Source: Balanoglossus misakiensis (taxonomy: Eukaryota > Animalia > Hemichordata). From it: a stretch of 64,000 nucleotides of DNA. Positions 1-64,000 of the stretch are shown piece by piece (the first letter of the stretch is position 1; the number at the start of each line of letters is the position of its first letter). Below the pieces are notes generated by a model. That model was not told the origin of the DNA and searched no databases. It was given only the letters and a program-made list of their open reading frames with translations. The stretch covers positions 2,250,247 to 2,314,246 of the forward strand of contig CM082594.2 of NCBI GenBank assembly GCA_040954595.2, in the 5' to 3' direction. A program made the translations under genes and the position numbers.

Positions 1-3000
1 ATCTGGTCAAAATTTCAAAAATCTTCTTCTCCAGAACCGGTGATAACCGAGACACGAGGTTTGGGGTATGTGGTCACCTAACTGATGTCTATCAAGTTTG
101 CGAAGATCATTGTGATTAGTCGAAGATTATGGCGGCCATATTGGATTTACGAAAAACCATAGTTAAACTCCAAAAATCTTCTTCTCCAGAACGGGCGATG
201 ACTGAGTTGCAAGATTCGGGGAGTATGGTCACTACACTGATGTCTATCAAGTTTGCAAAGAGCATTGTGATTGGTCGAAGATTATGGCGGCCATATTGGA
301 TTTTGTAAAAAGCAGTGAAAATTTGAAATTCCTTTTTCTAGTCTAAAATTTGATAGCATACAAATTGTTTTTATGGATATCAATCGTCATGTGACTAAAA
401 TATGTTACAATTTTTTTGTGATTTTTCACATGACCTTTGACCTACTTATCACGCGTTATTATTTCTGCATATCTAATTCCAGGCTAACCTATAGGGCTAG
501 ACGTTTGGTTTTTGATGAATGTGAATTAGTGTGTGATCAAAATATTTTGCTACTTTTCATGACCCCTTTGACCTCAGCTGACCTCATTAATTATGTACAT
601 AGCTAATTACAGGCGAACCAATAGAGCTAGAGGTTTTGTTTTTGTTGGACATGGACCAGTATGGGATCAAATTTTTTTGCCCAAATGTTGGGTGACCTCT
701 GGTGACCTTTGACCTACTTTCTCATATCTCAGCATCCAGAGCAGATACAGCCATTGCATTTGGTAGGATGGGACCAAAATGTAAAGCCAAATTTTTGGGT
801 CACCTGTGACACCTGCTGACCTCATTAAATATGCACATACCTAATTACAGGTGAACCAATAGAGCTAGAGTTTTGGTTTTTATTGGACATGGACCAGTAT
901 GGGTAAAAAAAAAATTGCCCAAATGTTGGGTGACCTCAGGTGACCTTTGACCTACTTCACCCTATTTCAGCAGCAAAAATACCCACATCCTTGTTATGTC
1001 ATGAGATAATACATCCGATAGAAAATTCTGTTTCTTCTAATTCATACTGTGCATATATAATTCAAGATCAGCGCTTGGGCCCGACAATGCTGCTCGCAGC
1101 TTTAATTCTTTCTTTATTCTTGTGTCATTTCTTTGTCGCTCTAGATCTCAGACACCGCTGCAGGTACACTTCTCAAACTTGCTACAGTGGTCAAGGTCAA
1201 TGGGTAGTCGTGCATTGAACTCTTGAATTTTTAATTAGTCACGTGACATGGCGGCCATATTGGATTTTCTGAAAAAATGCAAATCTCAGATCTCAGAAAC
1301 TACAAGTCAGATCGACTTCAAATTTGGTGTGCAGGTAGTCTACCTTTTACCCATCATTTTTGTAATTGGATATTTTGCTGTAAATGTTGCAGTTTTTTTG
1401 CTACAATTTTTTTTCTGAAATCTGGCTTAAATTTCAAAAATCTTCTTCTCCAGAACCGGTGATAACCGAGTGACGCGGTTTGGGGTATGTGGTCACCTAA
1501 CTGATGTCTATCAAGTTTGATAAGAAGCATTGTGATTGGTCGAAGATTATGGCGGCCATATTGGATTTTCGAAAAACCATAGTAAAACTGCAGAAATCTT
1601 CTTCTCCAGAACGGGCGATAACTGAGTCGCAAGATTCAGGGAGTATGGTCACAACACTGATGTCTATCAAGTTTGCAAAGAGCATTGTGATTGGTTGAAG
1701 ATTATGGCGGCCATATTTGATTTTGTAAAAAGCAGTGAAAAATTGAAATTCCTTTTCCTAGTCTAAAAATTGACAGCATACAAATTCTTTTCATGGATAT
1801 CAATCATCATATGACTAAAATATGTTACAAATTTTTGGCGATTTTTCACATGACCTTTGACCTACTTATCATGCGTTATTATTTCTGCATATCTAATTCC
1901 AGGCTAACCTATAGGGCTAGACTTTTGGTTTTTGATGCATGTGGATTAGTGTGTGATCAAAATATTTTGCTACTTTTCATGACCCCTTTGACCTCTGCTG
2001 ACCTCATTAATTATGTACATAGCTAATTACAGGCGAACCAATAGAGCTAGAGGTTTGGTTTTTGTTGGACATGGACCAGTATGGGATCAAAATTTTTTGC
2101 CCAAATGTTGGGCGACCTCTGGTGACCTTTGACCTACTTTCGCATATCTCAGCATCTAGAGCAGATACAGCCATGGCATTTTGTAGGATGGGACCAGAAT
2201 GTAAAGCCACATTTTTGGGTCACCTGTGACACCTGCTGACCTCATTAAATATGCACATACCTGATTACATCCGAACCAAAAGAGCTAGAGTTTTGGTTTT
2301 TGTTGGACATGGACCAGTATGGGTAAAAAAAAATTGCCCAAATGTTGGGTGACCTTATGTGACCTTTGACCTACTTCACCCTATTTCAGCAGCAAAAATA
2401 CACACATCCTTGTTATGTCATGAGATAATACATCCGATAGAAAATTCTGTTTCTTCTCATTCATACTGTGCATATATAATTCAAGATCAGCGCTTGGGCC
2501 CGACAATGCTGCTCGCAGCTTTAATTCTTTCTTTCTTTCTTTATTCTTGGTTCACTTCTTTGTCGCTCTAGATCTCAGACACCACTGCAGGTACAGTTTT
2601 CAAACTTGCTACAGTGGTCAAGGTCAATGAGTAGTCGTGCATTGAACCCTTGAATTTTTAATTAGTCACGTGACCTGGCGGCCATATTGGATTTTCTGAA
2701 AAAATGGAAATCTCAGATCTCAGAAACTACAAGTCAGATCGACTTCAAATTTGGCATGCAGGTAGACTACCTTCTACCGATCATTTTTGTAATTGGATAT
2801 TTTGCTGTAAATGTTGCAGTTTTTTTGCTACAATTTTTTTTCTGAAATCTGGCTTAAATTTCAAAAATCTTCTTCTCCAGAACCGGTGATAACTGAGTGA
2901 CGCGGTTTGGGGTATGTGGTCACCTAACTGATGTCTATCAAGTTTGATAAGAAGCATTGTGATTGGTCGGAGATTATGGCGGCCATATTGGATTTTCGAA

Positions 3001-3953
3001 AAACCATAGTAAAACTCCAAAAATCTTCTTCTCCAGAACGACCGATGACTGAGTCGCAAGATTCGGGGAGTATGGTCACTACACTGATGTCTATCAAGTT
3101 TGCAAAGAGCATTGTGATTGGTCGAAGATTATGGCGGCCATATTGGATTTTGTAAAAAGCAGTGAAAAATTGAAATTCCTTTTTCTAGTCTAAAAATTGA
3201 TAGCATACAAATTCTTTTTATGGATATCAGTCGTCATGTGACTAAAATATGCTACAATTTTTTGGCGATTTTTCACATGACCTTTGACCTACTTATCATG
3301 CGTTATTATTTCTGCATATCTAATTCCAGGCTAACCTATAGGGCTAGAGGTTTGGTTTTTGATGAATGTGGATTAGTGTGTGATCAAAATATTTTTCTAC
3401 TTTTCATGACCCCTTTGACCTCTGCTGACCTCATTAATTATGTGCATAGCTAATTTCAGGCGAACCAATAGAGCTAGAGGTTTGATTTTTGTTGGACATG
3501 GACCAGTATGGGATCAAAATTTTTGCCCAAATTTTGGGTGACCTCTGGTGACCTTTGACCTACTTTCGCATATCTCAGCATCCAGAGCAGATACAGCCAT
3601 GGCATTTGGCAGGATGGGACCAAAATGTAAAGCCACATTTTTTGGTCACCTGTTACACCTGCTGACCTCATTAAATATGCACATACCTAATTACAGGCGA
3701 ACCAATAGAGCTAGAGTTTTGGTTTTTGTTGGACATGGACCAGTATGGGTAAAAAAAAAATTGCCCAAATGTTGGGTGACCTCAGGTGACCTTTGACCTA
3801 CTTCACCCTATTTCAGCAGCAAAAATACATACGTCCTTGTTATGTCATGAGATAGTACACTCGATAGAAAATTCTATTTCTTCTCATTCATACTGTGCAT
3901 ATATAATTCGAGATCAGCGCTTGGGCCCGACAATGCTGCTTGCAGCTTTAATT
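1..3953 (+). mobile_element. Head-to-tail tandem array of a ~1.42-kb non-autonomous Helentron/HINE-like element (partial unit 1-1107, units 1108-2526 and 2527-3953)
   Basis: Near-identical units: atggatat recurs at 373, 1793 and 3220. Each unit ends CTTGGGCCCgacaatGCTGCTyGCAGCtttaatt (subterminal repeat plus short hairpin). Internal ~155-bp and ~240-bp subrepeats are rich in tgacctttgacct. Closely similar 3' ends occur at 15283-15316 and 20321-20355. The superfamily is inferred from end structure only. Confidence 0.75.
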
Positions 3954-5303
3954 GTTTATTTGGGAGTGGTCGTCGTGCATAATGACTGTGTAATTGCTCT
4001 CATGTACACAGAAAATAATTGAACACTTTACACTTCCACGCGATTGACAACTGTTTGAATGGCGTGGTTATTGTTTCCCAGGGACGCTTCTGAAAAGCAC
4101 TGAAACCAGATTTCTCCCAAAATCATCGTTGTTTCAAAAGCTCGTGTACTTTTTCGTCGATAACTTTATGTTGTGTGTGTTTATAAAGCCAACTACTGTC
4201 GTTGTGTGGTGTAATTCTTTATGCTTGGACCTGTTTGGGCCGATTTTCATAGAGCCAAGATCGTTGGTGTTGTCTGTTGTCAGTCAAACGGCATTAAGAT
4301 TCGCCACTGATTTGGGGGGTCTTTTATACCCCGCACCGGGGTTTAAGATTCGCCAATGATTTGGTGGGTCTTTTATACCCCGCACCGGGGTTTAAGATTC
4401 GCCACTGATTTGGGGGGTCTTTTATACCCCGCACCGGGGTTTAACCACAGACAAAGAGAAAAACAGACTAGCAAAGCTATTGTCAAAAGGTGTGAAGTAC
4501 ATCTCCTAATCCCCCTATGCGTGTCTCAGCTCGCCTTCAAGGTGCAGCTTGTCTCCGAAGATTTCCGAACGTGTCCACTTCGGCAATGTCCGGAATTTTC
4601 CCGATAATAAAACGAAAGTGTTTTGGTGAAAGTTCGTGTTGTCGTTTTCAGTCAGCTGTAGACGGAAGGCGAGTGGACAGTGAAAATTGGAGGAAGTTTG
4701 AGCATCAGAGCGATGAGTTTTACCATTTAACAAAAACTTATCAATATATAATAAGTGTGTTTGATCGTAAATTTGAAAAGGTTCAATCATCAATCTCGAT
4801 TTTTTGGAATGGATTCCTGTTCGCTGAATCGTGTTCTGTAAACTTGCATGGGTTGTAGATGCAAATTTTACTTCTAACGTGTAAATCAAGTGTAAATCGT
4901 GGTCGTCCATAAACCCCGGTGCGGGGTATAAAAGACCCCCCAAATCAGTGGCGAATCTTAATGCCGTTTGACTGACAACAGACAACACCAATGATCTTAG
5001 CTCTATGAAAATCGGCCCAAACAGGTCCAAGCATAAAGAATTACACCACACAACGACAGTAGTTGGCTTTATAAACACACACAACATAAAGTTATCGACG
5101 AAAAAGTACACGAGCTTTTGAAACAACGATGATTTTGGGAGAAATCTGGTTTCAGTGCTTTTCAGAAGCGTCCCTGGGAAACAATAACCACGCCATTCAA
5201 ACAGTTGTCAATCGCGTGGAAGTGTAAAGTGTTCAATTATTTTCTGTGTACATGAGAGCAATTACACAGTCATTATGCACGACGACCACTCCCAAATAAA
5301 CAA
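3952..5303. repeat. 394-bp near-perfect inverted repeat (arms 3952-4345 and 4910-5303, 564-bp spacer)
   Basis: ttgtttatttgggagtggtc...ccccgcaccggggttta is the reverse complement of taaaccccggtgcgggg...ccactcccaaataaacaa, with about 2 mismatches seen. This explains the near-identical ORFs 4129(+) and 5126(-). Confidence 0.95.
4294..4444 (+). repeat. Three tandem copies of a 49-bp unit, each junction being TTAA
   Basis: ttaagattcgccactgatttggggggtcttttataccccgcaccggggt starts at 4294, 4343 and 4392, with a closing ttaa at 4441. Confidence 0.95.
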
Positions 5304-5946
5304 CTATACAAACACACGTTAATCCGAACCCCGGTAATTTCCGCACAGGGGGTTAAAGTAGTGTTTCAGTCGAGTCCTGAATGCAAAGCTGTGTCAGGCA
5401 AGGTACTGCAGCTGTCGATAATGACGCAACCGCAAAGTATTCTGGGAAGTCTCCGCGGTGTCTAACCCATTTGACACATTTGAAACCTATTGTTTGCCGT
5501 TGTTTGCCGAGGTGGACAAGACATCAAAGTGACATGCCGCGTTGCTAGTCTGTTTTTTCTCTTTGTCTGTGGGTTAACGGTCATCACCTTGGGACTTCGC
5601 TGAACCTTGGAAGCGTCAAACCACTCCAGATTTCTGGTCCTAAAACTGCACCCTTGTCGGTTCAAATACCAACTAGTCGGTTGTACATGTATTCTGGATT
5701 GTTTTCTTCTGAAGGCTTCATAACATGTGGAGTGGTGTTTTCCCCCCACAAGTGCCACACTCTGTTCGTTGTCAGTATATGGTTTCAGTGGTTCAATGAG
5801 TTTGAAGAACTTCACTGATAAATTACCAGACTCATCATACAGTTCAGAGTCAACTGCATGCTGATTCTGACATCAAACATGTGAAAAAAAACTTCTGGAA
5901 AAATATTTGCACATGACCAATGAAGACATTCAAAATGCAACCTCAC

Positions 5947-8900
5947 CTCCATCAATGAAACATTGGGTCGGTAATCTTGGCAGGAAATAACACAATAGCT
6001 GGGAAAGGTACTCATACAATGAATTAGAACCTGAAAGAGAGTCACAAGTTTTTCAAATCAGTATTATGTGAAGAGTACAAACTTTGTAATCGGTCTATGA
6101 AAAGTTACTTGAAGGAAGAGAGTAATGTTAGAAACCCTGGAAAGACACAAAGTGCAATCACAAGAATAGTCTATCATATTGGTTCTATTTCAGGGATTCA
6201 AATTTCTAAGGAACAGTTGTTTATAGTCACCTGCACTTATGAAATAAAAAGACCTTACCTCCCAATAATTGCAACAAAATGTTTCTCAACGGGTTTCCAT
6301 ATTTTCCATATTTTATAATTTTCTTGTTTTTAAAACAAATTGTTTATCAATGAGATTTTAATACAAATATAGAGCCTGCATAGTTGTGCTAAGAATGTAA
6401 AATTGTCCATAGTATTCTTCTGTGTACCAGTATATACAGACATACCTTCTCAAAACAACTATTCAATATGTGAAGCACACCCACAGAACATCGAGTCAGG
6501 AATACTCTTGTTGTAGTTGTAAATATGACACAACCACCACTAACCAATCTCTGAAAAGAGAATTAGGAAGTTGGAAATGTTGATAAAGAAACCAGTCAAA
6601 GTTAATTCAAGATGCTTGTTATTTTGATTAAATACAGACTGGATGTGCCACATCAGCAAACACTGCGTCGTTATTATGCGAAAGCAGCGTCAGCAGTTGC
6701 CTGGTCACCATACCTAGTGTGTTTTAGATAGACTCACACACAAGGGTCTGGCCACGACTTCAACTATCTTCCATTTTTAAGATCTGCATGTCAATAGAAC
6801 TCAAAATGCAATGTCATTGCAACGAGGTTACCACATGTTTTCAACATCATTCAAGTCAATCACCTTACGCAACACACTACTGATTGGCCAGAGCATTGAC
6901 CCGGGTGTTGCTAATAGTTGGAAAATAATTAGCATTAATTAGCAACATCTGTTCCATGGTAATTTTCTACTTTCAGCTCAGTTTCATGTAGGAACGGCCC
7001 CAGATGTCAGTTCCATGACATGTTTATTGTTCGTGTAAGATCTCTCAATCAATGACAATGGCTCTTAGTTTTTGAGAAGTGGCAAAGGATTGAGAAGTCA
7101 GAGGGGTTGAATTTTCAAAGTTGAAAAAAATTGTAATTTTAATTCACAGTCAAATATGAAGAGTGAAATTTAAAAAATATATCCCCCAGGGGCATTTGAA
7201 TTATAACAGGAATAATTACAGTATAGTGTATATCTGTAGAGTCACTCCACAAAAGGTGGCTGTGTATGAATTGGCATTTGGATTTACTTACCTTAAGTGC
7301 CACTGCAGCAATGTAAACAATGGTATGACTTGCTGTAGCATCGTAGAATTTCTCCACCAAAGGAGTTATGGGATTGGTAACTGTGATCAGGTGAACTGTT
7401 GGAGTATTTTCTCCTTGGCCAAACCTGTATCAAAATACCAAATACTTTCAATGTTTAAAATATTTTAGCATACGTTTCAACAGATCAGTGCCTAGAATTG
7501 CTTAAAGACTGACAATTGTCTTATGCGCATGTGTGTAATTTTGTGTGTACAAACATATGTTCACCTGGTACCTGACTTGGCAATTGTCAAGTCGGGCAAG
7601 ATTACCTGAAATCTGTTTAGTTTTGTTATTATTTTGTTATTTCACACTTCCCTGTGCTTGGTGGCTGACAAACTTTACACAATCATCTGTTTGTTGCATG
7701 AGGGCACTATTTTCTATTTTCTTTCTAATCCTTTTAAATATTTGAATATGATTAATCCCTGGATAACTAAGTGAGGGAGTGAGTTCCTAACATGTAATGG
7801 AGCTTTCCCGTCATGAACTGAATGTACAAGGACATAAGGCATTCATGGGTTTGAAAATCACAGGTTCTAATTCTTGCTTTCGCCGATTCAGTATAAATAC
7901 AAAATTTGTACATACCTGTAGAGACAAGAGAGATCATCCTCACTTGGCTCTTCCATGGCGGTAACAGAGATCATTTTTACATTGTTTTTCACATCTTTGT
8001 GTTCAAATACACTCTTAGTGATAAAGTTTGGTCCAAAAGATGCAACTGATATGGGACATACTTGGCTGTTCTATGTATATGAAAAAAAAAGAAAAAAAAA
8101 ACAACATATCTCTTTGTTACATAAAATATTAGAATGTGACGACAAGAACTAGTGAATGGCAAAGTCTCTGCTGGATCAATAGAACAAACAATTCTGAGGA
8201 CATTTTGCTCCTATTTTGAAAGGAATCAATGAAAGAAGTATAAACATAAACGTGAAGTGTATTCCGGTTGGAGCAGGGCCAGCTTAATTGATGTAGTGGA
8301 AAACAGCGTGCAAAATGTCTGGCAATGAAATCAAAACATCTGCCATTATTGCTACTACTTGCTGTATTATTTGAAAAGGATTTTTGACAGGCGGGCAATC
8401 AAGCAAGCAGACAGGCACACCCACATGGACACACATACAGAGAATGAGAATTACGCTAATTGTACTGTCACAAGACATTTTGTTATTCTATGTCCCTTGT
8501 ATTTTTGCTGTAATTTTGTATGGTGTTTTCAAATATTATTGTACATTTAATGTATTTGAGACTATGAGAACCTTTCAGAAACACCATATATTTTGATAGT
8601 ATAATATATGTTTTAGAAATGCTTTGGAAATGTTTAGGACCATTATAGAAGGTCATTGAACTGTTCAGTTAGAATTTAGCAGAAGCTCATCATGATGTGG
8701 ACGGACATACATCCGTCCATACATGTACATACAGACAGACAATGAGATATACATACAAATGCAAACGATCCCATAATGTCCCATGGTACATATACATATT
8801 ATACCAGATGGGACCTAAAAACTAACCTGGATCACTGCACATATATCTTCTGTGAACACTTTTTGTATAGCTGACAGAGTTGTATCAATGCTAATTGATA

Positions 8901-11900
8901 AATTTTCATCCAATGTGTGCTTATTCTCCGGAAGAAATACCTTTAATGAAAAAAAAAATGTTTTATACAGGGGAAAATTATTTCACCATCCTGACGTCTG
9001 CACCTGTTCAAATGTTTCTTTTTTTATCAACAGTAACATTTCTCACAATTATTCAGTGCATTTTACAGTAAAACATAGCATCAAGAAACATTTCTTCTCA
9101 CACTCCTGGCACGCTGGGAGTGAGGGATCGGAGTGTGAGAACAAATCAATCCCACACTCTCACTGAATCAAAAGCTGTATATGACGTGAACACTGATTGG
9201 TTGACAAAGCGTCTTTTTCCAATGGCGTGATGTGTATCATAGGGACAGAGACTACAACGTGCCAAGACGACAGTTCCAGAGTCATTTATTCAATTTGGCT
9301 AATTTGTGATCGTGTGAGAAATATCATCTCACACACCAAGGACCTGGGAAAGTATTTCTCACACTCGTCGAGGATATTCTGTCCCACACTCGCCTGCGGC
9401 TCGTGTGGGACAAAAAATCCCCAACTCTTGTGTGAAATAAGATCCCAGGTCCTTGGGATTCTATTAGTCCTATTTGGGGATTGCACAGAAGTAATTCTAT
9501 ATCAGAAGTAGCTACCTAGCAGCTAACACAGCTCCACTGCGATACTTTACATTATAAACAAGAAAATTTCTTCAGAATTAAATGGCACACAGAGTCTGAC
9601 AAACTTGTCAGCACAGCTAAAAAGGCAAATTTGTGAAGCCATCAAAATATAGTAATAAAAATTTGTCGCAATTTCAACAAAACAAACTTAGAAAATAAGA
9701 TCACCCAGGAGAGCTTAACACCACAGTTCAAAACAACTAGACACATGCATTTTTAGGGGCCCATGCCTATCAGGCCAGCTACATGTGGAAAACACGCAGC
9801 ATCTACCGGGCGGAAACTTGGTACGGTGATAGGGGCCAAAATGCACTGAATTAATGTTGTTAAGTTAGAAAATTTACCTGAGCTGTATCTATGGCCATAT
9901 TGAAGTCTCCAAGTAACCTTGGAAGGACAAATCTGGAACTGCATATTCGTTGTATAGATTTTCCTGTCACAGCTTGAAACTCTGATATTTCCTCATCCTT
10001 CAGGTCTGTAGACTTCTGCAAAGTACACAGAATGAGAATGCTATCAACAGCAAATACACATCACTCACATTTTCCAATGTCACAAGCGTTAACAGGTATT
10101 TACGGGACCAAGGCCTGCAGCTGTACTGTTATTCTTTTCTTCGCATGTCCGAGTCAATTTTTTGAGATCCCAATACCCACTGCACCTACATTTCTCAAAA
10201 CATGGCAGAATGGTCGGGGCCGATGAGTTGTCATGAAATGTTTAATTACCACGACTAAATTAAACAAATGGCTTCTTATCAAATACTACATTGCAAATCA
10301 ACTTGAAATTTAGTGCATGGCAAACATGCCATCTCTCCTTCAAAATTTGCCGAAAAAATTATGAGCATGAGTCATGTGACCTTGGCTGCCACATTGGAAT
10401 TACATGTATAATAAATCTCATTAAACTTCAAACATCTTCTTGAGATTTGGTGTAAATGGTCACCAAAACTGATGTCTATCAAGCTTGTGTAAGGGCATTG
10501 TGTTTGGTCGCCCCTAATGTCGGCCATATTGGATTTTTCTAAAATGATTGAAAAATGAGAACATGCTTTAACATTTTTGCGTATCATTTTCATTGTCAGC
10601 TAAAATCACAATATGGTCTACCCATGACAAGATGTCAATAATTGTCATAAGCATTAATTATACTGCATATGTCTTTGAGTTCTACTACCCAGTCATTAAT
10701 AAGCAAAGAAAAAGAAGGGTAAAAGGCTATTACCTTGTCTGTACCTTGGATAGTGGGAAACCAATCTCTTTTATTTAAAACTTATAAAAGATATTGGTTA
10801 ACTTATAAAAGACACAGCTTATAAATTATAAGCTATGTCTGTAGATTTCTCGTGTAGTTTTGTACATTTTTATCTAGTCCGCTTGACCAATGAAAACTTT
10901 TCTTACAGAATAAAATGTTTTTTGAAAATTAATATTCAATTGTTCATTGCAATTATAACGGTTTGTTGTCACCAAAACACCGAACACCTTTGAAAGCCGT
11001 GTGGCATGGTCCTATCTTTTTTCCAACTGACTCCTCTTCTTTACTTGTTCAATGAATTCAGATGTTTTTCGAGGACTTGGAGCAAAATACATCATTTTTC
11101 TTGATGGTAGTTGGGGGCAATTTTTCCTGATAGTCTTAGCTAGGTGGCAGTTTTTAGAATGCTTGTCTGACAGGAGAACAGTTCAAAATATGTCGACCTG
11201 TAATTCCTTGTTGTATGTATCACTCACTATCAGGGCCAAACTGACACACACCATATGACAACACATTGGTGATTCACAACACAAATTACACACAAGGTGT
11301 GTTATAATATAGAAATAATGGACGACGCCCTGACCATAAACAAACATGGGCAAGGGCGAGGGGAAAGCCAAAAAATTCATGGACGAGGCTTCCGAGCCCA
11401 TGAATTTTGAATTTTGGCTTTCCTTGAGCCCGAGCCCATAAACAAAGTAACGTTAATGGTCAGGGCGGAGTTGGTTATTTCCATTGTATTACAAACCAAC
11501 CCAAGAAAACCGTCAAAATTTACGAAAATGTCCCACGCAAAAGACTAGGGGCCCCGGAACTTGTGTTACGTAAAATGTTGTATTCACTGAACTGTTTGTT
11601 AAAATTACTATTCAGATTTACGGGCATGTAAACAAACCATTACTGAGTATTTGTGGTCAGTGACGTCGTTCATCTCGACCAAATAAAATGCGACGCACAG
11701 GCCATGGTAATATAATATCTCTTGGTGTACCAGTATCATGATATACAATGTACATGTACTGGCTTATCCAGGTAATCTGTTGACAGTTAAACCAGTACGC
11801 ATAGGAAGGGACATTGTTCATGTTAATACTAAGGTCTCAACATTTCCAGCCATACAAACTGACAAAGATCTAAGGAAAGGGACTCAAAGTTTGAAATAAA

Positions 11901-14900
11901 ATAAAAATTCCCAAATCTGGCTTAAAACTGAGATTTTGTTCTCAAATCAACTCCCAGGAACTTGCTTATCAAACGTGTGATCAGCAGTTTCTGACAAAAA
12001 TAGTTACAGAACCTTGTGTTGCTGACATTGACAACAGAGCTAACAAAATCATAAATACCCACCGACAAGATGAAGTCTTCTTGGTTCTTCAATGACCAAT
12101 CATGCACAGTTTTCTCTAAATAATTCCAAGAATGTCTTTCACTTCTTCTGTCATTGAAAGACCCCAAATGCCTGGCTTTGCTACCACAAATCATTTGATA
12201 GTTCAGATAGTATTCTTGCTGCAAAATAAAAGAACAAGAATTGTCAGGGACATACAGTGTGCACCATTAAAAGCTAATAGGAGCCTTTTATGCACTACAA
12301 TGTACAAACGATCGCCATACGGTGGCCGAGCATTCTCTCATGCTGCACCGAAACTGTGGAACTCTCTGCCACAAGACATATGCCAAGCTCCAAGTTTGAG
12401 CATCTTTAAGAAGAGACTGAAGACGCATTATTTCGCAAGAGCATATAGTGTGGGCCAATGAGCACAAGCGCCTGAGTATGACACTTGTTATAGATACTGG
12501 CGCTTTACAAATTTCTCACATTGATTGATTGATTGAAAAACACACTTAGAAATAAGGCTTGGTATGATATGACACAGTTTACAACAGAAAAGCATGCTAT
12601 GTAAGAGAAACCCTATAAAGAAATACCCAATGTTGATATTGCCACTTCTCTTGGCAGAATTTTATGTGGTATATGTACAACTGATCACAGGCACTCTATC
12701 ACTCATTGGGTGGCAGTGTGTTGATTTATGTAATTAATTGTATACATTACATGTATTGAATACATTTACATTCTTCACAGTTTTCATATGAATGATTGTC
12801 AATAATCAAGTGGTCCCCTTTTCCTGTCTATTTTCTTTTCTTTCAAGCTAGGGGCCTATACATTATCCACACCACATCTTCTGAGGCCGAGACTTAACTT
12901 TCTTGGTTGTAACTCCCAAAAAAATAAGTTTTTATGAACGATGATTGTTGGTGATAGGATTTTGCCTAAGTTGGAGAATTCACCTAAAAAAATCAATACA
13001 ATATTTCTTACAAATACAAACTTCTGTCTATGTTTCACTTGTACTGACAGATAATTACCTTGGTAAAGCAATGAGAAGTCATCTTTTTTCGTATATTAAA
13101 GGGACAAAGTCTCTCTCTCACTGCCCTTTTCCCATTAATTGTGTTCGATACAAGACACTGTTTATGTTATTTTACATGTGGATATATAGTGAATCAATGT
13201 TCGCCCACACACACCTTCCATCCTACTTGTAGACACAAGAGTGAAAAACTCGCCAAAATGAATAATGGGTCTTTACCATTTATTCATTTGGCGAGATTTT
13301 TAGGGGACCAAGTGCCCTCAGGCGCTTGGTCCCCTTCTGTTATTGCTGGAGTTTTTCTTCTTTCTTCTTGAGTCGTTTTTTTGCTCCCGTTTTTCTCAAA
13401 ATCGACGTGGCCTAGGACCTTGAAATTTGGCACGGTGATTGGGGTCCATGAGTACTGGTGCACCTGCCCTTTGAATTTGTAATTAGTCACGTGACCTGGT
13501 GGCTATAATCGAGCGAAATTTTCAAATTGACCTTATTTGCACGTTAATGGGGGCATGTACATTCTTTTCGCGATTTTTGTAGACCATGTGGCCAAAATCC
13601 CCTGTGCCAAATTTCAAGGTCCTAGGCCACGTCGATTTTGAGAAGAAGATTTTTGTAATATTTTTCACATTTTTTGGTGGGCTGAGGACGGACACTGGGG
13701 CATCGGACTTTGACCGTCATTACGTAATGTTGTGGAGATCTCATTAGCAGGCTACTCACTTCTGGCGGGTTGCAGTAGTCCTTGGAAAATCGGCTGAAAT
13801 ACGTAAACTGACCAGTGATTATTTTCCACGGAATGAATTTTGGGACAACACATTATCGGAGTTCAGGCTGTGTTAGGGCGTTTTATTGAATTACGCTGAG
13901 TTTGTTAGCTAATGCCGTTCAAATGTTTCTATCCAGACCCGGCTACACAGGTTAACATTCAATGTAATGCGGCAGCGGACTTTGACCCTCAGTCGCTAAT
14001 GTGGCCGAAATACGTCAGCAGACCAGTGATTTTCTTGCACGTAAGGAGTATGGTACCAGCAATAATCAGAGATAAGGCTTCGTTGCCGTTCAAAAGTTCC
14101 TACTTCAGTCGTGACGTTGCAACTGGACGTTCAGTATGGGGGTCGGCCCACAGGTGGCCGTGGGGGTTATCAGGTCGCCCGTAATGGCACGCAGCTTCAT
14201 GCAGCTGTATGGGACCAAAATACTAGTAATACGCCCGATTCGGGGGTCACCTGTGACACCTGTGTAACTCAATTATGTGCGTAATTGTGGGGTCAATGAA
14301 AGGGATGCTAGCGTGGTATTTGTTGCACATGGATCAATTTGAAGTCCGATTTTCCTGTCAAGTTATGGGCGACCTTATGTGACATTTCACCTACTTTTGC
14401 TTAGTGAGCATCCACAGCAGATGCATGCAGCTTTGGCGTTGGGGGTGCGGGGGGCATATACGGATGGGACCATAATGATATACCAAAGGCGGGGTCACCT
14501 GTTGCACCTGCCTAAGTCATTGATTTTGTACATTTAATTGGACACTAACCAACAGGGCAATATGTGTGGTTTTTGTTCCACAGGGACGAATGTAAGTGTC
14601 AGTTTGTTTTTGCCCAAATGTATAAGTTGATTTGGATGACCTTTGTCGTACAGTGCCATATCTCAGCCCGTTGTACAAGTGCAGCTTTGGTATTCGGAGG
14701 GATGAAACTATCATGAAATGTCAAATACAGGGGGATACCTGCGACACCTGCTTGATTCATGTATTACGTGCATACCTAATGGTAGGCAAAGTGAAAGGGC
14801 TGCAAATGTAGGATTTGTTGCACATGACATAAACAGGAATGAAAATTTTTTGTCAAATTTTTGGGTGACCTCAGGTGTCCATTGACCTGCTTTCCATATG

Positions 14901-17900
14901 TTAGCATGCACATCATATATAGCCATGTGTTTGGAGGGGTAGGGTAGGACCCTCTGCGTCATGAAATGCTAAATTCCTGGGGCCACCTGTAACTTACTCG
15001 AGTAACTCATTATTATGGCCATATCTAATTTGACAAACCCAAACAGCGGGGATTTTTCGTTGTCTTGAATATGAACCAAATAAGCTGACCTTTGAAGTAT
15101 ACTTACTGAAGTACTTACAACGTAGAAGTTCACCTTTGGTTGTTGTGTTTGTACTTGTTGTAGGACATGCATTTCGGGTGGTTGCCTACTTCCCCATATC
15201 TCAACATCGAGAGCAAATACATACGGCCTACGCATTTGAATGGTACAACCCTGAATGGAGTCTAATGGTTATTAACTCTATGCTTGGGCCCCTTCAATGC
15301 TGCTTGCAGCTTTAATGTAATTTGGAGTGCAAAATCTGGAAGTGTACCATTTTCTTCTCGCGCCATTGAGGCCCATTCCAAACACACCCCAAACGGCTTA
15401 TTCACATGCACACCCACATTGCACCCTGGTTGTGCTCTGTATGGGATAGTGTCAAATAAAAAGTCAACTGGGTTGGATTTGAAAACTCTTCCTGATTGAG
15501 ATATTTTCCTTTCTTCTTCTTTGGGAGTTCTCTCATCGCCAAGGCTGTGAAGATGCTTGATCGAAAATAAAAAACACGTTAATATCATATCTCTATATTT
15601 ACCTTTCCAATAGAATGTTTAGCTTCGTATGTTCCAGAGTCTTACTCGGCATTTTTAAATGAAATTCATAGAAATACAGAGGAAAGGGCCTGCCTGATTA
15701 TTTGGGCTATACTTAGTACGTATATTGTCGTCATGTTTTTATCAACAGTATGAGTTCGCATTTCTACTTCTAGTAACGAAAAATTTCTAATACCCTCAAA
15801 TTAGATCCAATATTGTCATACTATTTCTATGAAATAAATTTTTATCTGGTTCTTTATGTGCTGCCAATTGTTAATTTCACAAGAAAGAAAGAGCGGGAAC
15901 TAGTGTAGATTACTGACATGTCCTCACTTGCATTACAGAAAACCTCATCCCTCATCTATATTTGGGACAAGGGGACAAGGCCAGACAATGCACAGACACA
16001 CCTAATTTCAAGGTTTTAGCTCTATTTAACTGGGTAACAGGAACAACATTATACTGCTTCCATATGAGGTCAACCATTGATCTGCCATCTTTGAACATCT
16101 TGCTATCGTCATTGCATTTGCTTATAATAATCTTCCTTCGCTCTATATGTAAGTTTTGACAGGTTATACGTGGGATTTGTTGTAAATATTAAGAGAAAAA
16201 CTGACCAAGTGAAAAATTGAACTTGCTTGACAATAGTCTATTCAACAAATGCTCCGAAAATAATTAAATTTTGAAAGGGAATATTTTCTTCATTCTCATA
16301 ATAATGAGATGTAATACCACAGTTTTGAGGTCACGAACCACAGAATAATCTGCAGTACATGCTAGTATGCAAAAATCAACAGCATATGATTTAGCAATTC
16401 TACTTCTGCAAACGAACGATTTGTAATAGCCTTAAATTTAAGTCAATATTGTTATAGTTTGCACAGTAATACATTTAATTCCGGTTCTTTGTGTGCTGCC
16501 AATTGTTAATTTCACAAGCAAGAAAGAGCGGGAACTAGTGCAGATTATTGACATGTTCTCACTTGTATTATAAATACCTCCTGGTTAGTAACCCTGACTA
16601 ACAAGTTTTCAAGATGGCGGATGTGCCTTTCTGCAAAATCACCGTAAATTCATGCTTTGTTGGAATTCAGTTTTGGAATAGCCCAAGCCCGCTTATGATG
16701 ATGGGCTTTTTTGCTTAATTGCCACATGAAGAAGTCTCCAACGTTTTGATTTCAACTGCTACCATTTAAATTACCTGATTCAATTGGTGTGCCTTACATT
16801 ATTACGGGAGTGAAGTGTGGGAATGTAAGCACTCGTAACAGATTGAACAAAAAGTACATAGGCTACCCTAAAGCGGGTTATTATCAAATTATGAAAGTTT
16901 GAAAATACCCGTATGTCAATGCAATGCTAAAGAAACGCGGATCTGTAATTGTAGTTTGGCTGGAGGAGCAACTGGCTAATCCAAAGCCGTTTTTAAGTTT
17001 ATTTTCTCAACGAGGTGCATATAAAGCAGAGTTGTTGGACGGAAAATCTCACTACAGTTGGTGCTCCTGACTGCGAACGAACAGCCAAACGATCAGCAAG
17101 AAGTATGGGTATCGTGATGAAGGCTTCGGTCCTCCTTGCAGTGGCACTTTGTCAGGTAAGTGTAAAATTTGCATGCAGCGCTGGCAACAACTATTTTTTA
17201 ATGTCTCGGTTGCTTTTGAGAGCGTTTGAGTGCGTTAACCGAAGTTCATAATTACGGGTGGTAAACGATTGTCACTGCATGTCCGTTGGCCAATTCACAT
17301 TTTGAAGAAAGTTTCGAATACCGAAACGACAAATATGTAAGGCTGACTTTAATCGTGCAATTATCGTATTTCGGTCGAGCGCCCACCCCGAACTGTCATT
17401 GAAAGTTTCAACTTGAGGTGTAATATCTTCAATTTGAATGCACAAATTTCAAACAGAATTCACGCAGCGTTTTTTCAAACTTGGGGATGAAATCGTTCCC
17501 CCCCCCCCCCCCCCGAAGGTCTGTGAAAACGCAAGTCAGGCGACCACTGCACTGTATCAATATTTCCATTGACTATCTCAAACAGATCTCTGACCGTGTA
17601 TTTTGAACAAATATGAGCCTAAAAAATCATCGCAGTAATTAGTAACCTTTGTCTGTTTTTTTTGCCAGTTTGCCTTTCTTCGTGGATGCGAGTATGGTTA
17701 GTACTAAAATGTTCAGTTTGACACATTTTCATATGTAAATTTAATTTTGTAATGGGCTTGCTGGACACCCATTCAAACGCTCTGGAGGGGCAAGTCCCTC
17801 TAATTCAAAGCGTACACGTATTCTGGTAGAGAGACAAACGTTAACGAGGGATATGAATGGACAATTTTCATGAGCTATATATATATAACCCATGAAAAAC

Positions 17901-20900
17901 GTCCAAAAATGACAGAATGGCCAATATTAGCAATTTCGGGAATTTGTCATTTTTGACAATTTTCAAAATAGGCCTAAATCCCATCGTGCGTTGGGCCTGT
18001 ACTCGTGTCGATATTTCAATATTGACTATTTGGATTTGGAAAGAACTTGATGCAATATGTACGTTTATCAATGCGATGGACATTGTTTTCAACACCAATA
18101 ATATATTCTTAATATATATCACAGGCGTAGGCTGTAACATGGAAGATGGTTTCGCCACACCTGGAAACGACATAAATGACGGATACCAAAACATCAAGAG
18201 CAGTCCAGAAGAATGTTGTGAAGATTGCAAACGCAACAGTCAGTGTCTTGCATGGACTTTCAGAGAAAATACTGGCGAATGCTGGTTAAAGAATCCAATA
18301 CCAGCGAAAATAGTGGATTCAGATGCCGTCATGGGCGTTGTTGATAGATCAGGTAAGGTTCAAAGATCAATCACCTGCAGCTTTGGCCATTTCTTTCATT
18401 ATTCGCGTTCTTTGTATCAACCATGTTTCTTGTTCGGCTCTCTGAATGCGCTATGAGAATCATATTTGAGGGCCATTGAGATGTTATATTCAAAGTTATA
18501 CTTACGCATATTTAACATTGAGATGTTTGTATCTTTCAGGTGTCTAACATAAACTACAGCTGAATACATCATGATTTAGACAAAGACAGTGGAGAGATAT
18601 TTTTGTCAAACGACATGTTGAAATTCATAATAGGTAGTGGTGGGTTGGCATCAAATCTTGATATTGTCCATTATGAACGTAATAAAAATAACTAGCATGG
18701 TATGAAAAGTCTCGAGTCGTTGTATTCTGTAACTCTTTTAACAATATTTCCCGAAATTGTTTATGGTAAAGATACACTGTGGTGCATCCTTTCCTGCATA
18801 TTTGTTGGATTTACGTTTTAATCACGATTAGGGAATTTTCATTTATTATGCGAGGGTGGGTCGGTTGGTCATGTCAAAGGTGACCCCCGGCACATTTCTA
18901 AAATGCGAATGGCAAATGTTGATTGAGGTAATGTACGCCATGCGCTTTCAAGATGATGAATTGGCAACTAATCAGTTCGGACATTAAATACCCATCTTCG
19001 CCTGCATGTTAACAATTGTACATGTCGATCTGCTCGCTATATACAGATGGACAGACAGACAGCTATGCAGGCAGGAGAGAATACGCTTTAGAAAATTCAC
19101 ATTGTGAGCTTACATCAACTCGCCGACCCAACTGTGTGCGAATAGTAGTTGGAAACAATTGGACAATACCGTGATATTTAGAATGTTTCATGAACGACTG
19201 ATTCTTTTAGAGTCTTATCTAGGCCTATATGTGTAACATCTGTTCTGTTCGATTCTCTACCATGACATTATTATAGTTGAAAACACCAACCAAATGTTCT
19301 CTTATGAGCTATTCATATTTGCTTCGAGTATTGTGCTACCTGTATGCTTGAATTATCTGTGCGTCTGCTCTCCCCTGTTAACATTCAGTTTAAAACCATT
19401 TATCGTTGCAAATGAAGTCGCACGCAAAATGTTAATAGGTAAATTCAAGTATTCGACTTATCCCAAACATTTTCCAGTGCTAGGTGTTCATAATATACGA
19501 CGTCATACAAAGGATCTTCAAGGTCGCAGGTATTATTGAATGACCAACACAAATGAGAAAACATTAGTTACCAGGCTATTAAATGAAAATATACCTTTCT
19601 ATGCAGTATATGAAATTGCCTGTACGTGTCTCATCATGCACTTGTTGTAATTGTAGGGGCACGTTTTAGCTACAGTGAATCTTTAGTTTAAATTGTGTTT
19701 ATTTTTTTACCTCTGACGGCATTGTTGAAATGTCGTAGGCCTACTGCTGGTTAAATTACATACCTCTACCTGGTTTAGTGAAGGTATGGGATGCTCATTA
19801 ATTGGTTTTTGCCAACGATACCCTATATAGCAATGCAAGCATTGTGAAATGTCCCGCATTCTGAGTAATATATGAACACGCCTGCTGTGTACATATTTGG
19901 TCAATAGGTATTCCCATAGTGAAACCAGATTTCGTTCGGCAATTCTTGCGATATTGTCCATGGAACCAATATGGTTCAAAACTTTTCGCCCAAATTTTGG
20001 GTGATCTCAGGTGACCATTGACCTACTTTCGCATATCTCAGCATCCAGAGCAGAAACAGCCTTGGCATTTGGCAGGATGAGACCAAAATGAAAAGCCAAA
20101 TTTTGTGACACCTGCTGACCTCATTAAATATACGCATACATAATTACAGGCGATCCAATAGAACTACATGTTTGTTTTTGTTGGACATGGACCGGTAAGG
20201 GGTCAATTATTTCCCCAAATGTTGGGTGACCTCGGGTGACCTTTGACCTACTTTCACAAATCACAGCATCCACAGCATTGATATTTGATGCAATGGATTT
20301 GTCATGATTATCTCTATTTGCTTGGGCCCCTTCAATGCTGCTTGCAGCTTTAATTACTCTTATATTCTACAAACGGAATGGAAGTTGTGTGTGGTCAAAC
20401 GTTGATTCACTATATATTCACATGTAGAGTTGTATGAAATATAGTTAATGGAAAAGGGGCAGCGAGAGAGAGACTTTGTCCCTTTAATAATAATCCTCAC
20501 TCATTTACTAACCTTGTACAAATCTGGGCATATTTGGTGTTCTCTATGAATGAACTTAATACCAAAGCTCTCTATGTACATTTGCAGACAGCAGTCTCGG
20601 ACTTGTTCAATATGCCTCTTTTCTTGCAGACTCATTGACTTGTGAAGTGTTACGTTACTTTCTATGGTTTCACTCTGATACTGTTTGAATTGTTTGGCAC
20701 ACTGGATAAGCTGTTGGCTGAATGATGATGGGATGTCTTCTGGCACAAACAAAGACATCGACTTTGCTGGCCCTGCAGAGAAAAAAATACATGTAGTAAA
20801 CAATAAAAATAGCGCCAAAGGCACTGTGCTCCCATGTCGATGTGGGGGAAGATGCCGGTGTGAATGGGTAGACTGGTAGTGCTTGTAATGAGTGAGTATG

Positions 20901-23900
20901 ATGGGGTGTGGAGGGATGACACAATGAGGGAATACTTCCTATCAGCCATATAAAGGCATGGGAGCATATCAAAATGACTTGATGGTATCAAGAAACTAGA
21001 ACTGATATGTTTTGGGGAAGTCAGTAATGTTTATCGAGGAAAGGCAAACAAGTTATTTGCAAACGAATTTAGGCCCACACTTGTATGAAGCAGTTTTACA
21101 ATGCACTGTATTGCATATTTTGTTTTTGCGCAATCTAAATGTCATCTGGTCAATACTGCTTCACACGTGTACTGCATTGGTTCAGCCACACTTGGCGCTT
21201 TTTCCCAATATGCATGCTTTTCTGGCCCCACAAAATTCTTTGATTTTAGCAAAAACATGCACTAGTGGTTGGTAAAAATGATTCTCATGCCAAACTAGGC
21301 CTGCACAAACATTGTAGGTAGTAATCATCCAAACGGTGGTGGAAAACGGCTGTTTGCAGGATTATTATAACCAAAGTGTGAACGTCTTGGTCAACACAGA
21401 AATTGTATAGAAAGATGTTGGTTGTTTATTGGAGTGCAAATATCAGCCACACTTTGTCATTGTTATGTTAATCACTGTCTAGTGACAGAGTTTGTGCAGA
21501 GGGTTTTCCTAATACTGTTGATTGATCAAATTCCCAGAAGACATGCATCCAAAAATCACACTTGGTCGAAACCCCCCTCCCCCTTAATGCAGACGTCATG
21601 TCATTGTTATGACACACTGGAGTCATTCATTGCCTTGATGTGTCAAAAAATATTTGCTCAAAATTGGTAGTTTTTCAGACCAAATTCTTCTAACAACTGT
21701 CACATCGGGTCAACAACAATCGTCACTGCGTAATACATTATGTCCATTTTGAGGCCAATCCACCACTGTTAAAGGCACGTAAGCTGTAACTTTTGGGATA
21801 ATTTTCATAATTTTTGTTTCAAACTGCACTACCACTAGTCCATGCAGATGAAGGCAGTGAACTATACACAAGCATTATAAACCCTAAATATGAGTGCATA
21901 TGCAAGTTTTAACCAGATAAATGATAAAGCTTTGCCGCAAGCGATTATTGCCGCCACCGTGGGAAAATGCAAGAAACAATGAAAATGTTGCATTTCCGGT
22001 TATGAAACTTCATAAACAAAACATGATCTCATCCACTTGAGCTCATGGAAGTAAATGTACACCACTGAGACATCAGATTTTCATTTTTCACTGCAATATT
22101 GCACTTTTTTTTTTAAATTGCAGGAATTTTCGTTTTTCTTTAATTTTTGGCCATTTTGTCATAAATAAGTGTTGAGCTTGATATATTATCACGAAATAGC
22201 ATTTAATAGACATAATAAAAAGCATATATGAGATTATTTAAAACTTTAATTTTTTATCCAGTTGCAGCTTACGTGCCTTTAAATGCTCTAGGGTTTGACT
22301 ATTCACACTCTTTCACACCAGCTGCTTCAAATTCACACGAACTCTCACAAACATTAACACCATGCGACATGTATTGTTTCTCTGAAGGTGCAAGACTGGG
22401 ATGGAATTACGGAAAATGGAACTGTCAAATTTGATGATTGAAAGGTTGGAAATGGACATTGCCAATAAAGGCTTTTCACCTGCAGAATTGTAACAGGAAA
22501 TCTTGCGACATTTTTTTGCGAAATGAAAGAAAACTGATTTTGCAAAGGTTCACCCACATACAAATTACATTGATTTCTGTGTAAATAATGATATCACCTG
22601 TTTGTTGGGCTGTATTGCTGCAAGTGTGTTTGTGATGCAGCCCACAACCACACAAGTAGCAAATACTGGCTTCATTCACAATTTGTGCTGTCAATGTGAA
22701 GCTTCACTGAAGTATAGTGTAGAGATTATGCAAAATAATTAGGATGTGTCTGAAGATAGAAAATAACTGTAGGCACAACGACATAAACAAGAGTATCAGT
22801 AAGTCAGAGATGTTTTAAAACAGTTTTTGTGAGAAGTCAACCACACTGCATCATGAATTACAAGTAAACATTTCAATTGAATATGGAACAGTGCATTGTC
22901 TGGTTTAAGGCAAAAATCACGCCATGATCAAGCTTGAAAATTAATCAGTTTGAAAAAAACTAGCACTTTTGCATATAAAACCAGAGGCCTTCAATTTCAA
23001 CGTTCACAAGTCTCATATCTGTTTATTTAAAAATATCTGTAAATTGTCTGCTGTTGAGGAATACTCATAAATAATTGAAAGACGATGGGTAAATTGTAGA
23101 GGGGTTGGTGGCTGTCACAGTCACCGTTTCAAATTCATGCAGGGTGATCCTGCGCTTCAGTCGTACTTGAACATACAGTGTAGATGTTGAAGGGGCCACC
23201 ATAAATCACAACCACCCGTTTTTGCTGGTTTAATCTACCAGGTATTCAAACTTATAAAATCTGACTTCACAGGCGAAACTGCTTCATTTTCAACTTGTTT
23301 GATGGTGATTTAAGTGAGGACATTTAATTGACATGTGCTCTTGGTGTCTGAGAACGGCGGTTGTGCAGTTGTTCAATGAACGGTCCTATGGAACACGACC
23401 TCGATCAGATCAGATTGCCATTAACATAGCATTTTTAATTTTGAAAGAACCATATCTACATGACATTAACCATAATGCTACCAAGTCAGTTGAAACTGGT
23501 TTGATTTCCAGGGTGCCTAGAATCCTGGCTCCCAGGCCTGTTAGGCTGCCAAGTGCGTTTAACTCAGTAGGGCCTACACAAGACCCTCAAACCAAACCAG
23601 TGCGATTTGGTGCATTTTACAGGGGGCTCAGACTGCCAAGTGTGTCAAGTATGTATGAGAGCCATGTCAAGACAGTCAAAATATGTTTTAGAAGAAAAAG
23701 TGGCAAATTTCTATTTTAAGGGACTTGACACTCTAAACAGGTATGACACCCAGTAGCATCAGGGTTAAATCAGACATATTAAATGTTTTATTTGATTGCA
23801 CATTTCCATACTCGTTGAAACAAATTACTATGATGTAAACAAAGAGAGCATGGAGGAATAACCTGGGTTATGTTTTTTTTGACATTCAAGACCCATTTTC

Positions 23901-26900
23901 ATGAATATAGTTCAAGGAATCAGAACAAGAACTGACGATGTTTACCAGCCCACATTTATTACATCTCACACTGTATTCCGTACTCTCGATTGGCTGAGAC
24001 CATACCACGTGACGTAGAAAAAAACGTGATATTAATAATAATAATTAAAGCTTTTATTTGCGTTTCCTGGCCTCCGGTCCATATGCAAAGGAGGTATAAA
24101 TAAAGTACATGCAATGCTACAGAGTGTGAACATAGATGATAGACTGTCTGAAGGATTCCATAAGTGATCACGTGATTGACAACAAGGAAACACAGAACAG
24201 ATTACATTACTGAGTGTGTACATACATGGTGGCTTTTTCTTGAAGTTTGAAAGCTCTATATACAAAATTGCAGAGACTTAGTTGGTCATCTGAGCAAGAT
24301 GACCGCATAAAACTGATAAATTTGTAGAAAGTTGGTTCTAAGAATAATTCTACTGGCAAATGTCGAAGTCTTAAATTATTGTATAACGGACAAATTACAA
24401 GAAAGTGGTATTCGTCTTCTACACTATTTGTCACTGTGTTACAAACTTTGCAGAATCTAGTCGCTGGGGGAATGTTGTTTCTCCTGCCTTCCTCTATTGC
24501 CAGAGGGAGGAGTACTGAACAACAAAAATACGTATACATACGGATGGCTTGGTGATTACAGCGGAGGTAAAGATATTTTTCAGGCTCTAGTGAACTTTTG
24601 AATTGAATGTACGTACGGACTTTGGGTTTGAGGGCAAGCTTTTCATACCAACGTTGTTTGTACACATCTTTGACTCTACTTTCAAAAACATGAAGAAAAT
24701 ACTGCTTATTGCCCACTTCCTGGGAAAGCCAAGCAAACCCAAAGCCAAATGAAAATAAAATATCCTTAACAGAGGTGGCCCACGTATTCCTTCGCATGTT
24801 GTCTAGATTACACAGCATCAGGTATGCCTGTCTTGGAATTCTGTGAGGAGGCATTTCGAGGAGTTATAACCAGAAAGCGATAACAACATATTACATGGTT
24901 GACAGAGTCTATGGCCCGTATATGTAGATAGGGGCTACGGGCCGGGGAAACGCGTGCGGTAAGAGAATATTGCCGGCTGAGAACAGGTTTTAGGTTCTGC
25001 GCATCTTTTCGGCGCATAACAAACTGTCGTTCAATGGCTTCCTTCACGATCAGTCAACTCCCGCATATATGGCTTCAAAGTGACACACAGACTTAATACC
25101 TGTTCAACTGGACGATATTTTACCGCAAACGGATAGTAAATACACCAAAATCGCAACCAACAGCGCAGTATCCTCAAAATTATCTGAGTTCGAAGTAGGT
25201 ATAGTTCTCGGGAGATCGAGACATTTTACATTCTCAGCAACGTACAACATATGGACGCAAAGCTACGTTCTTCTATTCTACAGTGTATGTACGTTCAAAT
25301 GTTCGGCGTAAGAAAATTAATATCACATGATGCTCGGGCAATATCACGATTTGAAGCCTGCCCTCGTGCTGGTGATCTCTGACCACAATATTGATGATAC
25401 CCTCGCTTGCGGCTCGGGCATCATCAATATAATGGTCAGAGATCACCATCCCTCGTGCAGGCCAAAGATCATGATATTGCCCTCGCTAACATGTGTTATT
25501 ATTTTAAAATATCACAATAGTTGATATATTGTCATACAGTCATATGATTAAAATGGAAAGACAGCAACCGAGAGAGTAATAAGTCTAAAAACATTCAGGT
25601 GCTTACCAAATTTCTCTATCAACTTTGGGAAATATCTTTGTAATGCTCCGTTCTCCTTTCCAGTGAAGACCATGCAGATAACATAAACTTCAGAATTGCC
25701 TGCCTTACTGGTCGCTGGTTTGAATACATGGACCTGTAATTCAAAATAAATGAAGTAGATAACTTCTTGGCAATTTACACACACTATATGAACAGATTAT
25801 CCTATGAACTGGCCCATATTCCTGCCTGTATGACATACTTACATGTAGACCAGGAGAGATCATAAATCAGGTCCTGGAATTCATAGTACAGAAATGAAAT
25901 AAAAATGTGAAAGTTCCATGACAATATCGCTAGGTAAAATTAAGAAAGGTGTGTAATTTGGAAAGAAGGCACAGCAAAAATCACAGATTTTATTGTTGCT
26001 GCAGGCGCAAGTCCGGTCCTGTGCTAGGTCAGCGTGTGACGACTGAACCTCTATATTCCACTGGTCATTGAAATGTATAAGGCAGGAAATTGTGAGAAAA
26101 TCAATAACATTTGTCTGAGATTCTGTCACCATGATTGATTGTATTTCTGCAGAAACACTGATCCACTAGGCTACCTTAACCTCGCCATCACCACAAACAA
26201 ACGCAACATCCAATATTGTTCCCCAGACTTATAAATCTTGTCACATTAATGATTTGGGGACATACTGCACTGGAACGGTGATTTTTTGTCATAAAGTACG
26301 AAGTTTCCTAATAAAATTGCAATTGCCGGAATGAATCGCGGGAGAACTCATCTAAGTGACTTGCTAGGTCTACTTTGACGGAAAAAAAAACATTGTTTTT
26401 TCATTTATCTACTGAAAATTGAAATCTGACATTTCTGGTAGCAAAAAACATTTACTAGTAATTTATTTGAATCAACAGAATTTACCTGCCCAGCCCAATT
26501 TTTACTGGCCCTGGGCTGCTTTATACATGTATTTCGAGACCTAATAACCAGAAGTTGCTAAAAATATTGTATTTGTACAGATATATAAACACGATTGGAA
26601 CTATTTTGGGATAATTGCATGGTAATAAACTCTGTAAAACTCTCAGCACAGTACATGTAGCCTACACACTCGACATTCTTATCATTTTGTTTTGTTTTGT
26701 TTGTTTTTGTCAAACAATGACAGAAATACCACATTTCCCCCAAGTACAATGAATACTTATCATTTTGTTTGCATTTTATCAGTATGCAATCATCCCAAAA
26801 TAGTTCCAATCGTGAAAGGGAAGATGTTCGCATCTACAATTTGTTTTCAATAAACATTAATTGATGAACAAACTCTGTATTTGTTTTTTATGTGTTAACC

Positions 26901-29900
26901 AGTTTCTCATTAGGGACTTGCTAACTACTTAAGTTGATTATAAAGTAAATATTGATGGACCAGAATTGGATATAACAGAGGAAAGGGGTTAAATAGCTCC
27001 AGGTGTTCAATTTGATGTGAACAAAAGTTACCAATAGTGGGGTTTTAACCCTTTCACTTCCAGTTCCCTCTGTGGAGCCTTTATAACCTTACAATAACAA
27101 ACAATGGGTTAAGACTGAACTGTGGTGGTGAAAGGGTTAAAAAATCATATTGTAAAATTAGACTCGCCTTTTCAAAAACACAATTCAAGAGATACAGCAG
27201 ACAGACAGAGCTATGCTCAAATAAAGTGAACATCTTGAGAACAAATGTTCCACCACGACTGAGACACTGTAATGCTGTAATAACTTCACAGAAATGTAAA
27301 TGTGAAACCAAGGCTTCTTGTTCAGCTGGATCACTTTGACAATCGATGCTACCATCAGCTGTGATCTGTAAGAAGGAAATGAAATCAGTTTCAACCATTC
27401 TGTTAAACAACACTGCAAAAATGGAATGAGCAAGTGTACAGGTAGGCCTATTGAACACCTATTGCCTGGCCATGAGGACAATATCAGCCGTTTATTACCC
27501 CCGAGGGGCTGTGAGTTACCAGAGCATATGATTCTGGTAACTCACAGTCACGAAGGGGTAAAAACAGCTGCTATGGCCAGAATATATGCCAAACCAATTG
27601 AAACCATAGGTGTTTTATAATAAACCTCATGCTAACAGTTTATGTTTGCAATATTGAACAAGTTTAACATAAACACCTTTCTCTGTGAACTCATGTTGGT
27701 CACGTGACCAGTTTATATTTTTTCTGCTATTTCCCTAGGGATTCATAGACGATTCTATTTTCCTATCACGTGACAGATTCTGGTTAATCACGACACAGTA
27801 TTAGCATGAGGTATACAGGGGTCACGTTAACGCATATTTCTTGCGTTTTCACGCAAAACTACAATGTGTGCGCGCAAATATTTTGTCACAGTTGCATGAC
27901 ATGCGCGCAAAAAAAAATCCATTGAAAGATAACAGAGCGGGCAAGGCTATCTTGGGCGCCTTGTCAAGGTTGGTCGGTCGGGCGCCCTGTACACATGTAC
28001 GCGTACGCGCGCTTGTATGCTGTAGCAGGAAGCACAGTGATGTACGTGCGGTAACCTACTCCTAGGCCACAAACTTGACATGTGTCGGGGCTATAATTTA
28101 TGCACGCAGAAGCCATTTATAGGGAGCCGTCATTATTTATGGCCTGGGGGGGGGGGGGGGTTCGGAGGAATCAAGGGGGGGGGGGTTTCTCAAAAATTGG
28201 AAGGCTGCAGGGGGGGGGGGTTTCTCAAAAATTGTAGATGAAGAGGGGGGGGTCACTCATTTTTGGGAAATGTATCAAAGTTTTTCAACTGAAAGATTTA
28301 GTTGTGTGCTGTGCAAGTGCTGCAGCGCTCCGCGACCTCTGGTCGCAGAACACCAGAGTGTCCACACTGCACTATCAAAGTATTTTTCCCAACTGGACAA
28401 ATACTGGACAAATACATAGAACATCACCACCTGAGCAAGAGAGGAAAGAAAGAAGACAAAATAAGAGCAATAATGGCAGATTGCCTTAGGAAGTCACACG
28501 TGGATTCTTCAAAACTGCAGCTGCAGGCAGATTTTCTTTCCAGTAATGATGAAACAGACAGTGATGATGAAAACGATATTGTTTTGAATGAAATGAACAG
28601 CACCAGTGAAAGTGAAAGTGAAGATGACAGCTAGTGGTGACGATATAGTACCTGTACAGTCATTTCCAACAGTTGTTACAAGAGGGGGAAGGACAGCCGG
28701 ATCATGGCGGAATGCTCCCAGCAGATACCTATATTAGCACATAGAACTAAACTACCTGAACTGTTGTTAATTCACAGAAATATATTTTCACCAACAAAGT
28801 TTGATAATCATTTTGACTTTTAACGATGCCTGTCCAAATTAAACAATGCTACTTGATGGTTACTGGTTATGGGTGAGCTTTTACGGTAATCATTATTTAG
28901 TTGTGACTTTGAGATTGTTTTGTTGTTTCACCCTTTTCAATCCATCATGATGCAACTGATGATCACCTACAATGTAGCAGGGTGAACCTGGAGTTGAAAG
29001 GTCTTTTACTACACTACCGTTAAAGTCATTTTATAAGACACACCTTTTTTGAGTGACAGTGTGTGCCGAAAAGGGGGTGCGACTTATAATACCAATGTTC
29101 TGTTGTATTCATTTCCTTAAAATCTCCTCCCAAACAAGTCTTTCAAAGAAGGGGTGCGACTTATAATACCGCTGCGACTTATAAAATGACTTTAACGGTA
29201 CTGTAATAGTGATTTATACAGATACATGTATTGATATGTAGTTGTTCCGGTTTTAGGGGGGGGGGGGGGCCAGTCGAAATTTCTCTGTTGGAAGGGGGGG
29301 GGGGTTCTCAAAATCTGCATGCTTGGCAGGGGGGGGGGGGTTTCTCAAAATTTTGGAGTTTCTAGTGTAATTCCTCCGACCCCCCCCCCCCCCCCCAGGT
29401 ATGACACCCAGTAGCATTAGGGTCAAAACACACACACACATACCGATACGCACCAACTTTTCCAATAAGCTCCCATTAATACTGCACATACATGTACATT
29501 ATACTAAATAGGAGCTGCAAACCTACCAAATGCATATCCGCAAATCTGCCGTCACTGACAAGTTCCTTCATCACATTGACATCAGTCACATCACCAGTAT
29601 TATCCCTTCCAAAATACCAATGGTCCAATGTTTCCCTAATAAACCTATCATCTGGTATCATATCGCTCAAGTCATTGCCTTCGTAATATGGATTCAGTGT
29701 ACTTGCATGCCACCTCCATTCAATGTCCACATTGTTTGTCTTCAAGTAGTGATTCAAACTTGCAATAAAGGCACCTGGAGCCTCGCACAGATGTAGTGTA
29801 TGTAACAATCCACCTTCCAGTGCTTCCTTTGGTAAGACCGCATGTGTACAAAGGATTTCATAAAACTTGCACCATGCCTGCGTGCACAGTTCTGGTTTCA

Positions 29901-30246
29901 ACTGTGCTCTGATGTGAGCCACTATTCGACCTGCTTTGTTGGTGAACATTGTATGTTCGTGCCATTTTTCAATGTCTTTATCACTCAGAAGTGATTTGGT
30001 GGCGTTCAGTTCCATTTTGAGTTCAGCCAATGTCTCGTTTTGCTGCACGCATTCATTGCTGAGTACTAGAACTTTCTGCAAGTCAGGTAGAGTCCATACT
30101 TGTGTATCCTCAACTGGTTTCTCAAACGTAAATGTCTTGGTAAACATTTTCATTGCTTCTTCTTCCACATTCTGACTGTATTCATCTTTCCTATACCAAT
30201 ATTGCTCACACCCAGTCTTCTTTGCACGCTTCTTTTTACGCCCCAT
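5947..30246 (-). CDS. CMTR2: Cap-specific mRNA (nucleoside-2'-O-)-methyltransferase 2, spliced, 3'-partial (730 codons in window)
   Basis: Coding exons (minus): 30246-29527, 27365-27168, 25733-25607, 20772-20513, 12218-12063, 10015-9878, 8940-8827, 8070-7916, 7424-7292, 6550-6446, 6030-5947; all splice phases are compatible. Motifs [42 protein letters not shown] and [20 protein letters not shown] form the K-D-K-E FtsJ-type MTase. The later exons match the degenerate C-terminal domain ([16 protein letters not shown]) and are less certain. No terminal exon was found in the window. Confidence 0.92.
9080..9470. mobile_element. Non-autonomous element with long terminal hairpin (loop ctcgcctgcggctcg); related fragment at 35320-35420
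   Basis: Arms ...cccacactcg/cgtgtggga... around 9382-9410 and gacctggga/tcccaggtc; a similar sequence occurs inverted at 35330-35420. Confidence 0.5.
10098..10560 (+). mobile_element. Degraded 5' part of the same HINE-like family
   Basis: Starts tttacgggaccaag and contains ctgatgtctatcaagcttg...ggccatattggattttt, shared with the 1-3953 array. Confidence 0.55.
12262..12536 (+). mobile_element. 3' fragment of an L2/CR1-group LINE
   Basis: Translates to [38 protein letters not shown], a typical ORF2 C-terminus, followed by an (ATTG)n tail at ~12520-12536. Confidence 0.85.
13302..15316 (+). mobile_element. Full-length non-autonomous Helentron/HINE-like element
   Basis: 5' hairpin AGGGGACCAAG-tgccctcaggcg-CTTGGTCCCCT (13302-13335) after a T run. 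3' subterminal inverted copy CTTGGGCCCCT (15283) plus GCTGCttGCAGC hairpin and tttaat. No TSD. Confidence 0.7.
17020..17056 (+). promoter_or_regulatory. TATA box and Inr-like start of the apple-domain gene
   Basis: gcaTATAAAgcag at 17020-17025, a ctacagtt Inr-like element ~30 bp downstream, and ATG at 17105. Confidence 0.65.
17105..18547 (+). CDS. Small secreted PAN/apple-domain protein, 104 aa, 4 exons, nested antisense in CMTR2 intron 4
   Basis: Exons 17105-17155, 17669-17696, 18125-18352 and 18540-18547, all GT-AG with matching phases. Product [104 protein letters not shown] has a signal peptide and the C..GND..CCxxC..CxxW..CxLK PAN pattern. AATAAA at 18681. Confidence 0.85.
19980..20355 (+). 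mobile_element. 3' portion of HINE-like element closing the 7-kb insertion
   Basis: Highly similar to 3520-3820 of the array; ends cttgggccccttcaatgctgcttgcagctttaatt, as at 15283-15316. Confidence 0.8.
21769..22282. mobile_element. Kolobok-type MITE
   Basis: TTAA-aggcacgtaagctg ... cagcttacgtgcct-TTAA. Confidence 0.8.
24032..24870 (-). mobile_element. 5'-truncated non-LTR retrotransposon, ORF2 C-terminus
   Basis: ORF 24207-24854 contains LAIEEGR...RFCKVC...[17 protein letters not shown], a C-terminal Zn-knuckle of LINE ORF2; (TTA)n tail at ~24032-24048. Confidence 0.85.
24886..25503. mobile_element. Dispersed ~600-bp non-autonomous element with ~180-bp terminal hairpin; inverted copy at 37833-38424
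   Basis: The two copies produce near-identical spurious ORFs (24808/38271 and 25327/37753); the hairpin is centred on ccctcgcttgcggctcggg. Confidence 0.8.
27449..27816. mobile_element. Dispersed ~350-bp element; inverted copy at 37474-37815
   Basis: ttgaacacctattgcctggccatgagg...tattagcatgaggtata recurs reverse-complemented in ERO1 intron 5; internal hairpin ctgtgagttaccag/ctggtaactcacag. Confidence 0.75.
28119..29400. mobile_element. TIR element with poly-G/poly-C termini and G-run+tttctcaaaa subterminal repeats, containing a TA-flanked MITE at ~29015-29200
   Basis: cctg(G)nttcggaggaat ... attcctccga(C)nagg; the inner MITE is taccgttaaagtcattttataag...cttataaaatgactttaacggta. Confidence 0.6.
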
Positions 30247-31419
30247 TTTGTGGTCGAAGCGATACACTAATACCTATAATGAAGACAACAAAATTTGCAA
30301 TAAGCACCATGTTGTATAAAAGATTGTCACATGGGACACATACATTGTGTAATGAACTCAGTACTGTTTTCCCTTATCAAACTGCAGATCTGAAGAGAGC
30401 TCCTGCAGATCTGATTCAGAGCTGCATCAGCTGTCTGCTATATGCAGGAGATATTGTCATTATATCTCAAAATCAAGTCAGGGGCTTCTAAATTGTCTCG
30501 ACAAATTGTAAATGAAGATTAACAGTTAACACTATGGGACTTGTCAGTTTCTTCAGCCTGGAGGGGATTCTATTTTGTGGATATCAAAAAGTGACTGACC
30601 CCCACCCCCTCATTGAAAATTGAAAAGTGGGTGACCTCCCCCTCATGTCAACTTTCAAAAACAAACATGTACACGTAGTGTCCCCTTCCCAGTGATTTGT
30701 GTTTGTTTGTGCACGTGTATACTGTATGTGTATGTATAATTTATATCAGATATATATATACATGTGTACATCAGTTTGAATGTAATTCATGATATCACCT
30801 GCAAAATTCTTTCTTTACAAGTTATAAACTAATTTTATCCTCTGAAACTATACTAATAAAGGAGGGTGTCCCCCTCTCACGTTAGAAAATTTTGCAGAGC
30901 TAATCTGATTAATGAACTCAAAAGCAAATCCACTCAACATCGCTAGGCCCAACATGATCGGTAGGCCCTACCGATGTTGAGTTGATTAGGGGGAGGCAAT
31001 TACCCTGCTCTGGACTGCCTGGTACACTGGACAAACCAGCCAATACATCATCATGAAAGGTGTCTAAGAAATTAAATGAAGAGGTGCCGTGGGTGTGCAT
31101 GGGAGGGGGAGAAAATGTTCAATTGTAATAAAGCACGGTCACCGTGAATAAAGAGCTCGAAACTGTATTTTTGTGGACTCAAAAGCAATTTTTGTCCCTC
31201 ATTTAGCATTCCCAAAACAAGGTGCACCCCCCATCACCCAACTCCAACACAGACTGACCCCCCCCCCCCCATAATCCACCACCACCCCCCCCCCCCCCCC
31301 AGGCAGAAGAAACTGACCAGTCACTAACAAATCAAATGTTACGATACCCCCCCCCCCCCCGGTCAATGTCCCCAATTAGGCAGTGACTGTGATAGAATCG
31401 GGACTATTGATAAATGGAA

Positions 31420-31636
31420 CAACCTACCTACGGATACAATCGTAGACAATCCCAAAATGGCCTGGCGAGTAATAGTACACACTGTTCCTAAATAACCACA
31501 TTATACCCATCCCCGTTATTCACCACACACGTCCATTGACGCGACACTGGCTTTATCTTTTCCCAGAATGCTTTATGGACAACAAGTTAGCGTTGGATTC
31601 AGAATCTTGCAACCGAGCAGGGGGGTGATGGGTGGA

Positions 31637-31676
<40 letters not shown>

Positions 31677-32259
31677 CGATGGTCGAGGTCGTCTGCTGAT
31701 ATTAAGAGTATCGGCCAGACTAGTCCTCAGATACTAGTAGGATAAAGACAATATCCGCGCTAGTCTCTGTGTGGAGAATGTTAAGCTGTTGCTTCCAGAC
31801 CCCCTGGAGATTCAATGGTCCATCCCTAAGCTAAAGAAGCATTCGAAGCAAGACTGATTCTGATGCTACCTTCTTAGCTTGTGGTCAACATCCTGTTTAC
31901 AATTGTACAATGGTGTTGTGTATGTTGTAATGTCCTCAGAGCCTTGTGTCATCGTCCATAGCCGCGTAAAGGACACGTCACATTCACTGTTACCTGTGGA
32001 CTCAAGTGCACTGTTTCAACGACGACGATATGCGTTGTTGAACGCTGCGCGAGGAAATCATATCTGAACTTTTCTTGAGAAATCGCTGATTGTTTATGTT
32101 CCCTTCGTGGAAGTTCTGGCGATTCTGCTTGTTCCAGGACAGGAGTGTTGTCAGCTGCTCGACTACTGAAACCAACCTCTGTTATCACAACACAGTCGTT
32201 GATCGCGGATCGGGAGTAGAAAAATTGAACGCCTTCTGTCAGCTCAGCGTGCGCGTAAA
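31420..32259. promoter_or_regulatory. Putative bidirectional promoter of CMTR2 (minus) and ERO1 (plus)
   Basis: CpG-richer region. Candidate CMTR2 5'UTR exon donor tag|GTAGGT at ~31427 pairs with an acceptor at 30273. YY1-type CAAAATGGC at 31453, ZNF143/Staf-type TTCCCAGAATGC at 31560, XBP1/UPRE-type GACACGTCA at 31972. Confidence 0.6.
31638..31673. repeat. (CA)n microsatellite
   Basis: Uninterrupted CA run. Confidence 0.95.
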
Positions 32260-35200
32260 ATGCAGAACCTGGTTTTGGTCGTCACATTGACAGTGACACT
32301 GGTGTTGGTCGTTGTCTCTTCATCACCGAAGAATCAAACTGCTGATCGTTGTTTTTGCCAGGTAAGTGTTTTTATTTAATTACGTAATCATTAACGGTTT
32401 GTGTTTTATTTTCGCACCCCGCCATGGTCTTGTAAGCTGCAGTTTAGTAGCTCGAGGTTTTGTCTTGTTTGTGTCTTGGACAAAACACACAAACAAGGTA
32501 AAATCGAGCTACTGAACTGTAGCTACATTGCAAATGTATGGTCATATGCATTCTCCTGGGTGTGTAACTGCCCCGGCGGTAACATAAAATTTCAAGATAC
32601 CCCCCTAATTAGTAATTTGTGATTTTTCATCAAAAACACCCCCTTAATTGAGAAACATGGGAGAAAATAATATCAACAAACGCCCCCTTACGTGTCATTA
32701 CAAAATCCAGGAGCTATGCAAATGTATTATTTCTATAATAAGTGTCTGGTCAATGCTGTATTACATTGTATGTTATTGTTTTCACATAACCAGTGTCCCT
32801 GACATAACACATCAGAGTCTGAAACTGTTAACTTTGGAAAGGGGAGTATGAAACTCATGTAGAACATGTTAAAGGAGTGCTTACATTCTATGAGCCATAA
32901 AAAACAACAACTTTTCTGACACGTCTGAGTGTCTGATACATGTAGATATTTCTTGGGAAATTTCAAACCATTCTTTGGCCAGTTCTTTTAAAGTACCCCT
33001 TTTTCTCGATTTCGATCCATGATAGGGAATAAAAACCACCCCTTCCCTGTAATTTTGGGAACACGCCAATCTGATTAAAATCAGATGTATGGAATGGCGA
33101 CGTCTTTTACTTATGCACTGCAGTACAGTATTCTTATGTGAGGCGACAGCAAAGAAAACCGTACCGCTAACATTTGTTAGTAAAAGACGTTGCATTTCCC
33201 TACAACTGATTTTAATCAGATTGAAAACATGCATGGATACCCACTTCCCTTGGAGAGTGTCACCACTTGGGGTACATGTAACTGCAATGATTGTAGTGGG
33301 TGCTGCTCGTTTGATGACGATGTCTTCAACATTCGCTATTGTTGAGGTCCGTAGTCCTCCTACATGTACCACTCTCCCTGCTGTAGGTTAATTGTTGGGG
33401 TAGCAAACCTCCTCCCCCAACAGCCTACAGCAAAGGGAGTGGTAGGGCTTCAGACCCACAGCAACACCCGCTACAGTCATTGCAGCTAATGTACCTCCTG
33501 GATACATGTATGCGCAGTTAAGTAGCTTGAGGTTTTGCCTTGTGTTTTGCTGTCTAACACACAAACCAAGACAAAACTTCAAACTACTGAACTACAGCTA
33601 CATATTCGCGTGCCTTGTTTGAAATGGGCGGCTGTGGTAGAAATTACCCACATGTGCTTTGCGGCATGAGATCCCAGACCCACCCCCCCCCCCACCCCCA
33701 CCCCTTGAGATGAAAATAGGAGATTATGAGTTGAAAATACATGTACTATTATAGGAGTCTGAATTTCAGTTTTAATTACACTCCATACTTCCATACCGAA
33801 TATGATGTAGGACTTGATGTTTTGCCATACAAACTTTCATTATATATATATTGATGGGTACATGTACTTTGATGAGCATGCATGGACCCTAATTGGGACA
33901 ATTGCCAGTATGGTGGTGGGGTACAGTATTTCCATTCCATTTAAATCCTGTTTTAAATCATCTGAATAAAGAAGTTTGAATATTATTATAAAAATGATAT
34001 TAATACATATTGATAGCATCAGTGTTCTAACTAAGGGGGGGGGGGATATGCCCCCCCCCCCTTCTCATTTGCCAGAAATATGGGGTGAGGGGGTCGACAA
34101 GGGGTACATGTAATGTAATAACTCTAACATGTGAGTAACATCGTTTTAAGGGGCCCTAGTCCTCATTTGACAAATTGCTACTGGGTGACAACATGTCAAC
34201 AAGGGGTAAACCCCCCTGGGCCCCATAGTACATTTAGATGAAACACTGTAGTATGGAAAATAAAATATTAGCAGTCCACTGATGCACAGGACTTCCATAC
34301 AAATTGTATTGTTGTGTTCTATTTATAACTTGAAATACACATGGTTTATATGACAATTTCGTTTGTTTACATAAAACTATTCCTAAATACATGAAAATAA
34401 ATTATGACATGTGCAAAGTCCATGTAGAACACAGGAATTGTGCAATTTTAGGGTTACATGTATACATGTCAATTACATCTACAGTTTTTGTACGTCATAA
34501 TTAGTTCTCTTATTTTAGTTTCATGTATTATAAGCTCACCAAGGGTGGTAATAAATTATGATAATTGATTAATTAAAGAAGGACACGTGTAAATGTGCTG
34601 TTGGAGCATGCTATTGTTTAGTATCTTTCATAAATATAGTTCTCAATATAGAAGTGACAAATATAGTAATTCTGTATTGTCTGCCTAGACTTTGTCATGT
34701 CACAGCTTGAGTGTATTTGCCTTTATTTTCTCCTACTTTGCAATGCATGTAGTGAAGTCAAATTATTGTACAGTCCAAATGTGAGTACTGTGTTAAATCA
34801 ATATATATTTTTTTTAATTTTAAAGATCATAAAAGAGTCATTTTTTTTCTTTATTGAGTACATGTACATACTGGCTGTGTCAGATGATAGAATTTGTTTC
34901 AATTTTCTGTTGACAGTTACATGGAGAAGTGGATGACTGTACTTGCCACATAGACACAGTGGATTATTTTAATAATGTGAAGATACAACCAATATTATCG
35001 GATCTATTAGCCAGAAATTATTTTCGATATTTTAAGGTCAGTAAATAATGTTTATAAACTATTACTTATAAATCCTATACCAGGGTTTAATAGTGGTAGG
35101 ATTTTTTTTATGTTTTAGCCGCACTTGCCTGGTGTGGCAAAAATGTTATTTTTTTCGCCACAGGCAACTTTTATTAGCCATGGTACATTGTATTTTTATT

Positions 35201-38200
35201 GGTACTTTAATATTCAAGTGACGCATAAACATTTGTTGTTCATGTGTTAGTACATGTAGGTTCACATCTACATGTAGGCCCATGGCCTGGCAAAACTAAT
35301 CTCGATGATTGTGACAAGATTAATAGAATCTCACACTCCTAAGGACCTGGGATCATATTTCTCACACGAGTTGGGGATTTTCAGTCCCACACGAACTGCA
35401 GGCGAGTGTGGGACAGAACATCCCCAACGAGGACCAGGACCAGACACAGTTGTCGAACAAAACATGTCCACACACACCGGGCTGGAACTAGAGTCGACCG
35501 CAAACCAACCCCAATCGACTGGGACCAAAATTGTCCGGACAAGGGTCAGCCAGACCCGTTCACACCTGTGGTTTTGCTCAGCCACGTTCCTGGCTAGGAC
35601 AAGGGCCTAGCCTTTTTTGAGTAATGTGAACGGCCTATGTTTCAGTGATCTATGTACATGTAGCAGGTTCACGCAGGGTATAACTTGAGACACAATTTGC
35701 CCATGGTAAACACAGAACATTAATCCTTTGAGTCACGTTTTTAAGACAGTGTCTGATCTGAGACGCTTCAGAACCGTCTTAATGGTGTGTGTGTGACCCC
35801 CAGATATCATTAGTCCTTGAAGTTGAACATGTAATTACAAAATTTTGTTGCAAATCAGTGTGTCACAAATGTGGGATATTCATGATAGATAGACATCATC
35901 ATTTTTTGCACAGGTTCCTGAAACTATAAATTTGTAAATACGGTTCTAGAATGGAATGAGTTCTTCCCTTGTGATATCATTGTCAAAAGTGAAAGGTTCT
36001 TAGGCGAGTTTTTACTCTCATACCATACAAGTAGGAAGGAAGTTGATTGTGGTCGAACGTTCATTCACTATATATCCATGTAGAATAACATAAGTGGTGT
36101 CTTGTATCAAAATTCAAATGTTATTAATTTAAAAAGGGCAGCAAGAGAGAGACTTTGTCCCTCTAAATGATTACAGCATGTCCATCAACAACTATGTACA
36201 CATCTCTCTCACAGCCTTCAGTTCATTACACAAGTGCTTTACAAATCCGTTGCACACTGACACGCCCTCAACCGTTTAGCGTCATGAGTTTTGCCGACTT
36301 CACTTACAGGCCAAGCTTCACTTGACCATAGAGGGCAGACATTCAGTCCGACAAAATGTCTGTGTCGGCAGTGGAGGGGCTGTGAGAGAGTCTATAGATG
36401 TACATCAACATCTGCCATGATGTCTATGTTTCAAATGCAATAAATTTACAGTCGAGACCAAATTTTTTACAGGTTAATTTACACCGAGATTGCCCGTACT
36501 GGCCGGATGACAGCAAGTGTGCTCTCAAAGATTGCTCTGTCCATGCCTGTACAGCAGTAAGTAGCTCATTACTGTAATTATTAATTGCCAGGCAAGATAC
36601 ATTACTCTGTCAGCTACAAGACTTATACATGTAGTCTCAAGAATGGAATGTCACTTCTACTTTAAACACAAAACACAGTTGACATAGATCCATTACAGAA
36701 TGCATTACAAAAAAACTTCAACAAAAGTGGAAAAACACACACATTTTCCACTATACAACAGTCAGCACAGACCCGAAACAAAACAACATGATACGACAAC
36801 TATAAGAAATTTATTACAAATGCTTTCTAATTTATCTTAACTGTTCATTTTTTGTGTCTTATGCAGGATGAACTGCCAGTTGCGTTTCAAACAGAAAATA
36901 AAGTAAGTTGGACTCGTATACTTGGTATTTGTAAAGTTTAATACTAATGCTATACAAGGGACATTTTGTCATATAATCCTTCTTTCGTTAGACTTCTGGT
37001 GACTGGTTGTATAGTATTGCTGGGTCAACATGAAAAATTTATTGCCACAAACTTTTTCCTTAAACTGAACATTACATGTTGAGCTCTGAATGCATTTGAT
37101 ATTTCAGTTAAAGGAGAAATTATCTTTAAGAATTTGACTGTGCATGTAGAACATGCACATGTACATTTGTAATGAAATATTATTTCATTAGTATTCAGAG
37201 CAGTCTCAGCTTGGAGAGGTAGAACGATGTCAAACAGACGAAGAGAAAGAATTGGGTGCTCTGGATACCAGTCTGAGTGATGAAAGTAGAGCAGCATTCA
37301 AAACATGGAAAGTCCATGATGCAAAAAATAATTTTTGTGAAGTGGATGGTGAGTGGTTTTTACTCTTGTGTGAACACCTAGTTTATTCCCGGGGTTTTGT
37401 AGAGGACATCTGAAACTCTTCTTTCTTTCCTTCTCAAAATTCTAGCTAGCCATTGATCGCATATTTTTTATAATATACCTCATGCTAATACTGTGTCATG
37501 ATTTGCCAGAATCTGTCACATGACAGGAAAAAAGAATCGACTATGACTCCCTAGAGAAATAGTAGAAAAAAATACAAACCGGTCACGTGACCAACGTGCA
37601 TGAGGTTAATTATAAAAAACACTATGGCCTGGCCTATATTCGGGCCATACATGTAGCAGCCATTTTTACCCCCTCATGACTGTGAGTTACCAGAATCATA
37701 TGCTATTTCCCTCAGCCTACAGCCTCGGGAAATAGCATGTGATACTGGTAACTCACAGCCCCTCGGGTGTAAAATGGCTGGTATGCCCCTCATGGCCAGG
37801 CAATAGGTGTTCAATGTAAGAGAGTGATACTTCAATAATAACACATGTTAGCGAGGGCAATATCATGATCTTTGGCCTGCACGACGGATGGTGATGTCTG
37901 ACCATTATATTGATGATGCCCGAGCCGCAAGCGAGGGTATTATCAATATTGTGGTCAGAGATCACCAGCACGAGGGCAGGCCAAAGATCATGATATTGCC
38001 CGAGCATGACATGTGTTATTAATTTTATTATACCGAACATTTGACCATACATACAGCATAGAGGGTTGTGTCCATGTCGTACATTGCAGGTTGCAGCGAA
38101 CTAAAATATCTCACCGTACCTACTTCGAACTCAGATAATCTTGAGGAAACGGCGCTGTTGGTTGCAACTTTGGTGTATTTACTGTCCGTTTGCGGTAAAA

Positions 38201-41200
38201 TATCGTCCAGTTGAACAGGTGTTAATCCTGTGTGTCACTTTGAAGCCATATATGCGGGAGTTGACTGATCGTGAAGGAAGCCATTGAACGACAGTTTGTT
38301 ATGCGCAGAAAAGATGCGCAGAACCTAAAACCTGTTCTCAGCCTGCAATATACTCTCAGCGCGCGCGTATCCCCGGCCCGTAGCCCCTACCTACGGGCCA
38401 TAGACTCTGTCAACCATGTAATATCAGGTTTTTTTCTATGTCACGTGCTACGGGTTCAGCCAATCAATAGTACGGAATACAGAGTGAGGTGTAATAAATG
38501 TATATCTCACATCCTGGCATCATTTAGTGACTCTATTCTGTTAATTTGTTTGTTTTAGATGAATCTTCAATTGGTATGGAGTTTGTAGATTTATTATTGA
38601 ATCCGGAACGTTACACTGGGTATAAAGGCTTTTCACCAAGGAGAATCTGGAATACTATCTACCAAGAAAACTGCTTCAAGTAAGGCAATTCAGTCACATA
38701 ACATTTACAGGGACAAAGTCTCTCTCTCGCTGCCCTTTTTTGCATTAATTATGTTTAATTCAAGACACCGTTTATGTCATTCTACATGTGGATATATAGT
38801 GAAATAAAATTCGACCACACACAACTTCCATCATTCTTGTGGGATATCAGAGTAATATCTCGCCAAAATGAAAAAATGGTAAACACCGATTATTAATTTT
38901 GGCGAGTTTTTCACACTTGTGTCTACAAGAGGGATGGAAGTTGTGTGTGGTTGAACGTTGATTCACTATATATCCACATGTAGAATAACATAAACAGTGT
39001 CTTGTATCAAATATAATCAATGGAAAAAAGGGCAGCCAGAGAGAGACTTTGTCCCTTTAATAGAAATAATGTCAACATTGAATAAGCTTGCAATTTAGGC
39101 TTTGGTATTTAGGCCCCATTGACAGAGTCTGGGGTGTTGAAAATTGAGCAATGTACATGCATTTGTTGAGCCATTGCTCAGACATGACTGGATCAGCACT
39201 TAAATGTAAGTTTGCACAGGGGCAATGTCCATTATACTTTATGTTAATTAATTAATATGAAATTTTGGAACTTTTGTTGTTGTTAACTGAATGGGTGTCA
39301 TGCAACTTATTGGAAAAACTGTATTTAATTTCAGACCTGACCCAGAAACCAAATCATATGAAGCTCTCTTGACGTCAAAGACTGTTCAAGGTTGGTTTGA
39401 CTGTAAATTAATTCACTCAAAACATGGCTGCAAAAAGCAAGGCACATGACATTTGCAAATTCTTTGCCACTGATTATCTTGAATTGAATCAACTGGTGAC
39501 ATTAATTTTGCCAACACAGCAAAGACTTCAGAAGTTCAAATGTATGTGTGTATTATTTGCTTATGTTAGCTACATCAGTTATGATCAATTCAGGAAATGA
39601 ATTAGGGGTGTCATAGAATGGTCTAATCATTTAAAAGGAAATAGTCTCTTGTTATTCTCAAATCTCTTGAGCGAGAATTTTTTTCCAGGTAGAATTTTGT
39701 TAGCTAACAATTCTCATTTATGAGAATATGATGATTATTTCCTATCAAACATTTCACCTGAAAAAGATTATATCTGCAACCAAATACCCACGCTTGCCAT
39801 TTATAACCTCTAAATAGAATTGAATGACACATGCAGCCATCCTCAAAGAAATGTTCTCCTTACTAACTTAAAACCTTGTGCTTCCTTCACTTTTCAGGCA
39901 TGTGTTTAGAAAAAAGGGCATTTTATCGGATGATATCAGGACTACACTCCAGTATAAATATTCATCTGTCAGCCAATTATCTACTACCAGGTATTAATCC
40001 CTTTTCAGTTTTATTTAATAGCATCATCTAAATCCTGTCTGTATTAAAAGAGGTCAGATGGGTTGATTGTTGACAAGCTCTGTATTCATCTTTTCATCAA
40101 AAGTTGACTTCTAAAAAAATGTTGGTCACTCAGCTTTGATAATTGGTATGCAGGTCCCCGAGGTTGACTGAGTGAGATTTGATCAAATTGTGTGTCTGTG
40201 ATTTTTTTTTTTTTTTTTTTTTTTTTTTGGGGGGGGGGGAACAATCTTCTCAGAATCAGCTTGCTCATGAAAGACCTGTCAAAGAATACACCACCTCACT
40301 CATGAAGATAACATTCCTTTTGCACAGATCACATACAGAGTTCATGAAGTTCTGTCATACTGTAAAACCTTATTTTCGCGAGTTGAAATTTTCGCAATAT
40401 CGAAAGAGGCCACTGTTCCGCGAGTATTAATTTTCGAGTTCTCTTACATGTATTTCATTCACGCGACTTTTTATTTTCACGCTATTTTGGCTCTCGTGTA
40501 TTTTGCGAAAAATTTATCGCTCGCGAAAATAAAGTTTTTTACAGTAGTATCACAGTAGAGTTGTATGGGCTGTTGTATGGATTACAGTATTCGACAAAAC
40601 AAAACGTCTGCCTATATATAAACGAAAATGGCTGCACGTATGTTGGGGTCCTAATATTGTCTTTGTCATGAAATATATGACTTTCAAAGATGTTTGTTTT
40701 TTACCTGCAGATGCATGGGGTGGAACCAAATGGGGTGTTAATGTAGGAGAGTTTCAGAAACGATTTGATCCTGAGACTACAAATGGAGAAGGACCACAAT
40801 GGCTGAAGAATCTCTATTTTGCCTACCTAGTTGAACTACGTGCTATAAACAAAGCAGCACCATACTTGCAAAATGAAGATTTTTATACAGGTATGTGAAA
40901 AGAAGTCAACTTTGGCAAAAGGGACTCATATACTATTATATTCTGATCATTTAGAAGAATGCCAATGTAAGGATTTGTGCTGTTTGGTATGCTGTTACGT
41001 AAATAGTTGCGTCGTTTGTTCTAATGTTGCAAAATATGGGTGCCAGATTATGTGTATATGGTGTTTATAGTTACCTCAGTACAAATATATGATATGTTTC
41101 AATTTATCAAAACTGCATTGTCATGGTAACAAGGCAATGCTGACACCCATAGACCACTTCACGGATAGGATATCTGCAATGCATGATGGTATAATTTGCG

Positions 41201-44200
41201 TTCAACATAGCGTCTAGTGCATGGCCAATGCATGCGCTCAGAACGCAAACTGTCCCACAACCCCCTGCATTATTCTATCCGCGAAGTGGTCCATACCCCC
41301 CACTGGATCATGGCTACAGAGAAAATTGGTGTGACAAAGTGCCTAAGGGGGATAGCGGTTTGTGCTGGCCCATACACTATACATGTACCATGTCAAATAG
41401 TGTAGTTCATCTTATACAGACAATAAAGAGACCAATGACCAACTGAGTGCATTTCAACTAAACCTTAACATGTATTTTTACCTTTCAAGGCAATATAAAT
41501 GAAGACCGTGAAGTGAAACAACTAGTACAGAATTTGTTGTTGACCATTGGTGAATTTCCTTCTCATTTTAATGAAAGTGAAATGTTCCAAGGAAATTCAA
41601 ACCAGGCACTTCAACTTAAGGTTAGTATTCAATAAGAGAAAGTTGGCTTCAGAACGGAATCAACTTCTAGACTTCTAGTGGTCAATGATATGAGTGACAA
41701 ACTTATTACATTTTTTATTGTCATTTCATTTATTAGTCCCAGTATTAAACTTGAGTGCATGATATTTCCAAAATTTTGAGATTTTTCAACTTCTAATCTT
41801 AACAGTTATTTTTCACTGATGTACTACGAGAACAAGCACGTAATCATGCGATTGTGTGTACATGAAACGGGAACTAAAACAGCTCAATCTCACAGTAACA
41901 CTGTTTCACCGCTTTTAACCTCTGCCCACTTATGATAAAGGTACAAATAAAATAAGCCACATACAATTTTCAATGAACATAATGCACAGGAAGTGACGAC
42001 TTGCCATTGGGTGGGAAGTGAAAATTTGGAAGTCCTTTTACTCCCATATCCGTTTCTGGGTAAATATCCGGTGGTAAACATTTTTACTTCCCAATACAAC
42101 AATCGCAGCTGAATCCAAAGCATTGAATTCACAGTAGTCTGGCTGTTGTTGTTTTTTTCTGTCTGTCTGTCTCTGTCTCCAAGTTGGCAACTTTTGATTG
42201 GCCACAACCATTACATGCAGAGGGGTGGTTCTGTACATGACCTTCTCCATTGATCACAGGGTTTTCCATGACCAGTGCGTTTGATGCAAACCATTTTACA
42301 GTGAGACCTTCTTTGGGCAAGTGAGGGGTGAAAACTCTGATTTTGGGGTATTTAAATTGAAGTCACAACAACAAATATTGTCGTTTTCTCCATCATATCA
42401 GCATTTTTATTAACAGTTTGACATTAACTCCAAAGTATTGAAAGTTGCTGAGCAAAGAACACAAATCATTGGCAAAATGTCATGTTAGGTTTTCCTGGTT
42501 ATTACCGTAAATCTTAGCATAAAAAATCACGATAAAATACAACAAATATGGACAGATACTGTAATAGACTGACAACATCATAGATAGGTACCATTGCATA
42601 CCCTTCCTTATATATGCTTTTCCAGTATAGAGTGTGAATGAGTGGCATAGAAAAAAGTGACTAACTAGACATACCGAATAAGTAACGATATTTATCAGCA
42701 ACATATGTCAAATAATCAATGTTTGAAATTGTGGTTGTGCTTATCTAAAAATTTGACCTAATACCTGTGTATATTTGACGTTATAGTACTAAGACTGTTC
42801 ACTATGCTATACAGAATGTTCACGGAGACAAAGTATGAAATTTGTCTGGTCATAGTCATTCCATACAGAAGTAACTGTTATCTAGGCCACTGCTTTCATA
42901 TCATGTTTAGGGCATTATATTTCCATGTTTAGTTCCCTTTACAGTCTCGTTTTAGCTCCATTATGAAAATTATTTCAGCATGCAAAAATTTAAACATCAG
43001 CCACTCTATTGACTCTGTTCCCTGAGCGGAGACCCATTTTCAGTTTCTTCCAAAACAGTCGTCTCCCTTCCTCATTCTCCACCCAAGTGATGTAATTCTT
43101 TGTCAGTAGAATCTTACGCAAGACGCGTGGCATGACGGCATCTGGGATTTCTTCCAACAGCATGAGAAAGAGGACATCTCTCTTGTCATCAAACAGACAG
43201 TTCTGCGCCATTCTCATCTCAAAATAGCACCACTCACTCTCGGCGAAGTGTGGCGACAGCACCAACATGGTCTTGTGACTGTTCTCGATGCTGTCCAGAA
43301 TGTTCTCGAAAATATCAGCGCCCGGAATGAAATCCCGTTCATGGAGACAGAGTTTCAAATTTGGCGGACCGGCGTTTTCCAAATTGGGCACTAGCTGTTG
43401 CCACACCCAGTCGCTGTCGTGTTCATTGTAACAAACAAATGCATCGTATTTCTTATTCAGTGGTTGATCGTCATCATCGTCGTTGATTTGCAGCTGGTAG
43501 CCGCCACATCTCAGCCTGCCGAGGAAAATCACATAACGTACATGCCATCGTAAACGGATTCCAAGTACAATGCACACAATGACAAACACAGCAACGCAAG
43601 TAATTGGTACTGAAATCTTGAATATCTGATTGCATTCCAAACCCAAATTTAAACTATATACTGGCACATTGTATGGAAATTCACATCTGGGTACTTTCAA
43701 TATTACAACTTCATCCCATTTGGCCCAATCAAGGAATTCTTTCATTTTACACTCTGTACAATCAAGGCCAGTTGAAAATATAATTACTTCTTTCAAATTT
43801 TGCTGACTTTCCAGTAACTCTGTACTTAAAGCTGTGAGTTGGTGATGAAAACCTAAACTAAAGTTGATATACTCTAATTTCTTGGTTGTTGGTAGATCTT
43901 TCAAACTTGTTATACCATCAATATACTCGAGATAAAGGTTTTTCACATTAGGAAACAATGAAAAGAACAAACTTGCATCAAAAGTCATTCCAAAGCGAAC
44001 GTTAGATAGCACTAATGTTTCTATGGTCAGAAACCGGTTTTGTATTTCATGATTCTTGCGTCTGCCTAGCCAACTCGTGATGAACATATTTTCAATTCGT
44101 AGCTTACTGACTCTTAATGAACCTAACTTTTTGGACATGTCTGCAATGTCCACCGTGCCCACTTTGTAATGTTCGTACAGGGCATTGTCAAAGTCTAAGC

Positions 44201-47200
44201 TCTCTAGTCCGGGGATGTCCTCCAGATGCAAAGACACAGCAAACCAATTTGACAAGAATAACTCTCGCAGGTTTGTGCAATGTTTGAAAGGATGCCAACT
44301 GAACGTGTCGTAGTGCACGAGAGGGTTACCCGTCAGTGACAGGGATCGGAGCGAGACCAGGGGGAAAAATACTTGTTCGGCCGACAGAAGAATGTCATTG
44401 TGGGACAAATCTAGTCTTTCCAAATTCACCGAGAAGCGGAAACTATCATTGTGAACTGAGGTGAAACTGTTGTGGGACAGATCGAGGTCCACCAGGGATG
44501 GCAGTCTGTCGGAAATATTCGGTGGCATTTGACCGGCCAGGTGGTTGTAGCTGAAGTTTAGGTGCCTCAGAGTCGGGAGCCTACCGAGGCTATGAAGCAC
44601 CTGCGTGCTGTTGGACAGACGATTCCTAGTGAAGTCAATCAGCTGGATGTTGTCCAGGCCACGGAAAGCCGAGTGGAGAGTGTTCAGCTCGTTGTCGCTG
44701 AGTCCCAGCACCTTCAGATTATGCAGACCCAGAAATGCATCCACTGCAACATGCTGCAGTTTGTTATACCCCATGTCCAGTTCTTCCAAGTCGTGCAACT
44801 GCTGAAATACGCCAGTCGGCAGCGATGATATCTCATTGGAACCCAGTTCAAGTGCAACTAAATTCCTTTCCTTCAGACTTTTGGTGACTGAGGACCCTTC
44901 TCCTTGAAAATGGCGCAGAAATCTCTCCAAAGAATCTAGGTTCATCTGGTTCCCACTGAGGTTAATACGTGAAACATTTTTCAGAACGTTGAACGCACTA
45001 TAGTTCGATGCTACAAGTCTATTAAATGCCATGTTAATCTTATAGGGAGCATTGACACCAAAGCTCATGTTCTGAATGATTGTGTCGGTAAGCTGGCAGT
45101 GTCGAAATGAAAGCAGCTTCAGATGTTGCAGACGTTTGAGGTTGATTTCACTGCAATCGGCTCCAATAGTGTTTTGATCAAAGTAGATCTCTTCTATGTT
45201 GCTCAGATCTCGTACAGCACTGCTTGGAAAACATGGCAGTGGATTGTCACTCAGTCCAATCGACTTTAGGTTTGTGAGCTCTTGAAAGACCCCGTCGGAA
45301 AGGTCTTCTATTGTGTTGTACGTCAGGTCGAGTTTCTGTAAACTGACCAATCCTTGAAATGCCAGTGCTGAGAGACTCGCAAGTGAATTGCTCCGAATGT
45401 CGAGCTGTTTTAACTTTCCAAGGGTTGAGAATACTCCTTCGGGAAGGGTGGTGAGTTGGTTGGATGATAAGTGGAGCATTTCTAGTTTCGACAAATCAAG
45501 AAACGCCTCTGGAGCTACCGTGGCTATCCCGTTGCCTTGCAAGTCTAACTGTTGAAGCCGATACAGTCCACGCAACGATTTAGAACCGATGCTCTTGATG
45601 TCATTAAATGCAATGCTGAGACTCTCAAGTTGTCGTAGACTCTTAAAACCGTATGACGGCAACGATTGTAATTTGTTGTTTGCCAGATCCAAGTCAGTGG
45701 CACGGGTTGGCAAATCCCCTGGAAGGTTGACAAGATCTCTGTCAGTGCAGTCAACGCATGTGGCTTTATACACTTTACACAGCGTCCCTGCTCGGGACTC
45801 GGAGAGGTTCACAATCAAAAGAATGATTGCGAACCGACGGAGAAGTGGCGACATCGCTACCAGTTCAGGTACTGAATTGGTCGAGTTCAAAATGTATGAA
45901 GATTGTACAACCAGGATGCTGTCAACTAACGAATGATGCTGACACTGCAGGCATCCACTGACCCTCAACTTAACAGACTGTCAGTCCAAACCCATCGTGC
46001 TCTGTCTGGTGAAATCAGAGTTTGGAAAGAGAAGTTATCTGTACTTCCTGATTATTATCTGACCATATTGGTATGATGTCATCTTTAAATACTGCAGGTT
46101 ATATTTGAATGGGGCATGTCATTTCAAGTTGCACTTCCATTGTCTGGGATCATGTGAAATGAAACCAGCTATTAAAGTGGGCTATGTACCATACGATCAA
46201 TAGTTTTCATCTAGACACTGCGATCAGGCAATTTCCCCTCCGCCGGACAGGTTGGCACCGCCTAGCAACATGTCAAAGGTGACCTGAGCACCGCATGAAA
46301 TGATGCATAGGTCAGTCACACTAACATTCACAAGAAAACACCAGCTCTTACACATGAGTGGAACCTCACCCTCCCCAAATATTCTAGAAAGGGGTGGGGT
46401 GGGGGGGGGGGGCAATCCTCCTTGTAGAAGCTAGTCAGGATGAAATACTGGAAATCTCAGGGAGGAATAGAGACGTACAAGTAGCAGATAAGAGTCCTGG
46501 TCATTATAAGTCAACGCATCACTTTTTAAAAAAATTATCGCTTTGTCTATTTTCTCCTACTTTTTAGCACTTTTGATGCTCAGATACTGTTCAGTATATG
46601 GTGATATGTATTTGAAACAGGAATTGAAACAGAACGATCTCATCTGCACACTGTTTCATTACGTTCAACCACTACCCACTTACCATAATAAAGGTATTTC
46701 AGCATTTGGTATTTCAGAAATGTCAATGTGCAATATTTCAATGAAAAAGCTTAGTGGATGAAGATTGATGATAACGTCGCATCCTGATGATGTCACTGGT
46801 CATGAATATTCATAGCCTCATTTCTAATATTGTCGTTTCCCAGGCATAATAATATATGAGAGATCGATTCTATATTTTAGTTAGGAACATGAAGCAGAAA
46901 TAAAGCTTTGAATTCACTAGTAAGAATATTATTAAGTACAGATTTTTCCATTTATTTTTCAAATTTAGCATGAATTTACACAGTGCTTTATATACTTAGA
47001 TACTGTCATTTCAAAACTTTGAATCACTGATGGACTGTTGTCAGAATGCAACAGATTCAGTATTGCCTGACAACATAAGCCACCGTTTGCCCACTTGGAC
47101 TGTGGCCAATATTTTTTTAACGCTAATGCCAAAGTTTGAAAACCATCATTATGGGTACAGATTTGGAACTTGACTCAGGAAAACTGCAGAGATTCCTGGC

Positions 47201-49690
47201 TGGGTCACAACAGCTGTAGAATGTTTCAATTATTACCCTAAACATTTCTGAACCAACGATGCCCTTTTCTCTGTCTGAATTGTTGAGTTGTGGTGGTTCA
47301 TTCTCTTAGTCTGAGTCTGAGTCTTCCAACTTTGGGTATTTTGCTTTACGAACAGACTGTAGTGGCTTCATGTGGCCACATTAAAAAAGCAGCCCGGTGA
47401 CCTCAATTGCAGCAGCACGCGTCAATTTGGATGTAATCAGTCAATTCTTCTGAGGTAGTAGTATTGTCTGGGGCAGCAATGAGATAAGAAGGGCAGAAAT
47501 GTGTCATTGCAAATGTTTTTAGTTGCAATTTTTCACATTAAGCAAATTTTACATGAAAAGTCCCCTTATTGCATTACAATTCACATACTCACTAGACGTG
47601 ATACTGCATGAAATGACACTGCCTTTGTTTTTGGGACCACCTTGTTCGCCGTTCTTTGGACTGGGTTGTTGACACATTGAGCCTATGTTTTTAATTGTGG
47701 ATTTTTGATTTTTCCTTTGTAAAAATAAAATTTTGCAATATACGGGTCACTGCACATGTTTTTGAAAATAAGGCTGTGAATTTAGTCGATAGTTGATCAG
47801 TGGTCTGGGTCTATGAGAAAATCATTTACCGATAACAACGTTTATCTCAAAATGAACACAGTGACCTTACAGTTTTATTTGACTAATAAATGTATTTTTA
47901 CTTGACATAGCTATGTGAATAATTTCATGAAAATGACAATTATAGTAAAGCGAGTTTTCTCGCAATTCCAAAGGAAAGAGACAAATGCGCACAAATTGCA
48001 CAGTTTACAGGTTAACATTCTGCTTATACATCCTTTAAGTACAGTGCACTAGATGTTCATGTAGTGTATTTTATGTTAAGTAATCATAATAACATAATCA
48101 TGTATTTTTCTTTTATGCAGGAAGAATTCCGTACACATTTTAGGAACATCTCCAAGATAATGGATTGTGTTGGATGTGATAAATGCAAATTGTGGGGCAA
48201 ACTTCAAGTAAGTGATATCTATCATTTTTCTTCTTGACAACCCGTCCTATCTCATGAAACATTACTAGAACTGTAAACATCGGCAATATATAATTAGGGG
48301 TTATTACACGAATTTTGGTCGATAACGCGTCGTATTTTAGTGATGTCCGTATTTTGACGAGTTGCATACATGCCTACCTATAAAACAGTACGATTTGCGA
48401 AAATGCTCTGAGAAAAACAATTTCAAATTTGAACCAGGCGCTGGGATCACGGCAGTAGTGTGGGCCGTAGTATCATTTTATGAGTGTTGGCAGCTTTCAT
48501 TACGATGGGCACATCCGCATTCTAAATAAAATTGTCCACGTTCTCTTTCAAAATATCATGTTAATACATTAACAATTATTTTGCGTTGAGAATTTCGAAG
48601 AAGTAAAAATGATACATTCAACATGGCAAAACCGCCAGCTTTGAAAACGTTATTTCAGCTTCTAATAACCGAATTTTACAACACCCCTCTCCACTAGCGT
48701 CATATGCCCCGTACGTCGCTCGCACGCGCAGCGAACTGTCGTGCCGCGCGTTCTCAAAAATTGTTCGAGACGCGGAGTGAAGATATATTGCACTCAGTGT
48801 AATACCGTAAAATATCTTCGGGGCGAGAACAATAGAAAGTGGCAAATACAGGCGTTGCATGTATGATAATACGTAATATTTTTGTCTCTACAGACCCGAG
48901 GAATGGGAACAGCACTAAAAATTCTTTTCTCTGATGAGACTCTGTTCCACAAAGAAGAATTTAGACTGCAGAGATCTGAGATTGTGTCCTTGTTAAATGC
49001 ATTTGGGAGGTAAGAATAACAAAGAAGTATTTTAGAAAATACTTACAACAGGGTCTCTTGGATCAACCCCAGGGATCTGCTATGCACAGCAAATTTCAAA
49101 GCGATTGGACAAGGAGATTGTGAGATTTTTTTTTTTTTTGGGGGGGGGGGGGCAAAAGTGAAATTAGTCTAGAATCAAGACTCATGGTTTTCCCCCCTTT
49201 GCTCTCTCCACACATGGTCTTGTATAGGCCCAACTGAATAACACGCACTTGGCAGTCTAACAGGCCTAGCTAGCCCGCCTGGGAGCCAGGATTCTTGGCA
49301 CCCTGGAAATCAAACCAGTTTCAACTGACTTGGCAGTGTTTATTAGGGTTAATTGGTAAACCTTGTATTGTTGGAGATAATAATATATGGGATGAATTTA
49401 ACTAGCAGTTCTCTCTATCCTGGACTAATGAGACAAGTTGTATGCGTGTATTTGTTTGCGTAATTTATTGATTCATCCACCATGTCTTTAGATGACTTCA
49501 GAATTGTAACATATGACCAACACTGTAGGGGTTGGAAGCAATTTTGGATGATTCTGGATCTGTTGCAGTTTATTGACAGGGTAGATTTTTCCATCAACTG
49601 ATTCTGTTTTTTTTGTTTATTGTTTTCAGATTATCAAACAGTATCAAATATCTTGAAGAGTTAAGGAGACTTATTAAAACGAAAATGTGA
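32260..49690 (+). CDS. ERO1: ERO1-like endoplasmic reticulum oxidoreductin, complete, 13 exons, 447 aa
   Basis: Exons 32260-32361, 34917-35036, 36473-36556, 36867-36902, 37192-37348, 38559-38679, 39335-39390, 39898-39990, 40711-40890, 41490-41620, 48121-48207, 48894-49009, 49630-49690 (1344 nt, phases consistent). Signal peptide followed by [53 protein letters not shown], and the active site [16 protein letters not shown]. Confidence 0.96.
32432..32525. repeat. ~95-bp palindromic mini-element, second copy at ~33510-33602
   Basis: gctgcagtttagtagctcga...tcgagctactgaactgtagc hairpin, present twice in ERO1 intron 1. Confidence 0.7.
38705..39060. mobile_element. Kolobok-type MITE (agggacaaagtc family); partial copies at 36001-36165 and ~53818-54035
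   Basis: Long TIRs agggacaaagtctctctc...gagagactttgtccct-TTAA. Confidence 0.85.
40358..40546. mobile_element. TA-flanked MITE (Tc1/mariner-like ends); second copy 51776-52309 interrupted by a Kolobok MITE
   Basis: TA-ctgtaaaac...ttttacag-TA. Confidence 0.75.
42990..45854 (-). CDS. Toll-like receptor (signal peptide, LRR ectodomain, single C-terminal cysteine cluster, TM, TIR), intronless, 954 aa, nested in ERO1 intron 10
   Basis: The first ATG at 45854 gives the signal peptide [34 protein letters not shown], many LxxLxLxxN repeats, LRRCT LDCTEC...[23 protein letters not shown], and TIR YDAFVCY...[11 protein letters not shown]...SEWCYFE...FWKKL. Confidence 0.96.
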   Translation of the reverse strand: MSPLLRRFAIILLIVNLSESRAGTLCKVYKATCVDCTDRDLVNLPGDLPTRATDLDLANNKLQSLPSYGFKSLRQLESLSIAFNDIKSIGSKSLRGLYRLQQLDLQGNGIATVAPEAFLDLSKLEMLHLSSNQLTTLPEGVFSTLGKLKQLDIRSNSLASLSALAFQGLVSLQKLDLTYNTIEDLSDGVFQELTNLKSIGLSDNPLPCFPSSAVRDLSNIEEIYFDQNTIGADCSEINLKRLQHLKLLSFRHCQLTDTIIQNMSFGVNAPYKINMAFNRLVASNYSAFNVLKNVSRINLSGNQMNLDSLERFLRHFQGEGSSVTKSLKERNLVALELGSNEISSLPTGVFQQLHDLEELDMGYNKLQHVAVDAFLGLHNLKVLGLSDNELNTLHSAFRGLDNIQLIDFTRNRLSNSTQVLHSLGRLPTLRHLNFSYNHLAGQMPPNISDRLPSLVDLDLSHNSFTSVHNDSFRFSVNLERLDLSHNDILLSAEQVFFPLVSLRSLSLTGNPLVHYDTFSWHPFKHCTNLRELFLSNWFAVSLHLEDIPGLESLDFDNALYEHYKVGTVDIADMSKKLGSLRVSKLRIENMFITSWLGRRKNHEIQNRFLTIETLVLSNVRFGMTFDASLFFSLFPNVKNLYLEYIDGITSLKDLPTTKKLEYINFSLGFHHQLTALSTELLESQQNLKEVIIFSTGLDCTECKMKEFLDWAKWDEVVILKVPRCEFPYNVPVYSLNLGLECNQIFKISVPITCVAVFVIVCIVLGIRLRWHVRYVIFLGRLRCGGYQLQINDDDDDQPLNKKYDAFVCYNEHDSDWVWQQLVPNLENAGPPNLKLCLHERDFIPGADIFENILDSIENSHKTMLVLSPHFAESEWCYFEMRMAQNCLFDDKRDVLFLMLLEEIPDAVMPRVLRKILLTKNYITWVENEEGRRLFWKKLKMGLRSGNRVNRVADV

Positions 49691-49995
49691 TGACAGTCAT
49701 CATTCAATCAGAAATTGGAATTGTTAGCTGAACTGCCATGTATGAGAACGTATTGATTTAAATGTGTATACATTTATTACAATATATTGATTTAAGTGTG
49801 TATGATTTGAAATATTGTACTTCAGCTGATCAGTTCATCTTGAAGAAATTCCACTGTTGTCAAAATAAGTGGGCTCTAATGTGACAAATCTGTTTGTGAT
49901 ATATACAAATCAGAAAAAAATGGCCGCTCTCTGAATACAGAGACATTCAACTGATTCACCCCATGTGGGATTTAAGATGTGGACCATTGTATATT

Positions 49996-50260
49996 TAGGC
50001 CCCAAAAAATAATATGTGCTGTTCCGATTACATGGTTTTCAAAAATAGGGTAGGTAGGGAATTATTTTTTTATTTCTCAATTTTACATCAGAAAAACTGT
50101 AATGTAGAGGTATGATGTCATAATTCTTGCATCTATTTTGTGATACATATATATTTTTAACTTTCGGGTTTACGAAGCTCTAAAGAATTTAGGGTCGGTG
50201 GGTCGAAATTAGGGTAGGTCAGGTAATCGGAACAGCACATATACTTTTATTTTGGCCTTA
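49996..50260. mobile_element. MITE with GGCC termini and TTA-type flanks
   Basis: ttaggcc...atatgtgctgttccgattac / gtaatcggaacagcacatat...ggcctta. Confidence 0.65.
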
Positions 50261-50429
50261 TCAATCTTACTTAAAATGTTGGGCTATTTATGAGAAATTT
50301 CGGTGCAACTTCCCTATTGTTTTGTTGTATGGTTTGTGGAATTAAAAACAGTGAAAAGACCATTAATTTGATTGACGTCACAAAATCAGGATAAGTTGCA
50401 TACAGTTGCATTGTTTGACATCCCCTGTA

Positions 50430-51140
50430 TTAAAGCCCCAAGAGCTACCACTTTTTTCATTTATTTCATAATTTTATTTTCCAACTGTGGTCAATCCAAA
50501 TAAGCTTACTGATACATGAACATCTTATCGACTCTAGATTGTGGCTGTATTTTGCGATTTGAACCAGTGATATATTAAATTGGTGCCACGCCTGTTTAAG
50601 GATGTACGTTCAGTAAAATTGAAAGTATTGTCATTTTTTTTAATTGTGGATTTTTGGATTCCCCTTTGTATGTATAATGAAAATCCGTAATAAAATATAG
50701 GGGTCACCGCGCTTGTTTTTGAAATACACAGCCATGAATTTAGTCGATAATAGAAGAAAACTGCTGACTCAGCATTTTTCACCAATGGTTTGTCTATGGG
50801 CAAAATTTTTGACGCAATTTATCTCAAAATAGAGCGCGGTGACACCTATATTTTATTTGACCAATGAATTTATATTTGCTGGACTGAGCTATGTGTAAAA
50901 TTTCGTGAAAATGACAATAGTAGAAGTTTGTTTTCTAGCAATTTTCAATGTAATCCTATGGGAAAAAGACCGGGCGCGCACCGGTTTATGTTCTGCGCGT
51001 ACATCCTTAATTGGTCTCCATATGCACAACACAAAATGTACAGTAGTATTTGTCTCCAAGAGATGACACGCTGACACAAATACAAGCAATATGGCTTTTT
51101 GTGGGAAAAATGTGAAATTTGGCAGCTCATGGGGCTTTAG
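50430..51140. mobile_element. Kolobok-type non-autonomous element; related internal fragment at ~47690-48040
   Basis: TTAA-agccccaagagct...agctcatggggct-ttag; shares the core gaatttagtcgata...aaaatgacaat with 47780-47940. Confidence 0.7.
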
Positions 51141-51844
51141 TAATTATTTTTAATATTACATCTTCATTGCCCAAAATAATACAAATGATATCAATGATAT
51201 GTCCGAATACCTCAATCATTCATAAACTTCATTTGAAGTCATCACAACAACATGAAGTTGTGACGGTTGTAAATTTCAATACCTGAAAAGACTGACCTCT
51301 GTTAGCCCTCATCAGCATATTAATGAATTTCATTGTGAAGTGTTATGTAAATGTGCAGCAATGCAATTATTGGAGAAACTTATCTTACTTAAAGTGTTCA
51401 GTATTCAGAATCAGCTGCAATGTTTTCACCAAAATTCCTTCTTTGAAGGAGAAGTTCAGTCCAGCTGATTTATGCATAATGTGCTTTCTTTGCGGTCACT
51501 TTTCAGGAAAAACCATGGGGGGGGGGGGGGGGGGGGGGAGTCCCAGGGTTGAATTCCGCCCATCATGATGTAGGCAGTACCATTTTGCGATAGGTGTCAC
51601 CGCACGCCAGTCTGCAGGTGTATATGCATAGCTATCATTTGTACTTTGCATCAACCCTAGTGCTTTTTTCCAAAGGTTTTTCCTGAAAAGTGACTTCAGA
51701 TCTAGCACATTATGAAGAAATCAGGTATTGGCAGTTGTATTATACATGTTGTTGCTATGTACACCAAAGTACATGTACTGTAAAACACTTTATTTTCGTG
51801 ACTTTAAATTTTCGCGATATCGAGAGGCCACTGTTTCGTGAGTA

Positions 51845-52199
51845 TTAAAGGGACAAAGTCTCTCTCTCGCTGGCCTTTTTCCATTAACTATATTTGATAC
51901 AAGACGCCGAATATGTTATTCTACATGTGGATATATGGTGAATCAACATTCGACAACACACAACTTCCATCTCGTTTGTAGGATATGAGAGTAAAAACTC
52001 GCCCAAAATGAATAAATGGTAAAGAACGATTATTCATTTTGGCGATTTTTTTCACTCTCCTGTCTATAAAAGGGATGGAAGTTGTGTGTGGTTGAACCTT
52101 CATTCACTATATATCCACATGTAGAATAACAAACGTTGTCTCTTATCAAATATAATTAATGGAAAAAAGGGCAGCGAGAGAGAGACTTTGTCCCTTTAA
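51845..52199. mobile_element. Intact Kolobok-type MITE (agggacaaagtc family)
   Basis: TTAA TSD on both sides; ~150-bp imperfect TIRs. Confidence 0.9.
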
Positions 52200-54186
52200 T
52201 TTTTGCGTTTTCTTATTTCATTAACTGCATCGTTATCTTCAAGAAAAATTACACGACTTTTTATTTTAACGTTATTTTAGTGCTCGCGAAAATAAAGTGT
52301 TTTACAGTATTGTTGCAAATTTTTAAAGAGTACCAGAGTAGTAATGTATCGTACTTCCCAATGATTGAAAAGATATGACGTGCACACAGAAACCATTGTA
52401 TTGTTTCTGGAACATCTCAGCTCATATACTGGCATATAGTGTCGTGTATGGGACCGAGCGTCCGGGTCTATGCTTTAACTTTATGTGTGAGAATTAATTC
52501 TGTGTATTTACAAATGGCAAATAGTGTCTCTGAAACATTTTTAGTTTTACCCTGTGAATAAAGTCGTGTAGCTTTTCATCTCACTTTTGCTATGTATTTT
52601 TTCTAAACCTATGTCACTGTTGTGAAGACAAATTAAATACATGTATTATGAAAAATCGCCACTAGTATGTTTTGTTTTGTTTTGTTTTGTTTTGTTTTAC
52701 ACTGAAAAGGCCAGCAATTCGTTTTACTCCTCATTACAGGTCCCACATGGTCTAAACATTATGCAACACTGTCTATACAGTCAAGTACATGAACAAAATT
52801 TCACAGTGAATAACTGGTAGAAACCATAAATTGTTTCACTGAATGTTCAATCCTGTATGTCTACAAGCATACTAAGTCCAGTATTTCAGCATGTAGTCAA
52901 ACAGCAGGAATAGTTTTCATATCCAACATAATTCATGGAAAAAGCTCAAAAAGAGAGACTTTGTCTATTTTTAACATTTACATGAAACCACACAAGAAAA
53001 ATACTGTGAAAACTGTAAAATGTACTGACCTGAAAATGTAGACAGAACGTGTTAGACAACATGCGGTAGTTTTGGCTATAGGCTTGAACTGCGGGCAGAT
53101 TCAGTTTTATTTCTTCACATTGACAGATTTATGGAAGGAAATGATTGGCTGGTTGGATACCCAGCCAGATGAAATCAATAGGTTATGCAAATGAGGTATT
53201 AATTAACATCATAATACACCCGCATCACAGCTGACCTCAAACTGAATTAACTCAAGCAAACTGTGCAACAACACATTGAATTGAAGGTATATTCTGGTCT
53301 TGCATGTAGAGCACTGTGGAATAGGTATGGTAAGGGATGAACCATTTGAGTGACTAGGGGGGGGGGGGGGTAAAGAACATTTTTTTTTAAAAAAAGATTC
53401 CCAGCAAATGTAAAAGAAAAACATTTCAGCCAGGAGAATAAATAAGATGGCACACTTTTTGTGAAAAAAAAATCCATCAAAAGTTACTTCATGGAACATA
53501 TTTATACATTTCCAGGTGTCTTTCAGGTGAAAATTCTATCAGATATACTATGGTTCTGTGGCCAAATTGTGAGGGGGGTGGGAGTTAGAGTACAATGTGT
53601 CCTACTGCCCTTCCTATGGGTGAATCCCAAGGGTAACTGTGACCTGATGGTGCACTTCCATAGCCAAGATTTTTTGCCATCGGATTTCTGAGAATGTGTT
53701 TATCTGACCCGCAGTTTCCTTATGTAGTGAGTTGCCAGTGACCATGTTTGTGTTTACCAATATCAGCGACAACAACACATGTGCATGCACACATTGGTAA
53801 GAATTGAAACCCATGCACGATTAAGAGGTAGAGACTGGTTAATCATTTTGCTGAGATTTTTAATCTCGTGTCTACACATTTTTAATTTCGTGTCTACAAG
53901 TGGGATGGACATTGTGTAATGTTCGAACATTGATTCATTGTCTTGCCACATGTCAAATAACACATACACAGTGTCTTGTATCAGCCAATGGAAAACAAAG
54001 GGGCAGAAAGAGAGAGTCTTTGCATGTCCCTTTAATGGTCAGAGAGTTGTCCTTCATTTTTCCAATAAACACCAAGTTGATTGTCCTTTCAGGCATGGCA
54101 TCAAAATCACCAAGTCAGTTCAAGTGATATCTCATGAAGAGAAGAAATTCTTAGATGACTTCACGAGGACTTGACAGATGAAAATA

Positions 54187-57100
54187 TCATCTCTGTATGG
54201 ATAGCAGTTGTAGACCAACTCCACCAATCAGCAAGTATAGTGTATCGTACCTGTTAATGAAAAATATACACAGTCACATAAAAAAATTGTCTTGACAATA
54301 ACCACTAAAATGTCCCCTTACTACGGCAGCCAAATATTTATTCTGAGAAAGTTTGTTGCCAATCATACCTAATTAGAGGTTATAATAATCACCTCACTTC
54401 ACTTGGTGATTATTTGATCAAAATATGTTAATTTTCACCTGAGAAGTCTTATATCCCTACCAAATACCCAAGTGCACTGTTTATAACCTCATTATAATAA
54501 TTCGGCCATCCCAAGCAGAAAGGGGTCTTATGGGAGTGTGATGCTTATGACCAGACCCCTTTCTGCTGGGGATGACCCAATTATGATTTTGCTTGATAAA
54601 GATAAACAAGTTCATTATTTCAAATCTGTTGTTCAAGTGGGAATAAATCGTGCCAGTTGCAGGGCCCCATCATTCACTATTCTATAATATGGCCGCTGAG
54701 CTCGTGCAAACATGTTCTAGAATTTCTACAGTCGCAAGATTTTTATGCAACAACCAGTAGAATTCAAAAAGTATGTTCTAATCAGGTGCGTTCTCTCTTT
54801 CTAAATCAAACTCTTTAAAGGTATACAGTCACCTCCAATTTACATACGACCATATATGGCTGAAATGGCGTATTTGAGTGTTCTAAAGAACATTATGGTA
54901 GCGCTCTTATTTTCGCGTGTGCCACCCACTGAAATTCTGTGATTGGCTAGATCTCCATTTGCCATGGCAACTGTAGCTAATTTTCCATAGGTGACCGTAT
55001 ACCTTTAAAGACGACCAAATAAATGACAGTGTTGCAGCCAGCGTGCGCCCTTGCGACATTGTCCCCAAAACTGAAGCCACGGGCGCACTTTCTGGCACAC
55101 TGCGGGTCACCACGGGCGCACTCCGGACGCACGAATGACCCTGATGATATTGTATTTTCCGTCGGTGCTACGATTGAGAGGCGCGCACGTAGTCTGACAG
55201 AGCTCTGACTGGCGGCAGATAATGTACACTGTTTCAATATCTTGCGTGAAATTCAAACACAGACGCGGACCGACAGCCAGCTTTTGTTGTAAGAAAACTA
55301 ATTTGTTGCAAAAACGATACAGAATTTGATTGGCAACTGTCAACACTTTTTTTTTCTTATCGCGGAAAATTCCACTCTTGCCACGCTTCTGAGCCTTCTC
55401 AGTTCTGAATATTGAACGAATGACATCGACATAGCATCTCTGTCAAATTCAGAATGGCTGGACATCAAAAGCGAATTACATCATTTTTCACTAAGCCAAC
55501 TCTGAGTTCGACGACCGATCGCAGTGACGATCAACTGCAGAATGTTGGTCAGGGGCCGGGCATGAACGTACTACATGCTCAGGGGCCCGATGTCTCAAAC
55601 TCTGAGCAATTGGACAGTGAAACGCAGCATGGCCCATCCGAACCGAAGAAAACGAAAACCACGGAAAGAAAGTTTCAAGAGAGCTGGCTGAAAAATGACA
55701 AGTATTCTAACTGGTTGGAATACAACAGTGAAAAGAACCATATGTATTGTAAGATTTGTCGAGAAACCGGCAAACACAATGCGTTGACTGAACAGTCTGG
55801 ATGCGATAATTTCCGTACATCAACATTAGACAGGCACATGCGTGGAAGTGACCACTTACAAGCAATTGAAGAAATCGCCTTGCGCAAAACTTTCAATGCC
55901 GCCGTCAATCGAGCTCTGTCAGAAAACGAACAGGGAATAATATCGGCAATGCAGTCGGTTTACTGGCTGGCAAAAGAAGACATTGCCACGCGGAAATACG
56001 AATCGCTTCTGAAATTCCTGAAATTGCAAGGCGTTCCCACAATGGATAAGTTGCATATCGGACAGAATGCATCTTACACCTCTCGACAAACTGCCGAAGA
56101 GATGCAGGACGCGATTGGAAAAGTGATCGCTGATGATATACAAAGGCAACTACAACAGAGTGAATTTGTCAGTGTACTTTCCGATGAAAGTACGGATATT
56201 TCGGTATCCAAAAAGCTTGTCATATACGCCCGTATGATTGAGGAGGATTTCACCCCGAGAACGCGGTACGTCGGAAATGTGAAAGTAAAAGATGGCACGG
56301 CAGTGACTATAGCGGCAGAGCTGAAAAACAATCTACTGGAGAAAAATGGTATCAAGCCATCTCAGCTTATTGGTTTCGGCAGCGATGGCGCGAGTGTCAT
56401 GAGGGGACGCAAAAACGGCGTTTCGGTTCGCATCCAGCGGGAAGTAAACCCGCACTTGATCAGTATACACTGCGTGGCGCATCGCCTGGCCTTGTGCACC
56501 AGTCAGGCCGCCGACGGCATTCCTTACCTCAAAAAATACCAACAAACTTTGACCGACATATACTATTACTTCAAACGATCGGCCGTTCGCACAGAAGGGG
56601 TAAAAGATATTCAAGCAATTCTCGACGACCCAAGTCTGAAATACAAGGAGGTACACGATGTACGCTGGTTTTCTTTTTACGCCGCGCTCGAAACAATCTA
56701 CAGAACATACGGTTCTCTCGTAACCTATTTCAGTTCTGTTGCGGAGAAAACGCCGGTCGCGAAAGGTCTGGTCAAAACCATGACGCAGTTTGAGTTTGTC
56801 GCGGTCACACACTTACTCATGGATGTTATCCCAATTTTGACACACTTGAGTATGGTGTTTCAGAGCGCCGACCTCGACATCGCGATTGTGCAGGCTTTGG
56901 TAAAGACAACCGTTGGTCAGGTCAAAGAATTGGCTACACAAGATGGCAAATTTCTTTCAGAGTTCGAGAGAATGAAGAAGTCCGATGACAAGTTTTCAGT
57001 CTCTGGCCATGATATCAGCGTAACGCGTAATGCCATCGCACATTTCAGGAATATCAGAAGCGGGTTCATAGAAAACATTCTACGAAACCTCCATGAGAGA

Positions 57101-60100
57101 TTTCCCCAGGATACAACTGACTTGATTAATGCCTTTGCTGTCTTAGCTATGAGACCCCTGACATTCCTGTCTGCCGACCAGGTCAGCGATTTCGGAAACA
57201 AGGAAATCGGTATGTTGGTATCACATTTCGGAGAATCAAAAACACTTGAAGATGAAACGGTAATCGATCCCATCGTTGATCGCGACGCTGTTAATCGTGA
57301 GTGGGCAACCGCGAAGGCACTAGTATTGTCTCAGTTATACCCACGAGATAGGATGGCGGTTCTATGGAAGTTGCTATACGCGTACCATCGAGATCAATTC
57401 CCAAACTTGTTCAAGTTAGCCAAAATTGCACTCGTTTTGCCAGTCCAGACAGCCGACTGCGAAAGGGGGTTTTCTGTCCAAAACAGAATCAAAACAAGTA
57501 GTCGAAACCGCTTGGAAGCCAATAGATTGCACACATTGTCACTGATCTCAGCCGAGGGACCCCCCATCGAGGAATTTCCGTTCAGGGTTGCCCTCAAGGA
57601 ATGGCGACAAGTAAAACAAAGGCGCATAGACAATCATTGGAAGTGACTTTATAATGACAATGAGGACATGTGATTTGGACATGATTAGCATAAAATGCAG
57701 AGCAAACTATTCATTGTGTCAGATCAAAGAGGGCTGCTTGGGTGTTTTATTAAAAATATCAAATAATACAACTTTTGTATGGTATGTCAGTGTGTGTGTC
57801 GTGTGTACACGCAACGTTTATGCATGGGCGTACGTCCATGGTTTATGTTGTCCCCAAAAAATGCAAAATGTCCCCAAAAATAAATAGTGGGGGGACACAG
57901 TGTCCCCTGTTATAAAATTCCTGGCTGCAACACTGTTTTAAATGACATTGATCGACGCCTATAGTCTGACGACATTTAATGAGCAAATTTGGTCCCTGAA
58001 AAACGACAATTAATGTCATATCTGGGCCCCTAAATATCATGTCGTCTCCAAGTGACAAATACAGCATGCAACAGCCATCTTGAATTAATATATTGTGACC
58101 ACTGCTTAGGGTATGGGTGATCTGACAGACAGTCGCCATGATCTTAAACACTGCACAAAGAAGATCCACTTCCTAGACTGAGCAGTCATTCGCAAGCACC
58201 AACTGTTATGTAAGATTTGCACTCAAACTTTGCGCCTTAAACCTCTTGGAGGATCCACGCAAAGGTCACACGAGTTCAAGCGTACTGAATTGCAGGTGAA
58301 AAATAGGACTTCAAGATGGCTCTTGGGTGTAAGTATCTGCCATGTGAAGAAGACAAGATAGGGCCAAGATACGGTACTATTAAAGGGACAAAGTCTCTCT
58401 CTCGCTGCCCTTTTTCCATTAATTATGTTTGATACAAGAGACTGTTTATGTTAATATACATGTACATGTGTATAAGTAGTGAATGGACATTCAACCACAC
58501 AACTTCCACCCCGCTTGTATAATATGAGAGTAAAAACTCGCCAAAAATGAATAAATGGTAGAGATCGATTATTCATTTTGGCAAGTTTTTTCACTCTCGT
58601 ATCTACAAGAATGATGGAAGTTGTGTGTGGTTAAACGTTGATTCACTATATATCCACATGTACATTAACATAAATGGTGTCTTGTATCAAACATAATTAA
58701 TGAAAAAAGGGCAGCGAGAGAGAGACTTTATCCCTTTAATTGCCATTTTTCAGGTATAAACTTCCATAATAACATGTACACTTGACGCGTTCCAGTCAAA
58801 GCAGACCTAAAATGTATCAATTTGTAAGCATAAAATTACCCCATTCAAAATATTCAAATTAGAAAAGACGCATATGCATTCTTGGCGTCCCCAGAGACAC
58901 ACAAAGGGCAAGTGCTGAGGTACTCTCATCGAAAAGTGAATACTCTCATCGAAAAGCTTGGTGCTAATTTTGGCATGAATTACACTCCATAGACGTCGAA
59001 CCATGTCATTTATTTCATCATCTTTAAAGAGTTTGGTTGTTTTTTCATGGCAAATTTCATTCCCGGCAGGGTGATAGTATCCTTCCTTCTCTCTCTCTAT
59101 TACATATGTATATTATAAGCGCTGTCAACTACGATGCGACTTGTGCATCACACAGTAATACTTAAAGGTATACAGTCACCTATGCAAATTTAGCTACTGT
59201 TACCATGGCAAATTGAGATCTAGCCAATCACAGATTTTTAGTGGGTTGCACACGCAAAAAAAAGAGCGCCGCTATCTGTTCTTTGGAACGCTCAAATATG
59301 CCATTTCAGCCATATATGGGCGTATGTAAATTGGAGGGGACCGTATACCTTTAACCTGACAGAGCTGAAACCAACAATGATCTGATCTCACTACCATAAA
59401 AATTGAAATTCAACTTACTTGATTGTCCATGACTCCATGCAAATAAGATCTGATACATTCACTATCCTGGACTGTTCAAGTGTCACCTTGATACAAGAAC
59501 ATAAAAAAGTTTAACAGCAATATCTACAATACCCTACATGCATCCAAGTAGATACACAACAGTGATGGCGGGTGATCTGGGTGCATGTCTTTCTGGTGCA
59601 CATGCACCCTTGGGCAGAATTTTGGTATAAAGGGCCAAGACATACTCTTACAATAACCTTGAAATTATACCACTTTAAGCAAAAGGAAATATCATTGTTT
59701 TGAATACAGTTACACCAAAAGTGTGGTTTGAAGAGCAAAAACATGTTTGTGTAGTTCAAGAATGAAAACCATATTTGATATATCTCATTTCCACAATAGC
59801 TAGATGACTTAACAGGTCATCTGCTCTTAGTACGAGTCCTAATTCTGAATTCATTGCAGTCAATCTGTACACTTATTGTGATCACGATGTTGTGATCAAG
59901 CACAAATTTTACTATTGAACAATCCAACACTTTTGGAGAGCTAGCGTGAATGCAACAGGCAACTGCTTTTCTTATTAAGCACTGTGTTTGGTGTTCTAGT
60001 CTGCAGGGCTGCATGCATGGACACATACCTTCTAAATGGTGGGTATCAGCTTGCACTTGGGTAGTCTAGTAATCTAGCCGTATTTTGTCCGCTTTGCTTC

Positions 60101-60545
60101 CAAAACTAACGTCTAGCCTCACTCATGCCACTGGCCCAATAAACCCCATACCCCTTGCTGGAAACGCTACTAGAGCATTAGTTTTGGAAGCAAAGCATAC
60201 AAAATACGGCTAGATTACTAGACAAGCGCTTGGGTGACATTAACAGGTACACATAAACGAACTTGAAAACAAGATAATACAGTGTCATGAAAACATATAA
60301 AAGAAAGAAAGAAAAAAAAAAAAAACAAGCAAACAAACAAACGAAAGAACGAAAATTCAATGAACAAAAGCAAGCAAAAACAAGATTTCTAGAGTTTGCC
60401 TCTGAAACTAAAAACCTATGATGCTGAACTTAAAGTGAAACACTCACCCCTGTTATTTCATGTGAATGAACATGAACAGTCCATACATTGACCCTTTGAT
60501 CAATAGATGCACTGACCAATGTCGTGCAGTCCATCCATTTAATAC
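54187..60545 (-). CDS. WDR6: WD-repeat protein 6 (tRNA 2'-O-methyltransferase regulator), last three coding exons; 5' part beyond window
   Basis: Exons 60545-60448, 59486-59419 and 54250-54187 splice in phase to GIKWMDCTTLVSASIDQRVNVWTVHVHSHEITG-VTLEQSRIVNVSDLICMESWTIK-YDTLYLLIGGVGLQLLSIQR*. This matches the WDR6 C-terminus as I recall it (VSASIDQRLTFW...HVPDVADM...GGQGL). Confidence 0.82.
54815..55008. mobile_element. Short Kolobok-type MITE; inverted copy at 59162-59354
   Basis: TTAA-aggtatacagtc...gaccgtatacct-TTAA in both copies. Confidence 0.85.
55027..57935 (+). mobile_element. Full-length hAT DNA transposon (2.9 kb) in the last WDR6 intron
   Basis: Perfect 15-bp TIR CAGTGTTGCAGCCAG (55027) / CTGGCTGCAACACTG (57921-57935). 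Flanks ATAAATGA and tt-TTAAATGA form an imperfect TSD. Confidence 0.9.
55454..57646 (+). CDS. hAT transposase, ZNF862-like, 730 aa, uninterrupted
   Basis: N-terminal zinc finger (WLEY..MYCKIC..RHMRGSDH), catalytic DESTD and GSDGA, HCVAHRL, RW, and TADCERGFS in the dimerisation domain. Confidence 0.93.
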   Translation: MAGHQKRITSFFTKPTLSSTTDRSDDQLQNVGQGPGMNVLHAQGPDVSNSEQLDSETQHGPSEPKKTKTTERKFQESWLKNDKYSNWLEYNSEKNHMYCKICRETGKHNALTEQSGCDNFRTSTLDRHMRGSDHLQAIEEIALRKTFNAAVNRALSENEQGIISAMQSVYWLAKEDIATRKYESLLKFLKLQGVPTMDKLHIGQNASYTSRQTAEEMQDAIGKVIADDIQRQLQQSEFVSVLSDESTDISVSKKLVIYARMIEEDFTPRTRYVGNVKVKDGTAVTIAAELKNNLLEKNGIKPSQLIGFGSDGASVMRGRKNGVSVRIQREVNPHLISIHCVAHRLALCTSQAADGIPYLKKYQQTLTDIYYYFKRSAVRTEGVKDIQAILDDPSLKYKEVHDVRWFSFYAALETIYRTYGSLVTYFSSVAEKTPVAKGLVKTMTQFEFVAVTHLLMDVIPILTHLSMVFQSADLDIAIVQALVKTTVGQVKELATQDGKFLSEFERMKKSDDKFSVSGHDISVTRNAIAHFRNIRSGFIENILRNLHERFPQDTTDLINAFAVLAMRPLTFLSADQVSDFGNKEIGMLVSHFGESKTLEDETVIDPIVDRDAVNREWATAKALVLSQLYPRDRMAVLWKLLYAYHRDQFPNLFKLAKIALVLPVQTADCERGFSVQNRIKTSSRNRLEANRLHTLSLISAEGPPIEEFPFRVALKEWRQVKQRRIDNHWK
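58380..58739. mobile_element. Intact Kolobok-type MITE (agggacaaagtc family)
   Basis: TTAA-agggacaaagtc...gactttatccct-TTAA. Confidence 0.9.
60066..60222. repeat. ~155-bp palindromic mini-element
   Basis: ctagtaatctagccgtattttgt...gcttccaaaactaa / ttagttttggaagc...acaaaatacggctagattactag. Confidence 0.75.
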
Positions 60546-60648
60546 CTGCAATGACAAAGATAAAATGTGAAAATTAATGCAATTGTATGTTCTTGCTATT
60601 TATGCAGGACTTATAATAATTACTACTCTTGACAGACAGATGTAAACT

Positions 60649-63600
60649 TTAAAGTGAACCGACACCTTCCTTGCAGAGAGGTTCTAATAAAATCTTTGTG
60701 AAAAACATGAGTGATTTGCGTCGATTTTATTCACTTTCACTTATCGCGCAGCAGCGTAGCGTCGATCTCGATATGCAGTGTGACGTCACCAACTACGCAC
60801 CAGTAGCAGACGCCACCGTGCGCGCGCACACGTACTCAGACAGTTGACATGGCTGGCTGCCTTGCAAGTGGGTGCAAAAACAAGGGAAAAAGTTTTTTCA
60901 AAGTTCCCGATCCTGCGGTTGACAGTCAAAATGCAATTCTGGCTGAAAAGTGGTTGTCAAACATTGGCATATCCTGTTCTGTTGCCGAATTTAAGTTTGG
61001 GAGGAACAAGGTGGTATGTGAAGACCATTTTGAAAAGTCCTGTCTCCAGCGAGATTTGAAAGCCGAACTTCTTGGGTATATCCCAAAGCGAAAGATGCTG
61101 ATAGCCGGGTCCGTACCAACATTGGTGTTGACAACTGAAGGAAAGGTGAGTGAAATCATCCGTAATTTAAATTGAAATGTTTCGTTTTCCGCGATCAGCG
61201 TAATTTTCTTCAGCTTTTATTCGCCCTACATAAAGCCACAAAAGGTGATGCATCCGCGTTACTGTTAAAGTTGGGCCAAGTTGTCATATTTCTAAAACCT
61301 CTAATCTATTTATGAAATGTATATGTTTTAAATCGTGCATTTGATGGATGTATTTTAAAATTGCATCTTTCGATATTTCAATTCTTGTCAAAATACCGTT
61401 CATCGCATTCATAGCTACTCGTCGATGCACTTCGGATCCATGAGAAAAAACGGTTGTATCACATGCCATACGTCAATACACAGTGCGACGCGCCGTACAA
61501 TGCATCTCATATTTCGTTAAAAAAATAATTACAGAATATTGGAAATGTCTTTTCCTTGATTAGGCCACCGTATGTAGTGATATTTTTTAAATTTCGGTGC
61601 TTATTGCTGAGGTGGATAATACTTTTGCTTGGGAAATTTTCAAGTTCAACAAAGCCCTATATCGTGAAGCATATTGCAAAAAAACTTCACAGCAAAAATT
61701 GTCGAAACAGTCTGGGCTCCTGATTTCCTTTGATCAAAACCGCGAAACCGAATTTTTGGCACTGTAAATCAAAACTCTGATCGGAAGAAAGTAGTGTGGC
61801 GGAAATACTAGTAAACACTGTTTTTGTGGCGTACCCAAGCTGTGAATGCATCGCAAAACCATTCCCAAAGACAAAAACGACCACCTGTACCATTCGGAAG
61901 CACCACAGATGTACTCGAAACATGACAATCGGAGTTTCTGCCTCCCTTTGATCAACAAAGCCGCATCTTTTCACAACTGTTTATCAACGTTCATGTACTT
62001 GATTTAAAAAGAAAGGATGGTAGACACGTGTGGTTGACATTTTCGCGAGAGTGTCAATAGGTTTACTTTCTATTCTTTCGGGAAATCAATAGGGATCCCT
62101 TTTATGACATGGGTGACTAAATGTCAAAAATTATCGCATGGCTTCGTTATATGTCGTTCAAGTCTTTATCTTCATGTGTTTGTTTCAAATAAATATGACA
62201 ACCGGTGAAATCCCAGAGAATAACATTTTTCTACTCTTTTTTTGGGGTCACACAGGCTCTACACTCCACCGACAACTCAGAAGTAGAAAGCGAACTTCAT
62301 TCAAGCGGAAACAATCCTTTCGAAAACGACATACATGTACATGTACCTGAAAGAGTGGTGCATACACGAAGTATCGAAACGCAGACAGATGCAGTGATCA
62401 TTTTATCACCGGAACAGCTTTCTTCGCCAGTTCAACAAAACGCCAACAGTGATGCCAGTGAACCACCCCAAAAGAAGTCTAAATACGATGCAGTAAGTTT
62501 TTCATCACCGCGTAAAACATCGTCGAACTCCATAAACCACTCCACACCGATGAAAGGTATGAACGACACACTTGACACCTCCGAGTTTGACAGCCCTTCC
62601 AGTACACCAGCATCAAGACAACAGAATATCCAGCGTGATCCAGACTACGAACCAGGCAGTGAGAGTGAAACAGAGTCAGAATCAGAACTTGAGACTACAG
62701 ACTTTATACATGAACACAAATACATCGTCTTTGAAAGTTGTCTTGATGAGCTCTGTAATCAGCTAAAATGTTCTGAGTGTAACGCACCGGTTGACGAATG
62801 TGACAAAGTGATAACCGGTTCTTCTTTGTCTGTATCTTTGTATTGTTTGAATGGCCACCTGATTTATCACTGGAGGTCACAGCCTGTTATAGGTAAAATG
62901 CCGGTGGGAAATTTGCTTGCGTCGAGTGCTATCCTTTTCAGTGGGCAAACTTTCCAGCGTATATCTAATTTCACTGATCTTCTAAATTTGAAGTTTGTTG
63001 GAAAAACAACTTATCAACAAATTCAAAATGAGTATGTTATACCTGAAATAGAAAGTACCTGGAAAACAGAACAGGGAGAGGTGTTTGAATCGTTACGTGG
63101 AAAGCACATCAAAACAATAGGTGACGGTAGATGTGACTGTCCCGGTTACAATGCGAAGTATAGTTCTTATACGATGATGGATTCCGTGTCGAAGAAAGTT
63201 GTAGATTTTACACTTGTACAAGTGAGTGAGGTGTCTTCATCTGTTGCCATGGAGAAAGAGGGTTTCCAGCGAGTCATGGAAAATATGGTTGCCAATGGTA
63301 TTGAACCCAGCACAGTCGCTACTGACAGACATGTGGGAATTAGAAGTGTCATGAAAAAGAAATATGCGCATATTTCCCATCAGTTCGATGTTTGGCATCT
63401 TGAAAAATCGGTCAAGAAAAAGATCATGGAAAGGGCTAAAACAAAGAAATGTAGTCAGTTGCTGGACTGGGTGAAGGCCATTGGCCATCATTTATGGTTT
63501 TGTGCCAGTCAATGTAATGGTAACAAAGAACTGCTTGTGGAGATGTGGCAATCGATTTTGAGACATATTACAAACAAGCATTCTTGGTCAGGTTGTAAGC

Positions 63601-64000
63601 ATTACAACAAATGTGCGCATGCCAGATTACCACGACGCACTAAAAAGAAATGGCTAAAACCAACATCAGCTGCTTACATGGCATTAAAAGAAATCATCAT
63701 GGATAAGCGTCTCCTGAAAGACATCCAGCAAATTAGCGAATTTTGTCACACGGGGGCCCTTGAAGTGTATCGCTCCATGCTGAGGAAATATGCACCCAAA
63801 CGTCAGGAGTTTGATTACAAGCAGATGGTTGCTAGACTTCAACTAGCTGCTCTTGATAACAACAAGAATGTAGCGAGGAAGCAGGCTGTAATCAAAAAAC
63901 CCTGTCGTAATACCGGTAGTTTGGGGGAGTTGCGGTACAAGAGTGTTTATCATAAGGGCAGTGGAAAATGGGTCGCTCGACCAGTGTTTGAAGGTAAAAG
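60649..64000 (+). mobile_element. Autonomous-type Kolobok transposon, right end beyond window, inside a WDR6 intron
   Basis: Candidate left end TTAA-agtgaacc at 60649, followed by the THAP+DDE gene. The right TIR cannot be seen. Confidence 0.7.
60849..64000 (+). CDS. THAP-domain Kolobok-type DDE transposase, spliced (60849-61145 + 62256->64000), 3'-partial
   Basis: Exon 1 encodes THAP: CLASGC..F..P..W..CEDHF..GSVPT, donor AAG|GTGAGT. Exon 2 is open from 62256 to the window end (missed by the ORF track because it has no stop): KYIVFESCL, GDGRCDCPG, SSVAMEKEG, ATDRH, FDVWH, HTGALEVY, KYAPKR. An extra middle exon cannot be excluded. Confidence 0.82.

What the first reader, a model, noticed from the sequence alone, without database searches (positions are those of the whole stretch)
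13302..20355. A complete four-exon secreted apple-domain gene carried as cargo in a 7-kb composite rolling-circle-type element
Seen: a Kolobok MITE is cut in two at a T run (ggcgagattttt | actcttatattctac; continuous in the intact copy at 51845-52199), so everything between 13302 and 20355 is inserted. The insert starts with a HINE-like 5' hairpin, passes a first 3' terminus at 15283-15316, carries 4.7 kb of other DNA, and ends with a second, matching 3' terminus at 20321-20355, with no TSD. The cargo holds TATA box, four in-phase exons, stop and AATAAA of a 104-aa PAN/apple protein with no visible disablement. Known: Helitrons/Helentrons capture host DNA by bypassing a 3' end, but usually carry fragments. 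Inferred: a whole, possibly expressed, extracellular recognition gene is being copied by a non-autonomous element, a route to gene-family expansion and presence/absence polymorphism.
Basis: partly seen in the sequence, partly recalled or inferred. Interest (0 to 1): 0.88.

Follow-up and report, generated by a model that had tools for sequence, protein, structure and literature searches.

The report
Intact gene moved between Helentron ends
A 7-kb block bounded by the ends of rolling-circle (Helentron-type) transposons splits a smaller transposon inside an intron of what is likely an acorn worm gene and holds an unbroken four-exon gene for a predicted secreted apple-domain protein, which was likely copied there once as transposon cargo; no donor and no second copy of the block was found.

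Summary
Observation confirmed. A Kolobok-type MITE in intron 4 of CMTR2 (best homologues are acorn worms) is split at a T run by a 7,054-bp insert. The insert has one HINE/Helitron2 5' hairpin head, two 3' tails and no target duplication. Between the tails lies an unbroken 104-codon PAN_4/apple gene on the opposite strand. A spliced contig of a diverged two-apple paralogue uses four of its six splice sites, and the differences are mostly synonymous. The gene belongs to a multi-copy family, and its nearest Ptychodera homologues lie on another chromosome-sized sequence than CMTR2, so this copy is derived. Best reading (0.55): one composite rolling-circle event joined a complete HINE's head to a 5'-truncated HINE's tail. 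Not supported: repeated copying or presence/absence. The tail-1/cargo junction and the next 428 bp show flank-like depth in the one individual seen, close paralogues diverge upstream of about 15744, and no donor was found. No transcript specific to this copy was seen. Composite capture and intact-gene capture are known for canonical Helitrons; base-exact cases for HINEs were not found in my searches. The scan held no look-alike, only self-nested HINE stacks in this genome.

The parts
13100..13299 (.). Left part of a Kolobok/T2-type MITE (AGGGA terminus, TTAA at 13096-13099)
   Evidence: 86-88% to three intact copies
13300..15315 (+). Element 1: complete non-autonomous HINE/Helitron2 (head, TTCT-rich stretch, degenerate internal repeats, tail 1)
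   Evidence: high-copy family in reads
13302..13335 (+). 5' subTIR folded into a 15-bp hairpin (head)
   Evidence: -17.8 kcal/mol; exact inverted match
15283..15315 (+). Tail 1: 3' subTIR, palindrome, TTTAA
15316..15743 (.). Segment U: 428 bp at flank-like depth, not shared with the close paralogues; carries a stop-free frame on the minus strand behind an acceptor-like site at 15545
   Evidence: one contig, depth 60.1, over 15428-15743; paralogue contig computed to start at 15744-15754; no homologue
15744..17104 (+). Upstream region shared with close paralogues; 81% direct repeat 15741-15946/16375-16580; TATAAA at 17020-17025; 5' UTR from about 17050
17105..17155 (+). Exon 1, 17 codons, hydrophobic (predicted signal peptide)
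   Evidence: Kyte-Doolittle up to 2.8; donor 17155 used by the paralogue transcript
17669..17696 (+). Exon 2, 28 nt
   Evidence: the paralogue transcript has a similar 31-nt exon in the same place and phase (table 5c)
18125..18352 (+). Exon 3, PAN_4/apple domain
   Evidence: Pfam E=8e-12; model pLDDT 93; apple folds, TM 0.77-0.80
18540..18547 (+). Exon 4 coding part and stop; AATAAA at 18681-18686
18548..19951 (+). 3' UTR and downstream flank shared with close paralogues, some of them rearranged
   Evidence: depth 183-235 and joints 19118>19906, 19739>19819
19952..20353 (+). 5'-truncated HINE piece of a second subfamily, ending in tail 2 (20321-20353)
   Evidence: 82-85% to array units; its subterminal sequence recurs before a tail in 7 contigs (table 7)
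20354..20483 (.). Right part of the MITE (TTAA at 20484-20487)
   Evidence: 81-89% to three intact copies
12255..20515 (-). CMTR2 intron 4, the host intron; flanking exon matches 20773-20516 and 12254-12054
   Evidence: tblastn with the Ptychodera flava protein P0151

Best explanation
An intact apple-domain gene sits inside a 7,054-bp insertion that begins with the head of one HINE and ends with the tail of another, and it was likely copied here in a single composite rolling-circle transposition driven in trans by a Helitron2/Helentron Rep-helicase. Shown: split MITE, T|T site without duplication, one head, two tails, unbroken gene, multi-copy family, spliced paralogue. Inferred: at a donor locus in the apple-gene family, a complete HINE lay upstream and a 5'-truncated HINE downstream of one gene copy, both facing the same way. 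The enzyme treated the outer ends as one element and pasted the copy into the MITE's T run, so the gene arrived with promoter, introns and poly(A) signal. If copying starts at the 3' tail, as Bao and Jurka infer for Helitron2, the headless downstream piece has to run on to the next head and capture is forced. If it starts at the head, tail 1 was bypassed. I favour the first about 60:40; neither is shown. The event looks like a one-off, recent (closest paralogues about 1-2% apart) but older than the split of the two alleles seen. The protein is a predicted secreted one-domain binding module; its ligand (glycan or protein) is untested.
For: Exact rejoining of the MITE in 3 of 3 copies and in the read consensus. 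Both outer ends are canonical HLE2 ends in a T|T site with no TSD (criteria in PMC3627910, and PMC4067079). Bao and Jurka report that only insertions ending exactly at the consensus 5' end lack a TSD, as here. Tail 2 belongs to a real second subfamily (7 contigs, table 7), so it is not just a local copy of tail 1. Both tails share the subTIR, so one transposase could use both. Intron and flank DNA of the gene is 2-3.5 times as deep as the host intron in run X1 (138-235 against 57-71), exon 3 up to about 1,000. The closest Ptychodera apple proteins lie on a 48.2-Mb sequence, CMTR2 on a 44.0-Mb one. Precedent for head-of-one, tail-of-another capture: HelibatN539 (PMC4224331). Helraiser carried a 1.6-kb flank in about 11.7% of events (PMC4778049).
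Against: No donor was seen. Segment U, which a donor should also hold, is covered by one contig at flank-like depth (60.1; 67.6 after a heterozygosity correction, against 64.4 and 77.1 for the flanks). The close paralogues do not have U upstream, so the donor arrangement must be lost, absent from this individual, filtered out of the contigs, or both places are hemizygous. The tool warns that contig depth is no copy number and that records are filtered. No second copy with other flanks was seen. The contig at tail 1 has only 30 letters on the HINE side, one short of the tool's bridging rule, and no listed contig shows the two outer junctions. No autonomous partner could be looked for. HLE2 polarity and read-through have not been shown biochemically in any paper I read.
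Confidence: 0.55

Rival explanations
1. Two rolling-circle steps. Element 1 first inserted alone into the MITE. Later a one-ended product (U, gene and truncated HINE, started from tail 2 and ended without a head) landed in the T run directly behind tail 1.
For: One-ended, 5'-truncated Helitron2 insertions with extra upstream DNA are described (PMC3627910 section 8). HINEs of this genome are reported by earlier, unreviewed notes to land beside their own ends. Tail 1 is followed by a single T, which could be half of a T|T site.
Against: Such one-ended insertions mostly carried 7-19-bp TSDs in that paper, and none flanks U...tail 2 beyond T. The T count then needs 6-7 T in the empty MITE, against 5 in the read consensus. 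It needs a second hit at one base, and it also leaves U without a donor.
Confidence: 0.17
2. Repair or recombination, not transposition, brought the cargo. A lone HINE in the MITE broke near its tail, invaded a related HINE beside the apple gene, copied through it and re-annealed at the second tail; or a circle excised between two tails integrated at this tail.
For: The cargo lies between 36 identical bases, enough for annealing (own knowledge). Yang et al. found DNAREP1/DINE-1 at 7 of 17 new-gene duplicates and favoured homology-dependent recombination (PMC2211543). Joints in paralogues show a family that rearranges often (table 5).
Against: It needs the same donor layout as the best explanation plus a break within the last 36 bases, because sequence left of them is of the second subfamily. 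The 36 bases are the conserved terminal core, 86-91% kept even in the array subfamily, so their identity is expected anyway.
Confidence: 0.18
3. Assembly chimera. The true intron holds only element 1 in the MITE, and the U-gene-HINE stretch belongs to another locus, misjoined through the repeats.
For: It would explain why U shows single-locus depth. No listed contig spans the whole stretch.
Against: It needs two misjoins, one through only 36 shared bases, that leave the MITE exact. Contigs break at high-copy repeats by construction.
Confidence: 0.05
4. The gene was resident in the intron, and two half-MITEs and separate HINEs happen to surround it.
For: HINEs and this MITE family are both abundant in the window.
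Against: The halves are exactly complementary, in one orientation, with TTAA outside both. The nearest homologues in Ptychodera are on another sequence than CMTR2.
Confidence: 0.02

Closest known systems
HINE / DINE-1 non-autonomous Helentrons (Thomas et al. 2014, PMC4067079, passages and section 17 read) and Helitron2 (Bao and Jurka 2013, PMC3627910, passages and section 8 read); HLE2 in PMC11417382 (passages)
   Same: 5' subTIR in a hairpin, 3' subTIR followed by a palindrome, T|T site, no TSD, microsatellite-like stretch and internal repeats, no coding capacity for transposition.
   Different: One head with two tails and 4.6 kb of host DNA holding an unbroken gene. Thomas et al. found gene fragments only in Culex and Phytophthora Helentrons and proposed, without showing it, end bypass or composite transposition for HINEs.
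HelibatN539 composite Helitron of bats (PMC4224331, passages)
   Same: 5' end of one copy and 3' end of another enclose captured host DNA.
   Different: A canonical Helitron1 with a gene region of KCNQ5 and an identified parental locus. Here the ends are HLE2-type, the gene is whole and no donor was found.
Helitron-borne intact genes: maize cases cited in PMC4224331 (originals not read), poplar RR gene (PMC7947767, passages), fungal ToxB-HLE (10.1101/2025.11.13.688278, passages)
   Same: [quoted passage not shown]
   Different: Those are amplified in several copies, in plants or a fungus; ToxB-HLE lacks ATIRs. Here there is one copy, in an animal, with both ends base-exact.
DNAREP1/DINE-1-flanked new genes in Drosophila (Yang et al. 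2008, PMC2211543, passages)
   Same: A dispersed young gene duplicate with HINE-type sequence at both breakpoints.
   Different: There the mechanism was left open between recombination and mobilisation. Here the split MITE shows that the outer breakpoints are the element ends themselves.
PAN_4/apple domains: Ptychodera flava XP_070554976.1 (P0003), factor XI and prekallikrein apples, Sarcocystis lectin SML-2, Toxoplasma MIC4
   Same: 45% identity over 73 residues to P0003; same fold, TM 0.77-0.80.
   Different: A single domain behind a predicted signal peptide; the Ptychodera proteins hold 2 or more domains. Identity to solved structures is 12-22%, so no ligand can be carried over.

Membership tests
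HINE / Helitron2 (HLE2) non-autonomous element | 5' subTIR 0-4 nt from the end, paired into a hairpin | tested here: met
   13302-13335, 2 nt from the 5' end, -17.8 kcal/mol
HINE / Helitron2 (HLE2) non-autonomous element | 3' subTIR complementary to the 5' one, upstream of a short palindrome | tested here: met
   10 of 11 bases at both tails; 22 nt before the end, in Bao and Jurka's 20-30 range but below the 38-60 of mite HINEs
HINE / Helitron2 (HLE2) non-autonomous element | Insertion between T and T with no TSD, shown by an empty site | tested here: met
   paralogous empty sites: 3 of 3 intact MITEs and the read consensus
HINE / Helitron2 (HLE2) non-autonomous element | Autonomous Rep-helicase partner with the same ends (with endonuclease for Helentron proper) | not testable with these tools
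   no genome held; none among the 77 long frames of the window by inspection
Composite / end-bypass gene transduction | Head of one copy and tail of another bound the moved unit | tested here: met
   element 1 complete; tail 2 on a truncated piece of another subfamily
Composite / end-bypass gene transduction | Donor locus with both elements around the same DNA | tested here: inconclusive
   close paralogues exist but lack U upstream; contigs only, one individual
Composite / end-bypass gene transduction | Further copies of the whole block at other sites (a spreading family) | tested here: not met
   tail-1/U contig at flank-like depth; weak, since contig depth is no copy number
Kolobok / T2-MITE (host element) | TTAA target site and AGGRR terminal motif in the TIR | tested here: met
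   TTAA-AGGGA...TCCCT-TTAA; definition in PMC6004289
Kolobok / T2-MITE (host element) | Kolobok transposase partner with the same TIR | not testable with these tools
   no genome held
PAN/apple domain protein | Profile match above the curated cut-off and apple fold | tested here: met
   PAN_4 45.4 bits (cut-off 27), PAN_1 27.2 (21.4)
PAN/apple domain protein | Secretion and ligand binding | not testable with these tools
   hydrophobic N-terminus only; no signal-peptide predictor was run

The most novel reading that the evidence does not exclude
Headless HINE tails act as free-standing replication origins that run on to the next head, so dense HINE fields in acorn-worm genomes routinely lift whole, still-working genes to new chromosomes. 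This locus would be a base-exact proof that HINEs move intact genes, a readout of Helitron2 polarity (start at the 3' tail), and one source of the dispersed apple-gene family.
Probability: 0.2. Interest if true: 0.72.

Novelty: new member of a known kind. Interest (0 to 1): 0.45.

Why it matters
DINE-1/HINE elements have long been seen at the breakpoints of young animal gene duplicates, but whether they move the DNA or only offer homology was left open (PMC2211543, PMC4067079). Here the interrupted MITE fixes both breakpoints to the base, and they are the element's own ends in a T|T site. With the genome and long reads this becomes a direct test of composite HINE transposition. A genome-wide count of one-head/two-tail against two-head/one-tail composites would also test which end starts copying. 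The cargo itself is an ordinary, family-expanded apple module, and spread of this block is not shown.

Tried and rejected
No whole genome is held, so BLAST for a donor, further copies or an autonomous partner was impossible. Exon 3 found no homologue among proteins of 41-132 residues and no solved structure by single-sequence search; the HMMER library search gave 1,535 hits at E<=0.001. No RNA holder was listed among the 5 runs; this is no evidence on expression. X3 is recorded as 'DNA?'; I read it as RNA because it shows spliced joints absent from X1 and X2 and covers 6 of 30 bins. A transcript specific to this copy was not seen in X3: two depth-2 pieces (18481-18542, 18513-18605) include intron sequence and cannot be told from close paralogues or DNA carry-over. 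Runs X4 and X5 (another organism, one sample, small share) cover the MITE and HINE parts but not the cargo; a hole proves nothing. Joints 13289>20354 and 13299>20354 were not taken as an empty allele, since any intact MITE copy gives them. X2 loose ends at 15559 and 15805 fall on GATC and were set aside as likely ligation products; X2 depth is too uneven to use. A nested reading (inner element behind an outer head) was rejected: there is one head only, and no body start follows tail 1. Reading the 36 shared bases as a long TSD was rejected, because tail 2 is its subfamily's own end. The minus-strand frame in U found no family, homologue or Atlas hit; 6-8 of 500 shuffles give such a frame, chosen after the fact, so it stays a candidate exon fragment. 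Earlier findings held no look-alike. Paper searches; 'Ptychodera' with 'apple domain' gave 0 papers.
Full report
1. Setting. The window holds a CMTR2 gene on the minus strand. Its first exon matches best the acorn worms Ptychodera flava (66%), Glandiceps (61%) and Saccoglossus (53%), the top 3 of 896 hits, so the animal is likely an enteropneust. tblastn of the Ptychodera protein gives 11 collinear exon matches from 30246 down to 5947. The finding lies in the intron between the matches at 20773-20516 and 12254-12054. No genome is held.

2. The split MITE. The halves 13100-13299 and 20354-20483, with TTAA outside each, were rejoined by coordinates and aligned with the three intact copies tested. 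They run on without gap or overlap; left 86-88%, right 81-89%, copies among themselves 85-86%. In runs X1 and X2, 121 and 96 contigs leave the window behind 13289 with a consensus that passes 5 T and goes on into the right half (table 7). TTAA and an AGGRR end define T2-MITEs, presumed Kolobok (PMC6004289, passages). With 5 T the insert is 13300-20353, 7,054 bp, in a T|T site with no duplication beyond the T ambiguity.

3. The ends. The head is a 15-bp hairpin at 13302-13335, the only convincing one of 2 candidates in the window. Tails at 15283-15315 and 20321-20353 carry the complementary subTIR (10 of 11) and a palindrome. This is the Helitron2/HINE layout (PMC3627910; PMC4067079; PMC11417382; PMC7492417; all passages). 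Element 1 (13300-15315) is complete and high-copy in reads. The second tail ends a 402-bp piece without a head. It is 82-85% like the array units at 1-3952 and only 77-79% like element 1, in short patches. Its subterminal sequence recurs before a tail in 7 contigs of X1 (table 7). The two tails are identical only over the last 36 bases. So the insert is one head, a whole element, 4.6 kb of host DNA and the stump of a sister subfamily.

4. The cargo gene. The four exons join to 315 nt and 104 codons with GT-AG sites, TATAAA at 17020 and AATAAA at 18681. Exon 3 is PAN_4, folds with pLDDT 93 and matches apple domains of factor XI, prekallikrein, SML-2 and a fungal copper oxidase at TM 0.77-0.80 and 14-20% identity. 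Exon 1 is hydrophobic; secretion is predicted, not tested. Run X3 of the same sample holds a 712-nt contig (depth 247) that covers 17058-17155, 18124-18353 and 18538-18658 with 4, 22 and 6 differences. It has a 31-nt exon in place of exon 2 and 225 extra letters before exon 4. I read it as the spliced transcript of a two-apple paralogue. It confirms four of the six splice sites and a start about 30 bases behind the TATA box. Of its 22 differences in exon 3, 15 were listed: 9 synonymous, 6 not, ratio pN/pS 0.16, P=0.0006; if all 7 unlisted ones were non-synonymous, 0.34, P=0.016. That is purifying selection on the family; most of it may predate this copy.

5. Copy structure. The tool warns that contig depth is no copy number, so what follows is inference from one run (X1) of one individual. 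Host-intron contigs have depth 71.3 and 57.2. The contig 15287-15873 has 60.1 and 4 differences in 587, like the right flank's 4 in 585. From 15876 on, contigs have 138, 155, 235, 220 and 128+55, at 0-2% difference from the window for the main ones and 7% for the last; exon 3 reaches about 1,000. Bin arithmetic puts the start of the paralogue contig at 15744-15754, where an internal direct repeat begins. Hence there are about 2-3 further close loci and many older apple exons, some rearranged (joints 15311>18399, 18256>18381, 19118>19906). The tail-1 junction and the 428-bp segment U appear once. The simplest reading is two alleles of this one insertion; one hemizygous copy here plus one elsewhere fits the same numbers. 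In Ptychodera the three nearest named apple proteins lie on a 48,197,526-bp sequence and CMTR2 on a 44,037,996-bp one; orthology was not tested.

6. Mechanism. One composite event explains every boundary: a head from element 1, a tail from the stump, a T|T site, no TSD. For canonical Helitrons the 5' end is essential, the 3' hairpin stops copying and is read through in about 11.7% of events (PMC4778049, passages), and a head-plus-foreign-tail composite is documented in bats (PMC4224331, passages). For Helitron2, Bao and Jurka infer from 3' overabundance that copying starts at the 3' end, and they saw no TSD only where the copy ended exactly at the consensus 5' end (section 8). Under that polarity a headless tail must run to the next head and tail 1 is no obstacle. 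Chellapan et al. draw the start at the 5' end for Fusarium elements (PMC5148889, passages), so the polarity is open. Against all copy models stands the missing second copy of U. I give one-step composite transposition 0.55, repair or recombination through the tails 0.18, two transposition steps 0.17, assembly chimera 0.05 and resident gene 0.02.

7. What is known. Intact genes in Helitrons are reported for maize (as cited in PMC4224331; originals not read), poplar (PMC7947767, passages) and a fungus (ToxB-HLE preprint, passages). For HINEs, Thomas et al. found few captures and proposed bypass or composite transposition for the DINE-1-flanked Drosophila duplicates (section 17), which Yang et al. 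had leaned to ascribe to recombination. My searches showed no base-exact HINE composite with a whole gene in an animal. The library lacks most subscription papers, so this is not proof of absence.

8. Verdict. The feature is real and well read by the first stage. It is a clean new case of a known kind, useful because the MITE fixes the breakpoints. The claim of ongoing spread and presence/absence is not borne out by the reads in hand, and expression of this very copy is unproven. Interest 0.45.

Noticed in passing
window 1-3952: About three 1.42-kb HINE bodies head to tail, each ending in a tail (1073-1106, 2492-2526, 3919-3953) with no head between them; fits the closing half of a self-nested stack whose heads would lie left of the window, as earlier notes describe elsewhere in this genome.
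   Followed up: partly
window 3949-4345 and 4910-5306: 397-nt inverted repeat, 99% complementary, 564 nt apart, directly behind the last array tail; likely a young TIR element.
   Followed up: no
window 15319-15544, minus strand: Stop-free frame behind a pyrimidine tract and CAG, cut by tail 1; possibly an exon fragment of a neighbour of the donor gene; no homologue found.
   Followed up: yes
window 18399 (intron 3), in paralogues only: A contig joins a HINE tail to position 18399 (X1 depth 112.5), so close paralogues carry another HINE end in intron 3.
   Followed up: partly
window 17860-17960: Short high-copy palindromic repeat in intron 2 of the apple gene.
   Followed up: no
window 42990-45980, minus strand: Single 996-codon frame with leucine-rich repeats and a TIR-like end, Toll-like receptor by eye (name recalled, not scanned).
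   Followed up: no
window 55424-57646, plus strand: Unbroken 740-codon frame that looks like a hAT-type transposase (name recalled), between inverted repeats at 54815-55008 and 59162-59354.
   Followed up: no
window 40548-40898 and 60807-61175, plus strand: An ERO1 exon and a THAP domain frame.
   Followed up: no
window 9751-10700: Degenerate HINE-like heads and body pieces in other CMTR2 introns.
   Followed up: no
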